The notes below the pieces were generated by a model. It was not told the origin of the DNA. It saw only the letters and a list, made by a program, of their open reading frames with translations, and did no database searches. The translations under genes were made by a program, and so were the position numbers. 64,000 bases of DNA from Candidatus Hemicellulosilyticus sp. P3 (lineage in GTDB: Bacteria; Bacteroidota; Bacteroidia; Bacteroidales; P3). Positions 1 through 64,000 of the stretch are shown here, piece after piece. Each line of letters opens with the position of its first letter. Within the stretch, counting starts at the first letter, position 1. The stretch lies in assembly GCA_001543385.1 (NCBI GenBank), contig LPNH01000005.1:17680-81679 (forward strand), read 5' to 3'.

Positions 1-1
1 A

Positions 2-322
2 TTTGGGTCAGCAGGAACAAGCTACGAATATGAAAAAGTATCCGAAGTTCTCAATAGATACGAGAAGAATCCATATATGAATATACCCCGAGATTTGAAT
101 CTAAAAATTGAGGGGGTGAAAAATATTCATATTCTTGGACTCTCCTTTTCAAAGATTGATATTCCTTATATCGAATGGATTGTCAGAAACACAAGTGATT
201 GTAACTGGGAAATCAGTTGGTATTCTGAAAACGATATGAATAGAATTAAAGATTTTATAATGGAAAACCCTGTAATAAAAGATAGGGTTAAACTTATTCA
301 GATAAAAGAAAAAAAAGAATAA
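2..322 (+). CDS. AbiH-like abortive-infection family protein, C-terminal fragment (5' end outside window)
   Basis: The frame is open from nt 2 to the TAA at 320-322. The tail IHILGLSFSKIDIPYIEWI...NWEISWY resembles the conserved GhSl..vD.pYf / W.isyy C-terminus of AbiH-family proteins. Confidence 0.5.
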   Translation, partial: FGSAGTSYEYEKVSEVLNRYEKNPYMNIPRDLNLKIEGVKNIHILGLSFSKIDIPYIEWIVRNTSDCNWEISWYSENDMNRIKDFIMENPVIKDRVKLIQIKEKKE

Positions 323-357
323 CAATCAGATTATCATTTAATTTACCCATTCAAAAG

Positions 358-392
358 CCATGCAATTTGAAAAAAAGTTGCATGGTTTTTGA
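358..392 (+). terminator. Rho-independent terminator candidate after the AbiH-like gene
   Basis: Stem ccatgcaa/ttgcatgg (358-365 / 378-385) is followed by a T5 run. Confidence 0.4.
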
Positions 393-496
393 ATTTTTGA
401 CCCCAAGGTTACTATATTAGTTCGAGAGAAGAAAAAGTAGTAAAACAAAATTAATAATTAGAACCTCGTAGTGTATAGGTGAATCACATAATAATT

Positions 497-1513
497 ATGA
501 GTAAAGAAGTAATTAAGAATGGGGAAGGTATCATTCCCGAAGGAACGAAAGTGATTTCAGCAGAGACTTTCGCAGACTGCACTGACCTAACTCGTATTGT
601 CATCCCCGATTCGGTAACTGAGATTGGAGATTTCGCCTTCTCTGGTTGCACCAATCTCGCCAGCATCAAGATTCCCAACTCGGTTAAGAAAATAGGCTTT
701 TCCGCTTTTGCTGGTTGCCACAGCCTCGACTATTTCGATATGCCATATTCAATCGAGACAATTGACGATCGGGCTTTCGCGGATTGCACTAGCCTTACTC
801 GTATTAACCTTCGTTCTATTAAGGAGCTTAGATCTTGGGTTTTCGCAGGCTGCACTGGCCTTACCGACATTGAAATCCCCCCTTCAGTTAAGGTGATCGG
901 CAATGCTTTCACAGGTTGCACCGGAGTTACCCATATCACAATCCAAGGTCCGGTGGACCTCATAGACGATGCAGCCTTTGAAGGGTGCACCTCGCTGTCT
1001 GTAGTCGACTTCTGGGAGGCAGTGGACGAGATAGGTGAAGGAATATTTTCTGAATGCGACAATTTATCCAAAATAGAGGTGCCGGCAGGACTGGCCAACT
1101 ACTATAAGAAACGCCTTGACGGAGAAGTGTGCGATTTGATTGAGGAAAGAGTTGTCATCAGACACATTGGTTTTAAAGATATCGAACTGTTCAAGCAGGT
1201 TGTCAAGGAGGTTGGTTTTTGGGGGGATCCTTTGGAATTCTCATTTGGGTTCTATACAAATGTGATTATTGAAATAGCTGCTAGTTACGGCCATCCCGAT
1301 GTTCCAGACGACGCTTCGCTATGGAGTGTGAAAGTGGCAAAACTCTATGTCCACGACAGGAATACCCACGAAGACGTACTGAAGAGAGTTTGGACCGATG
1401 CTATTAATGAAAGAGATTTAACTATTATGTTTCCAAATCTGATTGATGAGGTGGGGCGCGATATGATACTGTATAATGATGACTTTGAGTTATTCGCAAA
1501 AGCCATAAAATAA
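497..1513 (+). CDS. BspA-type leucine-rich repeat (LRR_5-like) protein, no signal peptide
   Basis: About 23-aa repeats of the form IP.SVt.Ig..AF.gCt.L..i recur (IPDSVTEIGDFAFSGCTNL, IPNSVKKIGFSAFAGCHSL and others). The first ATG in the ORF is at 497; the ORF track starts at GTG 479. Confidence 0.75.
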   Translation: MSKEVIKNGEGIIPEGTKVISAETFADCTDLTRIVIPDSVTEIGDFAFSGCTNLASIKIPNSVKKIGFSAFAGCHSLDYFDMPYSIETIDDRAFADCTSLTRINLRSIKELRSWVFAGCTGLTDIEIPPSVKVIGNAFTGCTGVTHITIQGPVDLIDDAAFEGCTSLSVVDFWEAVDEIGEGIFSECDNLSKIEVPAGLANYYKKRLDGEVCDLIEERVVIRHIGFKDIELFKQVVKEVGFWGDPLEFSFGFYTNVIIEIAASYGHPDVPDDASLWSVKVAKLYVHDRNTHEDVLKRVWTDAINERDLTIMFPNLIDEVGRDMILYNDDFELFAKAIK

Positions 1514-1539
1514 TGAACTCTCGGCTTTAATATAGCAGA

Positions 1540-1576
1540 AGCCCGAAACGGACGTACCGTTTCGGGCTTTATTTAT
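1540..1576 (+). terminator. Rho-independent terminator
   Basis: A 12-bp stem aagcccgaaacgg/ccgtttcgggctt with a 5-nt loop is followed by a T-rich tail (tttatttatt). Confidence 0.65.
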
Positions 1577-1651
1577 TCTATCCACAGCATTTAACAAACA
1601 TTCACTAATTGGACTTCCCCCATTTTATTGGTTCGCAAACGCATATGGGTT

Positions 1652-2464
1652 TTACCAATATGTACTTAGTATTACCTTATCAACTATCTGTCGCTGTTCA
1701 CTTGCTGTCCGGCGGAGATAGATACGGGTGGTTTCTATGCTTTCATGTCCCATCAGGTCGGCCAGCAAAGAAATATCGTTGAAATGGTCGAGGAAATTCT
1801 TGGCATACCTGTGTCGGAACGAGTGAGGATATACAACATCCTTTGTCAGTCCGTATTTGTCGGCATAATATTTGAGTTGTAGGGCTATTCCTCTGGCGGT
1901 AATCCGCTGCCCGAAACGGTTAAGGAACAGGTATCCCGAAGTGATATTACGCTCCTGCAACCACTGTAGAGCCTCGGTTTGTAAGGTTTCAGGTATATAG
2001 ATTCTTCTCACCTTTCCTCCTTTGGTATAGAGGTCAAGATGTCCGAGTTTCACATGCTCGGCTTTGAACTGGAGAAGTTCACTCACACGGGCACCTGTAG
2101 CAGTCATAAACCATACCACGAAATACCAGTCCTTGTGACCATCACGAAGCAAAGAGGATTTCAAGAAATGATAGTCTGCATCACTTATTACATTTTCGAG
2201 AAAATTCTTCTGTTGAACCTTCACGAAACGCAGTTTGAGTTTATCATGTTTTGTAAATTCGAGGTATTTGTTGATGCCCTGTAGTCGTAGGTTTACCGTC
2301 TGTGGCTTGAAGTGTTCCACAAGATAACCTTTGTACGCCAACAAATTTTTCTTGTTGAACTCATCGTAGTTTTTCTCAAAATACTTCACCGTCCATGTGT
2401 AGGATTTTATGCTGCTTGTTGAGAGTTCCTGTCTTTTCAGGAATGATTCAAATTTTGTTACCAT
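1652..2464 (-). CDS. Tyrosine recombinase / phage-type integrase (XerC/D-like)
   Basis: The C-terminal catalytic pattern HSFRHRYAKNFL ... LMGHESIETTRIYLRRT matches the R..H..R..Y tyrosine recombinase signature. Confidence 0.9.
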   Translation of the reverse strand: MVTKFESFLKRQELSTSSIKSYTWTVKYFEKNYDEFNKKNLLAYKGYLVEHFKPQTVNLRLQGINKYLEFTKHDKLKLRFVKVQQKNFLENVISDADYHFLKSSLLRDGHKDWYFVVWFMTATGARVSELLQFKAEHVKLGHLDLYTKGGKVRRIYIPETLQTEALQWLQERNITSGYLFLNRFGQRITARGIALQLKYYADKYGLTKDVVYPHSFRHRYAKNFLDHFNDISLLADLMGHESIETTRIYLRRTASEQRQIVDKVILSTYW

Positions 2465-2482
2465 ATCAATTCTTTTTAATTG

Positions 2483-3013
2483 TTAGGCAACAAGATAATG
2501 TATATTTCCAATTACTGATAATCCCTCATACTGGCATTCGCGCAATCCTCTCTGTTGGAGCATGGGCAAACCTGCATAAGGCTCGGTTATGCCGAGGAGT
2601 TTGACAACTTCTTTTGGCGAAAGTATTTTGTCAACCTTATCATACTCGGATTCTTCATTCCGTATGTCCCGAAAATACGCATCCTTCCCGTTGGAGAGCC
2701 ATACAAAGGGAAGAGGTGTTTGATAGGACTGGCACCATGACGGGAGAAGGCGGGTATAGTTTTCTGCCTGTTCAGCGACCTTGGGTTGATTGACATCTAT
2801 TTCTTCTCGTTTCGCTTCAAGTACCCCAACAGCCTTGCCCATAAGAAAGAGCATATAATCGGCTTCCTTATTGCCTATCATAATACTTTCACGGACAGCC
2901 AACGCCTCGTTTGACACGAAATCACTACGATCAACGACACGCCAGCCAGCAGTCTCCAGCATCTTGTCTATTTTTATTCTTGCTTTTTCTTCAGGTGTCG
3001 GCATAGTATACAA
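2483..3013 (-). pseudogene. Truncated N-terminal fragment of an HsdR/Res-type restriction-helicase (nuclease-like N-domain only)
   Basis: MPTPEEKARIKIDKMLETAGW...EADYMLF...VGVLEAKRE is the typical N-terminal restriction-endonuclease-like domain. The ORF stops right after LRECQYEGL, where the LR.YQ Q-motif that starts the helicase core would be. The stop lies 19 bp from the integrase start. Confidence 0.6.
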
Positions 3014-3060
3014 TGAGTCAGAACCTATAGCGGGGCATAAATCAAGTTTGCAATGCGCGA

Positions 3061-5781
3061 TTAGTGGGCTTCGAGCCAGTTACGGCCTACGTTGAGGGAG
3101 ACTTCGACGGCGAGGTTGGGCAGGGTGAGCGCCTGCACCATCTCTGTTTCGACGATCTGGCGCATGAGAGCCTCTTCGGGTTTGTAGAGGTCGAAGACCA
3201 ATTCGTCGTGGACCTGCAGGGTCATGCGGCTGCGCAGCCCGCGGCCGACGATTTGGCGCTGGATGGCGATCATGGCGCACTTGATCATGTCTGCCGAAGT
3301 GCCCTGCACGGGCATGTTGACGGCGTTGCGCTCGGCGAAGGCGCGGGCACTGGCGTTGCGCGAATTGATGTCGGGCAGGTAGCGACGGCGTCCCAGCAGG
3401 GTCTGGGCGTAGCCATGCTCGCGGGCGAAGGCGATGTTGGCATCGATGTAGTTGCGGACGGCCGGGTAGTGGGCGAAGTATTCGTCGATGAGGGCCGCCG
3501 CCTCTTTGCGCGGGATATCGAGCTGCTCGGACAGACCGAAGGCTGAGATGCCGTAGACGATGCCGAAGTTGACCGATTTGGCGTTACGCCGCTGGGTGGC
3601 GGTCACCTCTTCGACGGGCAGGTGGTAGATGCGTGCCGCTGTGGCGGCGTGAATGTCGAGGTGGTGGTTGAAAGCGTCGACCAGACCCGGGTCGGCGGAG
3701 AGGGCGGCGATGATGCGCAGCTCGATTTGCGAATAGTCGGCAGCGAGCACGAGGTGGTCGGCGTCGCGGGCCACAAAGGCGCGGCGGATTTCGCGTCCCT
3801 GTTCGGTACGGATGGGGATGTTTTGCAGGTTGGGGTTGGAACTGCTGAGGCGGCCCGTTGCGGTGACAGTCTGGTTGTATTCGGTGTGCAGGCGACCCGA
3901 CACGGGGCTGATGAGCTGCGGGAAGGTGTTGACATAGGTGCCTAAGAGTTTGCTCACCGAGCGGTATTCCAGCACCTTGTCGACAATGGGATGGGTGTTG
4001 CGCAATTTGTGCAAAACTTCTTCAGCGGTGGAATACTGTTTGGAGGCTGTCAACGGCGGCTTGTCAACGATGTGCAGGCCGGTGTAGAGCACTTCGCCCA
4101 GCTGCTTGGGAGAGCTGATGTTGAAACTCTTGCCGGCGAGCCGGTATATTTCCTGCTGCAGGGTGTCGCGCTGTTGCGACAGCTGCTGCGAGAAGGTGTT
4201 GAGGGCATCGATGTCAATACGCACACCTTCCTGTTCCATGGCGATGAGAACATCGACAAGAGGCAGTTCAATATTGTTGTAGAGGCTTACAAGACCTGCA
4301 TCACAGAGGCCGGAGCTGAGACGGGGATAGAGCAGCCATAACGCCGCCGCACATTCCGCCACAGTATGGGGTTCGGCGTCGAGCAAGGAGAGCGCAATGG
4401 AGGGTAGCGCGTGTCGTGCCTCGGCATCGGCAAGATAATGGGCCAACTGCACATCGAAGAGGGTGCCGGCCGGGGTGATGCCGAGTTCCGAGAGGTTGTA
4501 ACGCAGGTGTTTCAAGTCGTAACAGACTTTGACAGTGTCCGGAGCCTCGAGCAGTCGACGCAAATGAGCCATGTCGACCTCACCGACCGTGGTGAGCAAC
4601 ACGTGTTCGGCGTCGGTGGCGACAGCCAGGGATGCACCTTCCATATATATGGACACATCGGAAACGGCTCCGTCGGGCAACAAGTCGGACAGGCTGCTGA
4701 CAACGGAGCTGACTCGTATTGTTTCTGCATCCTGACGCGGCGCATCAAAAAGTGTCGGCTGAGTGTCGAGTGGGGTTTGGTTGACGGCTTTGGAGGGCGC
4801 TGTTGCCGCTTTCGGGGCGGAGGCGATGCCGTCGAGCGAGAAAGCGGTGAAGATGCGTTTGGCCAGATTGCGGAACTCCAGTTCGTCGAACAGTTCTTTG
4901 AGAGCCGCATAGTCAGGTGCTTTGATGGCCATCTGCCGCTCGTCGAAAGCGACCGGGGCGTCGAGTACGATGGTGGCTAACTTTTTGGAGAAGAGTGCCT
5001 GGTCGGCATGTTGCTCCACTTTGCGACGCAGTGTGTCATTTTTTATGTCGGCAGTGTGGGCCACCATATTCTCTACGCTGCCAAAACGGGCGATCAGTTT
5101 TTTGGCAGTCTTCTCTCCCACCCCGGGGATGCCGGGGATGTTGTCGGAGCTGTCTCCCCAGAGCCCCAACAGGTCGGCGACCTGGGCGCATCGTTCCACA
5201 CCGAATTTTTCCTGCACTTCGGCCACCCCCATCACGCTGTCGCCCTGACCTCCACGCCCAAGGTGGTAGATGTAGATGCCGTCGGTGACAAGCTGCGCGA
5301 AGTCTTTGTCGGGTGTGACCATGAGAACACGGTCAAAACCCTCGCGGCGGGCTGCATGGGCCACGGTGCCAATCACGTCGTCAGCCTCATAGCCCGGAGC
5401 GGTAAGAATGGGTATGCGGAAAGCATCGATGATGCGACGGATATAGGGCAACGAGTACTGAATCGCCTCCGGCATGGCTTCACGGTTGGCCTTGTAGGAC
5501 TCGTACATCTCGTGGCGGAAGGTGGGCTGAGACACATCGAAGGCCACGCCCATGTGGGTGGGATGCTGCTGGCGGATGAGATCGAACATAGTGGTTGTGA
5601 AACCTAATGTGGCCGACGTGTTGATACCCTTGGAGTTAATACGAGGGTTACGGTTGAGGGCGTAGAATGCACGGTAGACCACAGCCATGCCGTCGATAAG
5701 TAGGAGCTTTTTCAAAACTGTTGCAGGGTGATAAAATGGTTTAGACCGGAATGGAGGTTGCCGTCTCGCGACAATGGTCAA
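3061..5781 (-). CDS. polA: DNA polymerase I
   Basis: A 5'-3' exonuclease N-terminus (KKLLLIDGMAVVYRAFYAL) is followed by Pol A motifs (DYSQIELRI, RRNAKSVNFGIVYG, QVHDELVF). Confidence 0.97.
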   Translation of the reverse strand: MTIVARRQPPFRSKPFYHPATVLKKLLLIDGMAVVYRAFYALNRNPRINSKGINTSATLGFTTTMFDLIRQQHPTHMGVAFDVSQPTFRHEMYESYKANREAMPEAIQYSLPYIRRIIDAFRIPILTAPGYEADDVIGTVAHAARREGFDRVLMVTPDKDFAQLVTDGIYIYHLGRGGQGDSVMGVAEVQEKFGVERCAQVADLLGLWGDSSDNIPGIPGVGEKTAKKLIARFGSVENMVAHTADIKNDTLRRKVEQHADQALFSKKLATIVLDAPVAFDERQMAIKAPDYAALKELFDELEFRNLAKRIFTAFSLDGIASAPKAATAPSKAVNQTPLDTQPTLFDAPRQDAETIRVSSVVSSLSDLLPDGAVSDVSIYMEGASLAVATDAEHVLLTTVGEVDMAHLRRLLEAPDTVKVCYDLKHLRYNLSELGITPAGTLFDVQLAHYLADAEARHALPSIALSLLDAEPHTVAECAAALWLLYPRLSSGLCDAGLVSLYNNIELPLVDVLIAMEQEGVRIDIDALNTFSQQLSQQRDTLQQEIYRLAGKSFNISSPKQLGEVLYTGLHIVDKPPLTASKQYSTAEEVLHKLRNTHPIVDKVLEYRSVSKLLGTYVNTFPQLISPVSGRLHTEYNQTVTATGRLSSSNPNLQNIPIRTEQGREIRRAFVARDADHLVLAADYSQIELRIIAALSADPGLVDAFNHHLDIHAATAARIYHLPVEEVTATQRRNAKSVNFGIVYGISAFGLSEQLDIPRKEAAALIDEYFAHYPAVRNYIDANIAFAREHGYAQTLLGRRRYLPDINSRNASARAFAERNAVNMPVQGTSADMIKCAMIAIQRQIVGRGLRSRMTLQVHDELVFDLYKPEEALMRQIVETEMVQALTLPNLAVEVSLNVGRNWLEAH

Positions 5782-6812
5782 TTCAGCGGATTGCTGGTCA
5801 ACTCGTCATATTCGCGGCGGTTGCGCAGAATGTTGCAAGCCAGATAGACCGCGCTGCGGAAAGACTGCTCGCTGGCTTTGTCGTGGCCGGCGATGTCGTA
5901 AGCCGTGCCGTGGGCAGGCGAAGTGCGCACATAGGGCAACCCGGCTGTAAAGTTGACGCCTTCGGTGAAAGACATCAGTTTAAACGGGATAAGGCCTTGG
6001 TCGTGGTAGAGCGCCAACACTCCGTCGAAGCGGTTGAAGCTGCTGCTACCGAAGAATCCGTCGGACGGGAATGGCCCGTAGGCCAAAACGCCTTTGCCCT
6101 GCACCTCGTCGATGACGGGCTTGACGACTTTCATGTCGAAATCGCCGATGACACCATTGTCCCCGGCGTGGGGGTCAAGGGCCAACACGGCAATTTTCGG
6201 CATCGGGATGCCGAAGTCGCGTTTGAGCGATTCGTTCATGAGCATCATCTTGTCGAAAAGCAGATTATGGGTGATAGCCCCCGGCACATCGCGCAACGCC
6301 AGATGGTTGGTGACAATGCCGATACGAATACGGTCGCACACCATCATCATCAATGAACTGCATCCGAACTGGTGCGACAGGTATTCAGTATGTCCGGGAA
6401 AGTCGAAATCCGATGCTTGAATGTTTTTCTTGTTGATAGGGGCGGTGACCAACACATCGACAGCTTGCTGCTTCAAGTCGTCGCAAGCCTTGTTGAGCGC
6501 TTCACGTGCGAGTGCGCCGGCGATCTCAGTGGACTTGCCCAGTTCTATTTTCACCTCTTCGGCGGTGAGGTTGACGATATTGAATTTCCGTTCGGCTGCC
6601 TCGGAAGCCGAATGTATCACATTGAACGACACATCCTGATGCAAAGAGAGCAGTTTTTTATGGTATGAAGCCACGTTGGACGATCCATAGAGGACGGGTG
6701 TGCAAAATTCAAACATTCGGGCATCGCTGAATGTCTTGAGGATGACTTCGTAGGCGACACCGTTGATGTCGCCGTGGCTGATGGCGACGCGTGTTGTATT
6801 GCGTGATGTCAT
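5778..6812 (-). CDS. pdxA: 4-hydroxythreonine-4-phosphate dehydrogenase
   Basis: PdxA motifs are present: TAPINKK, FPGHTEYL, LDPHAGDNG, YHDQGLIPFK, VRTSPAHGTAYDIAG. Confidence 0.93.
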   Translation of the reverse strand: MTSRNTTRVAISHGDINGVAYEVILKTFSDARMFEFCTPVLYGSSNVASYHKKLLSLHQDVSFNVIHSASEAAERKFNIVNLTAEEVKIELGKSTEIAGALAREALNKACDDLKQQAVDVLVTAPINKKNIQASDFDFPGHTEYLSHQFGCSSLMMMVCDRIRIGIVTNHLALRDVPGAITHNLLFDKMMLMNESLKRDFGIPMPKIAVLALDPHAGDNGVIGDFDMKVVKPVIDEVQGKGVLAYGPFPSDGFFGSSSFNRFDGVLALYHDQGLIPFKLMSFTEGVNFTAGLPYVRTSPAHGTAYDIAGHDKASEQSFRSAVYLACNILRNRREYDELTSNPLN

Positions 6813-6915
6813 GGAATAATTTGGATTTTTGAATGATTAAATATATGATTGAGGACAATGCTTTTATAAAACTGATTGACTTACTGATATGACTGATACA
6901 TGAGACGGTCGACGG

Positions 6916-8289
6916 TTATTTGACGGCAGTGGATTGCAGGTAGTCATAAAGGAGCCGTATGCCATATCCTGAGGCACCGAAACCATAAGGAGACTGAGGC
7001 TTGCCGAAATAGGCGACACCGGCGATGTCGAGGTGGATATAAGGGGTTTGTCCGGCAAAACGGGCAAGGAATTTGCCGGCCGTAATGGTGCCGGCCTGTG
7101 CCGGACCGCAGTTTTTAAGGTCAGCAACGTCAGAGCGAAGCAATTCGTCGTACTCTTTCCAGAACGGCAACTCGGCAATGCGTTGATGGACAGCCTCGCC
7201 CACAGTTTTAAGGGTAGCCATAGGCCCCTCGGCGAACTGTTGCACCGCAGCGATGCCGAATGTGGAGATGGCCCGCACGGCGGCACCTGTCAAGGTGGCG
7301 GCGTCGATGAGCAGCGACGGCTGAAAGCGCTGAACCGCATAGGCGATGGCGTCGGCAAGGATGAGACGTCCCTCGGCGTCGGTGTTGATGATCTCGACGG
7401 TGGTGCCGTCATACATGGTCAATATATCGTCAGCGGCGTAGGCGTTGAAGCCCGGACGATTATCAGTGAGCGGCAGCACGGCTACAAGATGAACCGGCAA
7501 CCTGTTGTCGGCGGCGGCGAAGAGCACCGAAGCCATCGTGGCGGCGCCGGCCATGTCGCTCTTCATCTCCTGCATGTAATCGTCAGGTTTGATATTAAGG
7601 CCTCCGGTGTCGTACATCACTCCCTTGCCCACCAACACGACAGGCTTCGTCCGGTTGTTGCCGGCACCGTCGTATTCGAGCACCACCAAGCGGGGCTCGT
7701 CGACGCTGCCGCGGTTGACGCCCAAAAGGCCGCCCATGCCGAGCTTCTCAATGGCTTTTTTGTCATAGACCTCGCAAGATATTTTCATGTCCGAGGCAAC
7801 AGCCTGGAGTTCGTCGGCAAAACGGGTGGCGTTGAGGTCTGCCACAGGCAGGTTGACCCATTCGCGACACCAGAATATACGGTTCCAAAGATTGCGGTAT
7901 GTTTCCAGTTGCGCCGCGTTCAGCTTGCGCGACCGGATGTCGAGACGGGCGATATGAAACGGCTCTTTTGATTTATAGCGGTCGAAACTGTAATCGGCCA
8001 GTTGTATGCCCTCGACAAAGGCCAAAAGCAGCACGACATCGAGACCGACAGCATCGACCTGCAAGACGGCGTGTTTCTCGGCATGCGCCTGACGGCAAAG
8101 GTCGTAGGCGGCCCGACGCAAAGTCTCGCACAGTTCGCCTTGCGGCAAGGATGCATCGCAGTATACGTCGTAGCTGCGCCGCTCGGCGGAGCCCGACGGC
8201 ACCACACGGTAAGGGTCGTCCACCCCTTTGACGGGATGCAAGGCGATGGAGGCGGCTGTCTCGACAGGTTGATTCAGAGTAATATTCAT
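6916..8289 (-). CDS. pepA: Leucyl aminopeptidase (M17 family)
   Basis: It carries the M17 signature NTDAEGRLILAD and VGKGVMYDTGG. The start is set at the internal ATG (MNITLNQ, 8289) because the upstream part of the ORF overlaps the preceding ABC gene. Confidence 0.92.
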   Translation of the reverse strand: MNITLNQPVETAASIALHPVKGVDDPYRVVPSGSAERRSYDVYCDASLPQGELCETLRRAAYDLCRQAHAEKHAVLQVDAVGLDVVLLLAFVEGIQLADYSFDRYKSKEPFHIARLDIRSRKLNAAQLETYRNLWNRIFWCREWVNLPVADLNATRFADELQAVASDMKISCEVYDKKAIEKLGMGGLLGVNRGSVDEPRLVVLEYDGAGNNRTKPVVLVGKGVMYDTGGLNIKPDDYMQEMKSDMAGAATMASVLFAAADNRLPVHLVAVLPLTDNRPGFNAYAADDILTMYDGTTVEIINTDAEGRLILADAIAYAVQRFQPSLLIDAATLTGAAVRAISTFGIAAVQQFAEGPMATLKTVGEAVHQRIAELPFWKEYDELLRSDVADLKNCGPAQAGTITAGKFLARFAGQTPYIHLDIAGVAYFGKPQSPYGFGASGYGIRLLYDYLQSTAVK

Positions 8290-8291
8290 AG

Positions 8292-9899
8292 CTATATGTG
8301 TTGAATTAGAAAAATGAGTTTCTGTTGCTGCAACGTCGACACGATGGAGTCGAAATGCGCGCGCGCTGTAACATCCATCCATGCGGTGGGTTCATCAAGA
8401 ATGAGTATGGGGGCGTCGCTGTAGTACAGTCGCGCCAGCGCCACACGTTGCCACTGACCCATGCTCAGTTCCTCACCGCCGGTGTAGAGCCGTCCCAGCA
8501 TGGTGTCGTAACCATCGGGGAGCGATTCCAGGATATGCTCCACACCTGCCTGTCGGGCGGCCGAGACAACACGGTCGCGGCTGGGGGGCGCTGTGATGTC
8601 GCCGAAGGCGATATTGTCGGATGCCGTGAAATGGTAACGGACAAAATCTTGAAAGAGCACACCGATGTGGCGACGTAACTCCGTCAGGTCAAAACGGCGG
8701 ATGTCTATGCCGTTGATACAGACGACACCGTCGTCGGGGTCGTAGAATCGCATGAGCAGTTTCATCAACGTGGACTTGCCATAGCCGTTCTCGCCCTCGA
8801 TGTGACAGACGGTGCCGCGACGTGCCGTAAGTGAAAAGCGGGTGAGCACATCACGATCCATATCGGGATAACGAAATGAAACGTTGCGAAATTCAACGCA
8901 GTCAACCTGCTCGGGAAACGGCATGGGATCAGACGGTGACACAAGACGGGGTTCGAGCGCCAGAAACTCGAAGAGATTGCCTGCGAAGAGCCGGTTGTCA
9001 TAGAGACCCGCAACGCTGCGCACCAAAGACTGCAACGAGGACTGGCCGCGACGGAAAGCCTCGAAGAGCATCACAAACGAACCTACGGTGATGGCGCCTA
9101 CATAAGCCCGTTGCACAAAAAGCAAGAGGACGGACAGCAGCGCGGCCGACTCGACAGCGGCGCAGAGTGCATCGTACCATGCCAGACGTCGCGAGATGCG
9201 AAGCAGGCGCACCACCAAGCCGCGACGGATGTCGACATAGAGTCCTCGGATGTAGCCGCTCAGCCCGTATTGGCGCACCTCCTTGGCGAAATCGCGATGG
9301 GTGAGCAGTGCGGAATAATAGGCTGTACGACGGTAGACCTGCGTGTTGCCGCGACGGAAGGTGTAGATGCGACGCGCCTTGGCCAACCGCACAAAGAATG
9401 ACGGCAACACCGCCGCCACCATGAGCAATATCACCCAGCCCGACACGGCGCCGAGCAAGACAACGACACCGGCCAATGTGACAATCGAACCGAAAAGCGC
9501 CATGAAATTGTTCAACACCTCCAACGGACGATATGAAGACTCTTGCTGCGCCCGATGAAAAGTGTCGTGGAAAGCGGGGTTGTCGTAATAGGCCAGATCA
9601 AGCCGTGACGACTGACGCTGTATTCGATCACTGATGTAGTCGACAAGACGCTGTGACAAGATATCATTGTTGACTGAAGCGAGGGTGGACAGCAATCGTC
9701 CGAAGAAGAATATAGCGACATAGCAGACAACGTATAACGCTGTGTTGTGAAAATCGGAGAGGTTGTCCACCAACAGTTTGAGCACGTAGATGCCGGCCAA
9801 TGGCAAGAGGCTCTGAAGTACAACATAGACCACCCGCAGCCAAAAGGCCCTGCGGCTGCACTGATGCACCATGACAAGCATTTTCCAGAGGGTGGACAT
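8292..9899 (-). CDS. ABC exporter, fused permease/ATPase (MsbA-like), apparently lacking the region after the H-loop
   Basis: An N-terminal multi-TM domain is followed by Walker A GENGYGKST, signature LSMGQWQR and Walker B ILILDEPTAWMD. The ORF ends at ...FLIQHI, the H-loop position. Confidence 0.88.
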   Translation of the reverse strand: MSTLWKMLVMVHQCSRRAFWLRVVYVVLQSLLPLAGIYVLKLLVDNLSDFHNTALYVVCYVAIFFFGRLLSTLASVNNDILSQRLVDYISDRIQRQSSRLDLAYYDNPAFHDTFHRAQQESSYRPLEVLNNFMALFGSIVTLAGVVVLLGAVSGWVILLMVAAVLPSFFVRLAKARRIYTFRRGNTQVYRRTAYYSALLTHRDFAKEVRQYGLSGYIRGLYVDIRRGLVVRLLRISRRLAWYDALCAAVESAALLSVLLLFVQRAYVGAITVGSFVMLFEAFRRGQSSLQSLVRSVAGLYDNRLFAGNLFEFLALEPRLVSPSDPMPFPEQVDCVEFRNVSFRYPDMDRDVLTRFSLTARRGTVCHIEGENGYGKSTLMKLLMRFYDPDDGVVCINGIDIRRFDLTELRRHIGVLFQDFVRYHFTASDNIAFGDITAPPSRDRVVSAARQAGVEHILESLPDGYDTMLGRLYTGGEELSMGQWQRVALARLYYSDAPILILDEPTAWMDVTARAHFDSIVSTLQQQKLIFLIQHI

Positions 9900-9943
9900 T
9901 GACGGGGAAATCGTGGTTTGTGAAGGTACGGAAGAAACACCAA

Positions 9944-10234
9944 TTATTGAAAGACGATACGCTGGACCACGTTGCGGCCAAGCAGTTCGTTGATTTTATC
10001 CATCAGGCTCTGCTGCCTCATGGACATTTCATGCCGCAGAGCCGCAGAATGCAAACGGACATAGAGGTTGCCCGATTCAAAACGCAATGACTGGGTGAGC
10101 CGCGCGATGAGCTCACCCACGACCTGTTTGTAGGCGGAGCGAACCTGGTAAACATCGACTATCGACGACATGTCGTTTTGTCGATAGAGCTCGCTAAGGA
10201 GGTCGGAAATGTGATGTTCGTTAGTGGCGGCCAT
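9944..10234 (-). CDS. DUF721-like small protein (typical recF-downstream gene)
   Basis: This 96-aa ORF lies directly downstream of recF, as in many Bacteroidota. Its sequence pattern is consistent with DUF721. Confidence 0.7.
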   Translation of the reverse strand: MAATNEHHISDLLSELYRQNDMSSIVDVYQVRSAYKQVVGELIARLTQSLRFESGNLYVRLHSAALRHEMSMRQQSLMDKINELLGRNVVQRIVFQ

Positions 10235-10275
10235 GTCAAAATATCAATGATTAACGGTTGGAGTTATCGCGCAGT

Positions 10276-11382
10276 TTATTTTGTGTCAGACGGCGGCGAC
10301 GCGATATGAGCCAGAGTGTAGTCGATATGGGGGTATTGCCGGAAAATCTGCTCGATGCGGCCGGGCTGGGTGTCGGTGAGGAAGACCTGGCCGAAAGCAT
10401 CGCCGCCGACCATCTCGAGCAATTGCGAGATGCGCTGCATGTCGAGTTTGTCAAAGATGTCGTCAAGCAACAGCACGGGCTTGATGCCAAAGTGCCGGAA
10501 TATATAGTCGAACTGAGCTAATTTAAGCGACAGCGTGACAGACTTTTGCTGTCCCTGCGAACCGAATCGCCGCACAGAGAATCCTCCCACCAGGACATCA
10601 AAATCGTCTTTATGCGGACCGACGGTGGTGTACTGGGCCGCAGTGTCGCGACGCAGATTGTCGCGCATCATTGATGCATAGTCCTCGGGGAGTTCCAGCT
10701 GCGACACGTAGCGAAGCTTGGGCTGCTCGGTCTGGCGTGAGAGAAAGCGATAGTATTTTTCGAAGAGTGGCGTGAAGGCGTCGAGGAAAGCACGCCGTCC
10801 GCCATAGAGTGCGGTCCCGTGTTGCACCAACTGGTCGTCCCAGACGGCAAGCAACGCGTCGTCAGTGCGCCGTTCCTCATAGAGTTGCTTGAGAAGGCGG
10901 TTGCGCTGCGACAACGCTTTTTGGTAGCTGAGCAGATGCATTAAGTAGTCGCGGTCGACCTGCGAGATAACCCCGTCGACAAATTTGCGCCGCTGGTCGC
11001 TGCCACCGATGATCATCTGTTGGTCGTTGGGAGAGACCATGACCAACGGCACCCGTCCGATGTGCTCGGCGAAGGAGCGGCACATCTTGCCGTCCCACCG
11101 CATTTTCTTCTGCCCGTTTTGAAACAGGCATGAGGCCTGTATCTGTGCGTCGCCGGACTGATAGGTGCCGTGAATGGCAAAGAGCTGTTCGCCGCTGTGG
11201 ATGTTTTGACTGTCTAACGGGTTAAAGTAGCTCTTGCAGAACGAGAGATAGTAAATGGCGTCGAGCAGGTTGGTCTTCCCCACTCCATTGTTGCCGACCA
11301 AGCAGTTGACATTGCTTTCAAAGGCGATGTCAAAGTCAACGTAGTTCTTGAAATTAACAAGTTTAAGTCGTTTCAGATACAT
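10276..11382 (-). CDS. recF: DNA replication/repair protein RecF
   Basis: It has MYLKRLKLVNFKNY, the Walker A GNNGVGKTNLLDAI, and the C-terminal LLLDDIFDKLD. The start is set at the MYLKRL ATG (11382). Confidence 0.95.
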   Translation of the reverse strand: MYLKRLKLVNFKNYVDFDIAFESNVNCLVGNNGVGKTNLLDAIYYLSFCKSYFNPLDSQNIHSGEQLFAIHGTYQSGDAQIQASCLFQNGQKKMRWDGKMCRSFAEHIGRVPLVMVSPNDQQMIIGGSDQRRKFVDGVISQVDRDYLMHLLSYQKALSQRNRLLKQLYEERRTDDALLAVWDDQLVQHGTALYGGRRAFLDAFTPLFEKYYRFLSRQTEQPKLRYVSQLELPEDYASMMRDNLRRDTAAQYTTVGPHKDDFDVLVGGFSVRRFGSQGQQKSVTLSLKLAQFDYIFRHFGIKPVLLLDDIFDKLDMQRISQLLEMVGGDAFGQVFLTDTQPGRIEQIFRQYPHIDYTLAHIASPPSDTK

Positions 11383-12236
11383 AACTGCTTTAATCTGTCG
11401 GCGACCCGTTCCATCAGCCATCGCGGCGTGCTGGTGGCTCCGGTGACACCCACTGTCTGGCCAGGGGCGAACCAGTCCGCGTCAATTTGAGCGGCGTCGG
11501 AAAGGAAATGGGTGCGGGGTTGAACGTTGAGGCAGTATTGGAACAGGTAGCGTCCGTTGGAGCTGCCTTCGCCGCTGACAAAGAGCAACACATCGACTTG
11601 GCGGGCAAACTGCTGCAACTGCGACACTCGGCTGGTGACACGGCTGCAGATGGTGTCGAACGCCTTGAAGTCGGCGCCATCGGCAAGACGCGCCTGCATA
11701 TTGTCAATCAATTTGCGATACAACTCTGGACTCTTGGTGGTCTGGGAATAGAGCCGGACGGGGCGTTCAAAATCGACGGAATCCAAATCGTCGGGGCCGC
11801 TCACGACGATGGCCGTATTGTCCGTCTGCCCTGTGAGGCCGATAACCTCGGCATGACCCGGCTTGCCGAAAATAACCACCTGTCCATGGCACTGCTGCAT
11901 CTCAAGATAGCCGCGACGGATGCGTTGCTGCAATGCCAGCACAATGGGGCAGGTGGCGTCAACAAGCGTGATGCCGTGCTGTCGTGCCAACTGGTAGGTG
12001 GAAGGGGGCTCCCCATGAGCCCGGATGAGCACCCTGCCGCCCCGCAGCGACGGCAGGTCGGAGTGGCTGATGACCGAAAGCCCCTTGGATCGCAAGCGGT
12101 CGACCTCGGCGTTGTTGTGGACAATGTCACCCAGGCAATGGAGGCTCCCGGTGCAGTCCAGCTCGCGCTCGGCGGCATCAATGGCCTTGACCACGCCAAA
12201 GCAAAAACCAGCATTATTGTCGATGATGATGTTCAT
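11373..12236 (-). CDS. ispH: 4-hydroxy-3-methylbut-2-enyl diphosphate reductase
   Basis: The FCFGVVKAI N-terminus, conserved Cys positions and overall length are typical of IspH/LytB. Confidence 0.94.
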   Translation of the reverse strand: MNIIIDNNAGFCFGVVKAIDAAERELDCTGSLHCLGDIVHNNAEVDRLRSKGLSVISHSDLPSLRGGRVLIRAHGEPPSTYQLARQHGITLVDATCPIVLALQQRIRRGYLEMQQCHGQVVIFGKPGHAEVIGLTGQTDNTAIVVSGPDDLDSVDFERPVRLYSQTTKSPELYRKLIDNMQARLADGADFKAFDTICSRVTSRVSQLQQFARQVDVLLFVSGEGSSNGRYLFQYCLNVQPRTHFLSDAAQIDADWFAPGQTVGVTGATSTPRWLMERVADRLKQLCI

Positions 12237-12245
12237 GGCAATCGT

Positions 12246-13211
12246 TTAGCTCAGGCATTGGTTTTCTTGGTTGGCCAATTCGATGACTTGTTCGTATTCC
12301 GAGGGGGTGAGGTCGTTGAAGAAGAAGTAGACCGGGTTGACCTTCTTGTTGTTCTGCATGACTTCGTAATGGAGGTGAGGTCCCTGGGAAAGCCCGGATG
12401 TGCCCACCACGCCAATCTGCTCGCCACGGCGGACATGCTGGCCTTTGCGGACATGAACCCGGCCCATGTGGGCATAGAGGGTTTTGAAGCCAAACCCATG
12501 GTCTATCACGCACACGGTGCCGTAGCCGGCATAGCCTTCGGCATTGGGACCGGCCAATTCGACCACACCGTCGCCTGTGGCGTAGATGGGCACACCCGAA
12601 TGAGCCGAAAGGTCTATGCCGGTATGCATGCGCATATATCGCAGAATGGGATGATAGCGATAGCCGAAGCCTGACACAATCTGACACTGGGTCTTTTTTA
12701 TCGGCATGATGGCAGGCATGGCTGCCATGCGTTCCTGCTTGTTGCGCGCCATCTCGTACACCTCGTCCATCGACAGCGACTGCACATAGAGACGGTTGCA
12801 GAGGGTGTCGATTTTGGCGGTGGTGTAGCGCAGTATCCTGTCGACATTGTCGCCCGTCGTCAGCAGCGCGGTGAACGGGACGCTGTCGCGCAGGGGCTCG
12901 GCACCGAAAATCACGCGGTAGAGGCCGTCATCGCGCCGTTCAAGGTCGGCCAGCACCTTGTCGGCACGTTCGACGTGGCGGTTGATGACATCCATCTGGC
13001 GACGGTACTGTGCCACCTCGCGTTTGAGCGATTTTTCCTTAGGCGAACCGAAGGCATAAATCCACAGAAGTGTGAACAGCACGCCCAAAACAACACCGGA
13101 AAGCATCGTGAACGAGATTTTCTTGACACGTTCGCTGATGCTCACAATGACCTTCTCGTACTTGAGGGTATGCGGGTTGAAATGGTAGGTATGTCTGTGG
13201 CGGCGTAACAA
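12246..13211 (-). CDS. M23 family metallopeptidase (murein endopeptidase-like)
   Basis: It has an N-terminal TM segment, HTGIDLSA and the GTSGLSQGPHLHYEV M23 motifs. Confidence 0.9.
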   Translation of the reverse strand: MLRRHRHTYHFNPHTLKYEKVIVSISERVKKISFTMLSGVVLGVLFTLLWIYAFGSPKEKSLKREVAQYRRQMDVINRHVERADKVLADLERRDDGLYRVIFGAEPLRDSVPFTALLTTGDNVDRILRYTTAKIDTLCNRLYVQSLSMDEVYEMARNKQERMAAMPAIMPIKKTQCQIVSGFGYRYHPILRYMRMHTGIDLSAHSGVPIYATGDGVVELAGPNAEGYAGYGTVCVIDHGFGFKTLYAHMGRVHVRKGQHVRRGEQIGVVGTSGLSQGPHLHYEVMQNNKKVNPVYFFFNDLTPSEYEQVIELANQENQCLS

Positions 13212-13232
13212 GGGCGAAATGATGACAATAAT

Positions 13233-14174
13233 TTATGAAAGAAGTTGCTGCAACTGCTTCCACGATTGGACAAACTGTTCGACACGTTTCACGCTGCTGA
13301 AGCGGAAATGAAGGTCCAGCCCGGGCAACATAAGCTCGCTCTGAACACCGTCGTTCAACGTTCCATGGCGGATGTCAAGGCTGCTCAGCAGGACGGTGTC
13401 GAAATCGAACGGCGTGCGGAAGATCAGCACACGGTCGGGGAGGATGTACAAAGTCCTGCCCCGTGCGTCGCGCATCAGCGGCAACGGAACCGGAGTGCAG
13501 ACATAGTCCATCGCCCCTAAATCGAAAAAGACACGGCTGTGCTCACTGCCGTCGTGCCGATAATGCATATCCCAGATGTGGTGGATGCGTGAAAGGGTGT
13601 AGAATGTGTCGACCATACGATGGTAACCCTCCATCACATCGGGGCTGTAGAAACCGCTAATATCGAAGGCCGCCATGCGACGGCGTTCATCAAGGGAACG
13701 GAGCGTCCGCTTGCAGTCTTTCAAGTCGGCGGAGAGGCGGTTTTTCTGCGGCCCTTTCATCCTGCGGCGCAAAACGGCAGTCATCCGTTCAAGACGATCT
13801 TCCTCCTGCGCCAGCATCAGCATGTCGACATACGATTCAAAAAGCGCACTGTACATGCGGTCACCCGCAGCCGAAATGGCTTGATTGCCCAGCGAAATCA
13901 ATTTCTCGAATGAAGGCTGTCGGGGGAAAAGCAGGTTGCGATAGGTCGGGGCGAAAGATTCTTTGGCAGCCTGCACACTGCGCATATAGGTCTGACTGTT
14001 GGTGGTACGGGTGAAAAAGCCGCATCCGGGATAGGTCACCGGAACAAATTCGACAAGTCCGTACCCGGTGTCAGGCATCTGCGGAACCTCATAGGGTTGC
14101 TTTAAAGGATAGCGTGACACCCAGATGCGGGTATGCTTGGAAATGCGGACAGGCTTGTATGGGATGATATGCAT
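13233..14174 (-). CDS. Hypothetical protein
   Basis: This is a long ORF with codon usage like its neighbours and no recognisable motif. The start is set at an internal ATG (MHIIPY) to avoid overlap with the lpdA 3' end. Confidence 0.5.
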   Translation of the reverse strand: MHIIPYKPVRISKHTRIWVSRYPLKQPYEVPQMPDTGYGLVEFVPVTYPGCGFFTRTTNSQTYMRSVQAAKESFAPTYRNLLFPRQPSFEKLISLGNQAISAAGDRMYSALFESYVDMLMLAQEEDRLERMTAVLRRRMKGPQKNRLSADLKDCKRTLRSLDERRRMAAFDISGFYSPDVMEGYHRMVDTFYTLSRIHHIWDMHYRHDGSEHSRVFFDLGAMDYVCTPVPLPLMRDARGRTLYILPDRVLIFRTPFDFDTVLLSSLDIRHGTLNDGVQSELMLPGLDLHFRFSSVKRVEQFVQSWKQLQQLLS

Positions 14175-14190
14175 AATTAGCGCGATGAAA

Positions 14191-15570
14191 TCAATTTTCG
14201 TAGGCTGCATCGATGGCCTCGCGGATGGACTCCGACATGGTGGGGTGAGGATGGATACTTCCGGCCACCTGTCTGGCGGTCAAGCCGTTCTGACGGGCCA
14301 CAACGACACCGGCTATCATCTCGGTGACACCCTCGCCGCAGAGATGGCACCCCACGATACGGTCTGTCTGCCTGTCGATAAGCACTTTGACGAACCCGTC
14401 AGTGTTTCCGGCGGCTGTGGCGCGACCGCTGGCACGGAAAAATGTTTTGCCAACACGCAGATCGTAGCCGGCTTCGCGGGCCTTCTTTTCTGTAAGGCCT
14501 ACACTGGCCACCTCGGGAGATATGTAGGTGCAACCCGGCACGTTGTCGTAGTTGATTTTTTCTGCATCGCCGCCAGCCAGATGCTCGACACAGCACACAG
14601 CCTCGACTTCGGCGACATGCGCCAGCGCCGGCCCGTGCACCACGTCGCCGATGGCGTAGTAGCCGGGGACGGAGGTTTGGTAAAAGTCGTCGACAACAAT
14701 TTTGCCGCGCTCGGTGGCGATACCGGTCTCTTCGAGCCCGATGCCTTCAAGATTGGTCACCACGCCCACCGCGCTGAGCACCACGTCGCAGTCGACAACC
14801 ACTTCGGTGTTCTTTTTGGTGTCTTTGACGGTGACATGGCAGATGTCGCCGTCGATGTCGACTTTCTCCACCGACGACGAAGTCATTACTTTCATACCTA
14901 TCTTACGGAAGCTGCGGCTGACAGTTGCAGCTGTCTCCTCGTCTTCGTTGGGCAGAATCTGCGGCATGAATTCGACAAGTGTAACCTGCACCCCGATGCT
15001 CTGATAGAAAAAGGCAAACTCGCTGCCGATGGCACCCGATCCGCACACCAACATGCTTTTAGGCAAGAACGGCAACGTCATGGCCTCACGGTAGCCAATG
15101 ATATGACGGCCGTCCTGCGGCATGGAGGGCATTACCTTGCTGCGGGCGCCGGTGGCGATAATGATATGGTCGGCCTCGTGGCAGACAACACCCTCCGGGC
15201 CCGACACCTCCACACGGTGACCGGGCAGAACCTTGCCTGTGCCCTTCAGCACCTCGACATTGTGTTTCTGCATAAGGAATGCCACGCCTTTGCTCATTGT
15301 TTCAGCCACGCCACGGCTGCGCCGCACCATGGCGTCAAGATCGGCAGCCACGCCGTCGGCTCCGACGCCGTAGTCGGCCGCATGACGCAAGTAAGTGTAG
15401 ACCTGGGCACTCTTGAGCAAAGCCTTGGTGGGAATACACCCCCAGTTGAGGCAGACTCCTCCCAGGTTTTCACGCTCGACAACAGCGGTCTTCAAACCAC
15501 ACTGCGCGCCCCGGACCGCTGCTACGTAGCCTCCCGGACCGCTGCCTATGACGATTAAATCGTATTTCAT
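14191..15570 (-). CDS. lpdA: Dihydrolipoyl dehydrogenase
   Basis: It has the FAD-binding motif GSGPGGY and the redox-active disulfide GGVCLNWGCIPTK. Confidence 0.95.
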   Translation of the reverse strand: MKYDLIVIGSGPGGYVAAVRGAQCGLKTAVVERENLGGVCLNWGCIPTKALLKSAQVYTYLRHAADYGVGADGVAADLDAMVRRSRGVAETMSKGVAFLMQKHNVEVLKGTGKVLPGHRVEVSGPEGVVCHEADHIIIATGARSKVMPSMPQDGRHIIGYREAMTLPFLPKSMLVCGSGAIGSEFAFFYQSIGVQVTLVEFMPQILPNEDEETAATVSRSFRKIGMKVMTSSSVEKVDIDGDICHVTVKDTKKNTEVVVDCDVVLSAVGVVTNLEGIGLEETGIATERGKIVVDDFYQTSVPGYYAIGDVVHGPALAHVAEVEAVCCVEHLAGGDAEKINYDNVPGCTYISPEVASVGLTEKKAREAGYDLRVGKTFFRASGRATAAGNTDGFVKVLIDRQTDRIVGCHLCGEGVTEMIAGVVVARQNGLTARQVAGSIHPHPTMSESIREAIDAAYEN

Positions 15571-15713
15571 AAAGATTATACTATTTATTTAGGTTTACAA
15601 TTCTGCAAAAATACGAAATAAAAGTGAATCGGAAAAGCTCCTGACACGAACGCGCCGATACGTCAACGACGGTAAAAAAGGAGGTGTCGGTGGCTGTTGT
15701 CAACAGAATTTTG

Positions 15714-15721
15714 TACCTTTG
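15714..15721 (+). promoter_or_regulatory. Bacteroidota -7 box (TAnnTTTG)
   Basis: TACCTTTG lies 39 nt upstream of the ATG at 15760. This supports the shorter start with a signal peptide. Confidence 0.4.
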
Positions 15722-15759
15722 CGGCTGGCTTGATGTGGATTCCGATTGATGACGGATTC

Positions 15760-16947
15760 ATGAAAACGGTTTTGCGCATATCACTGTGGGGGTTGCTGGC
15801 AACGGCTTGTTGCGGCAGCGGCTACGCCCAGTATGTACGGCTGAACAGCACGGCAAACCATTCCGCGCTTTATTTCGACCTGAAACACGTGGTCAATTAC
15901 AACATCTATGAGCGCTGGCGATGGGGAGGAGGCCTGTATTGGGTGTCGCCGGACCACACGGCGGGGGCACAATGGCAGGTGCTGCTCTACGGCGCCTTCG
16001 GCACATACGACCGCCGCGCAAAATATGGCGTCACTGTGGCACGGAGCCACCGTGGAGCACACCAGTGGCGCCCCTATGTGGCTTTCTCCGACGATTTGGC
16101 GCAGAATTCGGCGGCATATTTTGACAATATATCCTCTATCTGGCAGGGCGAGAACAATACCCGTTTTGTAGCCTCGCATTTTGTCCGCCAGCAGGCGTTG
16201 CTGGCCGGCGTGTCGGCCCGGTGGGGATTGGCTCAGACGCTGCTTGAGGCACGCTATATGCGCCAACAGGCTCTTTTTGACAACGACCGCCTGCTCTACC
16301 CTGCCCGTGAAGAGATATCGCCCGTCCAAGGACATTTCGCCGAAGTACGCCTGCAAGCCGTCGCCGGAGGTGTCACGGCAGAGCTGCGCGGCAGCACCGC
16401 GTCGGATGTGCCGTCATGGCACTGTCTGCGAGTGCTTCTGCAGTACGACAGAAAGGTGACGTTGGGCAATGGTGGCAGTGTGGACATCTACACCCAAACC
16501 GGTGTGGCCACGTCGACCCATGCCGCCGGCACAGGCCCGTTGCACCGACAGTTTGAATGTTTTGACATCGGCGGCACCTACAACAGTCACTTTTGCTTCC
16601 GCAACAGCCTGCTCACCCTGCCGCCCGACTGTTTTATGGCCGACCGTTTTGTACGCGGAAGTCTGCGGTGTCAGTTTCCGGGCTGCTGGTGGAACAAGCC
16701 GGCCTCGGCGCCGAAACCTTTTGTGCAGACTGTAGCGGCGCTGGGCCGCCACCACAGCACTGAGGATCGGAGTGTCGTGGGCGAGGCGGCGGCAGGCGTG
16801 TCGGGATTGCTGCGATGGAATATGCTTGAGATGGGTTGCGCCGTGGCGTGGCAGATGCTGAACTGTTCGACGGGAGAGACAAGCCTGCGGCCCGACAGCC
16901 AGCACGCACGATGGGCTTTCTTATTTTGCGCCAGCATGCTGATATAA
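15760..16947 (+). CDS. Hypothetical secreted/outer-membrane protein
   Basis: It has a signal-peptide-like N-terminus (MKTVLRISLWGLLATACCGSGYAQ) and is the longest ORF in the region. No family was recognised. Confidence 0.5.
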   Translation: MKTVLRISLWGLLATACCGSGYAQYVRLNSTANHSALYFDLKHVVNYNIYERWRWGGGLYWVSPDHTAGAQWQVLLYGAFGTYDRRAKYGVTVARSHRGAHQWRPYVAFSDDLAQNSAAYFDNISSIWQGENNTRFVASHFVRQQALLAGVSARWGLAQTLLEARYMRQQALFDNDRLLYPAREEISPVQGHFAEVRLQAVAGGVTAELRGSTASDVPSWHCLRVLLQYDRKVTLGNGGSVDIYTQTGVATSTHAAGTGPLHRQFECFDIGGTYNSHFCFRNSLLTLPPDCFMADRFVRGSLRCQFPGCWWNKPASAPKPFVQTVAALGRHHSTEDRSVVGEAAAGVSGLLRWNMLEMGCAVAWQMLNCSTGETSLRPDSQHARWAFLFCASMLI

Positions 16948-16979
16948 TCCAAAAGAAAAAATTACAGAACCACTGATAC

Positions 16980-18443
16980 ATGATGAAACGAATCCTCACA
17001 TTCACCTGCTTGCTTGCCGCCGCATGGGCCGGCCGCGGACAGAGCTATGAGATGGCCTTTGCCATCGACAGGATGCAACAGCCTATGCTTTATGTCGCTC
17101 AGCACTACAGAGACCAGTTTATTGTTCTTGACAGCACCCGACCCGAAAAGGACGGCCGGTATGTCTTTAAGGGTCGGCGGCAGTGGGAACGCGGCATATA
17201 TACCCTGCTTGACAGTTCACGCAAGAAAGCGCTGACCGATTTCACCATTGACGGAAGCCAAAAGTTCACCATCGCCGGCGACTCGACACTCAGCGCAGGC
17301 AGCATCAAGGTGAAGGGGTCGGAAGCCAACTCGCGCATGTTTGAATATATCGCCCGCAACAATGAGGCACGTGTACGGGCCCGCCAGATGGAGAAGGACA
17401 AGAAGTCCTCAGACGCCGCAGTGCGCGAACAGGCTCAGGCCGACCTTGACGCGCTGTCGAAAGAGATGGTGGCCTACGAAGCCTCGATGATTGAACGCTA
17501 CGGCAAGTATCGCTTTTTCGAACTACAACGCATGTTCAGCGGCCCCGCCGTGCCCGACGACGAACGGAACAAGGCAGTCTATTACCGCACGCACTACTGG
17601 GACGGCATCGACCTATCAGACCACAGTCTGATGTATACGCCGGATTTATTCAACAAAATGAATTATTATTTTTTCGGTGTGCTCTATCATGCCGACGCGG
17701 ACACCATCTGCCGCTATGCCGACAGCGTGTTGCAGCGTGTGGAAGGCGACACGGCCATGATGCGCTATTTCATGGATTTCATCATGCCCCGCTACTATCG
17801 CTCGACAAAGAACATCGGATGGGACCAGGTGTGGTGCTATCTGGTGCGCCACTATTATATGGCCGGCAAGTGCGGCTTTGCTTCGAAAGGGGAGCTTAGC
17901 AACAAACGCCAGACGTGCGAGTTTCTGGAGAAGTCGCTTATCGGCGCCCCCGGCATCGAATTGCTGATGGCCGACACCAACCAGTCTGAGAATTCCGCCG
18001 ACTGGATCTCGTCGCACCGGTTCCCGCAGAAGTATGTCATCCTATGGTTCTGGGACCCCGACTGCCACCACTGCAAGGAACAGACCGCAACACTTATCAC
18101 GCTTTACGACTCGCTGAGCGCTGCCGGCAACCGCCCCTTTGAAGTCTATGCCGTAGGCTACGAGAGCGATGTGGCCAAATGGAAGAAGTATGTCAAAGAC
18201 CATCGCCTGCCTTTTGTCAATGTGGGCGGCCCCAACGTCAACGTCGACTACCAGGAGGCTTACAACGTTCACGGCGCACCGACGATGATTATCCTCAACG
18301 CCGACCGGCAGATTATCATGAACAAGACCCTGCCCACCGCCTCTATCCTACCCTTCCTGGAACAGTATGAGAAGCGGCATCCGGAACAAGCCGACAGACC
18401 GCCGTCACGCTGGCAACAGCTCCCCAACGCCCGCTATAGGTAA
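16980..18443 (+). CDS. Thioredoxin-fold (TlpA/AhpC-TSA-like) secreted protein with long N-terminal domain
   Basis: It has a signal peptide and the CxxC motif FWDPDCHHCKEQ in the C-terminal thioredoxin-like domain. Confidence 0.8.
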   Translation: MMKRILTFTCLLAAAWAGRGQSYEMAFAIDRMQQPMLYVAQHYRDQFIVLDSTRPEKDGRYVFKGRRQWERGIYTLLDSSRKKALTDFTIDGSQKFTIAGDSTLSAGSIKVKGSEANSRMFEYIARNNEARVRARQMEKDKKSSDAAVREQAQADLDALSKEMVAYEASMIERYGKYRFFELQRMFSGPAVPDDERNKAVYYRTHYWDGIDLSDHSLMYTPDLFNKMNYYFFGVLYHADADTICRYADSVLQRVEGDTAMMRYFMDFIMPRYYRSTKNIGWDQVWCYLVRHYYMAGKCGFASKGELSNKRQTCEFLEKSLIGAPGIELLMADTNQSENSADWISSHRFPQKYVILWFWDPDCHHCKEQTATLITLYDSLSAAGNRPFEVYAVGYESDVAKWKKYVKDHRLPFVNVGGPNVNVDYQEAYNVHGAPTMIILNADRQIIMNKTLPTASILPFLEQYEKRHPEQADRPPSRWQQLPNARYR

Positions 18444-18520
18444 AGGCAACCTCTAAAAATTCCACGTAAGAACAATAGCTGATAACAACAGAAAGCAATT
18501 TTTAGAGAATGCCTAAACAA

Positions 18521-18560
18521 ACAGACGGAGGGCTGCGCCGTGGCGCAGCCCTCCGTCTGT
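18521..18560. terminator. Bidirectional terminator hairpin between convergent genes
   Basis: A ~18-bp GC-rich inverted repeat acagacggagggctgcgcc / ggcgcagccctccgtctgt. Confidence 0.6.
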
Positions 18561-18581
18561 TGTCATCCATCCCGCCTATCG

Positions 18582-19391
18582 CTACCACCGGAAACCAATG
18601 GTCGCCACAAGACTGATTCTATTGATTTTATCATTCCGATACCAGACAAAAGGATTGAGTTTGGACTTGCCAAAATCATCCGAATTGGAAGTGAAGTCGT
18701 CCAGCGACGAATCCGAGCCAAACAACGGCAACATATAAACAAGGCGGCCTTGCACGAAGAAATTCTCATTGAAACGATATTGTATACCGGCCAAAACGTC
18801 GACACCGAAGTCAAAGCTGAATGGAATGCCCGTGTCTTCACTGGCATAGGCAGACATGGCAAGTTCCGACGCCGACAAGACTGTGGCGTAGCCCAACCCG
18901 CTCACTTCCTCAGATATTTTGCCTTTGAAACGGATATCTTCATAGACACCCACGCCCGCCAAAGCCTGGAACTTCTTTTTCCGCTTCATCTTCTTGATGT
19001 CAAATGCAAAGTAGATACCCTCCATCATGTTCAATGTTGTGCTTTTCACCTTGTAGAGCACATTATTGCTGCTGTTCTCGCCGAAGGACACCGACCAATG
19101 GGTCGAGGTGATCTGGAAGTCGGTGTTAAAACCGAACGCGGTTTTCTTGTTGAGATCCTTTTCCATGCCCCAATGCAAACCCACGGAAGGGGAAACGGCC
19201 ATTTTCACATCGTCGACAATAGTCCCGGCCAGGGGACCGACGAATTTGGCGTTATAGAACGAAACATTCATTCCCGCATCAAGACCCATACGTTGGTCGC
19301 CTTTCCAGAAAACCAGCCATTGCGCATCGGCCAACTGCGTCATGGCGACAAAGGCCAACAGGAAATAAATTTTTTTCATCATAGTGTTCAT
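18582..19391 (-). CDS. Outer-membrane beta-barrel protein (porin-family-like)
   Basis: It has a signal peptide (MKKIYFLLAFVAMTQLADAQ), an alternating hydrophobic pattern, and a C-terminal aromatic residue (..IGFRW). Confidence 0.65.
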   Translation of the reverse strand: MNTMMKKIYFLLAFVAMTQLADAQWLVFWKGDQRMGLDAGMNVSFYNAKFVGPLAGTIVDDVKMAVSPSVGLHWGMEKDLNKKTAFGFNTDFQITSTHWSVSFGENSSNNVLYKVKSTTLNMMEGIYFAFDIKKMKRKKKFQALAGVGVYEDIRFKGKISEEVSGLGYATVLSASELAMSAYASEDTGIPFSFDFGVDVLAGIQYRFNENFFVQGRLVYMLPLFGSDSSLDDFTSNSDDFGKSKLNPFVWYRNDKINRISLVATIGFRW

Positions 19392-19522
19392 TGCGTTAAT
19401 AGTGAATAATAATAAAAGGATTGCGTTGATGGTTTACAAAGTTACAAAATATTTACTACATGAAATATGTAATAAAAGCATTACAAAAATACTAAAAAAA
19501 ATATATTTCAAAAGATTATCCG

Positions 19523-19530
19523 TAAATTTG
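19523..19530 (+). promoter_or_regulatory. Bacteroidota -7 box (TAnnTTTG) upstream of tpiA
   Basis: TAAATTTG lies 40 nt upstream of the tpiA ATG, in an AT-rich divergent intergenic region. Confidence 0.4.
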
Positions 19531-19569
19531 CATCTTACATCAGTGAACACCTTATAATTTATAATCACA

Positions 19570-20331
19570 ATGAGAAAACATATTGTTGCCGGCAACTGGA
19601 AGATGAACAAAACTTTCGAAGAGGCCGAAGAACTGATTGACAATTTGATGACCACCCTCGAAAACACCGAGTTGGCCCCTGACACCTTGATGGTGGTCTG
19701 CCCGCCGTTTCCCTATTTGGAGATGTGCTCCGAATATTCGGAGGATTCCTATTTTCTGCCCGGAGCCCAGAATGTCAGCGATCAAGAGTCCGGAGCCTAT
19801 ACAGGAGAGGTGTCGGCGGCAATGCTGCAATCGCTCGAAATTGCCTATTGCATCGTTGGACACTCGGAGCGCCGTGCCTATTACGGCGAGACAGATGCGA
19901 CAGTGGCAGCCAAGGTGGACCGGCTTCTGGCCCATGACATTCACCCCATTGTCTGCTGCGGCGAGGTGCTACAGGAACGTGAGGACGGACGTCAACTGGA
20001 GGTGGTGGAACGACAAATCCGCGAAGGGCTGTTCCACCTCAGCGCCGAGCAGATAACCGAAGTGGTTGTTGCATACGAGCCGGTGTGGGCCATCGGGACC
20101 GGCAAGACGGCCACTCCCGCCCAAGCACAGGAGATTCATGCCTACATCCGTTCGTTGCTGGCGAAACAGTACGGCGCCGAAATGGCCGACAAGATCAGCA
20201 TACTGTATGGCGGCAGCTGCAAGCCGTCGAATGCCCGCGAAATATTCGCACAGCCCGATGTTGACGGGGGACTTATCGGCGGGGCCGCTCTCAACGCCGA
20301 AGACTTTATGGCTATTGCCAAAGCTTTCTAA
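19570..20331 (+). CDS. tpiA: Triosephosphate isomerase
   Basis: VAGNWKMN, GHSERR and AYEPVWAIGTG motifs are present. Confidence 0.97.
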   Translation: MRKHIVAGNWKMNKTFEEAEELIDNLMTTLENTELAPDTLMVVCPPFPYLEMCSEYSEDSYFLPGAQNVSDQESGAYTGEVSAAMLQSLEIAYCIVGHSERRAYYGETDATVAAKVDRLLAHDIHPIVCCGEVLQEREDGRQLEVVERQIREGLFHLSAEQITEVVVAYEPVWAIGTGKTATPAQAQEIHAYIRSLLAKQYGAEMADKISILYGGSCKPSNAREIFAQPDVDGGLIGGAALNAEDFMAIAKAF

Positions 20332-20337
20332 GTGCTC

Positions 20338-20380
20338 TTGCCCCGGGCTGTCGCCCACTGGTCGCGACAGCCCGGGGCAA
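20338..20380 (+). terminator. Terminator hairpin after tpiA
   Basis: A 17-bp stem ttgccccgggctgtcgc / gcgacagcccggggcaa. Confidence 0.6.
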
Positions 20381-20475
20381 TCTCTTTGGCCGTTTCACCT
20401 ATCCGACACACGTTCAGGCCTGTAAGTATTCGACTTAACGAATAAAACATCCGTTTATCTTATACAAAAAATCAT

Positions 20476-21693
20476 TTGTTTGAACGGTTCATAGCCAAAC
20501 GCATTCTGTCCGACAGCCCCGGCCGCAAGTCCGGGTCGTTGCTGCATATCGCCACCACATCCATTGCGTTGGGGGTGGTGGTGATGATCTTGTCGGTGGC
20601 CATATTGCGCGGGTTCCAGCAAGAGATTGAACAGAAGGTGACGGGATTTGGGGCGCATTTAGTGGTGAAGAGCTATGACATGCAGGAGGACTACGGATCG
20701 AATCCCGTCAGCCGCACACGAGTTGAAATGCAACGTATTGAAGCGACACCGGGGGTGGCGCATGTACAATGTTATGCCGAGAAGGGCGGCATGATCAAGA
20801 CCGCCGACCAGATCCACGGCATTATATTCAAAGGGGTGGACAGCGGATATGACTCGTCTTTTTTTTGCAACAACCTGATGGAAGGCCGGTTTCCGAATCT
20901 TGCCGACAGCACGGCGTCGAATGAGGTGCTGGTCTCGCAACGTGTCGCCGGGCAGCTGCATCTGCGGGCGGGCGACAAGATGCGCACTTATTTCTGGCAA
21001 GGCAACACCTACCGTGCACGCGCTTTCACGGTGAGCGGGATCTATTGCACGGACCTCTCCGACTTCGACGACCTGTATGTCGTCGGCGACCTGCGTCAAA
21101 TACAGCGTATCAACGGATGGTCGGAGGACGAGGTGGGCGGATATGAGCTGGCGGTGTCTCACTTTGACGAGCTGGCCGGGACAAAGCAACGTGTGGCGGA
21201 GCAACTGGGCTACGATCTGGCGTTGACCGACATCGTGGAGCAAAACCCGGCACTGTTCTCCTGGCTGCGGCTGCTGAACTCGAACATCTGGCTCATCATC
21301 GGCGTGATGACGCTGGTGTGCATGGTGGCTGTAATCTCATCGTTCCTAATCATGGTCTTCGAAAAAACGTCTGCCATCGGCGTACTCAAAGTGCTCGGAG
21401 CCACAAACCGCAGTATTAAACGGATTTTCCTCATCAAATCAACGTCTGTCATTGCAAAGGGTATAGCCGTGGGCGACGCGGTGGCAGTAGCGCTCTGCCT
21501 GCTGCAGCGGCAATTTCATCTTGTGCGGCTGGACAGAGAGTCTTACTCGATGTCATTTGTGCCGGTACAGCTGGACGGATGGGTGTTGCTCTTCGTGTCG
21601 GCAGGCACATTGGTTGCCTGCTGGGCCGCACTGTTTTTTCCCTCCACCTTTATCACGCAGGTGCAGCCCGCCCGGACTGTAAAAGTGAGTTAA
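20476..21693 (+). CDS. FtsX-like ABC transporter permease (LolC/E-like)
   Basis: The N-terminus is FIAKRIL..., followed by a TM segment, a large periplasmic loop and a C-terminal 3-TM FtsX domain. It has a TTG start. Confidence 0.85.
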   Translation: MFERFIAKRILSDSPGRKSGSLLHIATTSIALGVVVMILSVAILRGFQQEIEQKVTGFGAHLVVKSYDMQEDYGSNPVSRTRVEMQRIEATPGVAHVQCYAEKGGMIKTADQIHGIIFKGVDSGYDSSFFCNNLMEGRFPNLADSTASNEVLVSQRVAGQLHLRAGDKMRTYFWQGNTYRARAFTVSGIYCTDLSDFDDLYVVGDLRQIQRINGWSEDEVGGYELAVSHFDELAGTKQRVAEQLGYDLALTDIVEQNPALFSWLRLLNSNIWLIIGVMTLVCMVAVISSFLIMVFEKTSAIGVLKVLGATNRSIKRIFLIKSTSVIAKGIAVGDAVAVALCLLQRQFHLVRLDRESYSMSFVPVQLDGWVLLFVSAGTLVACWAALFFPSTFITQVQPARTVKVS

Positions 21694-21712
21694 TTTATAC
21701 GGGACACCGTTT

Positions 21713-23209
21713 ATGTCACATTTCACAATCCACATACCCCGGTCCAAATGGATTATTCTCGGCATCACCATTGTGCTGGCATTTGTCGCGCTGTGGCAAA
21801 TCAACCGTATCGGCAACCAGATACGCTTTTCCGAGACACAGAAGGTGAAACTTTGGGCCGCCGCCATCAACCAGAAAGCGCAGCTGGTGCGGACAACGGA
21901 CCGTTTTTTTGACAACATCGGCATTGACGAACATCGCAAGATGCAGATGTACATCGACGTGCTGCAATCGTTCAACAATGCCTACCCTGACGCCAACCTC
22001 GGTTTCAGCCTGGCGTATGTCAATTATATTGTGGACAGTTGTCAGACCCCTATCCTGATTGTTGACAAAGACTCGGTGATCACGGTGCCACCGGAGCTGA
22101 GCGGACAGCGGTTGACCGATTCGCTACTCAACGAGTTTTCACAATACGATCCTTTCCACTATCGCCTGTGGGGGATGCCCATGACGCTCTACTACAAAGA
22201 GTCACGCACTTACAGTGAATTGCGGCATGTGCTTGACGACCTGTCGCAGTCGTTTTTAGACGAAGTGGCCAACAACTCCATCTTTGTCCCGGTGATCATT
22301 GTCGACAGCATGCGGCGAGAGGTGCTCGGGGTGGGCAATATCGACTCCGCCGAGATTGCCGATACGGAAAGGCTGACGCAACGGCTGCAGCAAATGGAAG
22401 ATGAAAACCAACCGCTGCTGCTCGACCTGCCCAACAACCGCCATGCGTATGTGTTTTATGAGAGCACGCCGCTGCTGCGCCTGCTGTCGTGGCTGCCCGC
22501 TTTTTATATTTTCATCTTCATGGTGTTGCTCATCGTCTCTTACAACCTGTTCCGCACCGCCCACAATATGGAGCAAAACAAGGTATGGGTGGGGTTGGCC
22601 AAGGAGACCGCGCATCAGCTGGGCACCCCCATCTCGTCGCTTATCGCCTGGACCGACTATCTGCAGGGCAAAACACTGACAGACGCATACGCCGACGAGG
22701 TGCGCAAGGATTTGCGCCGCCTGGAGACCATTACACACCGGTTCTCAAAGATCGGATCGACCCCCGAACGGCCTGACAACGATCTGAACCAAACGATTCA
22801 CCGTGCCATTGCCTATCTTGAAAGCCGCTCACCACGCAAAATCAAGTTTGTCATCAATCTGCCGGACGGGCCGCTTGCGGTGCCGCACAACGGATACCTG
22901 CTCGAATGGGTGGTTGAAAACATCTGCAAGAACGCCATCGACGCCATGAACGGGGAAGGGACGTTCACGCTGATCGCCTCCCAGGATGCAAAAAACATCT
23001 ATATAGACATGGGCGACACGGGTAAGGGCATCAGCCCGTCGCAGCAGAAACGGATATTCCAACCCGGGTTTACAACCAAACAGCGCGGCTGGGGACTGGG
23101 TCTGTCGCTCTCGAAACGCATTGTCGAGCAGTATCACCACGGACGGCTTTATTTGAAATATTCGCAGCCGGGCCAAGGCTCCGTGTTCCGCATGGTGCTG
23201 CGGAAATAA
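21713..23209 (+). CDS. Sensor histidine kinase
   Basis: There are two TM segments, an H-box (ETAHQLGTPISSL), and N, G1 and G2 boxes (NAIDAM, DTGKGI, GWGLGLSLSK). Confidence 0.87.
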   Translation: MSHFTIHIPRSKWIILGITIVLAFVALWQINRIGNQIRFSETQKVKLWAAAINQKAQLVRTTDRFFDNIGIDEHRKMQMYIDVLQSFNNAYPDANLGFSLAYVNYIVDSCQTPILIVDKDSVITVPPELSGQRLTDSLLNEFSQYDPFHYRLWGMPMTLYYKESRTYSELRHVLDDLSQSFLDEVANNSIFVPVIIVDSMRREVLGVGNIDSAEIADTERLTQRLQQMEDENQPLLLDLPNNRHAYVFYESTPLLRLLSWLPAFYIFIFMVLLIVSYNLFRTAHNMEQNKVWVGLAKETAHQLGTPISSLIAWTDYLQGKTLTDAYADEVRKDLRRLETITHRFSKIGSTPERPDNDLNQTIHRAIAYLESRSPRKIKFVINLPDGPLAVPHNGYLLEWVVENICKNAIDAMNGEGTFTLIASQDAKNIYIDMGDTGKGISPSQQKRIFQPGFTTKQRGWGLGLSLSKRIVEQYHHGRLYLKYSQPGQGSVFRMVLRK

Positions 23210-23262
23210 GCCAGGACCGAATCTGCAGGCCGGTGCACCGGACGCCCCTGACAGTCACTTTA

Positions 23263-24735
23263 TCAATAGGCGCGGGCAAAGATGACGCGGCGGTGAGAGG
23301 GCTTTCCACTGTAGACGCAGGTGCCTTCTTCTTCGACGGCATCGTAGGGGATGCAACGGATGGTGGCTTTGGTCTCCTCTTTGATGCGTTCCTCGGTCTC
23401 GGTGGTGCCGTCCCAGTGGCAGAGCAGGAAGCCGCCTTTCTCGATTTCCGTTTTGAATTGTTCCCAGGTATCGACTTTGCGGGTGCGGGACTGACGGAAG
23501 TCAAGGGCGCGACGGTACAGGCTGTTCTGGATGTCGTCCATCAGCTGTTTCACATGTGCCGCTATGCCTTCTATTGGCAGCGTCTGCTTCTCGAGCGTGT
23601 CACGGCGGCACACCTCGCATGTGCCGTTCTCCAAGTCACGCGGACCGATGGCCAGGCGCACCGGCACGCCTTTGAATTCGTATTCGTTGAATTTCCAACC
23701 CGGCTTGTATTCTGTACGGTTGTCATATTTCACGGTCAAGCCCTGGGATTGCAGCGCCTGGACAACGGGTGCAATATGGGCGTCGAGCTCGGCCATCTGG
23801 TCGTCGTTCTTGCAGATGGGAATGACGGCGACCTGTATGGGTGCCAGCTTGGGCGGGAGCACGAGGCCGTTGTCGTCGGAATGGGTCATGATGAGTGCTC
23901 CCATGAGACGTGTCGACACTCCCCACGAAGTGGCCCACACGTATTCCAGCTGATTCTGCTTGTTGAGGAACTGCACGTCGAATGCCTTGGCAAAGTTCTG
24001 CCCCAGGAAATGGGAGGTACCGGCTTGAAGGGCCTTGCCGTCCTGCATCATGGCTTCGATGCAGTAGGTGTCAAGGGCTCCGGCAAAACGTTCGTTGGGC
24101 GACTTGACGCCTCGGACCACAGGCACGGCCATGTAGTTGTCGGCAAAGTCAGCGTAGACGTCGAGCATGCGCCGCGCTTCGGCTTCGGCATCCTCCCGTG
24201 TGGCATGGGCGGTATGACCTTCCTGCCACAGGAATTCGGCGGTACGCAGGAACATGCGTGTACGCATTTCCCAGCGAACGACGTTGGCCCACTGGTTGCA
24301 GAGCACGGGCAGGTCGCGGTAGGACTTAATCCAGTTTTTGTAGGTGCTCCAGATGATGGTCTCCGAGGTGGGACGGACCACCAGCTCCTCTTCAAGACGT
24401 GCCGAGGGGTCGACAACGACGCCGCTGCCGTCAGGATTGTTCATCAAGCGGTGGTGTGTGACCACGGCGCACTCTTTGGCAAAACCTTCCACGTGTTCGG
24501 CTTCGCGGCTGAGAAAGGACTTGGGTATGAAGAGCGGAAAGTAGGCATTGACATGACCTGTGGCCTTGAACATGGCATCCAGCGCGTCGTGCATCTTCTC
24601 CCAGATGGCGTAGCCATAGGGCTTGATGACCATACAGCCGCGTACAGCCGAGTTTTCGGCCAGGTCGGCCCGGACCACAAGCTCATTGTACCATTCTGAA
24701 AAATTTTCAGCACGTTTTACAAAATCTTTTGCCAT
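23263..24735 (-). CDS. proS: Proline--tRNA ligase (class II, archaeal/eukaryote-like type)
   Basis: The N-terminus ([16 protein letters not shown]...[15 protein letters not shown]) and the ~490 aa length are typical of Bacteroidota ProRS. Confidence 0.96.
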
Positions 24736-24804
24736 AATTATAAGTTGTCTTAAGCTTTAAAAAGTGTTTCTGACACAGCATTGCGGCGTTTCAAAATAAA
24801 AACG

Positions 24805-24812
24805 TAACTTTG
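24805..24812 (+). promoter_or_regulatory. Bacteroidota -7 box (TAnnTTTG)
   Basis: TAACTTTG lies 73 nt upstream of the ATG at 24885. It overlaps the ORF-track start at 24810, which argues for the shorter CDS. Confidence 0.4.
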
Positions 24813-24884
24813 CCCGTTGAAATGAAACGCCCCGCAAAGGCTGTGCAAAGGTACAAAAAAATAGCAAACGAGCCTTACAGCGCC

Positions 24885-25730
24885 ATGAACAAAATATCTG
24901 TGCGACTTAAAATCACTGTTTTGGCTGCTGCCATGTCGCTCCCCTTCACCCTCTGCGCTCAATCCGCCGGAGGTCACGACACATTGCAGTGTTTTATTGT
25001 CGGCTTCAAGTTCGGAACAATGTTCCCCTCCGACAGATTTTCACATGAGACTCTCCCGTCAGGCGGCACTTCGCGCAATGCTACGATGTACAGTCTCTAC
25101 GACAGCCCTTGGCTTGATTTCGGCGTCAACGGATTTTATAAATTCAAGTCCAACTGGCTCCTGTCGATTGACGGCGACTTCTGGTTCGGCAACGATAATC
25201 TGAGCCACCGTCGCGAACGCATGAGCCACCTCTACACCGGAGAAGGTATTATTATCGGCACCAACGGCACCGACGCGGTGGTCACCTGCTATAACCGGGG
25301 GCTCAGCGCCCAGGCCGGCATGGGCCGAATCTTTCCGCTGTGGCCGTCGCGAAACCCCAACTCCGGATTGCTCGCCCGCATCGGTGCCGGACCAATGCTG
25401 CAGCAGACGGTGTTTATGCTGAACGATGTCAACGCCCCCCAGATTGACGGCGACAACGCGCTGCTGTATGACCACCAGCGTAAGGGCTTCCTGCTCACTG
25501 AAAGCCTCGGGGTGTGGTTTATGAGCAACCGTTCCAATCTGATCAACTTTTTTGTATCCTTTGAAGTGTCGCAGTGCTGGTCACGATCCACCCGCGATTA
25601 TATTATTGACAATTACTTGGGGCTCAACGGAAAGGATAGGAACAGACACTTCGACCTCATTTACACGGTCAAGCTGTCGTGGATGTTTCCGCTGAAAGGA
25701 AAGACTGCCCGCGATTATTATTACTATTAG
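24885..25730 (+). CDS. Hypothetical outer-membrane/secreted protein
   Basis: It has a signal peptide (MNKISVRLKITVLAAAMSLPFTLCAQS), beta-rich composition and an aromatic C-terminus. Confidence 0.55.
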   Translation: MNKISVRLKITVLAAAMSLPFTLCAQSAGGHDTLQCFIVGFKFGTMFPSDRFSHETLPSGGTSRNATMYSLYDSPWLDFGVNGFYKFKSNWLLSIDGDFWFGNDNLSHRRERMSHLYTGEGIIIGTNGTDAVVTCYNRGLSAQAGMGRIFPLWPSRNPNSGLLARIGAGPMLQQTVFMLNDVNAPQIDGDNALLYDHQRKGFLLTESLGVWFMSNRSNLINFFVSFEVSQCWSRSTRDYIIDNYLGLNGKDRNRHFDLIYTVKLSWMFPLKGKTARDYYYY

Positions 25731-25731
25731 T

Positions 25732-27006
25732 ATGATGCGTACACTCTATTCTCTGGCCATCGGCTGCTACACACTCGTCATCCGACTGGCGTCGCCATTC
25801 CATCCCAAAGCACGCCAGATGGTGCAGGGTTGGCGCCGGAGCCTGCACGCACTGGAGAACTGCGCTTCCGACAGTGAACGACAGCCGTTGCTGTGGTTCC
25901 ATGCCTCCAGTTTGGGGGAATTTGAACAGGCCCGTCCGGTATTGGAGCAGTTGCGTGCCGACCACCCCGGCCACCGTATATGCATCACTTTTTTTTCGCC
26001 GTCGGGATATGAGGTGCGCCGCGAATACCCGTTTGCCGATTTGGTAATGTACCTGCCTCCCGACACCCGTCGCAACGCACGCCGGCTGGTCGAGAACCTG
26101 CGTCCCGGTGTCGTTTTTTTTGTCAAATACGATTTTTGGTTCAACTACCTCGATGCGTTGCAACGGAAGCATGTCCCTGTCTACATCTTTTCTGCCATTT
26201 TCCGCCCTTCACATTATTTTTTCAAACCTTACGGCAAATGGTTCCGGGAACAACTGAAACGCTGCTTCACCCATATCTTTGTCCAGAATCAAGAGTCGCT
26301 GCAACTGTTGCGAAATTATGGAATCAATCAGTGCTCCCGGGCCGGCGACACCCGCTTTGACCGCGTGAAAGCGATTGCCGACGGTGCACAACCGAACCCC
26401 GCCGTCGAACGTTTTGCCAGGTTGCACAAAGACTGCACCTTACTGATCGCCGGCAGCAGCTGGCCCCCGGACGAACGGCTCTTGCAGCGCTACATGATCG
26501 CACAGCAGCAACGGCCGCTGTGCCTTGTGCTGGCCCCCCATGTCATTAACGCAAGTCACCTTGACGACATTGTGCGCCTTTTCGGCAAAGAACAATGTGT
26601 ACGGTACAGCCGCCTGGAACATGTCGCCGATGAGGAACTGGCACGGCGAAGCGTGCTTGTTGTCGACAATATCGGCATGCTGGCCTCGCTATACCGATAT
26701 GCCAGGACAGCTTATATCGGCGGCGGATGGGGGCATGGCATACACAACATTCTGGAAGCCGTCACATTCGGAAAACCCGTGTTGTTCGGGCCTAATCACA
26801 AGAAGTTTCAGGAGGCCAAGGACATATTGGCCTGCGGCGGAGGCTTTGCCCATTGCAATTATGAGGAGCTGGAGGCACAATTAAACCTCCTGCTGGATGA
26901 TAATGAGCGTTACCGGGCGGCGTCAGACGCATGCCTTCGTTATGTGGCGCAGAACATCGGCAGCACCCAAACCATCCTCGCCAATATCCATCTACCGGAA
27001 CAATAA
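25732..27006 (+). CDS. waaA: 3-deoxy-D-manno-octulosonic acid (Kdo) transferase
   Basis: LWFHASSLGEFEQARPVLEQL and the overall glycosyltransferase N/C-domain layout are typical of WaaA/KdtA. Confidence 0.92.
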   Translation: MMRTLYSLAIGCYTLVIRLASPFHPKARQMVQGWRRSLHALENCASDSERQPLLWFHASSLGEFEQARPVLEQLRADHPGHRICITFFSPSGYEVRREYPFADLVMYLPPDTRRNARRLVENLRPGVVFFVKYDFWFNYLDALQRKHVPVYIFSAIFRPSHYFFKPYGKWFREQLKRCFTHIFVQNQESLQLLRNYGINQCSRAGDTRFDRVKAIADGAQPNPAVERFARLHKDCTLLIAGSSWPPDERLLQRYMIAQQQRPLCLVLAPHVINASHLDDIVRLFGKEQCVRYSRLEHVADEELARRSVLVVDNIGMLASLYRYARTAYIGGGWGHGIHNILEAVTFGKPVLFGPNHKKFQEAKDILACGGGFAHCNYEELEAQLNLLLDDNERYRAASDACLRYVAQNIGSTQTILANIHLPEQ

Positions 27007-27026
27007 TCCCCCCCCTACTCTCTCCC

Positions 27027-29303
27027 ATGCATCGCCCGGCTTTTATTGTATGTGCGGCTCTCGCTATCGGTTGTCTTCTGGCAGCCTGCAGCGTAGACCG
27101 GCATCTGCCGCAGGGACAGTCCATGCTGGTGGCCAACCGCGTGGAGGTGACTATGACCGACGGCAAGCCTATAGGCAAGGATGTCGGCAACGCCGTGGCC
27201 AAACGCAACAGCTATATCCGTCAGTCGCCCAACAAGCGCCTACTTGGCTTCAGCCGACTGCCGGTGTACATATACTGTATGTCCAATCCCGACAAGGACA
27301 ATTGGTGGCACCGCATGCTCCGCAGCGCCGGGGAGGCACCCGTGATATACAGCGTCGACGATGCCACCCGGAGCGCCAAACAGTTGCAGCAGATGATGAA
27401 AAACAAAGGCTGTTTCGGCAGCCGTGCCGTATTTGACACATTACGTCTGCACAACCATAAAATCACAATCCGATACCGCATCGCCGCATCGCCGCGATAC
27501 CGGATTCATTCTGTTGCATATTCCGCCCAAACGCCTGCTGTCGACTCGCTGCTGCGGGCCGCCCGGGGCAACAGTCTACTGCGGGCCGGAGACTGTTACG
27601 ATCAAGACCAGATCGAGTCGGAACGCACCCGAATTACGACGCTGTTGCAGAACAGCGGCTATTTCACCGCCTCGCAGCAATTGGTGCACTTTTATGTCGA
27701 CACAACCTTCTCGGACAGCCTGCTAAGCATTGACGTTCAAGTACAAGACCCTGTTCATAATGACGTCGCCACACCTCTTGAGACTTACCGCATCGACTCC
27801 ATCCATATTGACAGCAATGCCGTGCGCTCCAGTGTGGTCTCACGCGCCCTGCGCTTTTCAAGCGGGAATCGGTACAATGCATCCCGTATTGCCACCTCAT
27901 ACAACTCTTTGCTTAGTCTGCGCACATTCAACTATATTGACATCCTGGTCGAAGAGTCGCCACTAAGCGCTCAAGGCAGTCGGCTCCTTGACGCACACAT
28001 ACGCCTGCGCAACAGCCCCCAGCAAAAAATCAGTGTATCACTTGAGCTCAGCAACGCCTCACCGGTGTCACGGAATGCGAACAGCACCACCGGCGGCAAT
28101 TTCGGTCTGGCCACGGTGCTCAATTATCAACACAAGAATCTTTTTGGCGGCGCCGAAGCGCTGCAGATAGAAGGCAATCTGCTCGGCGAGCTTCCAAAAG
28201 ATATTTTCAGCCGCCAGGTTGCAAGTTTCCACGAGTTGTTCTCTACATTCGAGGCCGGCCTCAAAACCACACTCGATCTGCCGCTCTTCCTCATCCCGTA
28301 CAACAGTCGTATACGGCTTGCGAGAACACTCCCGCACACCCTGTTCTCACTCAGCGGGAACTATCAATACCGCCCTTATTTTGAACGATTCGCCTTCGGC
28401 ACATCGTTTGGCTATAGCTGGTCACCGAGCCGGTACACGAGCCACCAGTTGCTCCCTGTCGAAATGACTTATGTCAAGATACAGAACATTGATTGGTCCT
28501 ACTTCTCCGCCTTTGCCGGCATCATGGGGTCGCGTATCGCTTATCAGTTCAGCGACCATCTTATCATGGACCTTCGATACGACTTTGTCTACAATTCGCA
28601 ACATTTCGGCTCCCGTGACAATTTTTCGTACATCCACGCCACCGCCGAAATAGCCGGCAACCTGCTGTCGGCCTTCGCCCATGCGGGAGGCCGGACCAAC
28701 GAACTGGGCGAACGGCTTGTTTGGGATGTCCCCTACTCACAGTATGTGCGATTTAGCGCCGAAGCCAAGCAGTACTTCTACCACGGACGACGCAACACAT
28801 TAGTGCTCAGAGTAATTGCTGGTCTCGGAATACCTTATGGAAATTCGCTGCTTATGCCTTACGAGAAAGGGTTTTTCGGAGGCGGTCCCACCACGCTGCG
28901 AGCCTGGCAGATACGACATCTCGGCCCCGGCGCCTATTCGCCGTTCGGCGACCTCGACTACGACTTTGACCGCTTTGGCGACATCACGCTTGTGGCCAAT
29001 GTCGAGGAACGCTTTCCTCTGCCCGGTCCCCTCGAAGGCGCCCTGTTCCTCGATATCGGCAATGTTTGGACCGCACACCGGACTGACGCCTATCGCGACG
29101 GCGAATTCCGCTGGAACACCTTTGCCCGGCAACTTGCGACAGGCACGGGGTTTGGATTACGCGTCAAGATAGCCATACTCACACTCCGTCTCGATTTCTC
29201 CCTGCCTGTCTACGACCCAGGCCGGCAAAGCGATCGGTGGCGCTTCAGGCATTGGACTTTTGACAACATTGTCACAAATTTCGGTATTGACTACCCATTT
29301 TAG
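27027..29303 (+). CDS. Omp85 (BamA/TamA-like) outer-membrane protein
   Basis: It has a lipoprotein-like signal (AIGCLLAACS), POTRA-like repeats and a C-terminal surface-antigen barrel ending ...NFGIDYPF. The start is set at ATG 27027. Confidence 0.85.
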   Translation: MHRPAFIVCAALAIGCLLAACSVDRHLPQGQSMLVANRVEVTMTDGKPIGKDVGNAVAKRNSYIRQSPNKRLLGFSRLPVYIYCMSNPDKDNWWHRMLRSAGEAPVIYSVDDATRSAKQLQQMMKNKGCFGSRAVFDTLRLHNHKITIRYRIAASPRYRIHSVAYSAQTPAVDSLLRAARGNSLLRAGDCYDQDQIESERTRITTLLQNSGYFTASQQLVHFYVDTTFSDSLLSIDVQVQDPVHNDVATPLETYRIDSIHIDSNAVRSSVVSRALRFSSGNRYNASRIATSYNSLLSLRTFNYIDILVEESPLSAQGSRLLDAHIRLRNSPQQKISVSLELSNASPVSRNANSTTGGNFGLATVLNYQHKNLFGGAEALQIEGNLLGELPKDIFSRQVASFHELFSTFEAGLKTTLDLPLFLIPYNSRIRLARTLPHTLFSLSGNYQYRPYFERFAFGTSFGYSWSPSRYTSHQLLPVEMTYVKIQNIDWSYFSAFAGIMGSRIAYQFSDHLIMDLRYDFVYNSQHFGSRDNFSYIHATAEIAGNLLSAFAHAGGRTNELGERLVWDVPYSQYVRFSAEAKQYFYHGRRNTLVLRVIAGLGIPYGNSLLMPYEKGFFGGGPTTLRAWQIRHLGPGAYSPFGDLDYDFDRFGDITLVANVEERFPLPGPLEGALFLDIGNVWTAHRTDAYRDGEFRWNTFARQLATGTGFGLRVKIAILTLRLDFSLPVYDPGRQSDRWRFRHWTFDNIVTNFGIDYPF

Positions 29304-29348
29304 ACATCATCAACCTCTTTCGGATCACTCGATAAAATCACAAGTAGA

Positions 29349-30314
29349 ATGAACATTCCGCAATATGTCAAACAACTGTTTGATCAGACCTCGTTTCTGG
29401 ACAGCCCTGTAGAGCTCTATGAACCTATCCAGTACACCATGCACTTGGGTGGCAAGCGGTTGCGGCCGCTGCTGCTGCTTACCGCCGCCGACATGTTCGG
29501 CAACGACCCGACGGCGGCCGCCCCGGCAGCCGTCGCCATAGAGACATTCCACAACTTCACCTTGGTCCACGACGATCTGATGGATCACGCCGCGCTCCGC
29601 CGCGGACAGCCCGCTGTCCATAGCAAATGGAATGCCAACACCGCTATCCTCTCCGGCGACACCATGTTTGCCATCGCCTGGCGGCACCTGCTCCGGCTCC
29701 GGGCCGACAACCTGAACGACATAATGACTGCATTCAGCGACACCGCCGTCGGCGTGTGCGAAGGGCAGCAACTCGACATGAATTTTGAATCGCGCCACGA
29801 TGTCACCATTGAGGAATACATGGAGATGATCCGACTCAAAACCGCCGTCTTGCTCGCCGGCGCACTTAAAATCGGCGCACTCTGCGCCCACGCGCCCGAC
29901 GATGACACTGAGCGACTCTATCAATTCGGCATCCATCTCGGACTGGCATTCCAACTGCAGGACGACCTGCTCGACGCCTATGGCGACACCGCAACATTTG
30001 GCAAACAGACAGGACAGGATATCGTCGACAACAAGAAGACCTTTCTCCTCCTCAAAGCGCTGGAGCTGGCTTCACCAAGCCAAACCGAAGAGCTGCACAG
30101 ATGGTTCTCTGACGAAAGCCGCCTGTCCCGTGACGAAAAGATCAGCGGTGTCATCGCACTCTACGACCGACTGGACATCCGCCACCATACCCAGCTGCAG
30201 ATAGAGCGCCAGTTTGCGGCCGCGACCGATGCACTCCGCACCATAGTGCTGCCTGACAGCAAAAAAGAGCCCCTGCAGCAGCTGGCGCAATGCCTCCTGT
30301 ACCGTCAATCCTAA
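29349..30314 (+). CDS. Polyprenyl diphosphate synthase (trans-isoprenyl, FPP/GGPP synthase family)
   Basis: The first and second aspartate-rich motifs are present (LVHDDLMD and FQLQDDLLD). Confidence 0.9.
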   Translation: MNIPQYVKQLFDQTSFLDSPVELYEPIQYTMHLGGKRLRPLLLLTAADMFGNDPTAAAPAAVAIETFHNFTLVHDDLMDHAALRRGQPAVHSKWNANTAILSGDTMFAIAWRHLLRLRADNLNDIMTAFSDTAVGVCEGQQLDMNFESRHDVTIEEYMEMIRLKTAVLLAGALKIGALCAHAPDDDTERLYQFGIHLGLAFQLQDDLLDAYGDTATFGKQTGQDIVDNKKTFLLLKALELASPSQTEELHRWFSDESRLSRDEKISGVIALYDRLDIRHHTQLQIERQFAAATDALRTIVLPDSKKEPLQQLAQCLLYRQS

Positions 30315-30412
30315 GGCACGCACCGCATCATCCGGACCACTGGCACACACAAACACCCCGGGCAGCAGGCCGGGCACACGACAGCATTTTTTCACAGTTC
30401 GAAAAATAAATG

Positions 30413-30420
30413 TATATTTG
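30413..30420 (+). promoter_or_regulatory. Bacteroidota -7 box (TAnnTTTG) upstream of exbB
   Basis: TATATTTG lies 64 nt upstream of the exbB ATG. Confidence 0.4.
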
Positions 30421-30483
30421 CACAATAGATAAAACCAAGAAAACACAAATCACCTAACTAATAATTAACACATTAACAGCATT

Positions 30484-31311
30484 ATGAAAAAAGTAATCGC
30501 CTTGATGTCAATCTTTGGTCTATTGACATTCACCAGCATCAACGGTATTATGGCACAAAACCCCGGCGAGAATGCCGAAGCCGCTGGCACCGAGCAAGTC
30601 GAAGCCACGAACGACAGCGCGGAAGCAGTCGCCGCCACCCCTGAAATGGAAGAGGTGACCACCTCCGCACAGGATGACACGAAATCGTTTCATCAGGTAC
30701 TGAAAGAGAAATACATCCAAGGTGGTGCAGGCTGGATGACACCTGTGCTCCTCTGCTTGATTTTCGGCATGGCCTTGGTTATTGAGCGCATTCTGTATCT
30801 CAACATGGCTACCACTAATGTGAACAACCTGCTTGAAGGTATCGAAGGCTTGGTAAAGAAAGGCGACTACAACGGTGCCAAAGAGCTCTGCCGTAACACC
30901 CGCGGTCCTGTGGCCAGCATCTTCTACCAAGGCTTGGATCGTGTTGATGAAGGTTTGGACAATGTGGAGAAAGCTGTCACCTCCTACGGTGGTGTGCAGA
31001 TGGCTCGCTTAGAGAGCAACCTCACATGGATCAGCCTGTTCATTGCTTTGGCTCCCTCTTTCGGATTCCTCGGCACCGTGGTCGGTATGGTTCAGGCATT
31101 CGACGCTATCGAAGTGGCGGGTGACATCAGTCCGACCGTTGTCGCCGGCGGTATGAAAGTGGCTCTGTTGACCACCATCTTCGGTCTCATCGTGGCCATC
31201 ATCCTCCAAATTTTCTACAACTACATCCTCACCAAAATCGAGAGCCTCGTCAACCAAATGGAAGACGGTTCCATCTCTTTCATGGACATCCTCGTCAAGA
31301 ACAAAAAATAA
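30484..31311 (+). CDS. exbB: MotA/TolQ/ExbB proton-channel protein
   Basis: It has a signal/TM segment plus three TM segments, and the conserved LGFLGTVVGM / GMKVALLTT region. Confidence 0.9.
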   Translation: MKKVIALMSIFGLLTFTSINGIMAQNPGENAEAAGTEQVEATNDSAEAVAATPEMEEVTTSAQDDTKSFHQVLKEKYIQGGAGWMTPVLLCLIFGMALVIERILYLNMATTNVNNLLEGIEGLVKKGDYNGAKELCRNTRGPVASIFYQGLDRVDEGLDNVEKAVTSYGGVQMARLESNLTWISLFIALAPSFGFLGTVVGMVQAFDAIEVAGDISPTVVAGGMKVALLTTIFGLIVAIILQIFYNYILTKIESLVNQMEDGSISFMDILVKNKK

Positions 31312-31364
31312 TAGTGTAAGGAGTATCGCTTTAATTCGTAAAACCATTAAATCCTTAAACTGTT

Positions 31365-31814
31365 ATGAAAGAAAAAACCAATAAATTACTCACCTGGGCA
31401 CTTCTCGGTCTTGCGGTGCTGGCGGCGGTGTTCACCATCGTCTTCGCCCTTGACATCGACAAGTACGCAGGTTTGTACGACGTGGCTTACTGGATGCTCA
31501 TTATCATGGTGCTCGTTTCAATTTGCGCCATCGTCGTATTTGGACTCAAGAAACTGTTCGGCCGATTTGCGACGCAGAAAGGCTATCTTAAGAAATTCCT
31601 GTTGGTGTGCGCAGCCGTGGCCGTGGCCGTGGTGGCAGCCCTGCTGCTCTCCAGCGGCAGCGATGTCAGCAATGTGCTGCTTGAGAAGAACAATCTCACC
31701 ACAGGAACCTCCAAATGGATCGGCGCCGCCTGCATTCTGGTCTATATCTTGGTCATTGCAGCCGCCTGTTCTATCGTATATGTAGAAGTTGCCAAACTGG
31801 CTAAAAAGAAATAA
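31365..31814 (+). CDS. Hypothetical membrane protein (ExbB-ExbD intervening gene)
   Basis: Four predicted TM helices. It sits between exbB and exbD, as is common in Bacteroidota. Confidence 0.6.
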   Translation: MKEKTNKLLTWALLGLAVLAAVFTIVFALDIDKYAGLYDVAYWMLIIMVLVSICAIVVFGLKKLFGRFATQKGYLKKFLLVCAAVAVAVVAALLLSSGSDVSNVLLEKNNLTTGTSKWIGAACILVYILVIAAACSIVYVEVAKLAKKK

Positions 31815-31818
31815 GACT

Positions 31819-32391
31819 ATGGCTAGAAAAACTCCTGGATTGAATACAAGCGCCATGTCCGACATCTCGTTCCTGTTGCTGGCCTTCTTTCTGATGGTCT
31901 CCAACATCAACTCTGATTCGGGTATCGCCCGGCGTCTGCCCCCCCCGCTGCCGCCCAACCAAGACAAGCCAGAAGTTCGTGAACGCAATATCTTTGTAGT
32001 GAAAATCAACAGCCACGACCTGCTCCTTTTCAACGGCGAATACGGCCGTATTGAGGACTTGAAGGACCGTGCAAAGACCTTCTTGGGAAACCCGCAGGAT
32101 CTCCCCACACTTCCCGAAAAAGAGGAGTTGGACATCCCGTTGCTGGGCAAGACCCGTGTATCGAAAGGTGTGATTTCGCTGCAGAACGACCGCGGCACCT
32201 CGTATGACATGTACCTGCAGGTTCAGAACGAACTGGCAGCCGCCATCAACGAGATGCGCAACGAACTTTCAACCGACCGTTTTGGCAAAAAGTATGCTGA
32301 TTTGTCTGACTCACAGGCCGAAGCCATCGACAAGGCGATTCCTATCGCCATCTCGGAAGCCGAGCCTACAAAGATAGGAGAGAAGAAATAA
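31819..32391 (+). CDS. exbD: ExbD/TolR biopolymer transport protein
   Basis: N-terminal motif NTSAMSDISFLLLAFFLM. The start is set at ATG 31819. Confidence 0.87.
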   Translation: MARKTPGLNTSAMSDISFLLLAFFLMVSNINSDSGIARRLPPPLPPNQDKPEVRERNIFVVKINSHDLLLFNGEYGRIEDLKDRAKTFLGNPQDLPTLPEKEELDIPLLGKTRVSKGVISLQNDRGTSYDMYLQVQNELAAAINEMRNELSTDRFGKKYADLSDSQAEAIDKAIPIAISEAEPTKIGEKK

Positions 32392-32861
32392 TGGCACGAT
32401 TCACCGGTAAAAAAGCGAAAGAGACGCCAGCCCTCAACATGGGCTCGATGTCCGACATTATCTTCATGTTGCTCTTCTTCTTCATGGTTATCACCACCAT
32501 GCGCGAGAGTTCACTCTATGTGAAAATCATCCCGCCGCAGGGAACCGAAGTCAGCAAACTTGAGAAAAAAAGTTTGGTAAGCTACATCAACGTGGGTGTA
32601 CCGCTGCCCGACCAACAGAAAAAGTTTGGCACGGACAGCCGTATACAGTTGAACGACCAGATTGCCGAAGTCTCCGACATCATCCAGTTTGTCGAACTGG
32701 AGAAGTCGTCTCGGCCCGAAGCGGACCGGCCGTTCATCACCACCGCAATCAAGGCCGATAAGGACACCAAAATGGGCCTCATCAGCGACATCAAGCAAGA
32801 ACTTCGTGCCGCCGGAGCCTTCAAAATCTTCTACAACGCCCGCAAAGCCGAACGCAAATAA
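32391..32861 (+). CDS. exbD: ExbD/TolR biopolymer transport protein (second copy)
   Basis: N-terminal motif NMGSMSDIIFMLLFFFMV. Its ATG overlaps the stop of the previous gene. Confidence 0.87.
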   Translation: MARFTGKKAKETPALNMGSMSDIIFMLLFFFMVITTMRESSLYVKIIPPQGTEVSKLEKKSLVSYINVGVPLPDQQKKFGTDSRIQLNDQIAEVSDIIQFVELEKSSRPEADRPFITTAIKADKDTKMGLISDIKQELRAAGAFKIFYNARKAERK

Positions 32862-33060
32862 GGCCCGGCAAGCGCATTCTACATTAAAAAGAACAGCGGC
32901 GAGCATCCTAATCGGCACTCGCCGCTGTTCTTTTTATTCCAGTAGGTGACATCCGTTATTTCATGACATTTTGTTTGACTGAAGTGAGAGACACGGATAA
33001 TGAATCTGTCAAAATAAAAATGCATTGGGCCCGTTGTCGCGCATTGCGGAAAAAAAATTG

Positions 33061-33068
33061 TATATTTG
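33061..33068 (+). promoter_or_regulatory. Bacteroidota -7 box (TAnnTTTG)
   Basis: TATATTTG lies 26 nt upstream of ATG 33094. Confidence 0.4.
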
Positions 33069-33093
33069 TATTTTCTTTTCGAGTCTGATCATT

Positions 33094-34197
33094 ATGACAA
33101 AACGTTTTATTGTTTTGCTGAGCGCAGCGATAGCGCTGTCGGGATGCGGCAACCGCACGCATTATACTATTGACGGGCATCTGGAAGGCGATGTGTATGA
33201 GGGTGCGCCTGTTTATCTGGTCGATGCCGCCACCCAGATGCCGGTGGATTCCACCCTGCTGACCAACGGCACATTCCGCTTCGAGGGTGAATCGAAACAG
33301 CCCTATGTTGCATATCTGGTTGCGGCGACCGCCTACGGAACGGCACAGTCGGCCTGTGTTGTGGAGCCGGGCAACATCTATATTGACTTGCTCAGCGACT
33401 CACTGGCGGGCACACCGCTCAACGACAAGATGTATGCTTTCACGCTGGCGTCGCAGCAAGCGGATTTCGCTACCGGGATGTCCACCTATCTGGCACTCTA
33501 TCGCAGCGCCACCAGCGCCGAGGAGCGCCGCATGGCGGAGACTGCCTACGACAGCATTGACGCCCTGCGCGTAGCCGCCCTGTCGGATGCTGCCAAGAAT
33601 ACATACAATGAGAACAAAGACAATGTGCTCGGAGCTTTTACACTGACACTCTGGGCCACCGAGGCGCACCCCACCGCCACCGAGGTGGAGGAGTTGCTGG
33701 CCCCTGCCGCCGAAACAGTGAGGACGTATGCACCCCTGCGGAGTATACTGAATCAGTTGCACGCCATCGAGAGCACGGCCGCCGGCAGACACTATACCGA
33801 CATCGACGGCATCGATTTTGCCACAGGCCAAGCCGGCAAACTAAGCCAAATGATTGACGGACACGTGGCGCTGGTGGATTTTTGGGCCTCGTGGTGCCAT
33901 CCCTGCCGTCAGGAAATCAGTGAGAACCTTATCCGTATTTATAAGCAGTATGCCACGAAGGGGTTGCAGGTTGTCGGAGTCGATGTGTGGGATCAGCCCG
34001 AACGTCACGCCAAGGCTGTCGCTGAGATGGGCATCACCTATCCGCAACTTATCGACACAACACGTAACGCCACTACAGTTTACGGCATCAACGGCATACC
34101 GCAGATAGTGCTCATCGACGCTGACGGCACCATCATCGCTCGCGATCTGCGCGGTGACGAAATTGAACAGGCCGTTATCGCGGCTTTGAACAAATAA
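33094..34197 (+). CDS. TlpA-family thiol:disulfide oxidoreductase lipoprotein
   Basis: It has a lipobox (AIALSGCG) and a CxxC motif in FWASWCHPCRQE. The start is set at ATG 33094. Confidence 0.85.
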   Translation: MTKRFIVLLSAAIALSGCGNRTHYTIDGHLEGDVYEGAPVYLVDAATQMPVDSTLLTNGTFRFEGESKQPYVAYLVAATAYGTAQSACVVEPGNIYIDLLSDSLAGTPLNDKMYAFTLASQQADFATGMSTYLALYRSATSAEERRMAETAYDSIDALRVAALSDAAKNTYNENKDNVLGAFTLTLWATEAHPTATEVEELLAPAAETVRTYAPLRSILNQLHAIESTAAGRHYTDIDGIDFATGQAGKLSQMIDGHVALVDFWASWCHPCRQEISENLIRIYKQYATKGLQVVGVDVWDQPERHAKAVAEMGITYPQLIDTTRNATTVYGINGIPQIVLIDADGTIIARDLRGDEIEQAVIAALNK

Positions 34198-34222
34198 ACT
34201 TTATTCTCTAAATTATACACCA

Positions 34223-35623
34223 ATGAAAACCCGGACCGTATTTTTGACGCTGCTCGCGCTGACAACGGGCGTGCCGGCTCAGACTCCGCAGGGAGGTATT
34301 TCACCTGCCATGATGCAGCAGATGCAGAAACAGTATAAGGGCGATGCTGCCGACAAGGCCATACGCAACGTGCTGGTGAACAACAGCCCCACCAAGATGG
34401 CTCAGAATTTTGACAATGCCACCCGATTCGATGCGCATTTTTCCAACCGGGTGGTGAGCAAAGCCATCACCAACCAGAAATCCAGCGGACGTTGCTGGAT
34501 GTTCACCGGACTGAACGTTCTGCGCAACAAAACTATACGCGAACATAACCTGCCGGCGGATTTTCAGTTTTCGCAGGCCTACCTGTTTTTCTACGACCAA
34601 CTGGAGAAGTCGAATTTATTTCTACAGGCCATTATCGACACTTACAATAAGCCGATGAGCGACCAAGAGGTGGAATGGCTTTTCAAAAACCCGCTCAGCG
34701 ACGGCGGCCAGTTTACAGGTGTGGCCAATCTGGTCAGCAAATACGGATTGGTGCCGGGCGATGTTATGCCTGAGACTTACAATACCAACAACACTTCTTC
34801 TATCAGCAGCCTGTTGAAGCTGAAACTACGCGAGGACGGTTTGGCGCTGCGCGAGATGGCCTCCAAACCTGGCATGACGTCAGCGCAACTCGAATCGGCC
34901 AAGACCGACATGCTGGCAACGATATACCGTATGCTTTCGCTGACCATGGGCGAGCCACCGACCCGTTTCACATGGACTCATCGCAACGCAAACGGGGATG
35001 TTGTATCGACCGAATCGTACACTCCGATGTCGTTCTACGAAGAGTTTGCCAAGACAGACTTTTCGAAGTACTATATGGTTATGAACGATCCCACCCGCGA
35101 GTATTACAAGGTGTACGAGATACAGTATGACCGGCATGTGTATGACGGCCAGAACTGGCGCTATCTGAACCTGCCTATGGAAGATATCGCCCCTATGTGC
35201 ATTGCCTCCATCGAAGACAGCACGATGATGTATTTCAGCTGCGACGTGGGAAAATTCCTGGATCGGGAAAAAGGACTGCTGGACCTGAACAACTTTGACT
35301 ATGCCTCGCTGATGGGCACCACCTTCAGCATGGACAAACGGCAAAGGGTGGCCTCGTTCGCCAGCGGAAGCAGCCATGCCATGACTCTTTGTGCCGTGGA
35401 TTTGGACGACAGCAACAAGCCGCGCAAATGGATGGTGGAGAACAGTTGGGGTGCAGACAACGGCTATCACGGATTTTTGATTATGACCAATGAGTGGTTC
35501 AACGAATATATGTTCCGTGTGGTACTGGAAGAGAAGTATATCCCCAAAAAGATACGCAAGATGCTGGATCAGGAGCCCATTATGCTGCCCGCATGGGATC
35601 CGATGTTCGCGCCTGAAGAGTAG
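34223..35623 (+). CDS. pepC: Aminopeptidase C / bleomycin-hydrolase-like C1B cysteine peptidase
   Basis: It has the active-site QKSSGRCWMF, a C-terminal HAMTL..., and ENSWG. Confidence 0.9.
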   Translation: MKTRTVFLTLLALTTGVPAQTPQGGISPAMMQQMQKQYKGDAADKAIRNVLVNNSPTKMAQNFDNATRFDAHFSNRVVSKAITNQKSSGRCWMFTGLNVLRNKTIREHNLPADFQFSQAYLFFYDQLEKSNLFLQAIIDTYNKPMSDQEVEWLFKNPLSDGGQFTGVANLVSKYGLVPGDVMPETYNTNNTSSISSLLKLKLREDGLALREMASKPGMTSAQLESAKTDMLATIYRMLSLTMGEPPTRFTWTHRNANGDVVSTESYTPMSFYEEFAKTDFSKYYMVMNDPTREYYKVYEIQYDRHVYDGQNWRYLNLPMEDIAPMCIASIEDSTMMYFSCDVGKFLDREKGLLDLNNFDYASLMGTTFSMDKRQRVASFASGSSHAMTLCAVDLDDSNKPRKWMVENSWGADNGYHGFLIMTNEWFNEYMFRVVLEEKYIPKKIRKMLDQEPIMLPAWDPMFAPEE

Positions 35624-35681
35624 ACGGAGATTGCTGTTGAAAGATATAAACCAAAACTATTAACAACTATATCATTACAAC

Positions 35682-36950
35682 ATGAAGAAAGTATTTGCAA
35701 TGGTCGGCTTGCTGGCCGTCTGCAGTGTCTCATTTGCACAGGAGACGCAGAAAGAAGAAAAAAAGGATTCGGGCTATGTGTTCACCAACACCAAGGTGCT
35801 GCCCGTCACCTCGATCAAGAATCAGGACCGCGCCGGCACCTGCTGGTGCTACAGCGGACTGGCTTTTATTGAAAGTGAGTTGTTGCGCATGGGCAAGGGC
35901 GAATTTGACCTGAGCGAGATGTACATTGTGAGCAAGACTTACATGGACCGTGCCATGGCGGCTGTGCGCACCCACGGCGACGTGAGCTTTGCCCAAGGCG
36001 GTTCTTTCTATGATGTTATCTACGGTATGAAGCATTACGGTCTGGTCCCGGAAGAGTTCATGCGTCCCGGTGTGATGTACGGCGACACGCTGTCGAAACA
36101 CAGCGAGCTGTCAGCGCTGACCGATGCCATGGTGAAAGCCATCGCCAAAGGCGACCACAAGAAACTGCAGACCAACAAGAATAATGAACTGTTGTGGTAC
36201 AAGGCGGTGCAAGCCGTACACGACACCTATCTGGGTGTGTGCCCCACCGAGTTTGAATACAAAGGCAAGAAATACACCCCGCAGAGTTTCTATGAGTCTT
36301 TGGGGTTGAATGCCGACGATTATGTATCTATCACCAGCTATACACACCACCCTTTCTACGAGAAGTTTGTGTTGGAGATTCAAGACAACTGGCGCTGGAG
36401 CCAATGCTATAATGTGCCGATAGACGAGATGATGGAGATTTTTGACAACGCCATCGCCAACGGCTACACGATTGCCTGGGGCGCCGACGTGAGCGAAGAT
36501 GGTTTCCGCAAGGGTGTGCGCGACGGATACTGCGTGCTGCCCGACCTGGATGGCACCAGCACTGATATGACCGGCAGCGACATGGCGCATTGGACGGGTC
36601 TGAGCAAAGCCGACCGTGCCAAGGAGGCTTTCGCCCACCCCACCCCGCAGCGCTGGGTGACCCAGGAGGAACGTCAGCTGGGCTACGACAACTGGGAGAC
36701 CACCGACGACCACGGCATGCAGATCTATGGTACCGCCACCGACCAAACTGGCAATGAGTACTATATGGTAAAGAACAGCTGGGGTAAAGTGTACAAGTAT
36801 GACGGTATGTTTTACGTAAGCAAGGCTTTTGCCCGCTACAAGACAATGAACATCGTAGTGCATAAAGACGCCATTCCTGCCGCCATCAAAGCCAAGCTGG
36901 GCATCGACGGCAACAGCAACGCCAAAGGAACCAAAAAAGGCAAAAAATAA
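35682..36950 (+). CDS. C1-family cysteine peptidase (aminopeptidase C-like paralog)
   Basis: It has a signal peptide, the active-site QDRAGTCWCYSG, and KNSWG. Confidence 0.87.
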   Translation: MKKVFAMVGLLAVCSVSFAQETQKEEKKDSGYVFTNTKVLPVTSIKNQDRAGTCWCYSGLAFIESELLRMGKGEFDLSEMYIVSKTYMDRAMAAVRTHGDVSFAQGGSFYDVIYGMKHYGLVPEEFMRPGVMYGDTLSKHSELSALTDAMVKAIAKGDHKKLQTNKNNELLWYKAVQAVHDTYLGVCPTEFEYKGKKYTPQSFYESLGLNADDYVSITSYTHHPFYEKFVLEIQDNWRWSQCYNVPIDEMMEIFDNAIANGYTIAWGADVSEDGFRKGVRDGYCVLPDLDGTSTDMTGSDMAHWTGLSKADRAKEAFAHPTPQRWVTQEERQLGYDNWETTDDHGMQIYGTATDQTGNEYYMVKNSWGKVYKYDGMFYVSKAFARYKTMNIVVHKDAIPAAIKAKLGIDGNSNAKGTKKGKK

Positions 36951-37014
36951 TAACTGTAAATTCAGTGCTTGAAATGAGTTCCGGCAGCCACTGACATTGA
37001 AGGCTGTCATCATT

Positions 37015-37055
37015 GAAAAAACAAGAAGCTCCATCGGTGAGCTTCTTGTTTTTTA
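37015..37055. terminator. Bidirectional rho-independent terminator
   Basis: The sequence aaaaaacaagaagct-ccatcggtg-agcttcttgtttttt has A- and T-runs on either side of a 10-bp stem. It lies between convergent genes. Confidence 0.65.
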
Positions 37056-37082
37056 GTATATGCCGGCCAGATAGAGGTAAAA

Positions 37083-37991
37083 CTACCGAATATTACGCTG
37101 CCATTGGGCGTAATTGATGCGGTTGAGTGCACGGTGACGCGTCAAACGACGGAATGTCGCCTCGTCGGCGTGCTCAAGCGACTGCAGTTCGGACAGCTGC
37201 GCATCGCCGATCTGAACGCTGACAGGAGCCTGCATATTGTAGGGGCAGACCAGCTGGCAGCAGTCGCAACCGAAAGCGTAGCCACGGCGCTGCAGGCTCT
37301 CGGGCAGACGCGAAGCACGGCTCTCGACAGTATGGTAGGAGGTGCAACGACGGGCATCAAGACGACTACCGCCGTTCGGTCCGGATTGGAGGGCACGGTT
37401 GGGACAGGCGTCGAGGCAACGGTGACAGTCGCCACAACGATTTGCAACAGGAAGGTCGTAGCTGTCGACAAGTGTAACGGTGACAAGTTCAGCCAGAAAA
37501 CAGAGTGATCCGTAGGTGGGGTTGATGAGCAAGGTGTTGCGTCCCAGCCAGCCCAAACCGGCACGGACGGCCCAATGCTTATCGGCGACAGGGACTGTGT
37601 CGACACAGGGTTTGGCTTCGAAGCCGGGCTGAACCTGGCGGATGGCGGCAATGAGACGGAAGAGCATCTGCTTGATGCCGGTATGATAATCGTCGCCGTA
37701 GGCATACATGGCGATGCGGTTGTCTCCGCACATATAGCAAGAGGGCTTGTAGCCCAACAGCAACGAGATGACAGTCTGTGCGCCGGGCACAAGGAGCGCC
37801 GGGTCGTGACGCATGGCGACATGGCGCTCCATATAACGCATATCGGCATGGTTGCCCTCGGCGATCCATCGGTGCAGGCCCAATTCGTCAGCTGTCAGCG
37901 GTGTGGCGGCAGCGATGCCGCACGCATGGAAGCCGACGTCGAGAGCCAGCTGCTTGACAGTGGCGGCAGGGAGCATGTTGGCGTCGGACAA
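37083..37991 (-). CDS. queG: tRNA epoxyqueuosine(34) reductase
   Basis: It has a DUF1730-like N-terminus and 4Fe-4S dicluster motifs (CGDCHRCLDACP, CDCCQLVCP). Confidence 0.88.
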   Translation of the reverse strand: MSDANMLPAATVKQLALDVGFHACGIAAATPLTADELGLHRWIAEGNHADMRYMERHVAMRHDPALLVPGAQTVISLLLGYKPSCYMCGDNRIAMYAYGDDYHTGIKQMLFRLIAAIRQVQPGFEAKPCVDTVPVADKHWAVRAGLGWLGRNTLLINPTYGSLCFLAELVTVTLVDSYDLPVANRCGDCHRCLDACPNRALQSGPNGGSRLDARRCTSYHTVESRASRLPESLQRRGYAFGCDCCQLVCPYNMQAPVSVQIGDAQLSELQSLEHADEATFRRLTRHRALNRINYAQWQRNIR

Positions 37992-37997
37992 GGCAGG

Positions 37998-39224
37998 TCA
38001 GTCTTGCGGGGTTTGCGCCTTGGCTTTGCGGCTGCCTTCGTAAAGCTCGAAGCGGAGCAGACGGCAGTCAAGGGAGCCGTTGAGCAGAGCGATTTTACGG
38101 GAGGGTTTGAGGCCGATGTGTTTCATGGCCTCGAAGTCAGAGGTGATGAGCCACACTTCGCATTGGTCGCCATAGAGGCGTTTGAAGGTGTCACCCAGCT
38201 GGGTGTACATGGCGTTGAGGTCGGCGACTTTGATACGTTCACCGTAAGGCGGGTTGGTGACGATGAGGGTACGGCCCTGCGGAGGCTCCTGCTGTTCGAA
38301 AGAATTGTGGTAGAGCATGACATCCTTGTGAAGCTTGGTGTATTCCAGGTTTTTCTCAGCCTGCTGCAGCACTTGCATGTCAATATCGTTGCCCCATATT
38401 TCGTAGTCGAAGTCGCCTTGACCGATTTTACGGTTTTCGGCCTCCTTGACGCTTTTCCACTCTCCGAGGTTGAACTCTTTCCAGAGTTTGAAGGCGAAAC
38501 GGTCGCCACGGTAGTATTGGGCGGGGATGTTGTTGGCCATCATGGCGGCTTCGATGAGCAAGGTGCCGGAACCACACATAGGGTCATAGAAGTTGCAGTC
38601 ACATTGCCAGCCGGCGAGCTTGATGAGGCCTGCGGCGAGAACTTCGTTGAGCGGAGCCACACCAACGCCTTGGCGGTAGCCGCGCTTATGGAGGGATTCG
38701 CCGCTGGAGTTAATTAGCAGGGTGACATGGGTGTCGACGATATGGAGGTTGAATTTGTAGTCGGCATTCTCGGTGTCGACTGTGGGGCGTTGGCCAAAGT
38801 TACGACGGAAGCGGTCGGCGATGGCGTCTTTGGTCTTCAGGGCGGCGTAGTAGGAATGGGTGAATACCTCGCCGGAGGTTGTGCTGTCTATCATAAAAGT
38901 GCAGTCGACATCCATTATCTTCTCCCAACGCAGCCGATAGACCTGGTCATAGAGTTCCTGTTCGTTGGCAGCCTCGAATTCGGCAAAAGGTTTCAGGATG
39001 GCCAAGGCGGTGCGACAGGTATAGTTGGCTCGATAGAGCACGCGCATGTCACCCGTAAAAGACACGGCACGGTTCAGGGGCTCGACGTCGGTGGCGCCGC
39101 ATGCACGCAACTCATCGGACAATATGTCTTCGAAACCCATCATGGTTTTGGCTATCATTTTGAAACGACGGCTGTCGTCGGCTGGCAGGTTAACGGCTTG
39201 TCCGTTTTGTTTGGTAATAATCAT
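37998..39224 (-). CDS. THUMP-domain class I SAM-dependent RNA methyltransferase (RlmL/UPF0020-like)
   Basis: An N-terminal THUMP-like region is followed by DPMCGSGT and TNPPYGERI motifs. Confidence 0.87.
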   Translation of the reverse strand: MIITKQNGQAVNLPADDSRRFKMIAKTMMGFEDILSDELRACGATDVEPLNRAVSFTGDMRVLYRANYTCRTALAILKPFAEFEAANEQELYDQVYRLRWEKIMDVDCTFMIDSTTSGEVFTHSYYAALKTKDAIADRFRRNFGQRPTVDTENADYKFNLHIVDTHVTLLINSSGESLHKRGYRQGVGVAPLNEVLAAGLIKLAGWQCDCNFYDPMCGSGTLLIEAAMMANNIPAQYYRGDRFAFKLWKEFNLGEWKSVKEAENRKIGQGDFDYEIWGNDIDMQVLQQAEKNLEYTKLHKDVMLYHNSFEQQEPPQGRTLIVTNPPYGERIKVADLNAMYTQLGDTFKRLYGDQCEVWLITSDFEAMKHIGLKPSRKIALLNGSLDCRLLRFELYEGSRKAKAQTPQD

Positions 39225-39271
39225 GGATAGAGAGTATCTAAGAGGTGTTGGCTAATATGACATTTGTTGCA

Positions 39272-40102
39272 TCAATCGCTGACCAACGAGAGGTCAAGGC
39301 TGCGGATATGATGTGTGAGTGCGCCGACAGAGATAAAATCGACTCCTGTTTCGGCGTAGCTGCGCAAAGTGGCCTCCGTAATGCCGCCGCTGGCCTCGGT
39401 GTCGTATCGACGACCGATGCGGCGCACCGCCTCGCTGAGGGTGGGTATGTCGAAGTTGTCAAGCATGATGCGGTCGACCCCGCCGTGCTGCATCACGCGC
39501 TCCAATTCAGCAAGTGAACGCACCTCTATCTCTATGCGGAGCTGTCGGCCGGTGCGCGACAGGTAGTCGCGGGTGCGATCGATAGCAGCCTCGATGCCGC
39601 CGGCAAAATCGATGTGGTTGTCTTTGAGCATGATCATGTCGTAGAGGCCGATACGGTGATTGGTGCCGCCACCGCACCGCACAGCGTATTTCTCAAGCAT
39701 ACGCATATTGGGAGTGGTCTTGCGGGTGTCGAGCAAACGGGTGTCGAGACCGTCGAGCAACGCCACCATGCGGTGAGTCTGTGTGGCGATGCCACTGAGG
39801 CGCTGCATAAAGTTAAGCACGGTACGCTCAGCGGTGAGTATGGATGCTGAAGCACCTGCCACGCGCAGCACCACGTCACCGCTCCTCACTGGGTCGCCGT
39901 CGCGGAGGAGGCATTCGACGTGCAGTTCCGGGTCAACTTGATGGAAAACTTTTTCGCCCACTTCAAGTCCGCAGATGATGCCGTCCTGTTTGGCCACAAT
40001 GCGGGCACGGCCCTGAGCCTGCGGCGGTATGCACGCCAAGGTGCTGTGATCTCCGTCGCCGATGTCCTCGCGGAGGGCCATGCGGATAATTTCGTCTGTC
40101 AT
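39272..40102 (-). CDS. nadC: Nicotinate-nucleotide diphosphorylase (carboxylating)
   Basis: MTDEIIRMALREDIGDGDHST... and the length (276 aa) are typical of NadC. The upstream 138 codons of the ORF-track entry have atypical composition and overlap cinA, so the start is set at 40102. Confidence 0.92.
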   Translation of the reverse strand: MTDEIIRMALREDIGDGDHSTLACIPPQAQGRARIVAKQDGIICGLEVGEKVFHQVDPELHVECLLRDGDPVRSGDVVLRVAGASASILTAERTVLNFMQRLSGIATQTHRMVALLDGLDTRLLDTRKTTPNMRMLEKYAVRCGGGTNHRIGLYDMIMLKDNHIDFAGGIEAAIDRTRDYLSRTGRQLRIEIEVRSLAELERVMQHGGVDRIMLDNFDIPTLSEAVRRIGRRYDTEASGGITEATLRSYAETGVDFISVGALTHHIRSLDLSLVSD

Positions 40103-40246
40103 GATGTATGTTTTACGCCAAGGGGGCAGCGACGACAGGTCGCCACCATTCGAATGAAAGGACAAAGATACGAAAGAATTTTGAATGGAGGCGGCCCGTT
40201 GCAGCGCTTCTCGTTGTGAAGCGCTGCGATGTCGGGGATAATTGCG

Positions 40247-40254
40247 TATCTTTG
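40247..40254 (+). promoter_or_regulatory. Bacteroidota -7 box (TAnnTTTG) immediately upstream of cinA
   Basis: TATCTTTG ends 5 nt before the cinA ATG (40260). Confidence 0.35.
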
Positions 40255-40259
40255 CAGCC

Positions 40260-41516
40260 ATGAAAATTGCGATTCTGAATATCGGAGACGAACTGCTTAT
40301 CGGGCAGGTTGTGAACAGCAACGCCGCCGGCATGGGACGGCGGCTGACGGCGGCAGGTATGTCGGTGGGCGAAGTATGTACGGTGGGTGACGACGCCACG
40401 GCGATCGAGGAGTCACTGCAACGACTGCTGCAACGGCACGATGCTGTGTTGATGACCGGAGGACTGGGACCCACAAAGGATGACATAACAAAAACGGTGC
40501 TGTGCCGTTTTTTCAACAGCGAACTAATCGAGGATGAGTCCGTTTACAGGAACATCCGCCGTATTTTTGCCGCACGAGGCTACGCCATGAGCGAGACGAA
40601 CCGGCGACAGGCGTGGGTGCCGCGATGCTGTACGGTGCTGAACAACGAATGGGGCACGGCGCCAGGCATGTGGTTTGAGACGAAGGAAGGCAAGACGGTG
40701 GTGTCGTTGCCAGGGGTGCCGTATGAGATGGAGCTGTTGATGGATACGGCCGTGGTACCCAGGCTGCGCAGCCATTTCGGCACTGACTGCATTTTGATTA
40801 AGAACGTTTTGGTGCAGGGCATCGGCGAGTCGTTTCTAAGCGACCGTATTGAGCCATGGGAACTGGATCTGCCGGGTAATATCAAGCTGGCTTATCTGCC
40901 GATGGCCGGCATGGTGAAGCTGCGTCTGACGGCAAGAGGCAGGCACGAGAAACCGCTACGGGCGCAACTGGACGAGGCAGTGAAGGCCCTCTACACAATG
41001 GCCGGCGATTACATTGCGGGCGAGGACTGCGAGACACTGCAGGAGTTGGTGTCGCAGGTTTTCACCAAGGCAGGTGTCACGCTGGCCACAGCAGAGAGCT
41101 GCACAGGAGGCATGCTGGCGGCACAGCTGACAGCGCTGCCCGGTGCATCGGCCTATTTCCGTGGCGGGGCGGTGGCTTACAGCAACGAAGCCAAGGAGAC
41201 GTTGCTGGGCGTAAGGCACGCGACGCTGGAGGCACACGGCGCGGTGAGCGAGGAGACGGCACGCGAAATGGCCGAAGGGGTGCGGCAAAGACTGGGGGCC
41301 GATTTCGGGGCTGCCACGACGGGCATCGCGGGTCCCGGCGGCGGAAGCAGAGAAAAGCCGGTGGGCACAGTGTGGGTGGCGCTGGCATCGGCCCAAGGCA
41401 CTGAGACACGTCTGCTGCACTACGGTGACCGAAGGCTGCAGACAATTGACCGCACATGCAATCAACTGTATGCCGATTTGGTGAGAATGGCACGTAAGGT
41501 GTCTACACTGCAATAA
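40260..41516 (+). CDS. cinA: CinA-family competence/damage-inducible protein (MoCF-binding + nicotinamide-nucleotide amidohydrolase domains)
   Basis: It has MKIAILNIGDELLIGQVVNSN at the N-terminus and the C-terminal ATAESCTGGMLA motif. Confidence 0.92.
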   Translation: MKIAILNIGDELLIGQVVNSNAAGMGRRLTAAGMSVGEVCTVGDDATAIEESLQRLLQRHDAVLMTGGLGPTKDDITKTVLCRFFNSELIEDESVYRNIRRIFAARGYAMSETNRRQAWVPRCCTVLNNEWGTAPGMWFETKEGKTVVSLPGVPYEMELLMDTAVVPRLRSHFGTDCILIKNVLVQGIGESFLSDRIEPWELDLPGNIKLAYLPMAGMVKLRLTARGRHEKPLRAQLDEAVKALYTMAGDYIAGEDCETLQELVSQVFTKAGVTLATAESCTGGMLAAQLTALPGASAYFRGGAVAYSNEAKETLLGVRHATLEAHGAVSEETAREMAEGVRQRLGADFGAATTGIAGPGGGSREKPVGTVWVALASAQGTETRLLHYGDRRLQTIDRTCNQLYADLVRMARKVSTLQ

Positions 41517-41527
41517 TAAACAGAAGG

Positions 41528-41914
41528 ATGCAGGCTATGCCCAAAAGTTTGATTACGGTTTTGATGTTAGTGGTCTCGAACGTTTTGATGACGTTTGCCT
41601 GGTACGGCAATCTTAAACTGCAGGAGATGAAGATTTCGACAGATTGGCCGCTCTTTCTTATCATCCTGGCATCGTGGGGACTGGCATTTTTCGAATACTG
41701 TTTTATGATTCCGGCGAACCGCATTGGATCACAAATTACGGGAGGCCCTTTCTCGCTGATGCAGTTGAAGATTATTCAAGAAGCGCTGTCGCTGCTGGTG
41801 TTCACGGTAGTGGTGTCTTTCATGTTCAAAAACGAGCCTGTCCGATGGAACCATCTGGTTTCGTTCGGATTTATCCTGCTGGCGGTGGTGTTCGCCTTTC
41901 TCGGAAAGCGTTAG
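41528..41914 (+). CDS. DMT-superfamily small membrane protein (DUF486-like)
   Basis: A 128-aa protein with 4 TM segments and the N-terminal pattern VSNVLMTFAWYGNLK. Confidence 0.75.
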   Translation: MQAMPKSLITVLMLVVSNVLMTFAWYGNLKLQEMKISTDWPLFLIILASWGLAFFEYCFMIPANRIGSQITGGPFSLMQLKIIQEALSLLVFTVVVSFMFKNEPVRWNHLVSFGFILLAVVFAFLGKR

Positions 41915-41967
41915 TGGACCCCTGCGTCGGCCGGAGGGTTCGAAGATGTCCGCCCCCCCCGTTGGGT

Positions 41968-42588
41968 TCAGAGGGGCAGATGGATGACTTTTTTGGTCTC
42001 GAAATAGGACTCGTCGAAGTAGCGGCTGATGTCGTAGACGGTGACACAACGCCGGAATGGAGCCAACTCGGCGGACAATTCACCGCCTTTGAGACAGATT
42101 ATGCCGTTGGGCAGTGCATGACGGTGCTGATGTGCAACACGGCCCCTCACCCACCCCGCAAATTCGGGCAGCGCCGTAACGGCACGCGAAACAACGAAAT
42201 CGAAGGTGCCGTCCACTTGTTCGGCACGAGTCTGTATCGCCTGCACATTTTTCAGACCGAGCTGCCGCACAACATCCTGAACGACACGGATTTTTTTGCC
42301 GATCGAGTCAACCAGCAGAAAGCTGGTGTCTGGATGGAGGATGGCCAAAGGGATGCCCGGGAAACCACCTCCGGTGCCGACGTCAAGAATCCGGGCTCCG
42401 GGTAAAAAGGATTGCACCCGCGCAATGGCCAAGGAATGGAGCACATGATGCTCGTAAAACAAATCCATGTCGCGCCGTGAGATGACGTTGATTTTGGCAT
42501 TCCAGTCTTTATAAAGTGGAAGCAACGCGGCAAATTGCCCGCGCTGAAGCGGAGTCAAAACCGGAAAATAATGCAGAATACGCTCCAT
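41968..42588 (-). CDS. rsmG: 16S rRNA (guanine527-N7)-methyltransferase
   Basis: It has a GidB-type pattern and the SAM motif ILDVGTGGGFPGIPLAI. Confidence 0.92.
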   Translation of the reverse strand: MERILHYFPVLTPLQRGQFAALLPLYKDWNAKINVISRRDMDLFYEHHVLHSLAIARVQSFLPGARILDVGTGGGFPGIPLAILHPDTSFLLVDSIGKKIRVVQDVVRQLGLKNVQAIQTRAEQVDGTFDFVVSRAVTALPEFAGWVRGRVAHQHRHALPNGIICLKGGELSAELAPFRRCVTVYDISRYFDESYFETKKVIHLPL

Positions 42589-42637
42589 CGATAGCGTGCC
42601 GGATTATCACGGTGTTCCGGTCTGTCCAGCCCCGATT

Positions 42638-43498
42638 CTATAAATAGGTTATCAGGTGTTTGCTTTTTGAACTTGCTTTGAGGCGCTTGATGCCTTTCTC
42701 TTTTATCTGTCGCACACGTTCGCGGGTGAGGTTGTATTTTTGCGCAATCTCGTCCAGACTGAGTGCATGGGACATACCGATGCCGAAGAACATTTTGATG
42801 ATACCGCGCTCGACATCGGTGAGGGTGGAAAGAGAACGCTCTATTTCGAGGGAGAGGGACTCTCTCATGAGGGTGTCGTCGGTGTCGGGGGTGTCTTCGT
42901 TGACCATGACGTCGACATAATTGACATCTTCGTCGGCGACCAGCGGTGCGTCGATGGAGATGTGGCGTCCCGAGATGCCGAGGATACTTTTTATTTTCTC
43001 TTCGGGGATGTCAAGCATGTCGGCCAGCTCCTCCTCTGACGGCGGACGTTCCAACTCCTGCTCAAGACGGTTAATCTCTTTTTTCAGCTTGTTGAGCGCT
43101 CCGAGCTGATTGGAGGGCAGACGCACGATGCGGGAGTTTTCGGCGATAGCCTGCAAGATGGACTGACGGATCCACCACACAGCGTAGGAGATGAATTTAA
43201 AACCGCGTGTTTCGTCGAAACGCTTGGCGGCTTTGATGAGCCCCACGTTGCCCTCGTTGATGAGGTCGGAAAGGCTCAGCCCCTGGTTCTGGTACTGCTT
43301 GGCCACAGAGACAACGAAACGCAGGTTGGCCTTGGTGAGCCTGTCGAGGGCAGCCTGGTCGCCGGCTTTGATGCGTTGCGCCAACTCAACCTCCTCGTCG
43401 GGGGTGAGCAGTTCGACACTGCAGATATCCTGCAGGTATTTGTCAAGTGTGCGGTCTTCGCGGTTGGTGATGGAATGGGTGATTTTCAGCTGTCTCAT
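42638..43498 (-). CDS. rpoD: Primary RNA polymerase sigma factor (sigma-A, Bacteroidota short form)
   Basis: Regions 1.2-4.2 are present ([34 protein letters not shown]). The length is 286 aa. Confidence 0.95.
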
Positions 43499-43584
43499 AT
43501 CCTAATAATCGTGCGTCGTGATTGCGTAGCTGTTTAGATTAACGACATTTTGGGCAAAATGTTACATAGTTTGGCAAAAAAACG

Positions 43585-43592
43585 TATTTTTG
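43585..43592 (+). promoter_or_regulatory. Bacteroidota -7 box (TAnnTTTG) upstream of ffh
   Basis: TATTTTTG lies 25 nt upstream of the ffh ATG. Confidence 0.4.
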
Positions 43593-43616
43593 CATCTTAT
43601 AATTTGATAATAGCGG

Positions 43617-44936
43617 ATGTTTGAGAATTTAAGCCATAAAATAGAAAAAGCCCTGCACACCCTGCGCGGCAAGGGATCGATAACGGACATCAATGTCGCA
43701 GAGACCATGAAGGAGGTGCGGAAGGCATTACTGGACGCCGACGTGAGCTATCCGATTGCCAAAGCCTTCACCGACAAAGTGAAAAGCGAGGCGTTGGGAC
43801 GCAATGTGATTCAGAGCATTGAGCCCGGTCAGTTGATGGTGAAGATTGTGCACGAGGAACTGACAGCGTTGATGGGTGGCGAATCGGTGGATATCAACAT
43901 CAAAGGCAATCCCGCCGTGGTTCTGATTGCAGGACTACAAGGGTCGGGAAAAACGACGTTCAGCGCCAAGTTGGCCCATCACCTGAAGAGCAAACGGGGC
44001 AAACGGGTGATGCTGGCGGCATGTGACGTATATCGACCGGCGGCTGTCGGGCAGTTACAGACGCTGGGCGGGCAGATTGGGGTGCCGGTGTTCACCGAAG
44101 AGGGCAACACCAATCCGGTTGACATCGCAAGCAAAGCTGTGCGCGAGGCAAAACAAACGGGTTGCGATGTGGTGATTGTCGACACCGCGGGCCGGTTGGC
44201 CGTCGACGAGGAGATGATGGCGGAAATTGCGCTTCTGAAGAGCGAACTGAAGCCGCAGGAGACGTTGTTTGTGGTGGACGCAATGACAGGACAGGATGCC
44301 GTCAACACTGCGAAGGCTTTTAATGAGCGCATCGACTATGACGGCGTGGTGTTGACGAAACTGGACGGCGACACACGCGGCGGCGCCGCATTGACAATCC
44401 GCTACAGCGTTGAGAAACCCATCAAGTTTGTGGGCGTGGGCGAGAAGATGGAAGCGCTGGATGTGTTCCACCCCGACCGAATGGCCAGCCGCATACTTGG
44501 CATGGGCGACGTGGTGTCGCTGGTGGAGCGTGCTCAAGAGCAGTATGACGAAGAGGAGGCCCGCCGCATTCAGAAGAAGATTATACACAATGAGTATAAC
44601 TTCGACGACTTTATGGGCCAGATAGCCCAAATCAAGAAGATGGGCAGCATGAAAGATTTGATGGGCATGATTCCCGGCATGGGGAAGCTGACCAAAAATC
44701 TGGATATCAGCGACGATGCGTTTGCACCCATCGAGGCCATGATCGGTTCAATGACACCGTATGAAAGGCAGAACCCCGGTTGCCTCAACGGCAGCCGCAA
44801 GCAGCGTATAGCCAAAGGAAGCGGGCGCAACATACAAGAGCTGAACCGCTTTCTGAAACAGTTTGAGGAGACACGCAAGATGATGAAGATGGTGTCGACG
44901 AAAGGAGGCAAACTGCCGATGATGCGGAGAAAGTAG
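43617..44936 (+). CDS. ffh: Signal recognition particle protein
   Basis: It has an N-domain, the G-domain motifs GLQGSGKTT, DTAGR and TKLDGD, and a Met-rich M-domain. Confidence 0.97.
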   Translation: MFENLSHKIEKALHTLRGKGSITDINVAETMKEVRKALLDADVSYPIAKAFTDKVKSEALGRNVIQSIEPGQLMVKIVHEELTALMGGESVDINIKGNPAVVLIAGLQGSGKTTFSAKLAHHLKSKRGKRVMLAACDVYRPAAVGQLQTLGGQIGVPVFTEEGNTNPVDIASKAVREAKQTGCDVVIVDTAGRLAVDEEMMAEIALLKSELKPQETLFVVDAMTGQDAVNTAKAFNERIDYDGVVLTKLDGDTRGGAALTIRYSVEKPIKFVGVGEKMEALDVFHPDRMASRILGMGDVVSLVERAQEQYDEEEARRIQKKIIHNEYNFDDFMGQIAQIKKMGSMKDLMGMIPGMGKLTKNLDISDDAFAPIEAMIGSMTPYERQNPGCLNGSRKQRIAKGSGRNIQELNRFLKQFEETRKMMKMVSTKGGKLPMMRRK

Positions 44937-45079
44937 CAATGCAGGCCGATGGCAGCAAAAAGATGTTGAACGTTTTCGACAAGCACCATGGCCCAAGTCA
45001 AGTTTGCATGAACCTTGGCATGGAGAGAATACAACTGATGAAATTGATGGTTTTATTCACTATTTGTTTTTAATTGCTT

Positions 45080-45958
45080 ATGTTTCAGCTTTTGGACGGC
45101 AAGGCTACGGCCATCGAAATCAAAAACCGGATTGCAAACGAGGTGCGGCAGTATACACAACAGGGGCTGCGCGCCCCTCATTTGGCCGCGATATTGGTTG
45201 GCGACGACGGAGCCAGCCAAACGTATGTGGCAAACAAAGAGAAGTCAAGCCATGAGGTGGGTTTTACGTCGTCGGTATATCGTTACGCCGAAGGGACCAG
45301 CGAGCGCCAACTATTAGAGACCATTGATTTCTTGAACCACGACGAAGAGGTGGACGGTTTTATTGTACAGCTGCCGCTTCCCGGGCACATTGACGAGCAA
45401 CATATTATCAACGCCATCAACCCGAAAAAGGATGTGGACGGATTCACACCGGTCAACCTGGGCAATATGATGCTGGGAGAGGATTGTTTCGTGCCGGCCA
45501 CACCGAAGGGTATATGCACACTGTTGCGCCACTACGAAATCGAGACGGAAGGCCGCCACTGCGTGGTGATAGGTCGCAGCAATATTGTAGGCACTCCTGT
45601 AGCCAACCTGCTCTCACGTAAAGGGTTTGACTGCACGGTAACCCTCTGTCACAGCCGCACACAGCATCTGTCTGCACTGACGCGCCAGGCTGATATACTG
45701 GTGGTGGCCATGGGCAAGCCGGAATTTGTCACTGCCGACATGGTGAAAGAAGGCGCCGTGGTGGTGGATGTGGGCATCCACCGTGTGGCCGACGCAAGCC
45801 GGAAAAGCGGCTTCCGCCTGTTGGGCGATGTGAAACACGACGAGGTGGATGAACGTTGCAGCTGGGTGACACCGGTACCCGGAGGCGTGGGGCCACTGAC
45901 CATTGTGTCGCTGCTGGAGAACACGCTGCAGGCCTACAAACGCACGATGGCGCTGTAG
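45080..45958 (+). CDS. folD: Bifunctional methylenetetrahydrofolate dehydrogenase/cyclohydrolase
   Basis: LLDGKA..., GDDGASQTYV, VIGRSNIVG and PVPGGVGPLT motifs are present. The first ATG is at 45080. Confidence 0.95.
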   Translation: MFQLLDGKATAIEIKNRIANEVRQYTQQGLRAPHLAAILVGDDGASQTYVANKEKSSHEVGFTSSVYRYAEGTSERQLLETIDFLNHDEEVDGFIVQLPLPGHIDEQHIINAINPKKDVDGFTPVNLGNMMLGEDCFVPATPKGICTLLRHYEIETEGRHCVVIGRSNIVGTPVANLLSRKGFDCTVTLCHSRTQHLSALTRQADILVVAMGKPEFVTADMVKEGAVVVDVGIHRVADASRKSGFRLLGDVKHDEVDERCSWVTPVPGGVGPLTIVSLLENTLQAYKRTMAL

Positions 45959-46022
45959 CTGTGTCTGTCACGGAGCGCAAGAAAGTTCGGAGCAAGCGAC
46001 ACCGTTGGATTTAGAAGGAGTC

Positions 46023-47315
46023 ATGTTTTCCTCTCGGATATGGGCCTGCCGGCGGTACTTTATATTTACCGGACTTTTGTTGTATACTGCCGGCGTGCCG
46101 TATACAGCCATGGCCAACGATGCGTACAGCATTGCCGATTCCGCGTTGCATCCCGGCGATGTCGCAAACGCTGTGCCCCGACTCGGATTTGAGCTTCACG
46201 GCAATGCATTTTTCATTGACAACGAGCACTCCGGATCGAGCCGCGTGAACGGTTATACGATACCGGGGGTTTCTCTGCAGCCTCGCCTGACATGGCGCCT
46301 TGACCGGCGGGTGTCGCTGCAGACAGGTGTGCACTGGCTGCATTTCTGGGGGAACAATTCACCATATGACAAGGAGGGAGTGGATCTGCTCTGTACAGCT
46401 ATTGACAGCACACAACCCGCCATGCTGCAGCCTTGGGTGCAGTTGCGGTTGGATCCGGCCGACTGGGTGACGCTGGTGCTGGGCAACCTGATCAACACAG
46501 ACGGACACAGACTGCCCTTGCCTCTCTATAACCCGGAACGGACAGTAGCTGCCGAACCCGAAGCAGGTGTGCAGATATTGCTGAAGCGGCCATGGCTGCT
46601 GGCCGACGTGTGGGTAGACTGGCAGCAGTTTATCTGGAACAACAGTCCGCGCCGCGAACGCTTTATCGCTGGCGTATCTGCCGAGGCAAGCGTCAAGACC
46701 GGCGACTGGAGGCTATATGCACCGATGTATTTGCTTGCCCAGCATCTGGGCGGCGAAGACCGATCCGACACGACACATTCCGTTCAGACATATTACAATG
46801 CGGCTGCCGGGCTGGGGGTGAGCCGACAGCTTGGCACGGTGAAACTGCGAGCCGACTGTTCGGCCATGTTCTTTTATCGGGACGGGGATAAGGAAGGATC
46901 GTTGAATTATGTGAATGCCGACGGCTGGGTGTATTTGTCCGGCCCGCCGCTCAATTTCAAACGAGGCTGGGGCGTCTATCCCAGACTGACAGCCGAATGG
47001 GGCAATCTGTGGGCTGAGGCGACGTTTTGGTCGGGAGAGAAGTTTATCCCGTTGCTGGGATGCTACCACTACTCCAATGTTTCGGTCAACACATCAGACA
47101 TGACACACGACCGCATCCGTGTGGCTGCTCTGCGGATGCAATGGACGCCGGACAAAATGAGATACTGCACAATGCATATTTATGGTGCCTATTATCACTA
47201 TTTCCCTTTTACCGCAGACCGTACATCCTATTCGAAGGTGGAAGGCAAAGCGGCCGACATCTTCTCGGTGGGCGTGACGGTTGAGTTTAACTTCGCTGTG
47301 CCATTATTACAATGA
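46023..47315 (+). CDS. Hypothetical secreted/outer-membrane protein
   Basis: It has a signal-like N-terminus (MFSSRIWACRRYFIFTGLLLYTAGVPYTAMA) and an aromatic-rich, beta-like composition. The start is set at ATG 46023, downstream of the folD stop. Confidence 0.5.
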   Translation: MFSSRIWACRRYFIFTGLLLYTAGVPYTAMANDAYSIADSALHPGDVANAVPRLGFELHGNAFFIDNEHSGSSRVNGYTIPGVSLQPRLTWRLDRRVSLQTGVHWLHFWGNNSPYDKEGVDLLCTAIDSTQPAMLQPWVQLRLDPADWVTLVLGNLINTDGHRLPLPLYNPERTVAAEPEAGVQILLKRPWLLADVWVDWQQFIWNNSPRRERFIAGVSAEASVKTGDWRLYAPMYLLAQHLGGEDRSDTTHSVQTYYNAAAGLGVSRQLGTVKLRADCSAMFFYRDGDKEGSLNYVNADGWVYLSGPPLNFKRGWGVYPRLTAEWGNLWAEATFWSGEKFIPLLGCYHYSNVSVNTSDMTHDRIRVAALRMQWTPDKMRYCTMHIYGAYYHYFPFTADRTSYSKVEGKAADIFSVGVTVEFNFAVPLLQ

Positions 47316-47370
47316 TCCGCACCTGTCAGACACAAATCTGTTTTTATATCTGTATTTATTTTCATGAGAC

Positions 47371-47805
47371 ATGGCAAAATACGTCTTTTTATTAGCGGCC
47401 GCCGCACTGGCGGCATATTCTTTACACGCCTGTAGCCGCGGCAAGGCAGGTGCAGGACAAAACTACAGTGTGTTGACCGTTGACGCGGAAGAATTTGCAG
47501 ACCTTCTGAAACGCAGGAATGTTCGCCTGATTGATGTGCGCACGGCAAAGGAGTATGCCGAAGGGCATCTGGATGAAGCTGAGAACATGGATGTCAACCG
47601 CGCCGATTTCGACACTTTATGCGCCGACGTGCACGGCACGGTAGCCGTCTACTGCCGCGGCGGCAAGCGAAGCATGAAAGCGGCTCGGCGACTGGCAGCC
47701 CGAGGATGTACGGTCTATAATCTCGACGGCGGCATCGTTGCCTGGCGGAAGGCGGGCAAAGAGGTTGTAACCACGGGACAGCTCGAGCCCCATGTCGGCA
47801 AGTGA
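47371..47805 (+). CDS. Rhodanese-domain lipoprotein/sulfurtransferase
   Basis: It has a signal/lipobox (LAAYSLHAC) and the active-site loop YCRGGKRS. Confidence 0.85.
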   Translation: MAKYVFLLAAAALAAYSLHACSRGKAGAGQNYSVLTVDAEEFADLLKRRNVRLIDVRTAKEYAEGHLDEAENMDVNRADFDTLCADVHGTVAVYCRGGKRSMKAARRLAARGCTVYNLDGGIVAWRKAGKEVVTTGQLEPHVGK

Positions 47806-47839
47806 GTGGAACAGAAACTTCTTTTAAGCCCACCCAATC

Positions 47840-48325
47840 ATGTCAGAGAAAGGAAACAAGAAGACCAACGCCGCACGGATGCTGGACCAGATGAAGATCT
47901 CCTACGGCCTTGTCCCCTACGAGGTCGACGAAAACGACCTCGGCGCCGCCCATATTGCCAGACAGCTGGGACAGCCCATAGAGCGACTCTTCAAGACGCT
48001 GGTGCTGCGCGGCGACCGCACGGGACTCTTTGTCTGCGTCATCCCTGGCGCCGAAGAGGTGGACCTCAAAAAAGCCGCCAAGGTGACAGGCAACAAGAAG
48101 GTGGAGATGATACACGTAAAAGAACTGCTGCCGCTGACAGGCTACATCCGAGGCGGCTGTTCGCCCATCGGTATGAAGAAACCGCTGCCCACCTGGTTCC
48201 ACGAGACGGTGATGAACCACGACACCGTCTACTGCAGCGCCGGCCAACGCGGATTGCAGTTCCGCCTCGCCCCCGCCGACCTGCTACGCGCTGCCAAAGG
48301 GCGGCTGGCCGACCTGACGGTTTGA
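47840..48325 (+). CDS. ybaK: Cys-tRNA(Pro)/Cys-tRNA(Cys) deacylase
   Basis: It has a YbaK-type N-terminus (TNAARMLDQ..I.Y) and GGCSPIG. Confidence 0.9.
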   Translation: MSEKGNKKTNAARMLDQMKISYGLVPYEVDENDLGAAHIARQLGQPIERLFKTLVLRGDRTGLFVCVIPGAEEVDLKKAAKVTGNKKVEMIHVKELLPLTGYIRGGCSPIGMKKPLPTWFHETVMNHDTVYCSAGQRGLQFRLAPADLLRAAKGRLADLTV

Positions 48326-48572
48326 CCGCAGAGATGTCCATGACCGCCAATCCGCCTCATCACTGCTTGCTTTCAGCCAACACATCGACGCCATCTCTAT
48401 GACCGCGACGGACGGAAAGCCAGCCGGGTTTGCTGACGCATCCCCCGGGTCGGTCTTACCATGGCATGCCATTCTTGAAGACAGCCCCGCGGCACCCCTC
48501 GCCGCGCAACTCTTCCGACGTGAAATACAATTAAAACGCCGGCTTTGCGTTATATCAAAAAAACACCAACCT

Positions 48573-49583
48573 ATGAAAGCAGCCATTTTAAACCAATACG
48601 ACAAACATGCGATTCATGTCGACGTGCAAGACATTTCCCTACCCAAGCCTGCTGCCGACGAGGTGCTGGTAAAGGTGCTCACCGCCGGAGTCAATCCGCT
48701 GGACAACATGATTGCCCATGGCGAGGTGAGACTTATTGTCCCCTATCGACTGCCCTTGGTGATGGGCAACGAGTTGGTGGGTATCGTGGAGCGCTGTGGC
48801 CGAAATTCCACGCGCTTCGCCGTAGGTGATCGGGTCTACTGCCGTATGCCACTGTCCCGACCTGGAGCTTTTGCCGAATACGCCGCCGTGGCAGAAGGAG
48901 CATTGGCGCGCGTGCCCGACCACTTGAACGACGAGGAGGCCGCGGCGGTGCCCTTGACGGCACTGACTGCTTTGCAGGCTTTTGACCTGCTGCAAGCCAA
49001 AGAAGGCGACCGGCTGTTCATATCAGGCGGCACAGGCAGCTTTGGCGCCAGGGCCATACCGCTGGCAAAAGAACGGGGATTGCACGTCATCACCAACGGC
49101 AATGCAGAGAACAGTGAACGTGTGCTACGATTAGGCGCCGAGCGGTTTATCGACTACAAGAAAGAAGACTACACCGCGGTGCTGAAAGATGTAGACTGCG
49201 TGATTGACACACTGGGTGACAGCGAACTGCCACGCGAGTTCGGCATATTGAAACAGGGCGGACACTTGGTGTCGCTGCGCGGGCTGCCTAACGGCGAATT
49301 TGCCAACCGCACGAGGATGCCGTGGCAGAAGCGGATATTATTCGGTGCGGCCGGCCGAAAATACGACAAAATGGCTGCCCGTCGAGGACAGCACTATCAC
49401 TTCATATTCGTTCATGAAGATGGCGTTGCCCTACAACAAGCCAGCGACATCTTCTCCGCCAAACACATTGAAGCCGCTGTGGACGGTGTGTTTCCCTTGG
49501 CCGAGGTGAAAGCCGCCATGCAGAAAGTAGCCTCCGGCGGCAGTCGTGGCAAGACAGTGCTCCGCATCGCCCCTACCGCCTGA
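48573..49583 (+). CDS. Zinc-independent MDR-family NAD(P)H:quinone oxidoreductase-like protein
   Basis: MKAAILNQY..., the GVNPLD pattern and the GGTGSFG nucleotide-binding motif are present. The start is set at ATG 48573. Confidence 0.87.
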   Translation: MKAAILNQYDKHAIHVDVQDISLPKPAADEVLVKVLTAGVNPLDNMIAHGEVRLIVPYRLPLVMGNELVGIVERCGRNSTRFAVGDRVYCRMPLSRPGAFAEYAAVAEGALARVPDHLNDEEAAAVPLTALTALQAFDLLQAKEGDRLFISGGTGSFGARAIPLAKERGLHVITNGNAENSERVLRLGAERFIDYKKEDYTAVLKDVDCVIDTLGDSELPREFGILKQGGHLVSLRGLPNGEFANRTRMPWQKRILFGAAGRKYDKMAARRGQHYHFIFVHEDGVALQQASDIFSAKHIEAAVDGVFPLAEVKAAMQKVASGGSRGKTVLRIAPTA

Positions 49584-49868
49584 ACGCTTGACAGTTGTAT
49601 CATTGCCGTCATCGAGTATAACAACATGAAATTGAGCCCTGGTGACGGCACATATATTTCCGGGTGAAATTCATTTTAATTCAACCTTCACCCTCGAAAA
49701 CCATCAAGCCTCTGCTCTCTTAGAAACAGACTTTTGGCACTTTTGCTTCGATTTGTTGCATTCACTTGTTGAATCTACCTCCACCATCTACTGAAAAATA
49801 AATTTTGCAGTTCTACACATTATTCGTACTTTTATAGTTTAACATTCTCTATAATAGAAAACGATAAT

Positions 49869-49913
49869 ATATTAACTCTTAAACATTTCATCAATTAAAC
49901 TCTTATAGCAAAA
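49869..49913 (+). repeat. Direct repeat DR-L (degenerate copy of the nifJ leader and start codon)
   Basis: atattaactcttaaacatttcatcaattaaactcttatagcaaaa matches 53199-53242 at 38 of 45 aligned positions. The nifJ ATG is ATA in this copy. Confidence 0.65.
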
Positions 49914-49914
49914 T

Positions 49915-50003
49915 ATGAAGAACCATCCAGTGGATGTATCAATAGAAAACGCGGAAATCAAAAAATAGGAAACTGCTGAAATAAATATAATCAAAATACC
50001 GAT
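49915..50003 (+). repeat. Leader unit copy 1 (54-nt mini-ORF MKNHPVDVSIENAEIKK plus core AAATAGGAAACTGCTGAAATAA)
   Basis: It aligns with 50544-50630 and 50643-50721. The core at 49963-49984 carries TAG, TGA and TAA, one in each frame. Confidence 0.6.
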
Positions 50004-50630
50004 ATGGCAAAGGAAACACAAATAACAAGCCCCAAGTCCGTTGAAACGCGAGATATTGAGACTCGTTTGATTGTGCTGCGCGGACAGAAAGTGCTTATCG
50101 ACCGTGATGTGGCGGAGTTGTATGGCGTGGAAACAAAGAGGGTAAATGAGGCAGTGAAGAACAACCCCGACAAATTCCCTGAAGGGTACTTCTTTACTCT
50201 GCAAGGTGTTGAAAAGCAGCAACTGGTCGAAAATTTCGACCACTTCAAGACCTTGAAGAACTCCCCCGTCGAGCCTCGCACTTTCACCGAGAAAGGTCTT
50301 TACATGTTAGCCACCATACTGAAAAGCAAGCGTGCTACAGCAGTAACTATTGCCATCATCGAGACCTTTGCCAAAGTACGGGAGCTGAAGCGCGAGTTGG
50401 TGGAGTTGCACAAAGAGACCGACAAGGCGATGCAAGAGAAGAAGATGCACCACTTCGGCGAAGTGCTGACCGACATAGTGATGCCCGACCTCGAAACCTC
50501 CGAGACGGAATCATCGTTAGAAATCAACTTCCTCATCGGCAACATGAAGAAATGCCAGTGGCATTTCGATAGCGGAGCGGAGAACAAAGAACACACCGTA
50601 AAACGAGTAAGAAAAGGCGATAGCAAATGA
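50004..50630 (+). CDS. ORF6N-domain (KilA-N-related DNA-binding) protein
   Basis: IVLRGQKVLIDRDVAELYGVETKRVNEAVKNNPDKFPEGYFFTL is the typical ORF6N pattern. The last 28 codons (from 50544) are an in-frame copy of the leader unit. Confidence 0.8.
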   Translation: MAKETQITSPKSVETRDIETRLIVLRGQKVLIDRDVAELYGVETKRVNEAVKNNPDKFPEGYFFTLQGVEKQQLVENFDHFKTLKNSPVEPRTFTEKGLYMLATILKSKRATAVTIAIIETFAKVRELKRELVELHKETDKAMQEKKMHHFGEVLTDIVMPDLETSETESSLEINFLIGNMKKCQWHFDSGAENKEHTVKRVRKGDSK

Positions 50631-50642
50631 CCGCGCTGGAAC

Positions 50643-50721
50643 GTGAAGAATGTCCTATGGACATTCGATAGCGTAACGGAGAACAAAACGAAATAGGAAA
50701 CGGCTGAAATAATAATACGAA
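50643..50721 (+). repeat. Leader unit copy 2b (54-nt mini-ORF VKNVLWTFDSVTENKTK plus core AAATAGGAAACGGCTGAAATAA)
   Basis: It shows high identity to 49915-49992. The core is at 50691-50712, 9 nt before ATG 50722. Confidence 0.6.
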
Positions 50722-51594
50722 ATGGAGAAAGTTCAGATATTTCAAGATAAGAAAGTCCGCACCCATTGGGATGCCGAGAAGGAGGAATGGTACTTCTCGG
50801 TGGTGGATGTTGTCAGAGTGTTGACGGATTCTGCCAACCCGACAGACTATCTCAAAAAGATGCGCAAACGTGATTCTGAACTTGCTACGTTCATGGGGAC
50901 AAATTGTCCCCAGGTAGATATGATGACGGAGACTGGGAAGCGGAGAAAGACGCTCGCCGCTGACAGTAAGGCTGTTTTCCGCATCATTCAATCAATTCCT
51001 TCGCCCAAAGCCGAGCCATTCAAGCAATGGATGGCGCAGGTGGGAGCTGAACGGCTGGATGAGATAGCCGATCCTGAGAAAGCTATCGCTCGTGGTGCTG
51101 ACTTCTATCGTGCCAAGGGCTACAGCGAAGGGTGGATTAACCAACGGCTACAGTCTATTGAGATGCGCAAGGAGTTGACCGACGAGTGGAAAGCCCGCGA
51201 TATCGATCAGGAACGCGACTATGCCATACTGACTAACGAAATGACCCGCGCATGGAGCGGCCTCACGGTGCGCGACTACAAAGACGTAAAAGGCTTGAGG
51301 AAAGAGAACCTTCGTGACAATATGACCAATCTTGAACTGGTGCTCAACATGCTTGCCGAAGTTACCACCACAGCCATCTCTCGCAGCCGTCAGCCAGAGA
51401 CCTTTGCAGAAAGCCGGAATATAGCCATCGAGGGGGGCAATGTGGCCGGCTCCGCCCGCCGCGAGATTGAGCTGCGCACCGGCCAACCCGTAGTCAGCCC
51501 TCTCAATGCCACCGACAAACTCGCCCTCGACACCTCTATAGAAGACGTAAAACAAATAGAAACAAATGGCCGTGCTGGAAGAAGTGGGAAATAG
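50722..51594 (+). CDS. Bro-N domain protein (DinD/antirepressor-like)
   Basis: The N-terminus is IFQDKKVRTHWDAEKEEWYFSVVDVVRVLTDS (Bro-N). The C-terminal region PSPKAEPFKQWMAQVGAERLDEI...GWINQR resembles DinD-type proteins. Its stop codon is the TAG of leader core copy 3. Confidence 0.78.
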   Translation: MEKVQIFQDKKVRTHWDAEKEEWYFSVVDVVRVLTDSANPTDYLKKMRKRDSELATFMGTNCPQVDMMTETGKRRKTLAADSKAVFRIIQSIPSPKAEPFKQWMAQVGAERLDEIADPEKAIARGADFYRAKGYSEGWINQRLQSIEMRKELTDEWKARDIDQERDYAILTNEMTRAWSGLTVRDYKDVKGLRKENLRDNMTNLELVLNMLAEVTTTAISRSRQPETFAESRNIAIEGGNVAGSARREIELRTGQPVVSPLNATDKLALDTSIEDVKQIETNGRAGRSGK

Positions 51595-51610
51595 GAAACT
51601 GATGAAATAA
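51589..51610 (+). repeat. Leader core copy 3 (AAATAGGAAACTGATGAAATAA)
   Basis: A 20/22 match to the other cores, 17 nt before ATG 51628. The upstream flank GTGCTGGAAGAAGTG resembles GCGCTGGAACGTGAAG at 50631-50646. Confidence 0.55.
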
Positions 51611-51627
51611 ACAAAAATATACAATCT

Positions 51628-52119
51628 ATGAAACTTAAGAAAATCATATTACTTACTTTGATGCCTCTCGTATTTGCATCATGTGTAACTCTTCAACCTG
51701 TTCGTGTAACGAGAAATACATCTTTGGACAATTACACATATTTTTACATAACACCTACTGAAACCAAGACTGGTTCTACAGGAGGTGTATATGGTAATGG
51801 ATATGGCGTTTATGGTTCCTCCCTAAGCAAGAGTACAAATCCAGCAGATATCATTTCCGGCTATCTCATCAAAAGAGGAATGGTTCGATTACCCGAAGTG
51901 AGAAGTGATTTAGCTGACAAAACCATGATTATTAACTATGGAGAAACAGGACGACGCAGTACTGGACTCGGTTACACTATTGAAATCACACTTCAGATAC
52001 TTTCTGCAAAAACAAGTGAAGTCGTTTGTGTTGTAGCAGGCGAAGGTCAAGGTGAAACAGAAGCTGACGATATTAGAATAGCCATTAACCGTTGTCTTGA
52101 AGAAATGTATAAGCAATAA
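51628..52119 (+). CDS. Hypothetical lipoprotein
   Basis: It has a lipoprotein signal with lipobox (LMPLVFASC). No family was recognised. Confidence 0.7.
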   Translation: MKLKKIILLTLMPLVFASCVTLQPVRVTRNTSLDNYTYFYITPTETKTGSTGGVYGNGYGVYGSSLSKSTNPADIISGYLIKRGMVRLPEVRSDLADKTMIINYGETGRRSTGLGYTIEITLQILSAKTSEVVCVVAGEGQGETEADDIRIAINRCLEEMYKQ

Positions 52120-52125
52120 ACAACA

Positions 52126-53175
52126 ATGAGTCTTATTGACGACTACATATTAGAGAGGACATGCACCTATAAAGGAGAAACTTATAAAGTGCGGGATAAT
52201 GGTGCCGTGTACCGTCAACCAAGGCCGGAGGGTAGACTTCGGAAGGATGACGGCAAGTGGACGTTTGGAGAGAAGAACACAACGAATGGATATATGTACA
52301 TTGGTCAACACCGTGTGCATATTATCGTAGCAACAGCTTTCTATGGTGAGAACGATTCCAAAGTTTATGTCGTTGACCATATAGACACCAACCGTTGTAA
52401 TAATCGCGCAGAGAATTTGCGTTGGCTAACTCGTTTGGAAAACGCTTTGCTCAATGAAGACACCTGTAGAAAAATAACATACTTGTGTGGCGGTGACATC
52501 ATGAAGTTCATCAATAACCCATCCTGTTTGCACGACCTTGCCCAAGACCCTGACATCAGTTGGATGCGTACTGTGACAGCAGAAGAGGCAAAGACTGCTT
52601 ATGCCAGAGTGCAATCAATGAGAATCCAACAGCCAAGAAACATTCATTCAGAGCTGCACATAGAAAACGAAGATTTAAAGCGCAAGGAGCAAGCAGAAGC
52701 AATGGAGTGGTACCGCACACAGAACAATTGGCGTTTTACTGCACCAAAGCAACCCATATATAGTACACCTGATCCAGTTTTCACAAAAGCGGCATATCCA
52801 GAGACCGCTTTGCAGAAAGATTGGAAAACTCCAACAGAGTTCATATGTTGTCCCATAGAATCAACAGAAACTCCATTGCAAGATTATTACAACAATCTTA
52901 CAATTGGCAAACTCTTTTCACGGAACAAATACACAGAACATACAGTATTTGATTTTGCACTAATGGACAATGATAAGATATTAATCATTGCAACAAAAGA
53001 CTCAAATCCGAATGCAATAAAACACTTTGGCCTATTGAAGGTATATCATTCCGGCATTCAGTTTATTCATGAAAGCATAAGCACGTACTTTGAAGAAAAT
53101 GGTGTTAGAAAGTATTTCAATATTGAACAAGGGTTAGATTGGAATGGACCTAATAGTATTGACGATTATTGTTAA
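52126..53175 (+). CDS. HNH_3-type endonuclease domain protein with uncharacterised C-terminal extension
   Basis: HRVHIIVATAFYGENDSKVYVVDHIDTNRCNNRAENLRWLTRLEN matches the phage/homing HNH_3 pattern (H..v....VdHid.n..nN...NLrw.t..eN). Confidence 0.75.
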   Translation: MSLIDDYILERTCTYKGETYKVRDNGAVYRQPRPEGRLRKDDGKWTFGEKNTTNGYMYIGQHRVHIIVATAFYGENDSKVYVVDHIDTNRCNNRAENLRWLTRLENALLNEDTCRKITYLCGGDIMKFINNPSCLHDLAQDPDISWMRTVTAEEAKTAYARVQSMRIQQPRNIHSELHIENEDLKRKEQAEAMEWYRTQNNWRFTAPKQPIYSTPDPVFTKAAYPETALQKDWKTPTEFICCPIESTETPLQDYYNNLTIGKLFSRNKYTEHTVFDFALMDNDKILIIATKDSNPNAIKHFGLLKVYHSGIQFIHESISTYFEENGVRKYFNIEQGLDWNGPNSIDDYC

Positions 53176-53198
53176 ACAAAAATAGATAACTCACATAA

Positions 53199-53242
53199 AT
53201 ATTAATCCTTAAACTTTTATTAATTAAACTATTATGGCAAAA
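53199..53242 (+). repeat. Direct repeat DR-R (functional nifJ leader and first three codons)
   Basis: atattaatccttaaacttttattaattaaactattATGgcaaaa is the partner of 49869-49913. Confidence 0.65.
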
Positions 53243-56200
53243 GAAAAAAAGTTTATGACTTGTGACGGCAACTGCGCTGCGGCGCACGTTGCGTACATGT
53301 TCAGCGAGGTAGCAGCTATCTACCCCATCACCCCGTCCAGCCCTATGGCCGAGTATATCGACGAGTGGGCCGCCGGCGGTCGTAAGAACCTCTTCGGCGA
53401 GACCGTGAAGGTCGTCGAGATGCAGAGCGAGGCCGGTGCCGCCGGCGCCGTGCACGGCTCGTTGCAGGCCGGTGCGCTGACCACCACCTACACCGCTTCG
53501 CAGGGTCTGCTGCTGATGATCCCCAACATGTACAAGATCGCCGGCGAGCTGCTGCCCGGCGTGTTCCACGTGAGCGCCCGCGCCCTGGCCGCCCAGGCCC
53601 TCTCCATCTTCGGCGACCACGCCGACGTGATGAGCGCCCGCCAGACCGGCTTCGCCCTGCTGGCCGAGAGCTCGGTGCAGGAGGTGATGGACCTCGCCCC
53701 TGTGGCCCACCTCGCCGCCCTCAGCGGCCGCGTGCCGTTCCTCAACTTCTTCGACGGCTTCCGCACCAGCCACGAGATCCAGAAAATCGAGGCCTGGGAT
53801 ATGGAAGACCTGCGTCCGCTGGTGGACCAGAAGGCCCTGAAGGCTTTCCGCGAGAACGCCCTGAACCCCGAGCACAACGTGACCCGCGGCACCGCCCAGA
53901 ACAGCGATGTCTACTTCCAGACCCGCGAGCTGCAGAACAAGTACTACGACGCCCTGCCCGACATCGTGGCCAAGTATATGGCTGAGATCAGCAAGCTGAC
54001 GGGCCGCCAGTACGCCCCCTTCACCTACTATGGTGCCAAGGATGCCGAGCACGTCATCGTGGCTATGGGTTCGGTGACCGAGACCATCAAGACCGTGGTC
54101 GACTACCTCAACGCCCAGGGCAAGAAGACCGGCTGCGTGACCGTTCACCTGTACCGCCCCTTCAGCGTGAAGCACCTGATGGAGGCTATGCCCAAGAGCC
54201 TGATGGAGCACGTGAAGACCATCACCGTCCTCGACCGCACCAAGGAGCCCGGCGCCAACGGCGACCCGCTGTATATGGACATCGTCGAGGCCTTCAAGGA
54301 CTGCCCCTACAAGCCCACCATTCTCGGCGGCCGCTACGGTCTGTCGAGCAAGGACACCACCCCCGCCCAGATTATCAGCGTCTTCAACAACGCCGAGGGC
54401 GAGAAGAAGAACCAATTCACCATCGGCATCGTGGACGACGTGACCTTCCGCTCGCTGCCCCTGCTGCCCGAAATCAGCATCCTGCCCAAGGGCACCTTCG
54501 AGGCCCGCTTCTACGGCCTCGGCGCCGACGGCACGGTGGGTGCCAACAAGAACAGCATCAAGATTATCGGCGACAACACCGACAAGTACAGCCAGGCCTA
54601 CTTCGACTACGACTCGAAGAAGAGCGGCGGCTACACCTGCTCGCACCTGCGCTTCGGCGACAACCCCCTGCCGGCACCCTACCTGGTCGGCACGCCCGAC
54701 TTCGTGGCCGTCCACGTGCCCAGCTACCTGCGCAAATATGACTGCCTGCGCGGCCTGAAGGACAACGGCACCTTCCTCTACAACAGCCCCTGGACCGTCG
54801 AGGAGACCAAGGCCCAGCTGCCCGACTTCGTGAAGAAGTACCTGGCGCTGCACCACATCACGATGTACATCATCGACGCCACCAAGATTGCCGCTGAAAT
54901 CGGTCTCGGCAACCGCACCAACACCATCCTCCAAAGCGCCTTCTTCAAGATCAGCGAGGTGATTCCCTACGACCTCGCCGTCGAGCAGATGAAGAAATTC
55001 ATCGTCAAGAGCTACGGCCGCAAGGGTGAGGACGTGGTCAACAAGAACTACCAGGCCGTGGACCGCGGCGGCGAGATCGTGAAGATCGACATCCCCGCAG
55101 AGTGGGCCAACCTGCCTTGCAGCACCGACTTCGCCGTCGAGAAACACGAGGGCGACCCCGAGTTCATCGCCAAGGTGATGCGCCCGATGGTGGCCCAGAC
55201 CGGCAACGACCTGCCCGTGTCGGCATTCCTCGGCTACGAGGACGGCACCTTCCCCGCCGGCACCACCGCCTACGAGAAGCGCGGCGTGGCCACCGTCGTC
55301 CCCGAGTGGATCCCCGCCAACTGCATCCAGTGCAACCAGTGCTCGCTGGTGTGCCCCCACGCCGCCATCCGCCCCTGCGTGATGACCGACGAGGAGATGA
55401 AGAATGCCCCCGAGTCGATGAAGGCCATCGACATGAAGATGCCCAAGGAACTGGCCGGTATGCACTTCCGTATGCAGGTCAGCGCTATGGACTGCACCGG
55501 CTGCGGCAACTGCGCCGATGTTTGCCCCGCCAAGGAGAAAGCCCTCGTGATGAAACCCTTCGAGAGCCAGCTCCACGAGGCAGCCAACTGGGACTACGCC
55601 CAGAAGATGGTCACCTACAAGGACAACCTCATCGACAAGAAGGCCAACGTCAAGAACAGCCAGTTCGCACAGCCCCTGTTCGAGTTCAGCGGCGCCTGCG
55701 CCGGTTGCGGCGAGACCCCGTACCTCAAGTGCATCACCCAGCTCTTCGGCGAGCAGATGATGGTGGCCAACGCCACGGGCTGTTCCTCCATCTACGGCGG
55801 CTCGGCTCCTGCCACCCCCTATTGCAAGAACTACCGCAGCGGCTTCGGTCCCGCCTGGGCCAACTCGCTGTTTGAAGACAACGCCGAGTTCGGTCTCGGC
55901 ATGGCCACCGCCACCCGCCAGATGCGCGACCGCGTGGAGCGCATTATGAAGGAAGGCCTCGGCTGCGACTGCTGCAGCGCCGAAATCAAGGCCCTCTTCA
56001 CCGAGTGGATCGAGAACCGCGAGAACACCCTCAAGACCAAGGAAATCGCCGACAAGCTCATCCCGCTGATGGAAGCCTGCGGCTGCGACATCTGCAAGCA
56101 GCTCCTCGAACTCCGCCACAGCCTCGTCAAGAAGAGCCAGTGGATCTTCGGCGGCGACGGCTGGGGCTATGACATCGGATTCGGCGGTCTGGACCACGTG

Positions 56201-56782
56201 CTGGCCAGCGGCGAGGATGTCAACGTCGTCGTCGTCGACACCGAGGTGTACTCCAACACCGGCGGACAGAGCTCGAAGGCCACCCCGGCCGGTGCTGTCG
56301 CCAAGTTCGCCACCAGCGGCAAGAAGATCCGCAAGAAAGACCTCGGTATGATCGCCAAGAGCTACGGCTACGTCTATGTGGCGCAGGTGGCTATGGGCGC
56401 CAGCCAGGCCCAGTACTTCAACGTCATCAAGGAGGCCGAGGCCTACCACGGACCGTCGCTCATCATCTGCTACGCACCCTGCATCAACCACGGTATCAAG
56501 ATCGGTATGGGCCGCACGCAGAACGAGGAGAAGAAGGCCGTCGAGTGCGGCTACTGGCACCTCTGGCACTACAACCCTGCTGAGGAAGAGGCCGGCAAAA
56601 ATGGCTTCCACCTCGACTCGAAGGAGCCCGACTGGAGCAAGTTCCGCGACTTCATTATGGGCGAGGTCCGCTACAACTCGCTGATGAAGACCTTCCCCCA
56701 GGAGGCCGAAGAGCTCTTCGTCGCCACGGAGCGCAACGCCAAGCTGCGCTATGAGGGCTACAAGAAACTCTCCGAGATGTAA
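53234..56782 (+). CDS. nifJ: Pyruvate:ferredoxin (flavodoxin) oxidoreductase
   Basis: It is 1182 aa. It has an N-terminal CDGNCAAAHVAY, two ferredoxin-type clusters (CIQCNQCSLVCPH, CTGCGNCADVCP), and the TPP-binding GGDGWGYDIGFGGLDHV. Confidence 0.98.
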   Translation: MAKEKKFMTCDGNCAAAHVAYMFSEVAAIYPITPSSPMAEYIDEWAAGGRKNLFGETVKVVEMQSEAGAAGAVHGSLQAGALTTTYTASQGLLLMIPNMYKIAGELLPGVFHVSARALAAQALSIFGDHADVMSARQTGFALLAESSVQEVMDLAPVAHLAALSGRVPFLNFFDGFRTSHEIQKIEAWDMEDLRPLVDQKALKAFRENALNPEHNVTRGTAQNSDVYFQTRELQNKYYDALPDIVAKYMAEISKLTGRQYAPFTYYGAKDAEHVIVAMGSVTETIKTVVDYLNAQGKKTGCVTVHLYRPFSVKHLMEAMPKSLMEHVKTITVLDRTKEPGANGDPLYMDIVEAFKDCPYKPTILGGRYGLSSKDTTPAQIISVFNNAEGEKKNQFTIGIVDDVTFRSLPLLPEISILPKGTFEARFYGLGADGTVGANKNSIKIIGDNTDKYSQAYFDYDSKKSGGYTCSHLRFGDNPLPAPYLVGTPDFVAVHVPSYLRKYDCLRGLKDNGTFLYNSPWTVEETKAQLPDFVKKYLALHHITMYIIDATKIAAEIGLGNRTNTILQSAFFKISEVIPYDLAVEQMKKFIVKSYGRKGEDVVNKNYQAVDRGGEIVKIDIPAEWANLPCSTDFAVEKHEGDPEFIAKVMRPMVAQTGNDLPVSAFLGYEDGTFPAGTTAYEKRGVATVVPEWIPANCIQCNQCSLVCPHAAIRPCVMTDEEMKNAPESMKAIDMKMPKELAGMHFRMQVSAMDCTGCGNCADVCPAKEKALVMKPFESQLHEAANWDYAQKMVTYKDNLIDKKANVKNSQFAQPLFEFSGACAGCGETPYLKCITQLFGEQMMVANATGCSSIYGGSAPATPYCKNYRSGFGPAWANSLFEDNAEFGLGMATATRQMRDRVERIMKEGLGCDCCSAEIKALFTEWIENRENTLKTKEIADKLIPLMEACGCDICKQLLELRHSLVKKSQWIFGGDGWGYDIGFGGLDHVLASGEDVNVVVVDTEVYSNTGGQSSKATPAGAVAKFATSGKKIRKKDLGMIAKSYGYVYVAQVAMGASQAQYFNVIKEAEAYHGPSLIICYAPCINHGIKIGMGRTQNEEKKAVECGYWHLWHYNPAEEEAGKNGFHLDSKEPDWSKFRDFIMGEVRYNSLMKTFPQEAEELFVATERNAKLRYEGYKKLSEM

Positions 56783-56803
56783 TCTAATATAGATTGCAAA
56801 CCC

Positions 56804-56835
56804 AAGTTGTGGAGGTCGAGAGGCCTCCACAACTT
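56804..56835 (+). terminator. Terminator hairpin after nifJ
   Basis: A 12-bp stem aagttgtggagg / cctccacaactt lies 22 nt after the stop codon. Confidence 0.6.
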
Positions 56836-56852
56836 CAAAGAAAGAATATAAC

Positions 56853-57935
56853 ATGACACTACTTAATAATAAATGCACCCCAATTCAACTGGATTTGTTC
56901 CAATTGCAAAAACAATATCCAGATACTATTGTCAAGAAAAACGACCTTGATGATAGTTATGATGATTTAGATTTGTCTAAAAATGTATTGGTGTGCAACG
57001 TCAAGAAAGATAATGTAGAACATTTCTTGGACGGCTCTGCCAAGATTTATTATACCGGCTTACGTTTTCCTTCATCTGTAGCTCTCAATAAGCTATACTA
57101 TTTTATCCCCTATATCGGCAAGAAATGCGACCTTGACTACTGCGGCATCCGAGACTTGTACATTATCAAAATTGCCCGTATCGGTTCACGTCGAGAGGGT
57201 GAACTTGATAATGACCCCAACGATTTACGCTTGGTTTTTGAGTTAAAGTTTGTAAAACATTTATTTAATGAATATAAACCAATAAAATTACAGATTTACC
57301 AGACATTCACCGATACAACACTTGAGCAGTTACTAGAAAATCAGAAAACAAAGACCAAACTATTGCCCAATCATTTAACATATATAAGCCTTTTTAGTAG
57401 TGCAGGTGTGGGGTGTTATGGCTTCAAGCAAGAAAACTATTCGTGCATTGCCACCGTTGAACTCATTGAGCGTCGTCTCAACGTACAGAAGTACAATCAT
57501 AAATGCACGTTCAATAGCGGATATATCTGTGGTGACATAACCCTTGCCGAAACACAGAACCGAGTGTTTCAAGAATTACAAATGTGGAGGCGAACCAGTG
57601 GGTTAACCGAGGTTGATGTGCTGATAGCAACGCCACCTTGTCAAGGAATGTCTGTTGCTAACCACAAGAAAGGCGATGAACTAAAACGCAACTCCCTCGT
57701 AGTAGAATCCATTAAACTTATACGAGATATTAACCCGCGTTTTTTTATTTTCGAGAACGTACCTGCTTTTCTTAAATCCATCTGTACAGATATTGATGGT
57801 ATTGACAAACCTATTGGAGAGGCCATAGAATTAGATCTTTTAATTTCCCCCATCCAACTGAAAACCGCCCCCATCCCTAAAATCTTCAAAAAATCAGCTT
57901 TCCACGTGTTACTTTTTCACTGTTTTTGCAACTAA
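56853..57935 (+). pseudogene. Truncated DNA (cytosine-5)-methyltransferase with an uncharacterised ~170-aa N-terminal domain
   Basis: Motif I (LFSSAGVGCYGF), motif IV (TPPCQGMS) and motif VI (FIFENVPAF) are present. Motif VIII, the TRD, and motifs IX/X are absent. The reading frame runs into repeat R1 and stops inside it. Confidence 0.7.
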
Positions 57936-57951
57936 TTATATAGAGGGCGAC
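57863..57951 (+). promoter_or_regulatory. Repeat element R1 (core 57906-57951; TGCAAC-N15-CGAC at 57927-57951)
   Basis: The core GTGTTACTTTTTCACTGTTTTTGCAACTAATTATATAGAGGGCGAC is near-identical to 59554-59600 and 62564-62610. The upstream part AACCGCCCCCATCCCTA matches 59453-59469. Confidence 0.55.
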
Positions 57952-58087
57952 CCTATAGAGGACATCCCCACCACACCGTGATTTTGCACTTGGAGTAATA
58001 ACATTAGACGGAACCAAACAGACAATAATCTAAATGTTTTATTTGAATTATTTAATTAATTAAAATAAACAACAATAAAAAAAGATT

Positions 58088-58684
58088 ATGTCAGACAAAC
58101 CTAAAACAGAAATCAAAGTAGAACGTGTTAATACTACATATAGTTGGTATTGGGCTGTAGTATGGTATGATGCAGACGGCAATGAAATTGGCTACTGCTA
58201 TGGATATGAAAATTCAAAGCGTGAAGCAAAAAAAGAAGCGAAGGAAGCCTCAAAGGGAGACCCTTGTTATCCGGAGCAAAAGAAAGGGGCTGTAAAAGCA
58301 GACCCCACAGTATCGGCGAAAATCCACATCCAGCCGCCTCACATCGATGCAAAAATAATAAACGGTCACTTGGCTTACTTCTCCATGGAGAATCCCCAAG
58401 GGAAAAGAGTCGTGTTCTCCACACGCGACATGTCAGAAAACACTGCATTCTGGGTGTTCGGCATGGATTGCTATGATCCGGAACTTTCGACAAAAGCGGA
58501 ACTTGTTGCTGCAATGCTAAAAATTTGGGGTGTTTATGTACATGGTGAAGAGTCGGAGAAAGAACTGAAAAGAATTCATCAGTTATCTGACGAACACTTC
58601 GCCATTATTGCAGAAAAAAGGTGGAATCATATAACCATTGAATGCTATGAAGACGGCTCGTTTAACTGGTCTTTTATTGATTAG
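58088..58684 (+). CDS. Hypothetical protein (first gene of unit 1)
   Basis: A 198-aa ORF, 137 nt downstream of R1. No recognisable family. Confidence 0.6.
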   Translation: MSDKPKTEIKVERVNTTYSWYWAVVWYDADGNEIGYCYGYENSKREAKKEAKEASKGDPCYPEQKKGAVKADPTVSAKIHIQPPHIDAKIINGHLAYFSMENPQGKRVVFSTRDMSENTAFWVFGMDCYDPELSTKAELVAAMLKIWGVYVHGEESEKELKRIHQLSDEHFAIIAEKRWNHITIECYEDGSFNWSFID

Positions 58685-59240
58685 TTTCATTCTTCTGGGA
58701 TATTCTGGACGGACAGTCGCCCAGAATATCCCCAATATGATTAAATTGGATAAAACCGGGGTTTATATCGACAAAACGGCAGTGTCCATAAGAGGGTGGC
58801 ATGAGTATGTCTGGTACATGTACAAAACCTACGGTATGGATTCCGAACAGTTCCTCTCTACAAAGTGCGACAGCGCAGTTTTTCAGAATCACTACAACCA
58901 TGTTTTCCTATACCCTTATACCCAAGGAATGGGGAAAATTGAAAAGTATGGTTTTTCGAGCGGCGACATAAACTTCATGAACGAAGAATATGGCAAACAC
59001 CCGATGGTCGGCCTGTCGTATGAGCAATGCGTGGCATTTTGCAACTGGCGGACGGAGATGTATAATAAAGTCCACAAGAAGAAACTTCGGTTCCGAATGC
59101 CAACGTCCGAAGAATTGCGTAAAGCGTCAGGGTTACGTCGAGTAAAGATGTCAGACAATGGAAATGGCGAGATTGCTTCAGATGCCACCGTGACGGAACT
59201 AGGAACATTCCGTTGTGTTGCAACATTATTATCGGAATAA
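58647..59240 (+). CDS. Secreted protein with partial FGE-sulfatase/SUMF1-like domain
   Basis: It has a signal peptide (MKTARLTGLLLISFILLGYSG). HPMVGLSYEQCVAFCNWRTEMY...FRMPTSEELRKA resembles the P.v.VsW.dA.aFC.W...yRLPTEaEWe core of SUMF1/EgtB/PvdO-family domains. It overlaps the preceding gene by 38 nt. Confidence 0.45.
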   Translation: MKTARLTGLLLISFILLGYSGRTVAQNIPNMIKLDKTGVYIDKTAVSIRGWHEYVWYMYKTYGMDSEQFLSTKCDSAVFQNHYNHVFLYPYTQGMGKIEKYGFSSGDINFMNEEYGKHPMVGLSYEQCVAFCNWRTEMYNKVHKKKLRFRMPTSEELRKASGLRRVKMSDNGNGEIASDATVTELGTFRCVATLLSE

Positions 59241-59377
59241 GTATATTCAACATTGATTGAAACGGACGCTCGCTTGTCGAGTCGAAACCTCGACAAAAAA
59301 GCATTGAAACAGCCACACATTCAAATCAAGCAGATTATCAACCCCGATACGAAAAAAAACCATCCTCTTCACCATCA

Positions 59378-59411
59378 CGGCAAGCGTCACCCACGTTTGC
59401 CGTTTTTTTTT
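59378..59411 (+). terminator. Rho-independent terminator ending unit 1
   Basis: A 10-bp stem cggcaagcgt/acgtttgccg (one G-U pair) with a 5-nt loop, followed by T9. An A8 run upstream makes it potentially bidirectional. Confidence 0.65.
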
Positions 59412-59452
59412 AAGGAGTCTTTTGTAGGCGCATCGCTCGCTGAGGGCTCACT

Positions 59453-59600
59453 AACCGCCACCATCCCTATACCCCATCCTTGAAAAACACAACACAACGC
59501 AAATACCTAACGATCAGTTATTAAAAAACTTCCGCAAAATATTTTCAATTTCCGTGTTACTTTTTCACTGTTTTTGCAACTAATTATTATAGAGGGCGAT
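59453..59600 (+). promoter_or_regulatory. Repeat element R2 (core 59554-59600; TGCAAC-N16-CGAT at 59575-59600)
   Basis: The core GTGTTACTTTTTCACTGTTTTTGCAACTAATTATTATAGAGGGCGAT lies 61 nt upstream of ATG 59661. Confidence 0.55.
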
Positions 59601-59660
59601 TAAAGTGGTACCATAATAAAAAGCTTCTTTGGAAAAAAATAACACTAAAAAAACAAAAAA

Positions 59661-59876
59661 ATGGAATACGCAATTGAAACTTTCAATGAACAAAACTTGG
59701 GCAGAATTTCAATAACTGCTAGAAAACCATCCGAAATGTCTGAAATAGAAATAATCAATGACATTGACAAATTAGATGGTCAGTGTGTGTCAAAGACACA
59801 CTATAAAGACACCACGGGTGCATATCGTGAAGATATCAAAATTGGCTGTGTGACGATAAAAATCAATAACTATTAA
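59661..59876 (+). CDS. Small protein, candidate RiPP precursor/structural peptide
   Basis: A 71-aa ORF, first gene after R2. Its C-terminal third (CVSKTHYKDTTGAYREDIKIGCV) is rich in Thr/Lys/Asp/Glu and has two Cys. It is immediately followed by a perfect 15-bp hairpin. Confidence 0.5.
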   Translation: MEYAIETFNEQNLGRISITARKPSEMSEIEIINDIDKLDGQCVSKTHYKDTTGAYREDIKIGCVTIKINNY

Positions 59877-59918
59877 ATTGAGGCCAAAGCCTTTGTTGGC
59901 TTTGGCCTCAATTTTTAG
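59877..59918 (+). terminator. Perfect 15-bp hairpin plus T-run (intra-operon attenuator/terminator)
   Basis: attgaggccaaagcc-tttgtt-ggctttggcctcaat-tttt starts 1 nt after the stop of the 71-aa ORF. Confidence 0.7.
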
Positions 59919-59922
59919 TATT

Positions 59923-60570
59923 ATGTTAACACTTTTATTTTTGGGTTCATTCTTTTTTGCCTATACTGAACAAACTGTTTATTCAGCATCAACGGAATAT
60001 GTGTTCTCCATTGAATACCATGACGACGACACAACTTACTCGTCATTTATTAGTATGTGGACGGATTTGAATTCCTGGGAGAATCAGTCTAATCAAAAAA
60101 CATTATATTATCATTATCATGCGGACTCTACAACTATCGGGATATGGCCAATTACAGCTCATGAAACAACAGGTATAATAGAAACATCTGCTAAAATCTG
60201 GTTACACCCTCCCAGAAGTGGGCATCTTGAGATATTAGAATACTTTCCATTTCCGGAAATAAAGAAGGCCACCAATAAAAAAAGATTCTATAGATATTTT
60301 ATTGGGAATTGTGATTTTCTTAACAAATGGGTATGGCTAAAATACAGAATGGTCTTATCCGATGCTATGGAAAAAATATATTGGGGACAAAAAAACATTC
60401 CCGTAAAAACACTACAAGGAAAAGCAAGAACGAAAGAGGGAGAATGGAGCGTACTCTATTATTACAACGAACAAATGGGATTTGTATATTGGCATTATAA
60501 CTATTGTGACAAAATAATAATCAAATTAAAACTGGAAAAAATAATTCCGCATGATCTTAATTCTTTCTGA
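59923..60570 (+). CDS. Hypothetical single-pass membrane protein
   Basis: It has an N-terminal TM segment (MLTLLFLGSFFFAY). The start is moved to ATG 59923 because codons 1-15 of the ORF-track entry (TTG 59878) are the translated hairpin. Confidence 0.6.
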   Translation: MLTLLFLGSFFFAYTEQTVYSASTEYVFSIEYHDDDTTYSSFISMWTDLNSWENQSNQKTLYYHYHADSTTIGIWPITAHETTGIIETSAKIWLHPPRSGHLEILEYFPFPEIKKATNKKRFYRYFIGNCDFLNKWVWLKYRMVLSDAMEKIYWGQKNIPVKTLQGKARTKEGEWSVLYYYNEQMGFVYWHYNYCDKIIIKLKLEKIIPHDLNSF

Positions 60571-61462
60571 GACATCCGATATTCCCACCATCAAATTAGT
60601 CACGCTGATGAAAAGCCATCATGTTGATTACCGCATAATCTACGCAGACGAACTTACGGACGTAAAATGGGATTTATTAAATGATAATTTGAGAGTAAAT
60701 AATATTGACGTTTTGTCCTGTAAATCCGTTTGGTTCCGCAGACCATGTTTCGATTCGTATATTCATTTGGTGAGTGGTGACTTGATTTCTGATTTCACAA
60801 AACATCTAATACAAGAAAAAAAAGTGTTGTTTGACGCAATTCTTTCCAAAATATTTGATGTTTGTCCCAAACATATAGGGAATCCTCTATTTCAAAATAC
60901 AAATAAATTAGATGTTTTACAGAAAGCAAAAAAGTGTGGATTTCAAATTCCAGAAACAATTATTACAACAAACAAGAAAACACTTGCGAATAAACCTTAT
61001 GTTTCCAAACCGATAAGTGAGGTCTTTGTGAGAGATATTGATGGATGTTTATGTTATTCATACACCGAAAACATTAAACTTTCTGAAGTTCAACAGAAAT
61101 TTCATTATGCATTATTCCAAGAAAAAATAAAAAAAGAATTCGAATGTAAGGCGATTTTCTTGAATGGTAAAACATATGCAATGGCCATGGTACCTCAAAC
61201 AGCGGAATCAATGACAGACATTAGAAATTATTCTCTGGGCAGTATGGTAATGTATAGTCCTGTTTCTTTGTCAAAACCCATTTGTATCAAACTCGAAGAA
61301 CTCTTTGGTTGTCTTAATTTAAACTTTGGAATAGTAGACTTAATTATTGATGAAACCACGTGTTATTTTACTGAGATAAATCCAATTGGGCAATTTGACG
61401 ATATTGTTCAATGTGGAAACTATCCTGTTTATGACGAAATATTGAAATATCTTGAATCATGA
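60551..61462 (+). CDS. ATP-grasp ribosomal peptide maturase-like protein
   Basis: MILILSETSD...WFRR..., NKLDVLQKAKKCGFQIPETII, FQEKIKKEFECKAIFLNGKTYAM, DIRNY and LNFGIVDLIIDETTCYFTEINPIGQF follow the pattern of RiPP ATP-grasp ligases (..fGsiDli....yyFlEvNP.GQf). Confidence 0.8.
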   Translation: MILILSETSDIPTIKLVTLMKSHHVDYRIIYADELTDVKWDLLNDNLRVNNIDVLSCKSVWFRRPCFDSYIHLVSGDLISDFTKHLIQEKKVLFDAILSKIFDVCPKHIGNPLFQNTNKLDVLQKAKKCGFQIPETIITTNKKTLANKPYVSKPISEVFVRDIDGCLCYSYTENIKLSEVQQKFHYALFQEKIKKEFECKAIFLNGKTYAMAMVPQTAESMTDIRNYSLGSMVMYSPVSLSKPICIKLEELFGCLNLNFGIVDLIIDETTCYFTEINPIGQFDDIVQCGNYPVYDEILKYLES

Positions 61463-61593
61463 AGAATTTGCTTCTAAAAAAGAATTTATTGAGAGAAAAA
61501 GGAATTCCCATATATATGAAAAAAATGCGAATAATAGAAACCTCATATAAATTTATCCCTACATATTTTTACAAAGCAGTAAAAAAGTACTAA
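61459..61593 (+). CDS. 44-aa small ORF translationally coupled to both neighbours (speculative)
   Basis: Its ATG overlaps the ATP-grasp stop (tcATGA) and its TAA overlaps the next ATG (TAATG). The peptide is MKNLLLKKNLLREKGIPIYMKKMRIIETSYKFIPTYFYKAVKKY. It was not in the ORF track because it is under 60 aa. Confidence 0.3.
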   Translation: MKNLLLKKNLLREKGIPIYMKKMRIIETSYKFIPTYFYKAVKKY

Positions 61594-62462
61594 TGAATTC
61601 CATTCCGTTCACTAACAATAAAATTGTAACTGGAATTAGTCGCAGTATTGTTATTGATTTCAGCAATCATTCATACAGATTTATCAACGAGAAGAATAAT
61701 CCTCCGATAAAGGAAACAGAGTCCGCGTTTAAAGAGTCACAATTTGTTTCTCCGTACAAGATTGAACTAAGAGATTATCTGTCGGGGGCATACAGCTGTA
61801 TAATAGATATTAAACAAGCATTCTTTCATAATGAAACTGACATTTACAAACTTATTTGCAAAATGCCCATTAATTCCGTGCAACTACGTTGGCGTAGCAA
61901 TTACGACATAAAACCATTCTTGGATCGCTTATATAAAGCACATTCGATATTAAACATAGAATTGGTCACGGACTCTTATTCGAATAAAGTTGCAAAATTG
62001 TTATGTAAATTTCCGTTTCACTCCATTACACTTTTGGGGGAGAAAAAAAACGTCTTCAATGAATATATACCAAGACTGAATTATAATCCGTTTGAAGAAA
62101 ATAGACAAACTTTATCGTTTTACTTTAATTTACAATACTATATTGAAGCACATCATACTAACCCCTATTTTTTTCATAAAATCTACAAAGATGACGAGGG
62201 TAATATTTATAATTCACCAGAAACAAAGGAAATAATCGCAAGCGTATGTGAACCGATAGAGGACATTAGGAAGAAAATTTTATTTTATTATGCTCATACA
62301 CCTACGAGGTTTCCCCAAAATAAAATAAACATATGCCGACATTGTGAATTTAGGTATTCTTGTATGGACAATCGAATTCCTGTAAATAAAAAAGGAACAA
62401 TACAATACATAGAAGAGTGTTATTATAATCCATATACTATGCAATGGTTTGGAGGGAAGTAG
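61593..62462 (+). CDS. SPASM-type Cys-rich domain peptide-maturase-like protein lacking a radical-SAM CxxxCxxC motif
   Basis: The C-terminus INICRHCEFRYSCMDNR...ECYYNPYTMQW carries CxxCx5C plus a distal Cys, as in SPASM/twitch domains. The N-terminus (NNKIVTGISRSIVIDFSNHSYRFI) is of the type seen in ATP-grasp-associated SPASM proteins. No CxxxCxxC occurs anywhere. Confidence 0.72.
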   Translation: MNSIPFTNNKIVTGISRSIVIDFSNHSYRFINEKNNPPIKETESAFKESQFVSPYKIELRDYLSGAYSCIIDIKQAFFHNETDIYKLICKMPINSVQLRWRSNYDIKPFLDRLYKAHSILNIELVTDSYSNKVAKLLCKFPFHSITLLGEKKNVFNEYIPRLNYNPFEENRQTLSFYFNLQYYIEAHHTNPYFFHKIYKDDEGNIYNSPETKEIIASVCEPIEDIRKKILFYYAHTPTRFPQNKINICRHCEFRYSCMDNRIPVNKKGTIQYIEECYYNPYTMQWFGGK

Positions 62463-62550
62463 AAGTGTATATGATAATATTGACTTTAACTTTTGTTTGT
62501 TCAAGACTAAATAAAAAAGATAACATTAATATTTCCTTTTATTGACATGT

Positions 62551-62610
62551 ATTTTCAATTTTCGTGTTACTTTTTCGTTGTTTTTGCAACTAATTATTAT
62601 AGTGGGCGAC
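62551..62610 (+). promoter_or_regulatory. Repeat element R3 (core 62564-62610; TGCAAC-N16-CGAC at 62585-62610), upstream of the ECF sigma gene
   Basis: The core GTGTTACTTTTTCGTTGTTTTTGCAACTAATTATTATAGTGGGCGAC lies 124 nt upstream of ATG 62734. Confidence 0.55.
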
Positions 62611-62733
62611 CAAAGATGAGCCAACTATCCGACAGGAGGGCGACCGAAGAGGAGCCAATGTTGAGCAATCCGCCGGGTCGCCGCCCCAAAAACAGAAAGG
62701 ACTAATGATGGACTAAAGGCTGACACAACCTGA

Positions 62734-63240
62734 ATGAAAGTAGACGCGCGCCAACATACTGGATTCCTGAAGATGCTCCGCGAGTGCGAGGGCACCCTGA
62801 TAAAGGTATGTCTCTACTTCACCAACCGCCGCCGCGACGACTTCCGCGACCTCTACCAGGAAATCGCCTGCACCCTCTGGAAGGCGTGGCCTACCTTCCG
62901 CGGCGAAAGCGACCTCAACACATGGGTCACGCGTATCGCTCTCAACGTCTCCGGTCAGGAAATCCGCAAGCGGAAACGGCTGCCGCAGTTCGTGGAACTC
63001 GACGAATCCTTCTACGACATCCTCGCCGACGAAGCCACCGACCTATGCTACCATCGCCTCTACGACCTCATCGACCGCCTCGATGACGACGGCGAACGGA
63101 AACTGCTCTTCCTCTACCTCGACCGAAAACGCCTCCGAGAAATCGCCGAGATAACAGGCTCCACCGAAACAGCAGTGAAACAGAAACTCTACCGCATAAA
63201 ACAAAAGTTAAACGACCTCAAAACAGCAGAAGATGACTAA
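62734..63240 (+). CDS. ECF-type RNA polymerase sigma-70 family factor
   Basis: It has region 2 (DLYQEIACTLWKAWPTFRGESDLNTWVTRIALN) and a region 4 HTH (LREIAEITGSTETAVKQKLYRIKQKL). The length is 168 aa. Confidence 0.9.
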   Translation: MKVDARQHTGFLKMLRECEGTLIKVCLYFTNRRRDDFRDLYQEIACTLWKAWPTFRGESDLNTWVTRIALNVSGQEIRKRKRLPQFVELDESFYDILADEATDLCYHRLYDLIDRLDDDGERKLLFLYLDRKRLREIAEITGSTETAVKQKLYRIKQKLNDLKTAEDD

Positions 63241-63706
63241 TAAATCCATTCAAAAAGTCAATAAAGTGTCGCCCCCTAAAAGGGAGGTGAACACCACTGA
63301 AGAAAAATTAAATAAAATGAATACTACACGACCTCTCAGTTTGCCTGACACGCAGGGGAACGGCCTGCGACCTTGTGGAACTAACACCAAACTAAGCGCA
63401 GCGCAGTGTGGTGAAGAAGACAATAACACAATAACACTATCACACATTGACGCATTCGAGGAAGACGATATCTTCTCTGAACTCCGGTCCCTCTGGGACG
63501 AGCAGACCCGCCACATCGACCACATCCTCGCCACCCACCCCGAGGCTTATCCCGTCCGTCTCAACCTCCGTCACCGCCGCCCCTGGCGTCGCCTCATCAT
63601 GGCCGAATACCTCATCCTCGCCCTCCTCAACATCGCGGCCGGCATCTATACCCTCTTCGCCTTCCCTTCTTTCCCGACTATTACATTTCAAACCAATATT
63701 TCATAA
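63233..63706 (+). CDS. Small membrane protein co-transcribed with the ECF sigma (anti-sigma candidate)
   Basis: Its start overlaps the sigma stop (ATGACTAA). It has a single C-terminal TM helix (LIMAEYLILALLNIAAGIYTLFAF). The true start is uncertain; an internal ATG gives MNTTRPL. Confidence 0.5.
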   Translation: MTNKSIQKVNKVSPPKREVNTTEEKLNKMNTTRPLSLPDTQGNGLRPCGTNTKLSAAQCGEEDNNTITLSHIDAFEEDDIFSELRSLWDEQTRHIDHILATHPEAYPVRLNLRHRRPWRRLIMAEYLILALLNIAAGIYTLFAFPSFPTITFQTNIS

Positions 63707-63781
63707 GCCATAAAGGCCCCGAAGGGGAACCGAACACCTTAGAATTACAGCCGGTCATAGACTGTAAGCAAAGTGCCCATA

Positions 63782-63823
63782 AACAGGGCGCAGGTCTAAA
63801 TCAGCCTGCGCCCTGTTATTTTA
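63782..63823 (+). terminator. Rho-independent terminator after the sigma operon
   Basis: A 13-bp stem aacagggcgcagg / cctgcgccctgtt is followed by attttat. Confidence 0.65.
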
Positions 63824-64000
63824 TCTGTGGGCATTGACAATATCATTTCACATTCCGCAAGGTCAATGACTCCGGATTGTAAACATCCAATCCCTGACGA
63901 CCGTATCTTTAGCGAAGGGGGATGAATGTCGTTTGCGGCCCTGCTGCGACATCTCTGTCCCGTATGCGGCTACAGCATTGCACCAGCCTACCCTCCCGAA

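Follow-up and report, generated by a model that had tools for sequence, protein, structure and literature searches.

Integration hotspots and defence islands hold variable, defence-enriched content beside core genes, often without recognisable mobile-element machinery; the usual picture of a hotspot is an interval with a conserved core gene on each side. SXT/R391 elements insert at the 5' end of prfC and supply a replacement 5' end that keeps this essential gene functional; SXT, a large conjugative element, uses a tyrosine integrase and an att site with a fixed core. The attC sites of integrons have a bipartite architecture. Jackson et al. (2009, PMC2935791) proposed that Rhs C-termini are displaced through recombination involving circular intermediates, and T6SS effector-immunity arrays of Vibrio cholerae were attributed to homology-facilitated illegitimate recombination by Kirchberger et al. 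(2017, PMC5361080), who point out the parallel with integrons despite the absent integrase.

The locus studied here lies in a 64-kb window, i.e. the whole stretch of DNA analysed (64,000 nt); all features given below are on its + strand. On balance, we lean towards the region immediately upstream of nifJ being, in this lineage of rumen-type Bacteroidales, a recombination hotspot, a recurrent landing pad that is anchored in the conserved nifJ and receives accessory cassettes co-oriented with it; the cassettes piled up there are best explained as mostly candidate defence genes. As in Rhs/CdiA arrays, a conserved gene would serve as homologous anchor, a module would bring a new gene end and leave the old one as a vestigial fragment, and repeated events would give arrays of displaced pieces with no dedicated integrase. 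Rhs/CdiA recombination swaps the 3' toxin tip in a polymorphic toxin gene and delivers toxin/immunity pairs, whereas the nifJ arrays would be anchored mainly at the 5' side (leader and start) of a housekeeping gene of metabolism whose product is unchanged, with unrelated accessory genes upstream as payload and one 3' case (relative L036). T6SS arrays are similar in combining a one-sided homologous anchor with an illegitimate joint, older modules having moved away from the anchor. They are anchored, however, in conserved sequence upstream of the effector-immunity (EI) module of the T6SS cluster, it is immunity genes that are displaced, and the leader/start-codon relics and hairpin element present at nifJ are lacking. 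With hotspots the nifJ arrays have in common that content differs among close relatives at a fixed place beside a conserved core gene; at nifJ this side alone is conserved, the insertion point falls in the leader or 5' end of the gene itself, and a second copy of the leader is left as the scar.

The direct repeat that the original prediction had placed at 49869-49913 and 53199-53242 was recovered at these coordinates with 38 of 45 positions identical and one 1-nt gap. By local alignment it was longer (49853..49913 versus 53180..53242; 51 of 59 pairs identical, 5 gap positions, score 59), the similarity passing the start codon and reaching codons 2-3, with an exact run of 9 nt at most. When the right copy was shuffled 300 times and compared with the whole window, scores averaged 29.1 (sd 3.2) with a maximum of 40, and 59 was attained in none of the shuffles; the runner-up real match to the leader in the window, at 31331-31376, scored 32. 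The 16-mer ATATTAAYYCTTAAAC (≤2 mismatches) occurred in the 64 kb solely at the two leader copies. Within the window, the 16-mer, profile and shuffle searches thus confirmed that the leader is not a common upstream motif. A chance resemblance of two AT-rich upstream regions is hardly conceivable: both copies are indeed AT-rich, and a profile built from the relatives' working leaders scores the left copy weakly (E 4.6), but the shuffle scores, the similarity continuing through the start codon, and homologous relics in relatives, with up to 58 exact nt and attached nifJ coding sequence, refute it.

As predicted, the ATG in the right copy is the start of nifJ, and the left copy reads ATA at 49905-49907. 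The right copy (leader and codons 1-3) holds the clade-conserved core TTAATCCTTAAAC, and the clade leader includes a 14-nt palindrome, CTTAAACGTTTAAG. The left copy departs from the clade consensus at the conserved core (AACTC instead of AATCC); a lineage-specific AATTAAACT extension is common to both. The sequence supports the reading of the left copy as a decayed relic of the nifJ leader and start, and of the right copy as the working leader.

Just upstream of the relic, a candidate Bacteroidetes-type promoter (TTTG, 19-nt spacer, TACTTTTA; 49804..49834) is the sole + strand match (9/10 specified positions) from the ADH stop to the nifJ ATG, although with 17 matches of the pattern in 64 kb, one in this interval is about the chance expectation. 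In relative L117, a perfect TAATTTTG box precedes the relic copy at the equivalent position and aligns with the TACTTTTA box of the window, whose site may act as a promoter. No + strand terminator-like sites were found inside the 3.3-kb segment, and the cassette genes are probably transcribed from upstream of the relic. Rather than a scar, the duplicated leader could be kept as an expression signal for the cassettes (mRNA stability, translation or regulation), a reading to which we give little probability. A leader unit stands ahead of each cassette in relative L120, and a similar motif precedes another window gene (31340-31376). The relic start, however, is mutated to ATA in both the window and L124; the ORF that begins at the relic ATG in the L120 units is short and terminates 30-100 nt ahead of the cassette start; the window relic is degraded at core positions conserved in working leaders; and the ORF6N gene begins 90 nt past it, behind two further elements (D2 and D1, see below).

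The gene content between the repeats was as predicted: an ORF6N-domain gene (50004..50630; Pfam 5.1e-28; PADLOC candidate family PDC-S05, 6.7e-77; PHROGs anti-repressor), a Bro-N domain gene (50722..51594; Pfam; PADLOC candidate family PDC-S13, 2.5e-123; PHROGs), a 163-aa predicted lipoprotein (51628..52119; signal and lipobox LVFASC read from the translation) and a 349-aa HNH_3 endonuclease (52126..53175; Pfam 1e-15), none with an integrase domain. By these assignments the ORF6N gene appears phage anti-repressor-like, and two of the four accessory genes are candidate phage-defence genes. Searches of Pfam, PADLOC and PHROGs gave no match to the 163-aa lipoprotein, which is 97% identical to its L120 counterpart. 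The description of the segment as AT-rich holds for its overall composition (43.6% GC versus 52.3% in the window and 62.6% in nifJ) and not for the Bro-N (52.5%) and ORF6N (48.5%) genes. The downstream nifJ (53234..56782) encodes a pyruvate:ferredoxin/flavodoxin oxidoreductase of 1182 aa (POR_N, PFOR_II, POR, EKR, Fer4, TPP_enzyme_C) and is followed by a hairpin, read from the sequence as a probable terminator (56806..56834), just past which homology with relatives stops (~56846-56850).

Comparison with relatives, most of which are metagenome contigs, showed a conserved block preceded by changing cassettes. The window's nifJ is 96.8% identical at the nucleotide level to that of L120 and 94.8% to that of L002, while the flanks are unrelated; nifJ is a good anchor because it retains 95-97% nucleotide identity between contigs with nothing in common in their flanks. 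Relatives with ~95-97% identical nifJ have only a 45-nt linker, the lipoprotein and HNH_3 genes, the leader and nifJ in common, i.e. 51563-56850 at 88-95% identity. The onset of homology is sharp, the BLAST blocks of L002, L117, L120 and L126 each starting at 51563-51565. This edge is formed by D1c (51563..51616), one of the window's three copies of a linker repeat (0 in 100 shuffles) that forms the common 3' tail of otherwise unrelated cassette genes; the others are D1a (49963..49990, AAATAGGAAACTGCTGAAATAA...) and D1b (50691..50718), and the D1 profile matched nifJ-upstream arrays only. A second, separate block, 49960-50548 (ORF6N), is 86% identical to L126 6814-7404 and begins near D1a; in L126, the Bro-N cassette is missing and the ORF6N gene is directly followed by the linker and the lipoprotein gene. 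The segment, on this sequence evidence, is a composite of at least three apparent modules, D1-ORF6N, D1-Bro-N and D1-lipoprotein-HNH_3.

Upstream of the conserved block, relatives carry KilA-N, or RhuM and Bro-N together with a pair of AAA_15 genes, or two ORF6N genes, and the outer flanking genes differ as well. The relatives thus do not have the same arrangement; content at the nifJ-upstream position differs among them. PDC-S05, PDC-S13 and PDC-M29A/B are candidate defence families among the cassettes, and RM genes, AIPR and EVE-HNH occur in other species. At least six contigs, each assembled from a different sample, show the L120 arrangement. No integrase or transposase domains were found in the five arrays examined, and no integrase within 8 kb on either side of the window's segment.

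Relic nifJ leaders or 5' ends were found in four further arrays, a repeat being visible only where the joint falls within the leader or 5' end. L117 has a 29-nt exact match ending ~10 nt ahead of the ATG, and L004 a 33-nt exact match ending ~4 nt ahead of it, fused to a truncated ORF6N gene. In L036, the leader plus ~125 nt of decayed nifJ ends in codon 41-42, and a third, more decayed leader copy is present (L1 more degraded than L2). L120-L125 contain three relic units, ending at codons 11, 13 and 44. In L120, the unit closest to nifJ (U3) has 33 exact nt in common with the working leader and 58 with U2, while U1 is the most degraded; in L120 and L036, decay grows with distance from nifJ. 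Across arrays, relics end at no fewer than seven positions (about -10, -4, and codons 3, 11, 13, 41 and 44). Since the relic copies of independent arrays end at different positions, there is no fixed crossover core. At the 3' end of the L036 gene, a 1.38-kb nifJ fragment with 90.7% identity to the working copy has been displaced and stands behind an inserted HATPase/MTaX1/C5-methylase trio, with no involvement of HNH_3.

L036 is collinear with L003, in which EVE-HNH, leader and nifJ follow each other uninterrupted; in L036 the order is EVE-HNH, relic leader, nifJ', three genes, leader, nifJ. The two make one cross-species pair of uninterrupted and interrupted loci. Among the available contigs, no same-species empty site and no pair with and without a cassette between identical flanks was recovered, which speaks against the reading that we favour; a left-flank gene of 99% identity occurs in only one other contig, which stops 94 nt past it, and the sole other contig with the same segment is 100% identical to the window.

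These junctions bear on the classical genomic island, a 3.3-kb element with the 45-bp repeats as attL/attR and a recombinase acting in trans or lost. Direct repeats around co-oriented accessory DNA of lower GC, the regenerated target gene, reminiscent of SXT/R391 at the prfC 5' end, and the palindrome in the clade leader would fit such an element. The junctions, however, differ in each independent case, the repeats measure between about 35 nt and 1.38 kb, relatives share internal breakpoints with this composite segment, integrases are absent from the arrays and surroundings searched, and the longest exact match of the window copies is short. We consider this explanation very improbable and largely refuted by the variable junctions. 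Like SXT/R391, the nifJ segment is a 5'-end insertion with the target gene kept functional, but it has neither a tyrosine integrase nor a fixed att core and is not a large conjugative element.

The relic is directly abutted at codon 3 by D2a (49912..49964; covariance-model hit of 57.9 bits), a degenerate copy of a ~50-nt hairpin element that makes up the left junction of the insert; its junction ATGGCAAAA|TATGAAGAA recurs in three L120 relic units. D2b (50541..50591; 71.4 bits) lies in frame in the ORF6N C-terminus (+42 nt), folds into a minimum-free-energy hairpin of -10.1 kcal/mol and is missing from the orthologous L126 and L004 sequences. D2c (50640..50690; 63 bits; -15.2 kcal/mol, z-score -4.1) lies in the linker after the ORF6N stop and is missing from the homologous linker 51563-51616 and from L126. 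The stem is kept by compensatory changes at 5 of 9 pairs (0/500 shuffles), and in the covariance-model search all copies were oriented as the array and found in nifJ flanks only. Rickettsia palindromic elements (RPEs) are 100-150 nt long. D2 shares with RPEs and other miniature palindromic repeats the in-frame position of a short palindrome in genes whose ORF stays intact; it is much shorter than RPEs, its stem varies with compensatory changes, and it is confined to nifJ-flanking arrays rather than dispersed in the genome.

D2, alone or with the relic leader or D1, might be a structured recombination site, recognised by an enzyme, at which cassettes are added singly downstream of the nifJ promoter, as in integrons. 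The conserved stem, the orientation and confinement of the copies, their exact position at the left junction in the window and all L120 relic units, and the single co-oriented genes with conserved 3' linkers speak for this, and integron arrays likewise have promoterless, co-oriented, mostly single-gene cassettes below one upstream promoter region, with short conserved or structured elements at cassette boundaries. We nevertheless judge it quite improbable: no integron integrase (IntI) or other recombinase is nearby; D2 also occurs away from cassette boundaries, in frame within intact ORF6N and Bro-N genes and past the nifJ stop; it is missing at the junction in L117, the L004 left copy and L036 L2; and it is one simple hairpin without attI/attC architecture, the boundaries being leader relics of a housekeeping gene. 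The presence of D2 right after codon 3 in every relic unit of the window and L120 also runs against recurrent landing at nifJ as we see it; it indicates that a single ancestral unit was duplicated, or that D2 has a role, rather than that illegitimate joints arose independently.

HNH_3 lies 52-58 nt ahead of the nifJ ATG in the window, L117, L120-125 and L126-131, and in the close relatives with a relic (window, L117, L120) the repeat-bounded block ends in lipoprotein-HNH_3 beside the regenerated leader. In a nuclease-driven, homing-like spread, which we regard as unlikely yet deserving some weight, HNH_3 would cut HNH_3-free nifJ alleles near the start codon, and repair would copy in the donor block of cassettes, lipoprotein, HNH_3, leader and nifJ; with homology on the nifJ side only, the other end would be sealed non-homologously and the leader duplicated. 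HNH_3 weakly matches homing endonucleases (I-HmuI, 1u3e, E 0.0024; PADLOC HEase, 4e-11), its HNH-motif residues are unchanged in 28 relatives, and residues 220-349 are predicted as a confident C-terminal domain (AF2 pLDDT >90), for which a PDB comparison gave no fold match at E ≤0.001. In other species, two different HNH types take this place (L003 and L036 with EVE-HNH, L014 with HNH_repeat-HNH), although EVE-HNH proteins are usually modification-dependent restriction enzymes, not homing enzymes. The detected joints all fall in the stretch from ~10 nt ahead of the ATG to codon 44 (about +130), a clustering that is partly an ascertainment effect. Against the homing-like route, ~50%-identity HNH_3 relatives sit in unrelated contexts away from nifJ, arrays without an HNH gene beside nifJ (L004, L002, L031) still have relics or variable cassettes, and the L036 3' displacement proceeded without HNH_3. 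Nor did the nifJ 5' end of the window, L120 and L002 show a divergence gradient or mosaic signal marking an import (co-conversion) tract, which weighs against recurrent landing at nifJ as well.

Insertion into the nifJ 5' end, as the original prediction had proposed, is retained, the relic standing on the left and the leader and nifJ having been regenerated intact on the right. A single 3.3-kb site-specific or homing island is not supported, given the composite segment, the variable junctions, the lack of integrases in five arrays and the HNH_3 relatives located elsewhere. Under recurrent landing at nifJ, the incoming DNA would consist of one or more cassettes, the leader and the 5' part of nifJ, and its right end would be joined by homologous recombination within the very conserved leader or nifJ sequence. 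The left end may be formed by homology-facilitated illegitimate recombination, with a non-homologous or microhomology joint in the leader or first codons of the resident copy; alternatively, the DNA may arrive as a circle and enter by a single crossover in the leader. By both routes, the resident leader and first codons would stay on the left as a relic, and an intact leader and nifJ would be restored on the right. Repeated events would build arrays with relics progressively more decayed away from nifJ, and the short conserved linkers (relic leader units and the 45-nt D1 tail) could provide portable homology for swapping or deleting single cassettes. The locus would thus represent the leader of a central-metabolism gene used as a recurrent insertion point, and not a self-contained mobile island.

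The original prediction of two imperfect direct repeats in front of nifJ was confirmed, with 38 of 45 positions identical and one gap. Local alignment widened the match to 49853-49913 (left copy) versus 53180-53242 (right copy), with 51 of 59 aligned pairs identical and a score of 59. When the right copy was shuffled 300 times and aligned to the whole window, a mean score of 29.1 (sd 3.2) and a maximum of 40 were obtained; the next best real match scored 32. In agreement, a repeat-derived 16-mer (≤2 mismatches) occurred at only two places in the window, namely in the two leader copies. The right copy, the working leader, runs into the ATG of nifJ (53234-56782), which encodes a 1182-aa PFOR, and the left copy, referred to as the relic, reads ATA. 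The pair is old, and the longest exact run between the two copies is 9 nt. The relic departs from the clade consensus at core positions and retains the lineage-specific AATTAAACT extension that is present in the working leaders of the window and of L117, a related nifJ-bearing locus. Four genes lie between the copies: ORF6N (50004-50630), Bro-N (50722-51594), a 163-aa lipoprotein (51628-52119), and an HNH_3 endonuclease (52126-53175), in none of which a Pfam scan detected a recombinase domain. With a GC content of 43.6%, compared with 52.3% for the window and 62.6% for nifJ, the segment as a whole is AT-rich as had been described, a description that does not extend to Bro-N (52.5% GC).

The segment had been taken for one unitary 3.3-kb island, a view that did not survive comparison with close relatives. 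Within the segment, a 28-nt linker starting with AAATAGGAAACnGnTGAAATAA (D1) was found at 49963, 50691, and 51589, directly before three of the four genes (0 in 100 shuffles), and an approximately 50-nt hairpin element (D2) at 49912-49964, 50541-50591, and 50640-50690. Close relatives were reached via the HNH_3 protein (2794 relatives). Those with 94-89% identical HNH_3 proteins share one common module, in which the 163-aa lipoprotein gene and the HNH_3 gene are followed by 52-58 nt and nifJ, and the content farther upstream varies: KilA-N in L117; RmuC, RhuM, Bro-N, an AAA_15 gene, and a 200-aa gene in the contigs L120-L125; a GDSL lipase and two ORF6N genes in L126-L131. DNA homology of L002, L117, L120, and L126 to the window begins at 51563-51565, within the D1 linker, and stops at approximately 56846-56850, past the nifJ hairpin. 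A separate block (49960-50548) is an 86% match to the second ORF6N of L126, which lacks Bro-N. At the nucleotide level, nifJ is 96.8% (L120) and 94.8% (L002) identical to that of the window, and the outer flanks have nothing in common. Because the blocks 51563-56850 and 49960-50548 are shared separately, with other cassettes between them, the segment consists of at least three modules on conserved linkers rather than of a single element.

Unrelated cassette genes (Bro-N, KilA-N, ORF6N, and the 200-aa gene) share, as their 3' end, a linker of approximately 45 nt (ATGRCCGYGCTGGAAGAAGTGGGAAATAGGAAACTGMTGAAATAA), which also reads as a 14-codon mini-ORF, MAVLEEVGNRKLMK. This linker was located at 51563-51616 and also at 49963-49990 and 50691-50718 in the window, and in the related loci at L002 3515-3580, L117 7428-7499, L120 7436-7505, L126 7433-7505, and L014 1260-1317; it was seen in nifJ-upstream arrays only.

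Relic leaders were also identified at other nifJ loci, each of which was searched with its own leader and start. In L117, the relic lies 5' of KilA-N, comprises 29 exact nt, and ends approximately 10 nt before the ATG; in L004 it comprises 33 exact nt, ends approximately 4 nt before the ATG, and is fused to a truncated ORF6N gene. L036 contains two relics, the first consisting of the leader and approximately 125 nt of decayed nifJ that end in codon 41-42, the second being older with only the leader core left. In L120-L125, every cassette is preceded by a relic unit in which the leader, ATGGCAAAA, and D2 are followed by a nifJ stretch that begins at codon 7 and ends at codon 11, 13, or 44; at least six contigs, assembled from different samples, show this arrangement. 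Overall, the relic ends vary by locus (approximately 10 and 4 nt before the ATG, and codons 3, 11, 13, 41, and 44). Relic preservation rises toward nifJ in L120 and L036: in L120, the third unit shares 33 exact nt with the working leader and the second unit 58 with the third, the first being degraded, and in L036 relic L1 is more decayed than L2. An inverted half-site, GTTTAAGGATT, following the second unit of L120 was considered as a transposon-like inverted repeat and dropped, as it is better read as a degenerate leader fragment.

Three further observations concern leader sequences. ATA replaces ATG as the relic start in two independent units, at 49905-49907 of the window and at approximately position 240 of L124 (second unit), and there may be selection against translation from relic starts. 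A perfect 14-nt palindrome, CTTAAACGTTTAAG, is present in the working nifJ leaders of relatives (L120 9084-9107, L002 5135-5160, L036 8975-9000, and L003 8969-8990) and might act as an operator or form a 5'-UTR hairpin; the window leader (53199-53233) has lost it via a 1-nt deletion and substitutions. At 31340-31376 of the window (ATTAAATCCTTAAACTGTTATGAAAGAAAAAAC), an exact 11-mer core of the nifJ leader and a similar A-rich start precede a 149-aa ORF, located downstream of a gene whose C-terminal translation looks ExbB/MotA-like by eye. The alignment score of this site (32) is inside the shuffle range, and it may represent a shared regulatory or translation motif, or chance.

An uninterrupted counterpart was found across species. 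In L003, an EVE-HNH gene is followed after 12 nt by nifJ. The 3' end of this gene and the leader are collinear with L036 5837-6115, comprising EVE-HNH and a relic leader, and the 5' end of L003 nifJ matches both the L036 relic (81%) and the L036 working copy. Judged from these alignments, the L036 insertion is seen across species in its "before" (L003) and "after" (L036) states. Left-flank, exact-protein, and metagenome searches yielded no same-species empty site with a single repeat copy. In the metagenome scan with the protein of the left-flank gene (ADH), the best identity was 73%, with no linkage to nifJ, and the sole contig with a 99% identical ADH ends 94 nt past the gene. Beyond the source assembly (GCA_001543485.1, with the window on contig LPNF01000005.1) and its source metagenome, exact-protein look-up of nifJ and ORF6N gave a single contig, which was 100% identical.

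The 3' end of nifJ showed related features. In L036, a 1.38-kb nifJ 3' fragment (17583-18956, 90.7% identical to 11292-12665) is displaced behind a HATPase/MTaX1/C5-methylase trio, trio and fragment lying within L036 12704-18972, and L120 and L121 are identical upstream and diverge right past the nifJ terminator (after 12660). Both ends of nifJ are therefore hotspots. At L004 12667-12790, the nifJ stop region is duplicated and accompanied by one copy of D2 and by a fragment similar to nifJ codons 14-19. In the window, the ORF directly past nifJ (56853-57935) has the appearance of a C5 cytosine methylase that is mosaic or truncated: over residues 13-161 it is similar to the C-terminal part of the L036 methylase, and over residues 175-328 methylase profiles are matched only in their N-terminal third to half.

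We favor, with moderate confidence, nifJ-anchored recombination that leaves relic leaders behind as the explanation of the arrays. Incoming DNA consisting of cassettes, a leader, and the nifJ 5' end would undergo homologous recombination in nifJ or its leader; its other end would be joined to the resident locus, within the leader or the first codons; alternatively, a circle would enter via a single crossover. The resident leader would stay behind as a relic. Relic leaders and D1 linkers would then act as direct repeats for the later loop-out or exchange of single cassettes, and the Bro-N cassette, which is flanked by the D1 copies at 50691 and 51589 and missing in L126, fits such an event. The part of the original prediction by which an insertion regenerates nifJ is supported. 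Against nifJ-anchored recombination stand the missing same-species empty site and an import tract that is not visible in nifJ: sliding identity versus L002, L120, and L036 revealed no 5' gradient as a mosaic or co-conversion signal. A further point against it is that every relic unit in the window and in L120 contains D2, a pattern that suggests either a single ancestral unit as their source or a role of D2 itself.

Nine distinct D2 copies were aligned: the three of the window, L120 3410-3462, 4412-4464, 5454-5506, and 5538-5588, L036 7066-7118, and L004 12701-12753. They comprise a 9-pair stem (hairpin of 8-9 bp) closing a 3-nt loop and, behind the hairpin, the conserved GATAGCGRAGCGGAGAAC. 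Compensatory changes were present in five of the nine stem pairs and 89.7% of cells were paired, values reached in 0 of 500 shuffles; the hairpin was the minimum-energy fold in every tested copy. Every copy points the same way as nifJ. Relative to its L126 and L004 orthologues, the window ORF6N carries an in-frame D2 insertion (+42 nt), as does the L036 Bro-N relative to that of the window; other copies sit in a D1 linker, in relic nifJ fragments, and directly past the nifJ stop in L004. A covariance model run on 858 kb of related loci retrieved no additional copies, and none outside nifJ flanks. No Rfam family was assigned to 49000-54000 (E ≤ 1), and scanned viral contigs contained no match to the D2 and leader cores. 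Miniature palindromic elements of the RPE type would be present in many dispersed copies, but only three D2 copies occur in the 64-kb window, all inside the segment. For D2, a miniature mobile element, a site of recombination, and an RNA element are all conceivable.

The nifJ-upstream arrays might be an integron analogue that works without a recombinase, or with an unknown enzyme. Leader copies and D2 would serve as portable recombination sites, single defense cassettes would leave as circles and re-enter between nifJ and its strong promoter, and the adjacent HNH nuclease could make the initiating break; we consider this improbable. Integrons have IntI beside attI and Pc and bipartite attC sites at the 3' ends of cassettes, but no integrase was present in any array, the boundaries were D1, relic leaders, or a single 8-9 bp hairpin, and several boundaries had no hairpin. 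Action of a site-specific recombinase is unlikely because the junctions vary, the repeats range from approximately 35 nt to 1.38 kb, and no integrase was found in five arrays. In Pfam searches, no tyrosine or serine recombinase was encoded by the island ORFs or their neighbors in the window, L002, L004, L036, L117, L120, or L126. An att island would cross over at one core sequence in a constant target position and behave as one unit, but relic ends differ among independent insertions, and the blocks 51563-56850 and 49960-50548 are separate in relatives. Given the variable junctions, the composite blocks, and the lack of an integrase, the predicted site-specific or homing-type movement of one island is not supported.

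The arrays work like displacement arrays and, with their candidate defense content, like core-gene-flanked defense hotspots. Vestigial ends of the anchor gene lie by displaced modules (window 49853-49913; the three units of L120; both relics and the 3' fragment of L036; L117; L004), an intact copy remains at the gene body, and the modules differ while nifJ is conserved at 95-97% nucleotide identity. The same anchored-displacement logic was proposed for Rhs tips, by way of circular intermediates (PMC2935791), and for T6SS effector-immunity arrays, by way of homology-facilitated illegitimate recombination (PMC5361080). Rhs, CDI, and T6SS loci have a polymorphic toxin or secretion anchor and a toxin/immunity payload, but here the anchor is PFOR and the payload ORF6N, Bro-N, a lipoprotein, and an HNH protein. 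The nifJ arrays are therefore not members of these families, nor are they integrons or integrase-borne islands. The literature searched contained no description of nifJ-leader relics or of a nifJ hotspot.

Part of the cassette genes matched candidate defense families of PADLOC: ORF6N (6.7e-77) and RhuM (3.2e-127) matched PDC-S05, Bro-N matched PDC-S13 (2.5e-123), and the AAA_15 and 200-aa pair of L120 matched PDC-M29A/B. The PDC families have no more than candidate status, and neither the lipoprotein nor HNH_3 is assigned to defense, HNH_3 matching solely a generic homing-endonuclease model (4e-11). PHROGs labeled ORF6N and Bro-N as anti-repressor-like. In other species, the slot before nifJ is occupied by EVE-HNH (L003), KilA-N and HNH_repeat-HNH (L014), RhuM and ORF6N (L031), restriction-modification genes (L004 and L038), or an AIPR protein (L034), and in still others by ordinary genes such as EF-Ts (L021) or CvpA (L037). 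When the proteins that immediately precede nifJ in other species were compared, the sole matching pair was the EVE-HNH proteins of L003 and L036; those of L036 (354 aa), L002 (295 aa), L004 (542 aa), and L038 (330 aa) showed no mutual homology. It was also observed that three HNH types fill the one slot directly before the nifJ leader in different species: HNH_3 (window 52126-53175), EVE-HNH (L003 8194-8988 and L036 5309-6100), and HNH_repeat-HNH (L014 1374-2039).

The HNH_3 protein itself might be the nuclease trigger of insertion, which is compatible with the same recombination outcome and which we regard as a real, though less likely, alternative. It is predicted to be a homing-family nuclease with an intact catalytic motif: the Pfam match was 1e-15, with a weak match to I-HmuI, and H65, D84, H85, N93, N97, and N106 are invariant in 28 relatives. 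HNH_3 adjoins nifJ in all relatives of at least 89% identity. Its assignment to a nifJ-specific homing family is weakened by three relatives of approximately 50% identity that are located elsewhere, in unrelated contexts. The C-terminal domain (residues 220-349) was modeled with pLDDT >90 and is conserved in the 28 relatives; no PDB match was obtained by sequence or fold (Foldseek, E ≤ 0.001).

Promoters were searched with a -33/-7 motif scan; a sigma-70 scan, being unsuited to Bacteroidetes, was used for terminators only. Between the ADH stop and the nifJ ATG, the sole Bacteroidetes-type match (TTTG, 19 nt, TACTTTTA; 49804-49834) sits 18 nt before the relic, a single match being about the chance expectation. 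L117 has a perfect TAATTTTG box in the corresponding position, to which the -7 box of this match aligns. No terminator-like site was detected on the plus strand within the segment, so that the cassettes and nifJ may be co-transcribed from upstream of the relic. The apparent position of foreign genes between an essential gene and its promoter raises the testable question of how nifJ expression is kept up.

In these uncultured rumen Bacteroidales, the 5' leader of a highly conserved and highly expressed metabolic gene thus appears to be a recurrent docking point for accessory and candidate defense genes in which mobile-element machinery is not involved, and the stack of relic leaders provides a readable time order of acquisitions. 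The case would carry the displacement-array mechanism past polymorphic toxin loci. If it proves general, conserved housekeeping genes could be landmarks for defense-gene hotspots in metagenomes, and relic leaders could be markers of homology-anchored gene capture.

Follow-up and report, generated by a model that had tools for sequence, protein, structure and literature searches.

A ~60-nt element that occurs in three direct copies in the window (the whole 64,000-nt stretch of DNA that was analysed) is very probably a conserved cis-regulatory or promoter module of an ECF sigma factor locus, common to two accessory gene cassettes. We lean slightly towards the fuller reading, in which this promoter module of a rumen Bacteroidales lineage ('bacterium P3') was copied to the cassettes and is dependent on the ECF sigma factor. 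The copies, seen in the sequence and by a repeat finder (family D1), are as follows:

57896-57951, + strand: R1, with TGTTAC at 57907-57912 and TTGCAAC at 57926-57932, 5' of cassette A
59540-59599, + strand: R2, with TGTTAC at 59555-59560 and TTGCAAC at 59574-59580, 5' of a 71-aa gene and cassette B
62550-62610, + strand: R3, with TGTTAC at 62565-62570 and TTGCAAC at 62584-62590, 5' of the ECF sigma gene

The 34-mer GTGTTACTTTTTCACTGTTTTTGCAACTAATTAT is found at 57906 and 59554 without mismatches and at 62564 with two, always on the + strand; there are no further matches within the 64-kb window and the chance expectation is 0 (100 shuffles). Sequence, repeat finder and 34-mer search with shuffles all bear out the original prediction of three near-identical elements in one orientation, and its distances of 137, 61 and 124 nt from core end to first ATG (R1, R2, R3) are correct. 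A sequence model scores R1 at 60.2 bits (E 4e-17), R2 at 66.6 bits and R3 at 62.9 bits. R2 and R3 are 91% alike across 66 nt, beginning TATTTTCAATTT, and on the R3 side this likeness is confined to 62550-62615 (repeat finder), and R1 has the same core as the ECF-linked copy of L001, with 98% identity over 53 nt.

Three near-identical copies inside 5 kb of AT-rich foreign DNA could also belong to a MITE or dispersed repeat family with no regulatory role. However, the window holds no further copies, the repeat finder detected no terminal inverted repeats around the element, and wide scans found it to be essentially confined to the ECF locus and the cassettes. The exact 34-mer has one match among GTDB species-representative genomes and a degenerate scan of JGI metagenomes has four, of which one is unrelated by context; the species-representative match and the three specific metagenome matches are all at the ECF locus. 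The scan of viral sequences gave 0 matches, and running the sequence model over 306 kb of loci returned just the known copies and one weak site. The repeat-family explanation therefore has a negligible chance of being correct, being effectively refuted by the window, genome and metagenome scans.

In every related genome fetched, a same-strand copy lies just 5' of the orthologous ECF sigma gene, the ECF proteins being 55-93% identical (L001 93%, L005/L006 79%, L015/L023/L026 67%, L031 71-74%, L030 65-69%, L027/L048 61-63%, L049 67%, L047 55%). The element is thus a conserved upstream element of the ECF sigma gene in all orthologs examined and, because one copy sits there at each ortholog locus, R3 is the native one. 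It is followed by the sigma factor operon:

62611-62733, + strand: ECF leader (from the sequence)
62734-63240, + strand: ECF-type sigma factor, 168 aa (Pfam Sigma70_r2 and Sigma70_r4_2; TIGR02937 2.6e-21)
63233-63706, + strand: putative anti-sigma factor, truncated here, its start overlapping the ECF stop
63782-63817, + strand: terminator-like hairpin after the truncated anti-sigma gene (14 pairs, 9 GC)

The sigma factor has 81 homologs at E<=1e-20. The ECF leader shows no significant fold (z = -1.0) and is near-identical to that of L006 in its 3' part; a 21-nt sequence, GGGCGACCrAAGAkGAGCCAA, that is nearly duplicated at 62604-62624 and 62638-62658 reaches into it. The anti-sigma gene has no family matches; in tblastn searches its homology to 238-252-aa orthologs stops at ortholog residue ~102-125, and the remaining part is missing from the next 10 kb. 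Regulation in this genome may be atypical because of this truncation. T9SS-cargo genes come after the ECF operon in L015 and L036.

Cassettes A and B are low-GC and accessory, and are stacked between PFOR and the ECF gene; L005 is the "empty site" counterpart. The features around cassette A are:

56853-57840, + strand: C5 DNA methyltransferase of MTase-Eco57I type, truncated to the N-terminal ~330 of ~1000 aa
57838-57895, + strand: C-rich R1 upstream flank, including AACCGCCCCCATCCCTA, homologous to flanks 5' of other genomes' element copies (alignment A2)
58088-58684, + strand: cassette A gene 1, 198-aa protein (15-member 90% cluster; 88.4% identity to the L033 copy)
58647-59240, + strand: cassette A gene 2, 197-aa exported protein with a partial FGE-sulfatase / GldK-like domain
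59377-59412, + strand: intrinsic-terminator-like hairpin and T9 run at the end of cassette A (11-pair stem, 6 GC pairs, then TTTTTTTTT)

The methyltransferase ORF, which continues by chance across R1 to 57935, covers only positions 2-116 of 324 of the Pfam DNA_methylase profile (PADLOC: MTase_II), and the members of its 90% cluster are 999-1000 aa long, with DNA_methylase and Eco57I domains and unrelated contexts. The 198-aa protein has no match in Pfam, NCBIfam, PADLOC or PDB. The 197-aa protein matches PF03781 at 8e-08 and, weakly, TIGR03525 (GldK), and is 91.9% identical to the L033 copy. Upstream of these genes, window 57838-57952 is 77.5% identical to L036 581-696 (blastn), and the predicted extension common to R1 and R2, AACCGCC(C/A)CCATCCCTA, was found at 57864-57880 and 59453-59469. 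The features that accompany R2 are:

59450-59539, + strand: R2 upstream flank (AACCGCCACCATCCC ... ACCTAACGATCAG ...), homologous to the native L005/L006 ECF-upstream region (alignment A2)
59661-59876, + strand: 71-aa protein, first gene after R2 (95.8% identity to the L036 copy)
59875-59914, + strand: 17-bp hairpin then TTTT, between the 71-aa stop codon and the next ATG (59923)
59878-60570, + strand: membrane-anchored protein, 215-230 aa
60551-61462, + strand: ATP-grasp peptide maturase of the grasp-with-spasm type (TIGR04192 8e-46, full-length, below the curated cut-off; Pfam ATP-grasp_3)
61459-61593, + strand: 44-aa ORF, putative precursor peptide (a called gene in L002-L004)
61593-62462, + strand: SPASM-domain partner of the ATP-grasp enzyme (TIGR04193 2e-11, positions 108-332 of 342, below cut-off)

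Cassette B consists of the 71-aa gene, whose product has no family or PDB matches, and a grasp-with-spasm peptide-maturation cluster, in which the C-terminus of the 44-aa ORF, FIPTY(F/Y)YKAVKKY, is conserved relative to L036. It had been predicted that each copy heads a transcription unit. The downstream genes are indeed co-oriented, but the strong hairpin at 59875-59914, immediately behind the 71-aa gene, reads as a terminator or attenuator within the R2 unit, so that part of cassette B may lie outside the control of R2.

The association of element and cassette extends to other genomes. The R1-type element, its leader and the cassette A genes recur in L033/L034, and the R2-type element, its leader and the 71-aa gene are kept in L035-L042, each cassette having its own element copy and specific leader despite element divergence. 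The 71-aa protein is 95.8% identical to that of L036 while the ECF sigmas of the two loci share 67.6%. As the cassettes recur in other metagenomes, each behind its own diverged copy, the element can be regarded as a conserved cis-regulatory module, of which R1 and R2 are probably paralogous copies joined to the 5' ends of the cassettes. The fixing of extra copies at the same 5' ends in independent metagenomes matches the prediction of a shared promoter and local regulon.

The same arrangement could have arisen if the repeats were mainly recombination sites or scars, with cassettes moving in and out through the ~60-nt element in Campbell fashion, by homologous recombination or an unlinked recombinase, each insertion leaving one copy either side and promoter activity at R1 and R2 being incidental. 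Homology between copies begins and ends sharply at the element edges, and in L033 the L001-like ECF-upstream sequence gives way to that of cassette A immediately behind GGGCGACC. A single crossover would account for the fact that the native upstream flank is with R2 (window 59500-59597 is 88% identical to L005 714-813 and 83% to L006 5323-5420, so that R2 carries ~50-100 nt more of 'native' ECF-upstream sequence) and the native leader is with R3. The empty site in L005, the patchy presence of cassettes among close ECF relatives, and the differing element and leader variants of L005 and L006, whose sigmas are identical, also fit. However, no integrase or recombinase gene was found in the flanking 13 kb of the window or in L002, the element has no hairpin or palindrome (fold z about 0), and its orientation always agrees with the downstream genes. 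Moreover, it is equally conserved in single-copy genomes without a cassette, so recombination is not the primary constraint and this explanation is improbable.

The internal structure of the element favours a promoter module. In a 17-variant alignment (A4) the invariant columns are TGT.AC, TTT, T.TT, AC and A, and mean pairwise identity is 0.71-0.78 in a 32-nt core versus 0.26-0.47 in the flanks. GTGTTAC and TTGCAAC are separated by 13 nt in 17 of 18 variants and by one nt more in L049; indels are confined to the region downstream of CAAC. The blocks conserved everywhere are TGT(T/A/C)AC, a fixed 16-nt T-rich spacer and CAACTAAT. We infer that TGT(T/A/C)AC and CAAC(TAAT) serve as ECF-type -35 and -10 across this spacer, with predicted start sites within ~12 nt after CAAC (roughly 57933-57945, 59581-59593 and 62591-62603). 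The standard ECF model is a two-block motif with a 15-18-bp spacer, and small local regulons are common (PMC7776599). The blocks nevertheless depart from textbook ECF sequences, the -35 being mostly TAC not AAC and the -10 CAAC not CGT/GTC. In more divergent sigmas the upstream block is TGTAAC (L031), TGTCAC (L047) or TGTCCC (L049), which is suggestive of a joint drift of sigma region 4 and its -35. Under this geometry L027 and L031 would have leaders of only about 2-7 nt or none at all, and in Bacteroidetes just 5.5% of mRNAs are leaderless (PMC9723704).

The original prediction had also assigned ECF recognition, with a different anatomy: a -35 at TGCAAC, a 15-16-nt spacer, a -10 at CGA(C/T) and a start site 7-10 nt after CGAY. 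That motif is literally there in all three copies and resembles B. subtilis sigma-X/M/W promoters; ATAGAGGGC(G/A/C)AC is kept in the window, L001, L005, L006, L015, L023, L035 and L049 lineages, and the L049 ATG, 13 nt after GGGCGAC, is compatible. However, the CGAY position is CCAC in L005, CAAC in L006/L035B and TCAC in L035E, and is absent from L030 and L047; spacing from TTGCAAC to ATAGAGGGC ranges over 6-8 nt, in contrast to the constant upstream spacing. The ECF ATG of three ortholog lineages occupies the proposed -10, 15 nt (L027/L048) or 13 nt (L031) after TTGCAAC, yet these lineages retain the upstream part of the element. As the ECF N-termini align (M..D.RQ..EFL), transcription in these lineages would have to start upstream of CGAY, and this anatomy has little chance of being right.

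A rather unlikely alternative is a sigma-A housekeeping promoter with an operator. Here T(A/G)TTTTTG would be the -7 box (TAnnTTTG, -12 to -5; PMC7366714, PMC9723704), the start site would be about the T/A of CAACTAAT, and some other regulator would bind GTGTTAC (about -27 to -21) and the conserved stretch from +1 to +25, placing the three units under one common regulator, not necessarily the ECF sigma. The element had been described as lacking a TAnnTTTG box, which holds strictly, but a one-mismatch TGTTTTTG lies directly 5' of CAAC in all three copies, and a perfect TATTTTTG occurs in L005, L024, L030, L035 (both copies) and L036. This overlap with CAAC-adjacent bases counts against ECF recognition. 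A sigma-A promoter would also suit the ATG-proximal orthologs, with leaders of 13-15 nt, and would account for conservation past CAAC, where ~20 nt, TAATTAT(A/T)ATAGAGGGC, are well kept in most lineages. This exceeds what a -10 and start site need, and may point to an additional operator or to a function of the RNA. On the other hand, the 'TA' of the box, most conserved in known promoters, is least conserved here (TG, TA, CA, TC, TT, CT, CC), L047 has lost the final G (TTTTTC), and L006 has GTTG in place of TTTG. Furthermore, a TTTG -33 element is missing at 19-21 nt, and the invariant GTGTTAC is placed where sigma-A has no known contact.

It is very doubtful that a promoter further upstream transcribes the element, which would then act as a tiny leader ORF or as a signal in the 5'-UTR or at RNA level. 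In favour, the element lies directly against the start codon in L027 and L031, it resembles Bacteroidetes translation-initiation regions in being AT-rich and unstructured, and one frame reads (V/M)LLFHCFCN*. However, it has no Rfam matches or fold signal, and its variable positions form one contiguous block without 3-nt periodicity, where the peptide varies H/P/R/S; L006 has lost the stop codon. The distance from element to ATG is 60-150 nt in most lineages, and terminators stand just 5' of R2 and of the L033 copy, R1 likewise being counted as terminator-preceded.

The conservation, position, orientation and fixed spacing of the element, and its linkage to cassettes, hold across genomes, and a promoter role probably follows for the element itself. 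ECF sigmas are usually autoregulated, with the target motif usually conserved 5' of their own gene (PMC7826278), and by this logic the ECF sigma is the likely factor reading it. Once freed from its membrane anti-sigma, the sigma factor would transcribe its own operon from R3, as positive autoregulation. R1 and R2 would fire simultaneously with R3, and thus the accessory cassettes would be co-induced with the ECF response. The two cassettes are probably tied to the sigma factor's own response in this way; such regulation is of a familiar kind, and the modular layout is unusual.

As in autoregulated ECF promoters (E. coli rpoE P2; B. subtilis sigW/sigX/sigM), a conserved two-block motif lies directly 5' of a sigma/anti-sigma operon, the spacer is fixed at ~16 nt, and the same motif is found 5' of neighbouring genes. 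Computational ECF regulons have been published (Casas-Pastor 2021, PMC7826278; Todor 2020, PMC7776599), and ECF promoter prediction standardly rests on motif conservation 5' of orthologous sigma genes, as here. In contrast to those promoters, the blocks are TGTTAC ... CAAC, not GGAAC ... CGT, and conservation runs ~20 nt beyond the -10. Usual ECF regulon sites evolve independently, whereas the extra sites here would be near-identical paralogous ~60-nt modules on horizontally acquired cassettes.

Bacteroidetes sigma-A promoters (-33 TTTG / -7 TAnnTTTG; PMC7366714, PMC9723704) share a T-rich octamer ending TTTG at a plausible start-codon distance, perfect in several orthologs, but differ in the unconserved TA, the missing -33 box and an invariant GTGTTAC outside known sigma-A contacts. 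The SM6 ECF-type promoters of Flavobacterium psychrophilum (PMC9723704) likewise represent a Bacteroidetes alternative-sigma motif partly inferred from a sigma/anti-sigma operon, and are linked to envelope and T9SS genes, as T9SS-cargo genes follow the ECF operon in L015 and L036; unlike SM6, with its CGT -10 box, the universally conserved part of the present element has no CGT. Finally, integron cassettes and att-flanked tandem islands also feature small cassettes of foreign composition stacked promoter-proximally between direct repeats, with sharp homology boundaries and an empty site in a relative. Unlike integrons, there is no integrase or attC-like hairpin here, and each cassette has its own predicted promoter copy instead of a single Pc. 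Unlike integron or att repeats, the repeat here is the conserved predicted promoter of a resident core gene.

As originally predicted, the window carries three near-identical copies of one element on one strand, here delimited to ~60 nt, and these were recovered as direct repeats both by reading the sequence between 57500 and 64000 and by a repeat finder. The 34-mer GTGTTACTTTTTCACTGTTTTTGCAACTAATTAT is exact at 57906 and 59554 and recurs with two mismatches at 62564, while no further match with three or fewer mismatches occurs elsewhere in the 64 kb, and shuffled sequences expect none. Between the second and third copies, similarity is 91% across a stretch of 66 nt (59540-59605 and 62550-62615). 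The distances proposed from each core to the first ATG were correct, and the upstream extension AACCGCC(C/A)CCATCCCTA is present as described. The stretch belongs to contig LPNF01000005 of a MAG labelled 'bacterium P3', which we take to be a moose-rumen BS11 Bacteroidales genome (compare PMC5322302). All three copies sit in a 5.8-kb low-GC stretch (28-46% GC, ~56800-62610), laid out as follows.

Element copies and genes of the low-GC island and its borders
53234-56782, pyruvate:ferredoxin oxidoreductase (PFOR) gene, left of the island, 58-69% GC
56853-57935, methyltransferase remnant, the N-terminal third (~330 aa) of a ~1000-aa DNA_methylase+Eco57I protein
57896-57951, + strand, element copy R1
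after R1, gene for a 198-aa protein, then gene for an exported FGE-sulfatase/GldK-like protein, then a terminator at 59377-59412
59540-59599, + strand, element copy R2
after R2, gene for a 71-aa protein, then a 17-bp hairpin at 59875-59914
after the hairpin, genes for a membrane protein, a grasp-with-spasm-type ATP-grasp enzyme, a 44-aa ORF and a SPASM-domain partner, then R3
62550-62610, + strand, element copy R3
62734-63240, ECF sigma gene, right of the island, 57% GC
63233-63706, gene for a membrane protein, putative anti-sigma, overlapping the ECF sigma gene

The proposal that each copy heads a transcription unit holds for R1, which is followed by a clean unit up to its terminator (the two genes of cassette A), and only partly for R2, whose unit (cassette B) is interrupted by a strong hairpin with a T-run. 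This hairpin stands directly 3' of the 71-aa gene and ends 9 nt ahead of the next ATG, so the grasp-with-spasm genes would be reached only via read-through or from an internal promoter. These genes form a cluster at 60551-62462 (ATP-grasp enzyme, 44-aa ORF and SPASM partner), in which the 44-aa ORF has a conserved C-terminus, FIPTY(F/Y)YKAVKKY, and both enzymes score below the NCBIfam cut-offs, making the cluster a divergent grasp-with-spasm variant. Searches of PADLOC, Pfam, NCBIfam and PDB with the 198-aa, 71-aa and 230-aa proteins returned nothing informative. In plasmid and phage collections only the methyltransferase catalytic motif was matched, and neither the element nor the cassettes were found. 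The methyltransferase pseudogene, whose intact ~1000-aa DNA_methylase+Eco57I relatives occur in unrelated contexts (L043-L046), breaks off exactly at the start of the R1 flank, which implies a deletion upon arrival of cassette A. Further left, upstream of PFOR, the low-GC genes at 50004-53175 encode ORF6N, Bro-N and HNH_3 domains and resemble what is left of a phage or mobile element.

Beyond the window, every fetched contig with an ECF homolog (55-93% amino-acid identity) has one copy of the element just upstream of the sigma gene and on the same strand. A scan of species-representative genomes, made with the exact 34-mer only, gave one match, which in Bacteroidales RUG156 stands 105 nt ahead of an ECF ortholog with 93% identity. 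JGI metagenomes were scanned with the degenerate pattern GTGTTAC-N11-15-TTGCAAC-N4-10-ATAGNGGGC and gave four matches. Two lie ahead of genes that tblastn confirmed as ECF orthologs, a third runs off the end of its locus but has a leader like that of L001 (the locus whose sigma is 93% identical), and the fourth is unrelated by its flanking sequence; viral contigs scanned for the degenerate motif gave no match. A sequence-only model built from an alignment of 17 distinct element variants recovered, over 306 kb of fetched loci, only the known copies and one weak site just beyond the window end. Conservation at the orthologs and the locus-restricted outcome of these scans therefore identify R3 as the native ECF-upstream element. 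Many copies away from gene starts, the result expected of a dispersed repeat or MITE, did not appear: the scans returned only copies at ECF loci or cassettes, the one unrelated match and the weak site. With no terminal inverted repeats and no scattered copies in the searched sequence, which for 'bacterium P3' itself comprised the window and L002, that explanation was rejected.

The weak fourth site, GTCAGTTTTCTTTGATTTGTGCAACTAATATAATATAAGC, lies at 11332-11369 of L002, a contig that overlaps the window and reaches past its end (equivalent to window 64065-64102; 16 bits, E 0.002). Its GCAACTAAT half is preserved but its upstream block is poor, and the site stands ahead of a 111-aa ORF of doubtful status and a 292-aa lipoprotein whose C-terminus is rich in glycine.

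Alignment of the variants delimits the element sharply: mean pairwise identity is 0.71-0.78 over a core of 32 nt and falls to 0.26-0.47 in the sequence on either side. Little or no variation is seen at TGT(T/A/C)AC, a T-tract and TTTTGCAAC-TAAT-A, arranged as two blocks, TGTnAC and CAAC, with a 16-nt spacer whose middle is the most variable stretch. The gap from GTGTTAC to TTGCAAC is 13 nt in 17 of 18 variants (one nucleotide longer in L049), and indels are confined to the sequence downstream of CAAC. The original prediction had placed a -35 box at TGCAAC and a -10 box at CGAY (CGA followed by C or T), and this assignment is rejected on two counts. Firstly, CGAY is not universal: some lineages have CCAC, CAAC or TCAC in its place, and L030 and L047 lack it. 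Secondly, the ECF start codon stands only 15 nt (L027/L048) or 13 nt (L031) past TTGCAAC, and the N-termini of these proteins align with those of the other orthologs (M..D.RQ..EFL) and are thus translated; transcription must therefore start earlier, and TTGCAAC cannot be a -35 box in these lineages. The reading that fits all lineages would instead take TGTnAC as the -35 block and CAAC(TAAT) as the -10 block across the 16-nt spacer, an ECF-like geometry with transcription expected to start within ~12 nt after CAAC. Two-block ECF motifs with spacers of 15-18 bp have been described (PMC7776599). The content of the blocks departs from the canonical one, as the -35 block is mostly TAC, with AAC only in L031, the -10 block is CAAC or AGAC, and the only CGAC of the element is the downstream one, which is not universally conserved.

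The main rival is that the element is a Bacteroidetes sigma-A promoter, with the T(A/G)TTTTTG before CAAC serving as the -7 box. The known sigma-A -7 box is TAnnTTTG (PMC7366714) and spans -12 to -5 (PMC9723704), which the tract resembles, and the match is perfect in L005, L024, L030, L035 and L036. However, all window copies have one mismatch (TG), at least two occur in L027, L031, L047 and L049, the TA is the least conserved part of the box, and its final G is lost in L047. Moreover, 19-21 nt upstream, where a -33 TTTG would be expected, stands (A/T)TTTCA(A/T)TTT, and TTTG is lacking. Neither this model nor the ECF model accounts for the ~20 nt after CAAC, which are well conserved in most lineages and may be an operator. 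A sigma-54 promoter (TGGCAC-N5-TTGCA) was dismissed because the element reads TTTCAC, without the GG, and its CAC varies among orthologs. A leader peptide (VLLFHCFCN*) was dismissed too, since the variation falls in one contiguous block and is non-synonymous, and L006 has lost the stop. At the RNA level, no known structured RNA in Rfam was matched over the whole window at gathering thresholds, none of the copies stood out in folding (z +0.1 to +0.4), and the repeat finder detected no inverted repeats within the element.

We favour the ECF sigma of this locus as the factor that reads the element. Most such sigmas regulate their own expression, and the motif they recognise tends to be conserved ahead of the sigma gene itself (PMC7826278); this habit, the locus-restricted distribution of the element and the drift of the upstream block to TGTAAC, TGTCAC and TGTCCC in the most divergent sigmas together argue for this assignment. 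The predicted regulon over three units is plausible and strengthened by the comparative data, its specific -35/-10 assignment having been replaced. A PDB search with the sigma factor gave no match at E<=1e-5. In all orthologs a membrane protein of 213-252 aa overlaps the sigma stop codon and matches no anti-sigma family in Pfam or NCBIfam. The window copy (63233-63706) is truncated: homology to the 238-252-aa orthologs runs out around their residue 102-125 (window ~63690), and positions 63782-63817 form a terminator-like hairpin beyond it. In L002 this region, gene and hairpin included, lies within 10500-11400. Conserved 160-aa and 139-aa genes that lie downstream of the orthologous putative anti-sigma gene are absent from the next 10 kb here. 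Given this truncation and the missing operon genes, the circuit may act atypically in this genome. The ECF leader also holds a 21-nt near-duplicate, GGGCGACCrAAGAkGAGCCAA, at 62604-62624 and 62638-62658, of which orthologs such as L001 have one copy. A second GGGCGACC in this leader is able to pair with GGGTCGCC at ~62675, though the leader fold is not significant (z = -1.0).

The cassettes can be traced in other genomes together with their element copies. L005 represents the empty site, in which only ~640 nt, holding a single element, separate the PFOR 3' end (83% identical to 56527-56781) from the ECF gene. Cassette A recurs in L033/L034, where 92% identity begins at 57898, 8 nt ahead of GTGTTAC, and ends with the stop codon (59240); the preceding sequence there is L001-like and ECF-upstream in type up to GGGCGACC, where it changes abruptly to the cassette A leader. 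In L035-L042, cassette B has the element and an R2-type leader ahead of the 71-aa gene, with a second element copy ahead of the ECF gene. This link between the element and cassette 5' ends, kept across genomes despite divergence of the element, argues for function rather than a recent accident in a single genome. The 71-aa gene, which with its hairpin spans 59661-59914, encodes a near-identical protein in genomes with diverged ECF sigmas. Between the window and L036, identity is 95.8% for the 71-aa protein, compared with 71.6% for the ATP-grasp enzyme, 67.6% for the ECF sigma and 56.1% for the SPASM partner, and the non-coding leader of the 71-aa gene is highly similar in the two genomes. Recent exchange of the unit as a module could explain this, as could strong constraint on a small protein, possibly a precursor or regulator of the RiPP-like cluster.

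Homology between the copies stops sharply at the element edges. R2 retains the native upstream flank (59500-59597 matches L005/L006), R3 the native leader, near-identical to that of L006, and the R1 upstream flank resembles the flanks of other element copies; L005 and L006 have identical sigmas, yet differ in element and leader variants. A single-crossover insertion or exchange inside the element would produce such a mosaic. As no recombinase gene was found near the element among the called genes of L002 or of window 43.6-53.2 kb, and the element has no hairpin, recombination at the element is probably incidental to sequence identity or, at best, a secondary role rather than the primary function.

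Immediately ahead of the ECF element, each lineage has different DNA, with an abundance of defence or mobile genes (L001:660-6582; L033:1-7529; L015:2361-7679; L006:3832-4764; L031:4124-5824), including RADAR-like RdrA/RdrB (PADLOC), KwaB with a 1869-aa AAA_16 protein, AbiEi with a 1482-aa protein, and ISL3 and DDE transposases. This stretch resembles a hotspot of variable islands, where defence and mobile DNA accumulate. The upstream flanks of the copies share a C-rich tract of CCATCC or CCGCC repeats (L001:6790-6925; L033:7690-7820; L036:540-600) and carry a small hairpin with perfect pairing, GTCGCGAT-TCA-ATCGCGAC, that leads into an A-run and may be an insulator or a minus-strand terminator.

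To our knowledge, the promoter motifs of Bacteroidetes ECF sigmas are almost entirely unknown. A transcriptome study of B. thetaiotaomicron from 2020 stated that no ECF promoter motif was known for that species (PMC7366714). The comparative data sharply delimit a candidate motif for an uncharacterised family of Bacteroidales ECF sigmas, and the predicted transcription starts are concrete enough to tell three models apart. Accessory genes, including a RiPP-like grasp-with-spasm cluster, could join a resident signalling circuit if they bear that circuit's promoter in a copy of their own. Established views of how ECF regulation works are unchanged, so the value lies in a well-documented example and a testable regulon rather than in a new principle.

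Among known systems, the locus is plausibly a well-delimited new example of an autoregulated ECF promoter with a small local regulon, in a modular, cassette-borne layout. RNA-guided transcription by dCas12f-sigmaE, in which a nuclease-dead Cas12f gene stands beside the sigma gene and no anti-sigma is present (PMC12259090), was rejected, since this locus has an anti-sigma-like gene and no Cas12f-like ORF of 400-600 aa; the sigma neighbours are a membrane anti-sigma-like protein and small lipoproteins. Integron attC/att sites would be expected to have a linked recombinase and an imperfect palindrome or hairpin, neither of which is found at this element, but the likeness lies in direct repeats that bound discrete cassettes, with an empty site in the relative L005. 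It is conceivable, if improbable, that the ECF promoter doubles as a docking site, at which promoter-leader-gene modules exchanged among rumen Bacteroidales would pile up ahead of the ECF gene through recombination inside the ~60-nt promoter itself. Such an array would resemble an integron without an integrase and would automatically wire each acquired cassette into the ECF stress response, with the element, leader and 71-aa gene as one recently exchanged module, given a protein that is 96% identical where the sigmas are 68% identical.

Follow-up and report, generated by a model that had tools for sequence, protein, structure and literature searches.

The window analysed here, a 64,000-nucleotide stretch of contig LPNH01000005.1 from Candidatus Hemicellulosilyticus sp. 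P3, contains a cassette of about 3 kb with a GC content of 32% (range, 30-35%), against about 55% for the host. It carries five genes, all on the forward strand: a 71-aa ORF that probably encodes a precursor peptide (59661..59876), a 215-aa ORF for a YmcC/LolA-like protein predicted to be exported (59923..60570), the gene of a 303-aa ATP-grasp peptide maturase (60551..61462), a translationally coupled small ORF of 44 aa (61459..61593), and the gene of a 289-aa GwsS-like protein (61593..62462). Every element named in a preliminary description of this DNA is present at or near the position given there. Because the five genes, their order, and their overlaps recur in a second lineage, where the ATP-grasp protein is 72% identical, the arrangement goes beyond chance. 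The small ORFs are thus kept beside the homologous enzyme pair.

All five genes are under purifying selection between the window and the second lineage (dN/dS of 0.03-0.17). This bears on the idea of a horizontally acquired remnant in decay, without current function. The cassette lies in a low-GC island beside a truncated dcm-like gene, it is missing from close relatives, and it has no exporter, all of which would suit decay. Yet the five ORFs are intact and their overlaps conserved in two lineages at saturated or near-saturated synonymous distance, and these observations, together with the low dN/dS values, make such a remnant highly improbable. The missing exporter has a consequence of its own: since no C39-peptidase/ABC exporter or other protease was found in or near the cassette, while 36 of 84 other loci possess one, its gene content accounts for neither export nor leader removal.

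The best model for the maturase is TIGR04192 (8e-46, 156.8 bits, full length), followed by the MvdC, SAV_5884, and MvdD maturases. The protein also matches PF02655, in agreement with its earlier description as a RiPP ATP-grasp ligase, and it retains all the residues that are invariant in a 15-sequence alignment of the family (K119, K153, Q190, E198, D223, D263, E275, and N277), with a dN/dS of 0.116. TIGR04192 and TIGR04193, the latter matched by the 289-aa protein, are the models of grasp-with-SPASM, a Bacteroidota family known from genome mining only, which is also called branch 5 (Makarova et al. 2022, PMC8939145) and, by the Mitchell laboratory, graspetide group 14 (PMC13097080). The gwsG/gwsS genes of the P. 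gingivalis ICEs belong to it as well (bioRxiv 10.64898/2026.08.04.741601). The curated equivalog cut-offs of the two models are 230 and 175 bits, and canonical members score 275-309 and 226-314, respectively. Because the scores in the window (156.8 and 43.9) fall below these cut-offs, both enzymes are divergent members.

The maturase is homologous to the ATP-grasp enzymes of characterised graspetides (microviridin MvdC/MvdD, plesiocin, thuringinin), with TIGR04185, TIGR04184, and TIGR04187 as secondary matches, and a comparable macrocyclisation of a ribosomal peptide through side-chain esters or amides would be expected. It differs from these systems in its strict linkage to two further proteins dedicated to the pathway, one LPL-like and one GwsS-like, and in that the candidate leader lacks a recognition motif of the PFFARFL or KPYxxxYxE type. 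Rosaritide MirB/MirC offers a precedent for a graspetide ATP-grasp synthetase that depends on a second protein, not itself a ligase, with which it strictly co-occurs (Carter et al. 2026, PMC13097080). The second protein there has a PpiC-type chaperone domain and is unrelated to GwsS or LPL proteins; a similar dependence may exist in the window.

The GwsS-like partner matches TIGR04193 over profile positions 108-332 only (2e-11). It contains no CxxxCxxC motif anywhere, as expected from its description as a SPASM-like protein without a radical-SAM motif, but this is not peculiar to the locus: the motif occurs in none of 69 partner proteins surveyed. Among these, 47 are of a full seven-cysteine type and 20 of a reduced type. 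The window protein is of the reduced subtype, with a half-SPASM domain in which only C248, C251, C257, and C276 are kept. These cysteines are invariant in alignments of 45 and 46 sequences, and so are E252, D259, K196, and Y278 across the 46. The four cysteines correspond to the ligands of the Aux II cluster of anSME (ligand assignment from PMC5715301).

Structure prediction (AF2; pLDDT 83.2, pTM 0.78) gives the partner an N-terminal three-stranded sheet and helix, truncated and RRE-like, and a reduced beta/alpha core without the radical-SAM cluster motif. PqqD/RRE models did not match its N terminus, and the family profile had no significant sequence match among solved structures. The top Foldseek matches are SkfB (6efn, E of 5.6e-4) and SuiB (5v1q, E of 2.1e-3), with low TM-scores of 0.35-0.38. 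These RRE-containing radical-SAM/SPASM RiPP maturases, to which PqqE/PqqD also belongs, share with it the order of N-terminal sheet, beta/alpha core, and C-terminal Cys-rich domain, as well as the CX2CX5C...C motif. In contrast to them, it is about 289 rather than 380-440 residues long, it has no Aux I ligands, and it would hold no SAM cluster since CxxxCxxC is missing. It also resembles the Twitch domain, a truncated SPASM, in its derivation from SPASM and in the one auxiliary cluster that it is predicted to bind. But in Twitch domains the CX2CX5CX3C motif is missing and the cluster retained is Aux I (PMC5715301), and the partner is the converse, with the Aux II ligands kept and those of Aux I lost.

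Hence, the partner may derive from an RRE/radical-SAM/SPASM maturase, with both the SAM-binding cluster and the site of Aux I lost since. Because of these losses it would be incapable of radical-SAM chemistry, and its capacity would be a single [4Fe-4S] cluster at most, at the site equivalent to Aux II. Most likely, it works alongside the ligase as an Fe-S protein that binds peptides. Whether the family needs the cluster is uncertain, because in a Phocaeicola-type partner (L013) the four "invariant" cysteines themselves are missing, including those of CX2CX5C, and this partner still adjoins the ATP-grasp gene in many contigs. The window protein could instead remain a catalyst that modifies the precursor with a single Fe-S cluster and without SAM, for instance through oxidative reactions at C42 and C63. 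The invariance of the Aux II-type cysteines and of the four other residues would fit such a role, as would the two conserved cysteines of the putative core, the conserved cysteines that branch-5 precursors commonly carry (Makarova et al. 2022, PMC8939145), and the purifying selection on the gene, although no other gene of the set evolves as fast (57% identity to the second lineage). We find this doubtful, given that no member surveyed has the radical-SAM motif and that the Phocaeicola-type partner is retained beside the ligase without these cysteines. Nor do we know of any SPASM domain that catalyses a reaction independently of SAM, which counts against it.

The 44-aa ORF overlaps both the stop codon of the ATP-grasp gene (ATGA) and the start codon of the 289-aa gene (TAATG). 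In most related loci examined, the gap between these genes holds a small ORF, and the order ATP-grasp, small ORF, partner is common to most of 79 reference-genome loci and to the metagenomic loci, like the published branch-5 architecture (Makarova et al. 2022, PMC8939145). The same authors described the intervening ORF as the LPL family, for which a role as a precursor chaperone or a trans-acting recognition peptide has been proposed. The gap ORFs of related loci match the published LPL alignment. Near the N terminus they carry [L/I]P[L/I/V]x[F/Y], and at the C terminus [F/Y]YKxI; the counterparts of these motifs in the window are GIPIYMKKM and YFYKAV. When 805 ORFs were ranked with an HMM of 36 gap ORFs, the two 44-aa ORFs came first and second (E = 0.035 and 0.75), which for the window's ORF does not amount to significant LPL membership (E = 0.75). 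Its dN/dS relative to the second lineage is 0.108. Position and motifs suggest that this ORF is the equivalent of an LPL accessory protein and thus an unlikely substrate. The preliminary description had taken it and the 215-aa protein for additions made by this locus, which does not hold: small ORFs lie between the enzyme genes in most loci examined, and the 215-aa family is found in five other loci.

The preliminary description could not tell which ORF is the substrate, and the choice can now be narrowed to the 71-aa ORF as the likely precursor, the 44-aa ORF being an accessory. The 71-aa ORF opens the unit, at the place taken by the GG-leader precursors of related loci and by the precursors in all five other loci that share the 215-aa protein. 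Its acidic and hydrophobic leader-like segment ends in ...DKLDGQ, and its 30 C-terminal residues (CVSKTHYKDTTGAYREDIKIGCVTIKINNY) are rich in Thr, Ser, Lys, Asp, and Glu and include two cysteines. Its counterpart in the second lineage shares 96% identity, and the two genes differ by 18 synonymous and 3 nonsynonymous changes (dN/dS of 0.027). The window ORF has no GG leader and no match among the Pfam and NCBIfam precursor models (including PF14406, TIGR04139, and TIGR04149). The 84 other loci contain no homolog of it, and its N terminus has an unexplained extra 25 residues. Branch-5 precursors are typically hypervariable (Makarova et al. 2022, PMC8939145); this ORF is instead conserved end to end.

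A hairpin resembling an intrinsic terminator (59875..59914, + strand) separates the precursor gene from those of the enzymes, at the place where an attenuator had been proposed. It has a perfect 17-bp stem, a 6-nt loop, and a T-run, with a folding energy of -32.9 kcal/mol (z = -9.1; none of 200 shuffles folds as well). The core of the stem is kept in the relative that is 72% identical; in L001-L004 the conserved core spans 12 bp, with no compensatory changes. It is likely a leaky terminator or a stabiliser that sets the precursor:enzyme ratio.

Might the 71-aa ORF encode something other than the substrate, such as a small protein with a regulatory, immunity, or structural role? The true precursor would then be elsewhere in the genome or be the 44-aa peptide. 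It has no GG leader and resembles neither the precursor models nor any precursor of the 84 loci, its conservation contrasts with enzymes just 57-72% identical, and loci without any findable nearby precursor have been noted (Makarova et al., PMC8939145). The 44-aa peptide, for its part, has Thr, Tyr, and Lys at its C terminus. Yet the 71-aa ORF holds the precursor position, a hairpin typical of precursor genes lies directly 3' of it, and its last 30 residues supply both Thr/Ser/Lys donors and Asp/Glu acceptors. The conserved C-terminal half of the 44-aa peptide, in contrast, has no acidic residue, and its position and motifs are those of LPL proteins. We therefore consider a different substrate unlikely and the 71-aa ORF the probable precursor, as judged from its sequence and position.

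The 215-aa ORF starts at the ATG at 59923 (a mechanical ORF listing starts it earlier, at a TTG at 59878, inside the hairpin) and overlaps the ATP-grasp gene by 20 nt. Its confident AF2 model (pLDDT 92.6, pTM 0.87) has an N-terminal hydrophobic helix, a signal or an anchor, and then a YmcC/LolA-like open beta-barrel. The top Foldseek matches, all with a probability of 1.00, are 3fzx (BF2203, exported and YmcC-like), 4fvs (a lipoprotein), 2in5 (YmcC), and LolA. The former label of membrane protein needs correction: with one N-terminal hydrophobic helix, the protein is not polytopic and is instead predicted to be an exported beta-barrel. The family has no Pfam model. It counts 208 relatives in a representative library and a conserved T..HPPR...ILEYxPFP motif, its members adjoin the ATP-grasp gene in four loci (L018, L027, L035, and L044) and lie near it in a fifth (L020), and the gene has a dN/dS of 0.17.

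Taken together, these data favour, with a probability of roughly 0.6, a compact five-gene cassette for a side-chain cross-linked peptide (graspetide), a divergent and functional member of grasp-with-SPASM (group 14, branch 5). They bear out the earlier proposal of a RiPP cluster of this kind, with significant HMM matches for both enzymes. The best-match families are those of grasp-with-SPASM, the order of precursor, ATP-grasp, LPL-type ORF, and SPASM partner is the same, as are the confinement to Bacteroidota and a partner that lacks the radical-SAM motif in all members. The upstream precursor gene of about 220 bp resembles that of the P. gingivalis ICEs (bioRxiv 10.64898/2026.08.04.741601). 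The window differs from the rest of the family in the low scores of its enzymes, in the four-Cys partner with a shortened N-terminal domain, and in a nearly invariant precursor without a GG leader. It also differs in having an exported YmcC/LolA-like barrel but neither a DUF6624/"cluster 23" protein nor C39-ABC/HlyD export genes, and in its location inside the promoter region of an ECF sigma operon. The family was said to be chemically uncharacterised, and this is still so: we found no characterised product of any grasp-with-SPASM system in the literature searched.

The location of the cassette is marked by an element of about 50-65 nt, present in three copies on the + strand of the window and nowhere else in the 64 kb (0 expected by chance). 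The first (57892..57957) heads a second low-GC cassette, with a 198-aa ORF (58088-58684), an FGE-sulfatase/GldK-like ORF of 200 aa (58638-59240), and a terminator (59377-59403). The second (59540..59605) heads the graspetide cassette as a promoter-like left direct repeat, with the core GTGTTACTTTTTcnnnnTTTTTGCAACTAATTAT(T)ATAGAGGGCGA. The third (62550..62615) is the right direct repeat, 91% identical to the second, and is the native element of the ECF sigma operon. This operon encodes an ECF-type sigma-70 factor of 168 aa (62734..63240, +; TIGR02937 at 2.6e-21, Sigma70_r2, and Sigma70_r4_2), whose gene has a host-like 56% GC and directly follows the cassette in the second lineage too. A 157-aa ORF (63233..63706, +) overlaps the sigma stop codon. 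It matches no family model, but its hydrophobic C-terminal segment and the occurrence of orthologs after the sigma gene in 13 of 16 metagenomic contigs carrying a sigma ortholog lead us to infer an anti-sigma factor.

The element, with a consensus derived from 30 instances, is kept upstream of the 71-aa gene in six relatives (L001-L006). In 16 metagenomic contigs without the cassette it precedes orthologous ECF sigma genes by 28-151 nt, and in other contigs it stands in front of unrelated secreted-protein genes. In two empty-site alleles (L111 and L125), which lack exactly the cassette, the upstream flank of L001 is joined straight to the ECF operon via a single hybrid element. The cassette is hence a dispensable block bracketed by direct copies of an element native to the ECF sigma/anti-sigma operon. 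Because this element also naturally precedes the operon, the two are probably coregulated, and the shared element gives real support to the ECF control that had been put forward.

Still, most instances contain TAtTTTTG, matching TAnnTTTG, the housekeeping -7 box consensus of Bacteroidetes, so the element may be a housekeeping-type promoter with an operator rather than an ECF-dependent promoter. This match would also suit a generic strong promoter, and the clean occupied and empty alleles with breakpoints inside the element, like the two tandem cassettes each headed by a copy, would suit a site used mainly for recombination or integration of cassettes; in both cases the adjacency to the sigma gene would have no regulatory meaning. 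No integrase or recombinase gene was found in or beside the island, though, and the empty sites are accounted for just as well by homologous recombination between two copies of a promoter. Moreover, the element lies at promoter distance from the sigma starts in 16 contigs and precedes secreted-protein genes elsewhere, the pattern of an autoregulated ECF regulon. An adjacency without regulatory meaning is thus improbable, and coregulation is the reading that we retain.

These elements suggest how the system could work. Transcription would probably start at the conserved element upstream of the first gene, which would yield the 71-aa precursor. The hairpin would probably act as a leaky terminator and therefore keep the precursor mRNA in excess of the enzyme mRNA, and read-through would allow the expression of the four translationally coupled or overlapping genes. 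The ATP-grasp ligase would then join Thr, Ser, or Lys to Asp or Glu side chains by omega-ester and/or omega-amide cross-links within the last ~30 residues of the precursor, at its C terminus (THYKD[T/S]xGAYRED...), while the LPL-like peptide and the GwsS-like protein would recognise and present the substrate. Outside the cytoplasm, the YmcC/LolA-like barrel could serve, for example, as a carrier, a receptor, or an immunity protein for the product.

The cassette is a grasp-with-SPASM locus, a type described as ATP-grasp "branch 5" (190 loci, Bacteroidetes-specific; Makarova et al. 2022, PMC8939145) and as graspetide "group 14", which always co-occurs with a SPASM-domain protein and was left uncharacterised in that survey (Mitchell laboratory 2026, PMC13097080). 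The genes gwsG and gwsS have also been named in ICEs of P. gingivalis, with a 222-bp propeptide gene upstream (2026 preprint, bioRxiv 10.64898/2026.08.04.741601). The literature that we could search contains no characterised product or enzyme of this group, and our locus is absent from the supplementary tables of Makarova et al. The preliminary description had recognized this type of locus, and every element that it listed is present. A 71-aa ORF, the candidate precursor (59661-59876), is followed by a hairpin with a perfect 17-bp stem and a T-run (59875-59914; RNA dG -32.9 kcal/mol, z -9.1), a 215-aa ORF (from the ATG at 59923 to 60570), the 303-aa ATP-grasp ORF (60551-61462), a 44-aa ORF that overlaps both of its neighbours through ATGA and TAATG (61459-61593), and the 289-aa GwsS-like partner (61593-62462). 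The ATP-grasp, small ORF and SPASM partner genes lie on one strand, and the 131-nt gap between the two enzyme genes holds the coupled 44-aa ORF. The ATP-grasp protein is identical to KWW41871.1 of "bacterium P3" (GCA_001543485.1, LPNF01000005.1), now Candidatus Hemicellulosilyticus sp. P3, Bacteroidales, in the current NCBI nomenclature.

Both enzymes are divergent. The top NCBIfam model for the ATP-grasp protein is TIGR04192 (E 8e-46, 156.8 bits, full length), below the curated cut-off of 230 bits, and canonical members score 275-309 bits; the next-ranked models are the graspetide maturases MvdC, SAV_5884 and MvdD. The only match of the partner is TIGR04193 (E 2e-11, 43.9 bits, profile positions 108-332 only; curated cut-off 175 bits). 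Judged by these scores, the two proteins are divergent homologs and not equivalogs under the NCBI curated thresholds, which explains why they were deposited as "RimK-like protein" and "hypothetical protein." The ATP-grasp protein keeps all the invariant columns of a 15-sequence alignment, including K119, K153, D263, E275 and N277. When searching one genome per species (185,579 species), the top match outside its own clade, among the matches listed, is 34% identical, and a relative is encoded in at least 530 reference-genome stretches (530 of 600 among the matches listed). Its closest outgroup (33% identity) is part of a complete grasp-with-SPASM cluster in a metagenome contig (JGI 3300070205, Ga0612031_0348, 1-8729). 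This 50-kb contig also codes for Phage_T4_gp13 and DUF5661 proteins, which makes it possible that a phage carries this system; when viral contigs were scanned with the ATP-grasp alignment, two weak relatives only were returned. Given the type of maturase, the putative product in our window would be a graspetide, with omega-ester or omega-amide side-chain macrocycles formed by the ATP-grasp enzyme.

The conservation of the cassette in a second lineage was informative on its genes. This lineage, represented by the relative protein P0002 (ATP-grasp 72% identical; 21 contigs), retains the five genes, their order, their overlaps and the core of the hairpin, and also has an ECF sigma gene 3' of the cassette. 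Comparing the window with two of the related loci (L002 and L004), the amino-acid identity and dN/dS are 96% and 0.027 for the 71-aa ORF (18 synonymous and 3 non-synonymous changes), 66% and 0.17 for the 215-aa ORF, 72% and 0.116 for the ATP-grasp, and 66% and 0.108 for the 44-aa ORF; the GwsS-like protein is 57% identical, with a dN/dS that is not computable because dS is saturated. Hence, all five genes are truly protein-coding and under purifying selection. In four related loci (L002, L003, L005 and L006) the 215-aa gene seems to be disrupted (73-aa calls); its DNA is intact there, and the disruption is a gene-calling artefact. At E <= 1, an Rfam scan of 56-64 kb gave just two chance-level matches, one of them between the hairpin and a miRNA model, and the window is free of tRNA genes.

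The cassette lies in a region of atypical composition. The host has a GC content of ~55% and the upstream PFOR gene ~62%, against 30-45% in the 56.8-62.6 kb stretch and 24-34% in the five cassette genes. This low-GC island (56800-62620) consists of two tandem cassettes directly upstream of the ECF sigma operon, and no integrase or transposase is visible in it. Exactly three copies of a ~50-65-nt element occur in the window: that at 57892 heads the second low-GC cassette, that at 59540 the graspetide cassette, and that at 62550 the ECF sigma operon (sigma gene 62734-63240, then a 157-aa putative anti-sigma ORF at 63233-63706). The second cassette (58088-59403) encodes a 198-aa ORF lacking family matches and another of 200 aa, which has a hydrophobic segment at its N-terminus and part of an FGE-sulfatase/GldK-like domain; the cassette ends in a hairpin that resembles a terminator and has a T9 run (59377-59403). 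On its 5' side, the match of a 360-aa ORF (56853-57935) to the C-5 cytosine methylase models (PF00145, TIGR00675) is restricted to their first ~115 positions, and the frame of this ORF runs into the first copy of the element; its appearance is that of a dcm-type gene cut short through cassette insertion. A 1242-aa ORF on the minus strand (53150-56878) was rejected as a gene, being a typical shadow ORF opposite a high-GC gene, that of the 1182-aa pyruvate:ferredoxin oxidoreductase (53234-56782). In the related loci, the 72%-identical cassette is found in at least two upstream contexts (L004 versus L001-L003), with an HTH_3 gene and a 159-aa gene or with 1098-aa and 869-aa genes. Hence, the sequence 5' of the cassette varies as well.

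The element may provide a link between the cassette and the sigma factor. The second lineage has it at the same two places, upstream of the graspetide cassette and of the ECF sigma operon. In metagenome contigs, 33 further instances were found, of which 16 are located 28-151 nt upstream of a sigma ortholog (56-75% identical), none of these with graspetide genes; the ortholog of the downstream ORF comes next in 13 of the 16 contigs. Several of the other instances are 5' of genes for signal-peptide proteins. Six contigs (L096, L098, L102, L105, L115 and L116) carry a variant of the element (...GCAACTAATATTATAAGAGG) ~190-200 nt upstream of large signal-peptide protein genes, whose products start with MNRKRIILLLTLCVAFTLAAQGQ and have ~690-920 aa (complete ORFs); it is possible that these genes are further members of the same regulon. 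Two contigs (L111 and L125) lack exactly the ~2.9-kb cassette: relative to the related locus L001, their upstream flank is ~90% identical and then passes straight to the ECF operon (~94%), with one hybrid element between them. These empty alleles imply that the cassette is dispensable and that it has, on each side, a direct repeat of the element that natively lies upstream of the ECF operon. The simplest reading of this arrangement is that the cassette would be co-regulated with the ECF sigma factor. Most instances of the element include TAtTTTTG, which matches the Bacteroidetes -7 consensus, so the element may be either a housekeeping-type or an ECF-dependent promoter.

Which of the small ORFs encodes the substrate? 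All five loci that share the 215-aa family have peptides with GG leaders upstream of the ATP-grasp gene, and the 71-aa ORF occupies that place in our cassette. Its segment SEMSEIEIINDIDKLDGQ has a hydrophobic/acidic spacing like that of a double-glycine leader, but ends in GQ (...DKLDGQ), and the MKK...L..I.GG type of leader, with its terminal double glycine, is absent from the ORF. Models of branch-5 precursors (PF14406, TIGR04139 and TIGR04149) do not match it at E <= 0.1, a phmmer search with the 71-aa and 44-aa peptides found no homologs among the ORFs of the 84 loci of our comparison set, and none of the 427 pattern matches that the 71-aa peptide gave in metagenome contigs was confirmed. 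The last 30 residues of the peptide include Thr, Ser and Lys donors, Asp and Glu acceptors, and two Cys. It is by far the most constrained gene of the cassette, and two of its three substitutions between the lineages (T51S and T52M) fall within these 30 residues. This is the opposite of the pattern of branch-5 precursors, which are hypervariable even among close relatives (Makarova et al. 2022, PMC8939145). The 71-aa ORF is the best, albeit unproven, candidate substrate. No C39 peptidase/ABC exporter is encoded near the cassette, and one is present in 36 of the 84 other loci. The only look-alike in the window (8292-9899) is 50 kb away and, having 535 aa for a query of 754 aa, is too short to include the N-terminal C39 domain of the latter; it is probably an unrelated ABC protein.

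The 44-aa ORF had been regarded in the preliminary description as an addition specific to this locus. Our comparison points in another direction, since ORFs of this type are usual in related loci: the gap between the enzyme genes is typically ~100-230 nt long and most gaps contain an ORF of 40-95 aa. The gap ORFs have two motifs, [L/I]P[L/I/V]x[F/Y] close to the N-terminus and [F/Y]YKxI in the C-terminal part, and fit the published alignment of the LPL family, proposed to be a PqqD-like chaperone (Makarova et al. 2022, PMC8939145). Besides having the LPL position, the 44-aa peptide includes GIPIYMKKM (compare KLPITYKKM and VLPVFYKKL) and YFYKAV (compare FYKNIE and FYKPIS). A regular expression of the two motifs was too crude, matching 6 of 36 canonical members and the peptide of L002 and missing that of the window. 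In a profile of the 36 gap ORFs, the window and L002 peptides rank as the top two of 805 ORFs, with E-values (0.75 and 0.035) that are not significant. Because of its position and motifs, the 44-aa ORF is likely to be an LPL-type accessory protein and not the substrate.

The absence of the radical-SAM motif CxxxCxxC from the partner protein (61593-62462) was confirmed. It had been seen as a peculiarity of this locus; none of the 69 partner ORFs surveyed has the motif, and its absence is therefore family-wide. When searching for the complete seven-Cys SPASM motif that binds two auxiliary clusters (CX9-15GX4C...CX2CX5CX3C...C), we found it in 47 of the 69 partners, and 20 others have only CX2CX5C and the last Cys. 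This reduced type includes the window protein, the relatives P0020 and P0021, and the best-scoring relatives of the window protein. Full-type members score 226-314 bits with TIGR04193, and the reduced-type members tested 46-160 bits, all under the cut-off. The SPASM models TIGR04085 and PF13186 do not match the window partner, and full-type relatives do match TIGR04085. The window protein has other residues in place of Cys1, Cys2 and the central motif's fourth Cys, and keeps only C248, C251, C257 and C276, all invariant in alignments of 45 and 46 sequences. Their counterparts in anSME (C317, C320, C326 and C348) ligate Aux II, and Twitch domains, lacking the CX2CX5C-type motif, retain Aux I (PMC5715301). 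The window partner is thus the converse of a Twitch domain, with an Aux II-type site kept in place of Aux I. Even these four Cys are missing from the Phocaeicola-type partner L013. In the three loci of this type, which represent a widespread Phocaeicola cluster (L013-L015; partner gene 7203-8111), the C...GNIKNC pair is kept and the whole CX2CX5C...C set is lost, a third cysteine pattern predicted to be devoid of any complete Fe-S site.

The structural comparisons are consistent with a radical-SAM ancestry. The AlphaFold2 model of the partner (pLDDT 83.2, pTM 0.78) has four to five beta/alpha units and then the Cys-rich domain, and Foldseek gave E < 0.01 only for the RiPP radical-SAM maturases SkfB and SuiB (probabilities 0.99 and 0.97, with TM-scores of only 0.35-0.38). 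A profile of the GwsS family found nothing significant among PDB sequences. The N-terminus is modeled as three strands (9-13, 18-22 and 27-31) and one helix (38-48); relative to the winged helix-turn-helix of RRE domains (three strands and three helices), it lacks ~35 residues of canonical members, and the PqqD Pfam model does not match the partner N-termini even at E <= 10. From this, we infer that the window GwsS descends from an RRE/radical-SAM/SPASM maturase in which SAM cleavage is no longer possible. A role as peptide-binding partner would be the most economical reading, and partner-dependent graspetide synthetases provide a precedent of this kind (PMC13097080).

The 215-aa protein, which had also been taken for a novelty of this locus, has homologs in five other grasp-with-SPASM loci, directly upstream of the ATP-grasp gene in three (L018, L027 and L044), close upstream in L035 and downstream in L020. 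Its very confident model (pLDDT 92.6, pTM 0.87) shows an N-terminal helix and then an all-beta barrel, with structural neighbours including a B. fragilis "exported protein with YmcC-like fold," a Parabacteroides lipoprotein, YmcC and LolA. For this family, 208 relatives were detectable and there is no Pfam model; T83, H95-P96-P97-R98 and P109-F110-P111 are nearly invariant. Could it be "cluster 23" of Makarova et al., which has a signal peptide and conserved His and Arg residues? The published alignment of the latter has IDQ.LR and no HPPR, and cluster 23 corresponds to DUF6624-like proteins, a distinct family found in 41 of the 84 loci and not in the window cassette. Like the C39-ABC exporters, DUF6624-like proteins are frequent, not universal, features of grasp-with-SPASM loci. 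The DUF6624-like and barrel families never occur together in our sample (0 of 5 barrel loci; hypergeometric p ~0.03 by our own arithmetic) and they may be interchangeable exported accessories.

A joint reading of these observations is tentative, and we give it as a whole a probability of roughly 0.2. GwsS-type proteins would be pseudoenzymes derived from radical-SAM enzymes; the SAM cluster would have been lost throughout the family, and Aux I in ~30% of its members. Together with the LPL mini-protein these proteins would form a dedicated substrate-presentation module required by the ATP-grasp ligase, i.e., a three-protein recognition system with the leader element in trans. The nearly invariant peptide would be made under an envelope-stress ECF sigma factor, and the LolA/YmcC-like barrel would handle it outside the cytoplasm. 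If this is true, the product would serve the cell in a regulated way, as a physiological or signalling peptide or as an inhibitor of proteases, rather than being a hypervariable weapon.

What is new here is how far both enzymes have diverged, the Aux II-only subtype of partner below the curated annotation threshold, the nearly invariant non-GG candidate precursor, the LolA/YmcC-like accessory protein, and the structure of the cassette under a copy of the element of the ECF operon. Grasp-with-SPASM loci rank among the largest graspetide groups, and this cassette is a minimal system. Within 3 kb it has a single candidate substrate, well defined and nearly invariant, together with four accessory genes, and it lacks an exporter, which makes it a convenient target for reconstitution. 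Our results also correct a common assumption, since the "SPASM family radical SAM enzyme" of these clusters lacks the radical-SAM motif in all members examined, and a sizeable subgroup of partners, including the window protein, keeps only the Aux II-type site and scores below the curated NCBIfam threshold. Finally, the occupied and empty alleles and their shared element make it possible to test whether a RiPP cassette is linked to an ECF sigma regulon in rumen Bacteroidales.
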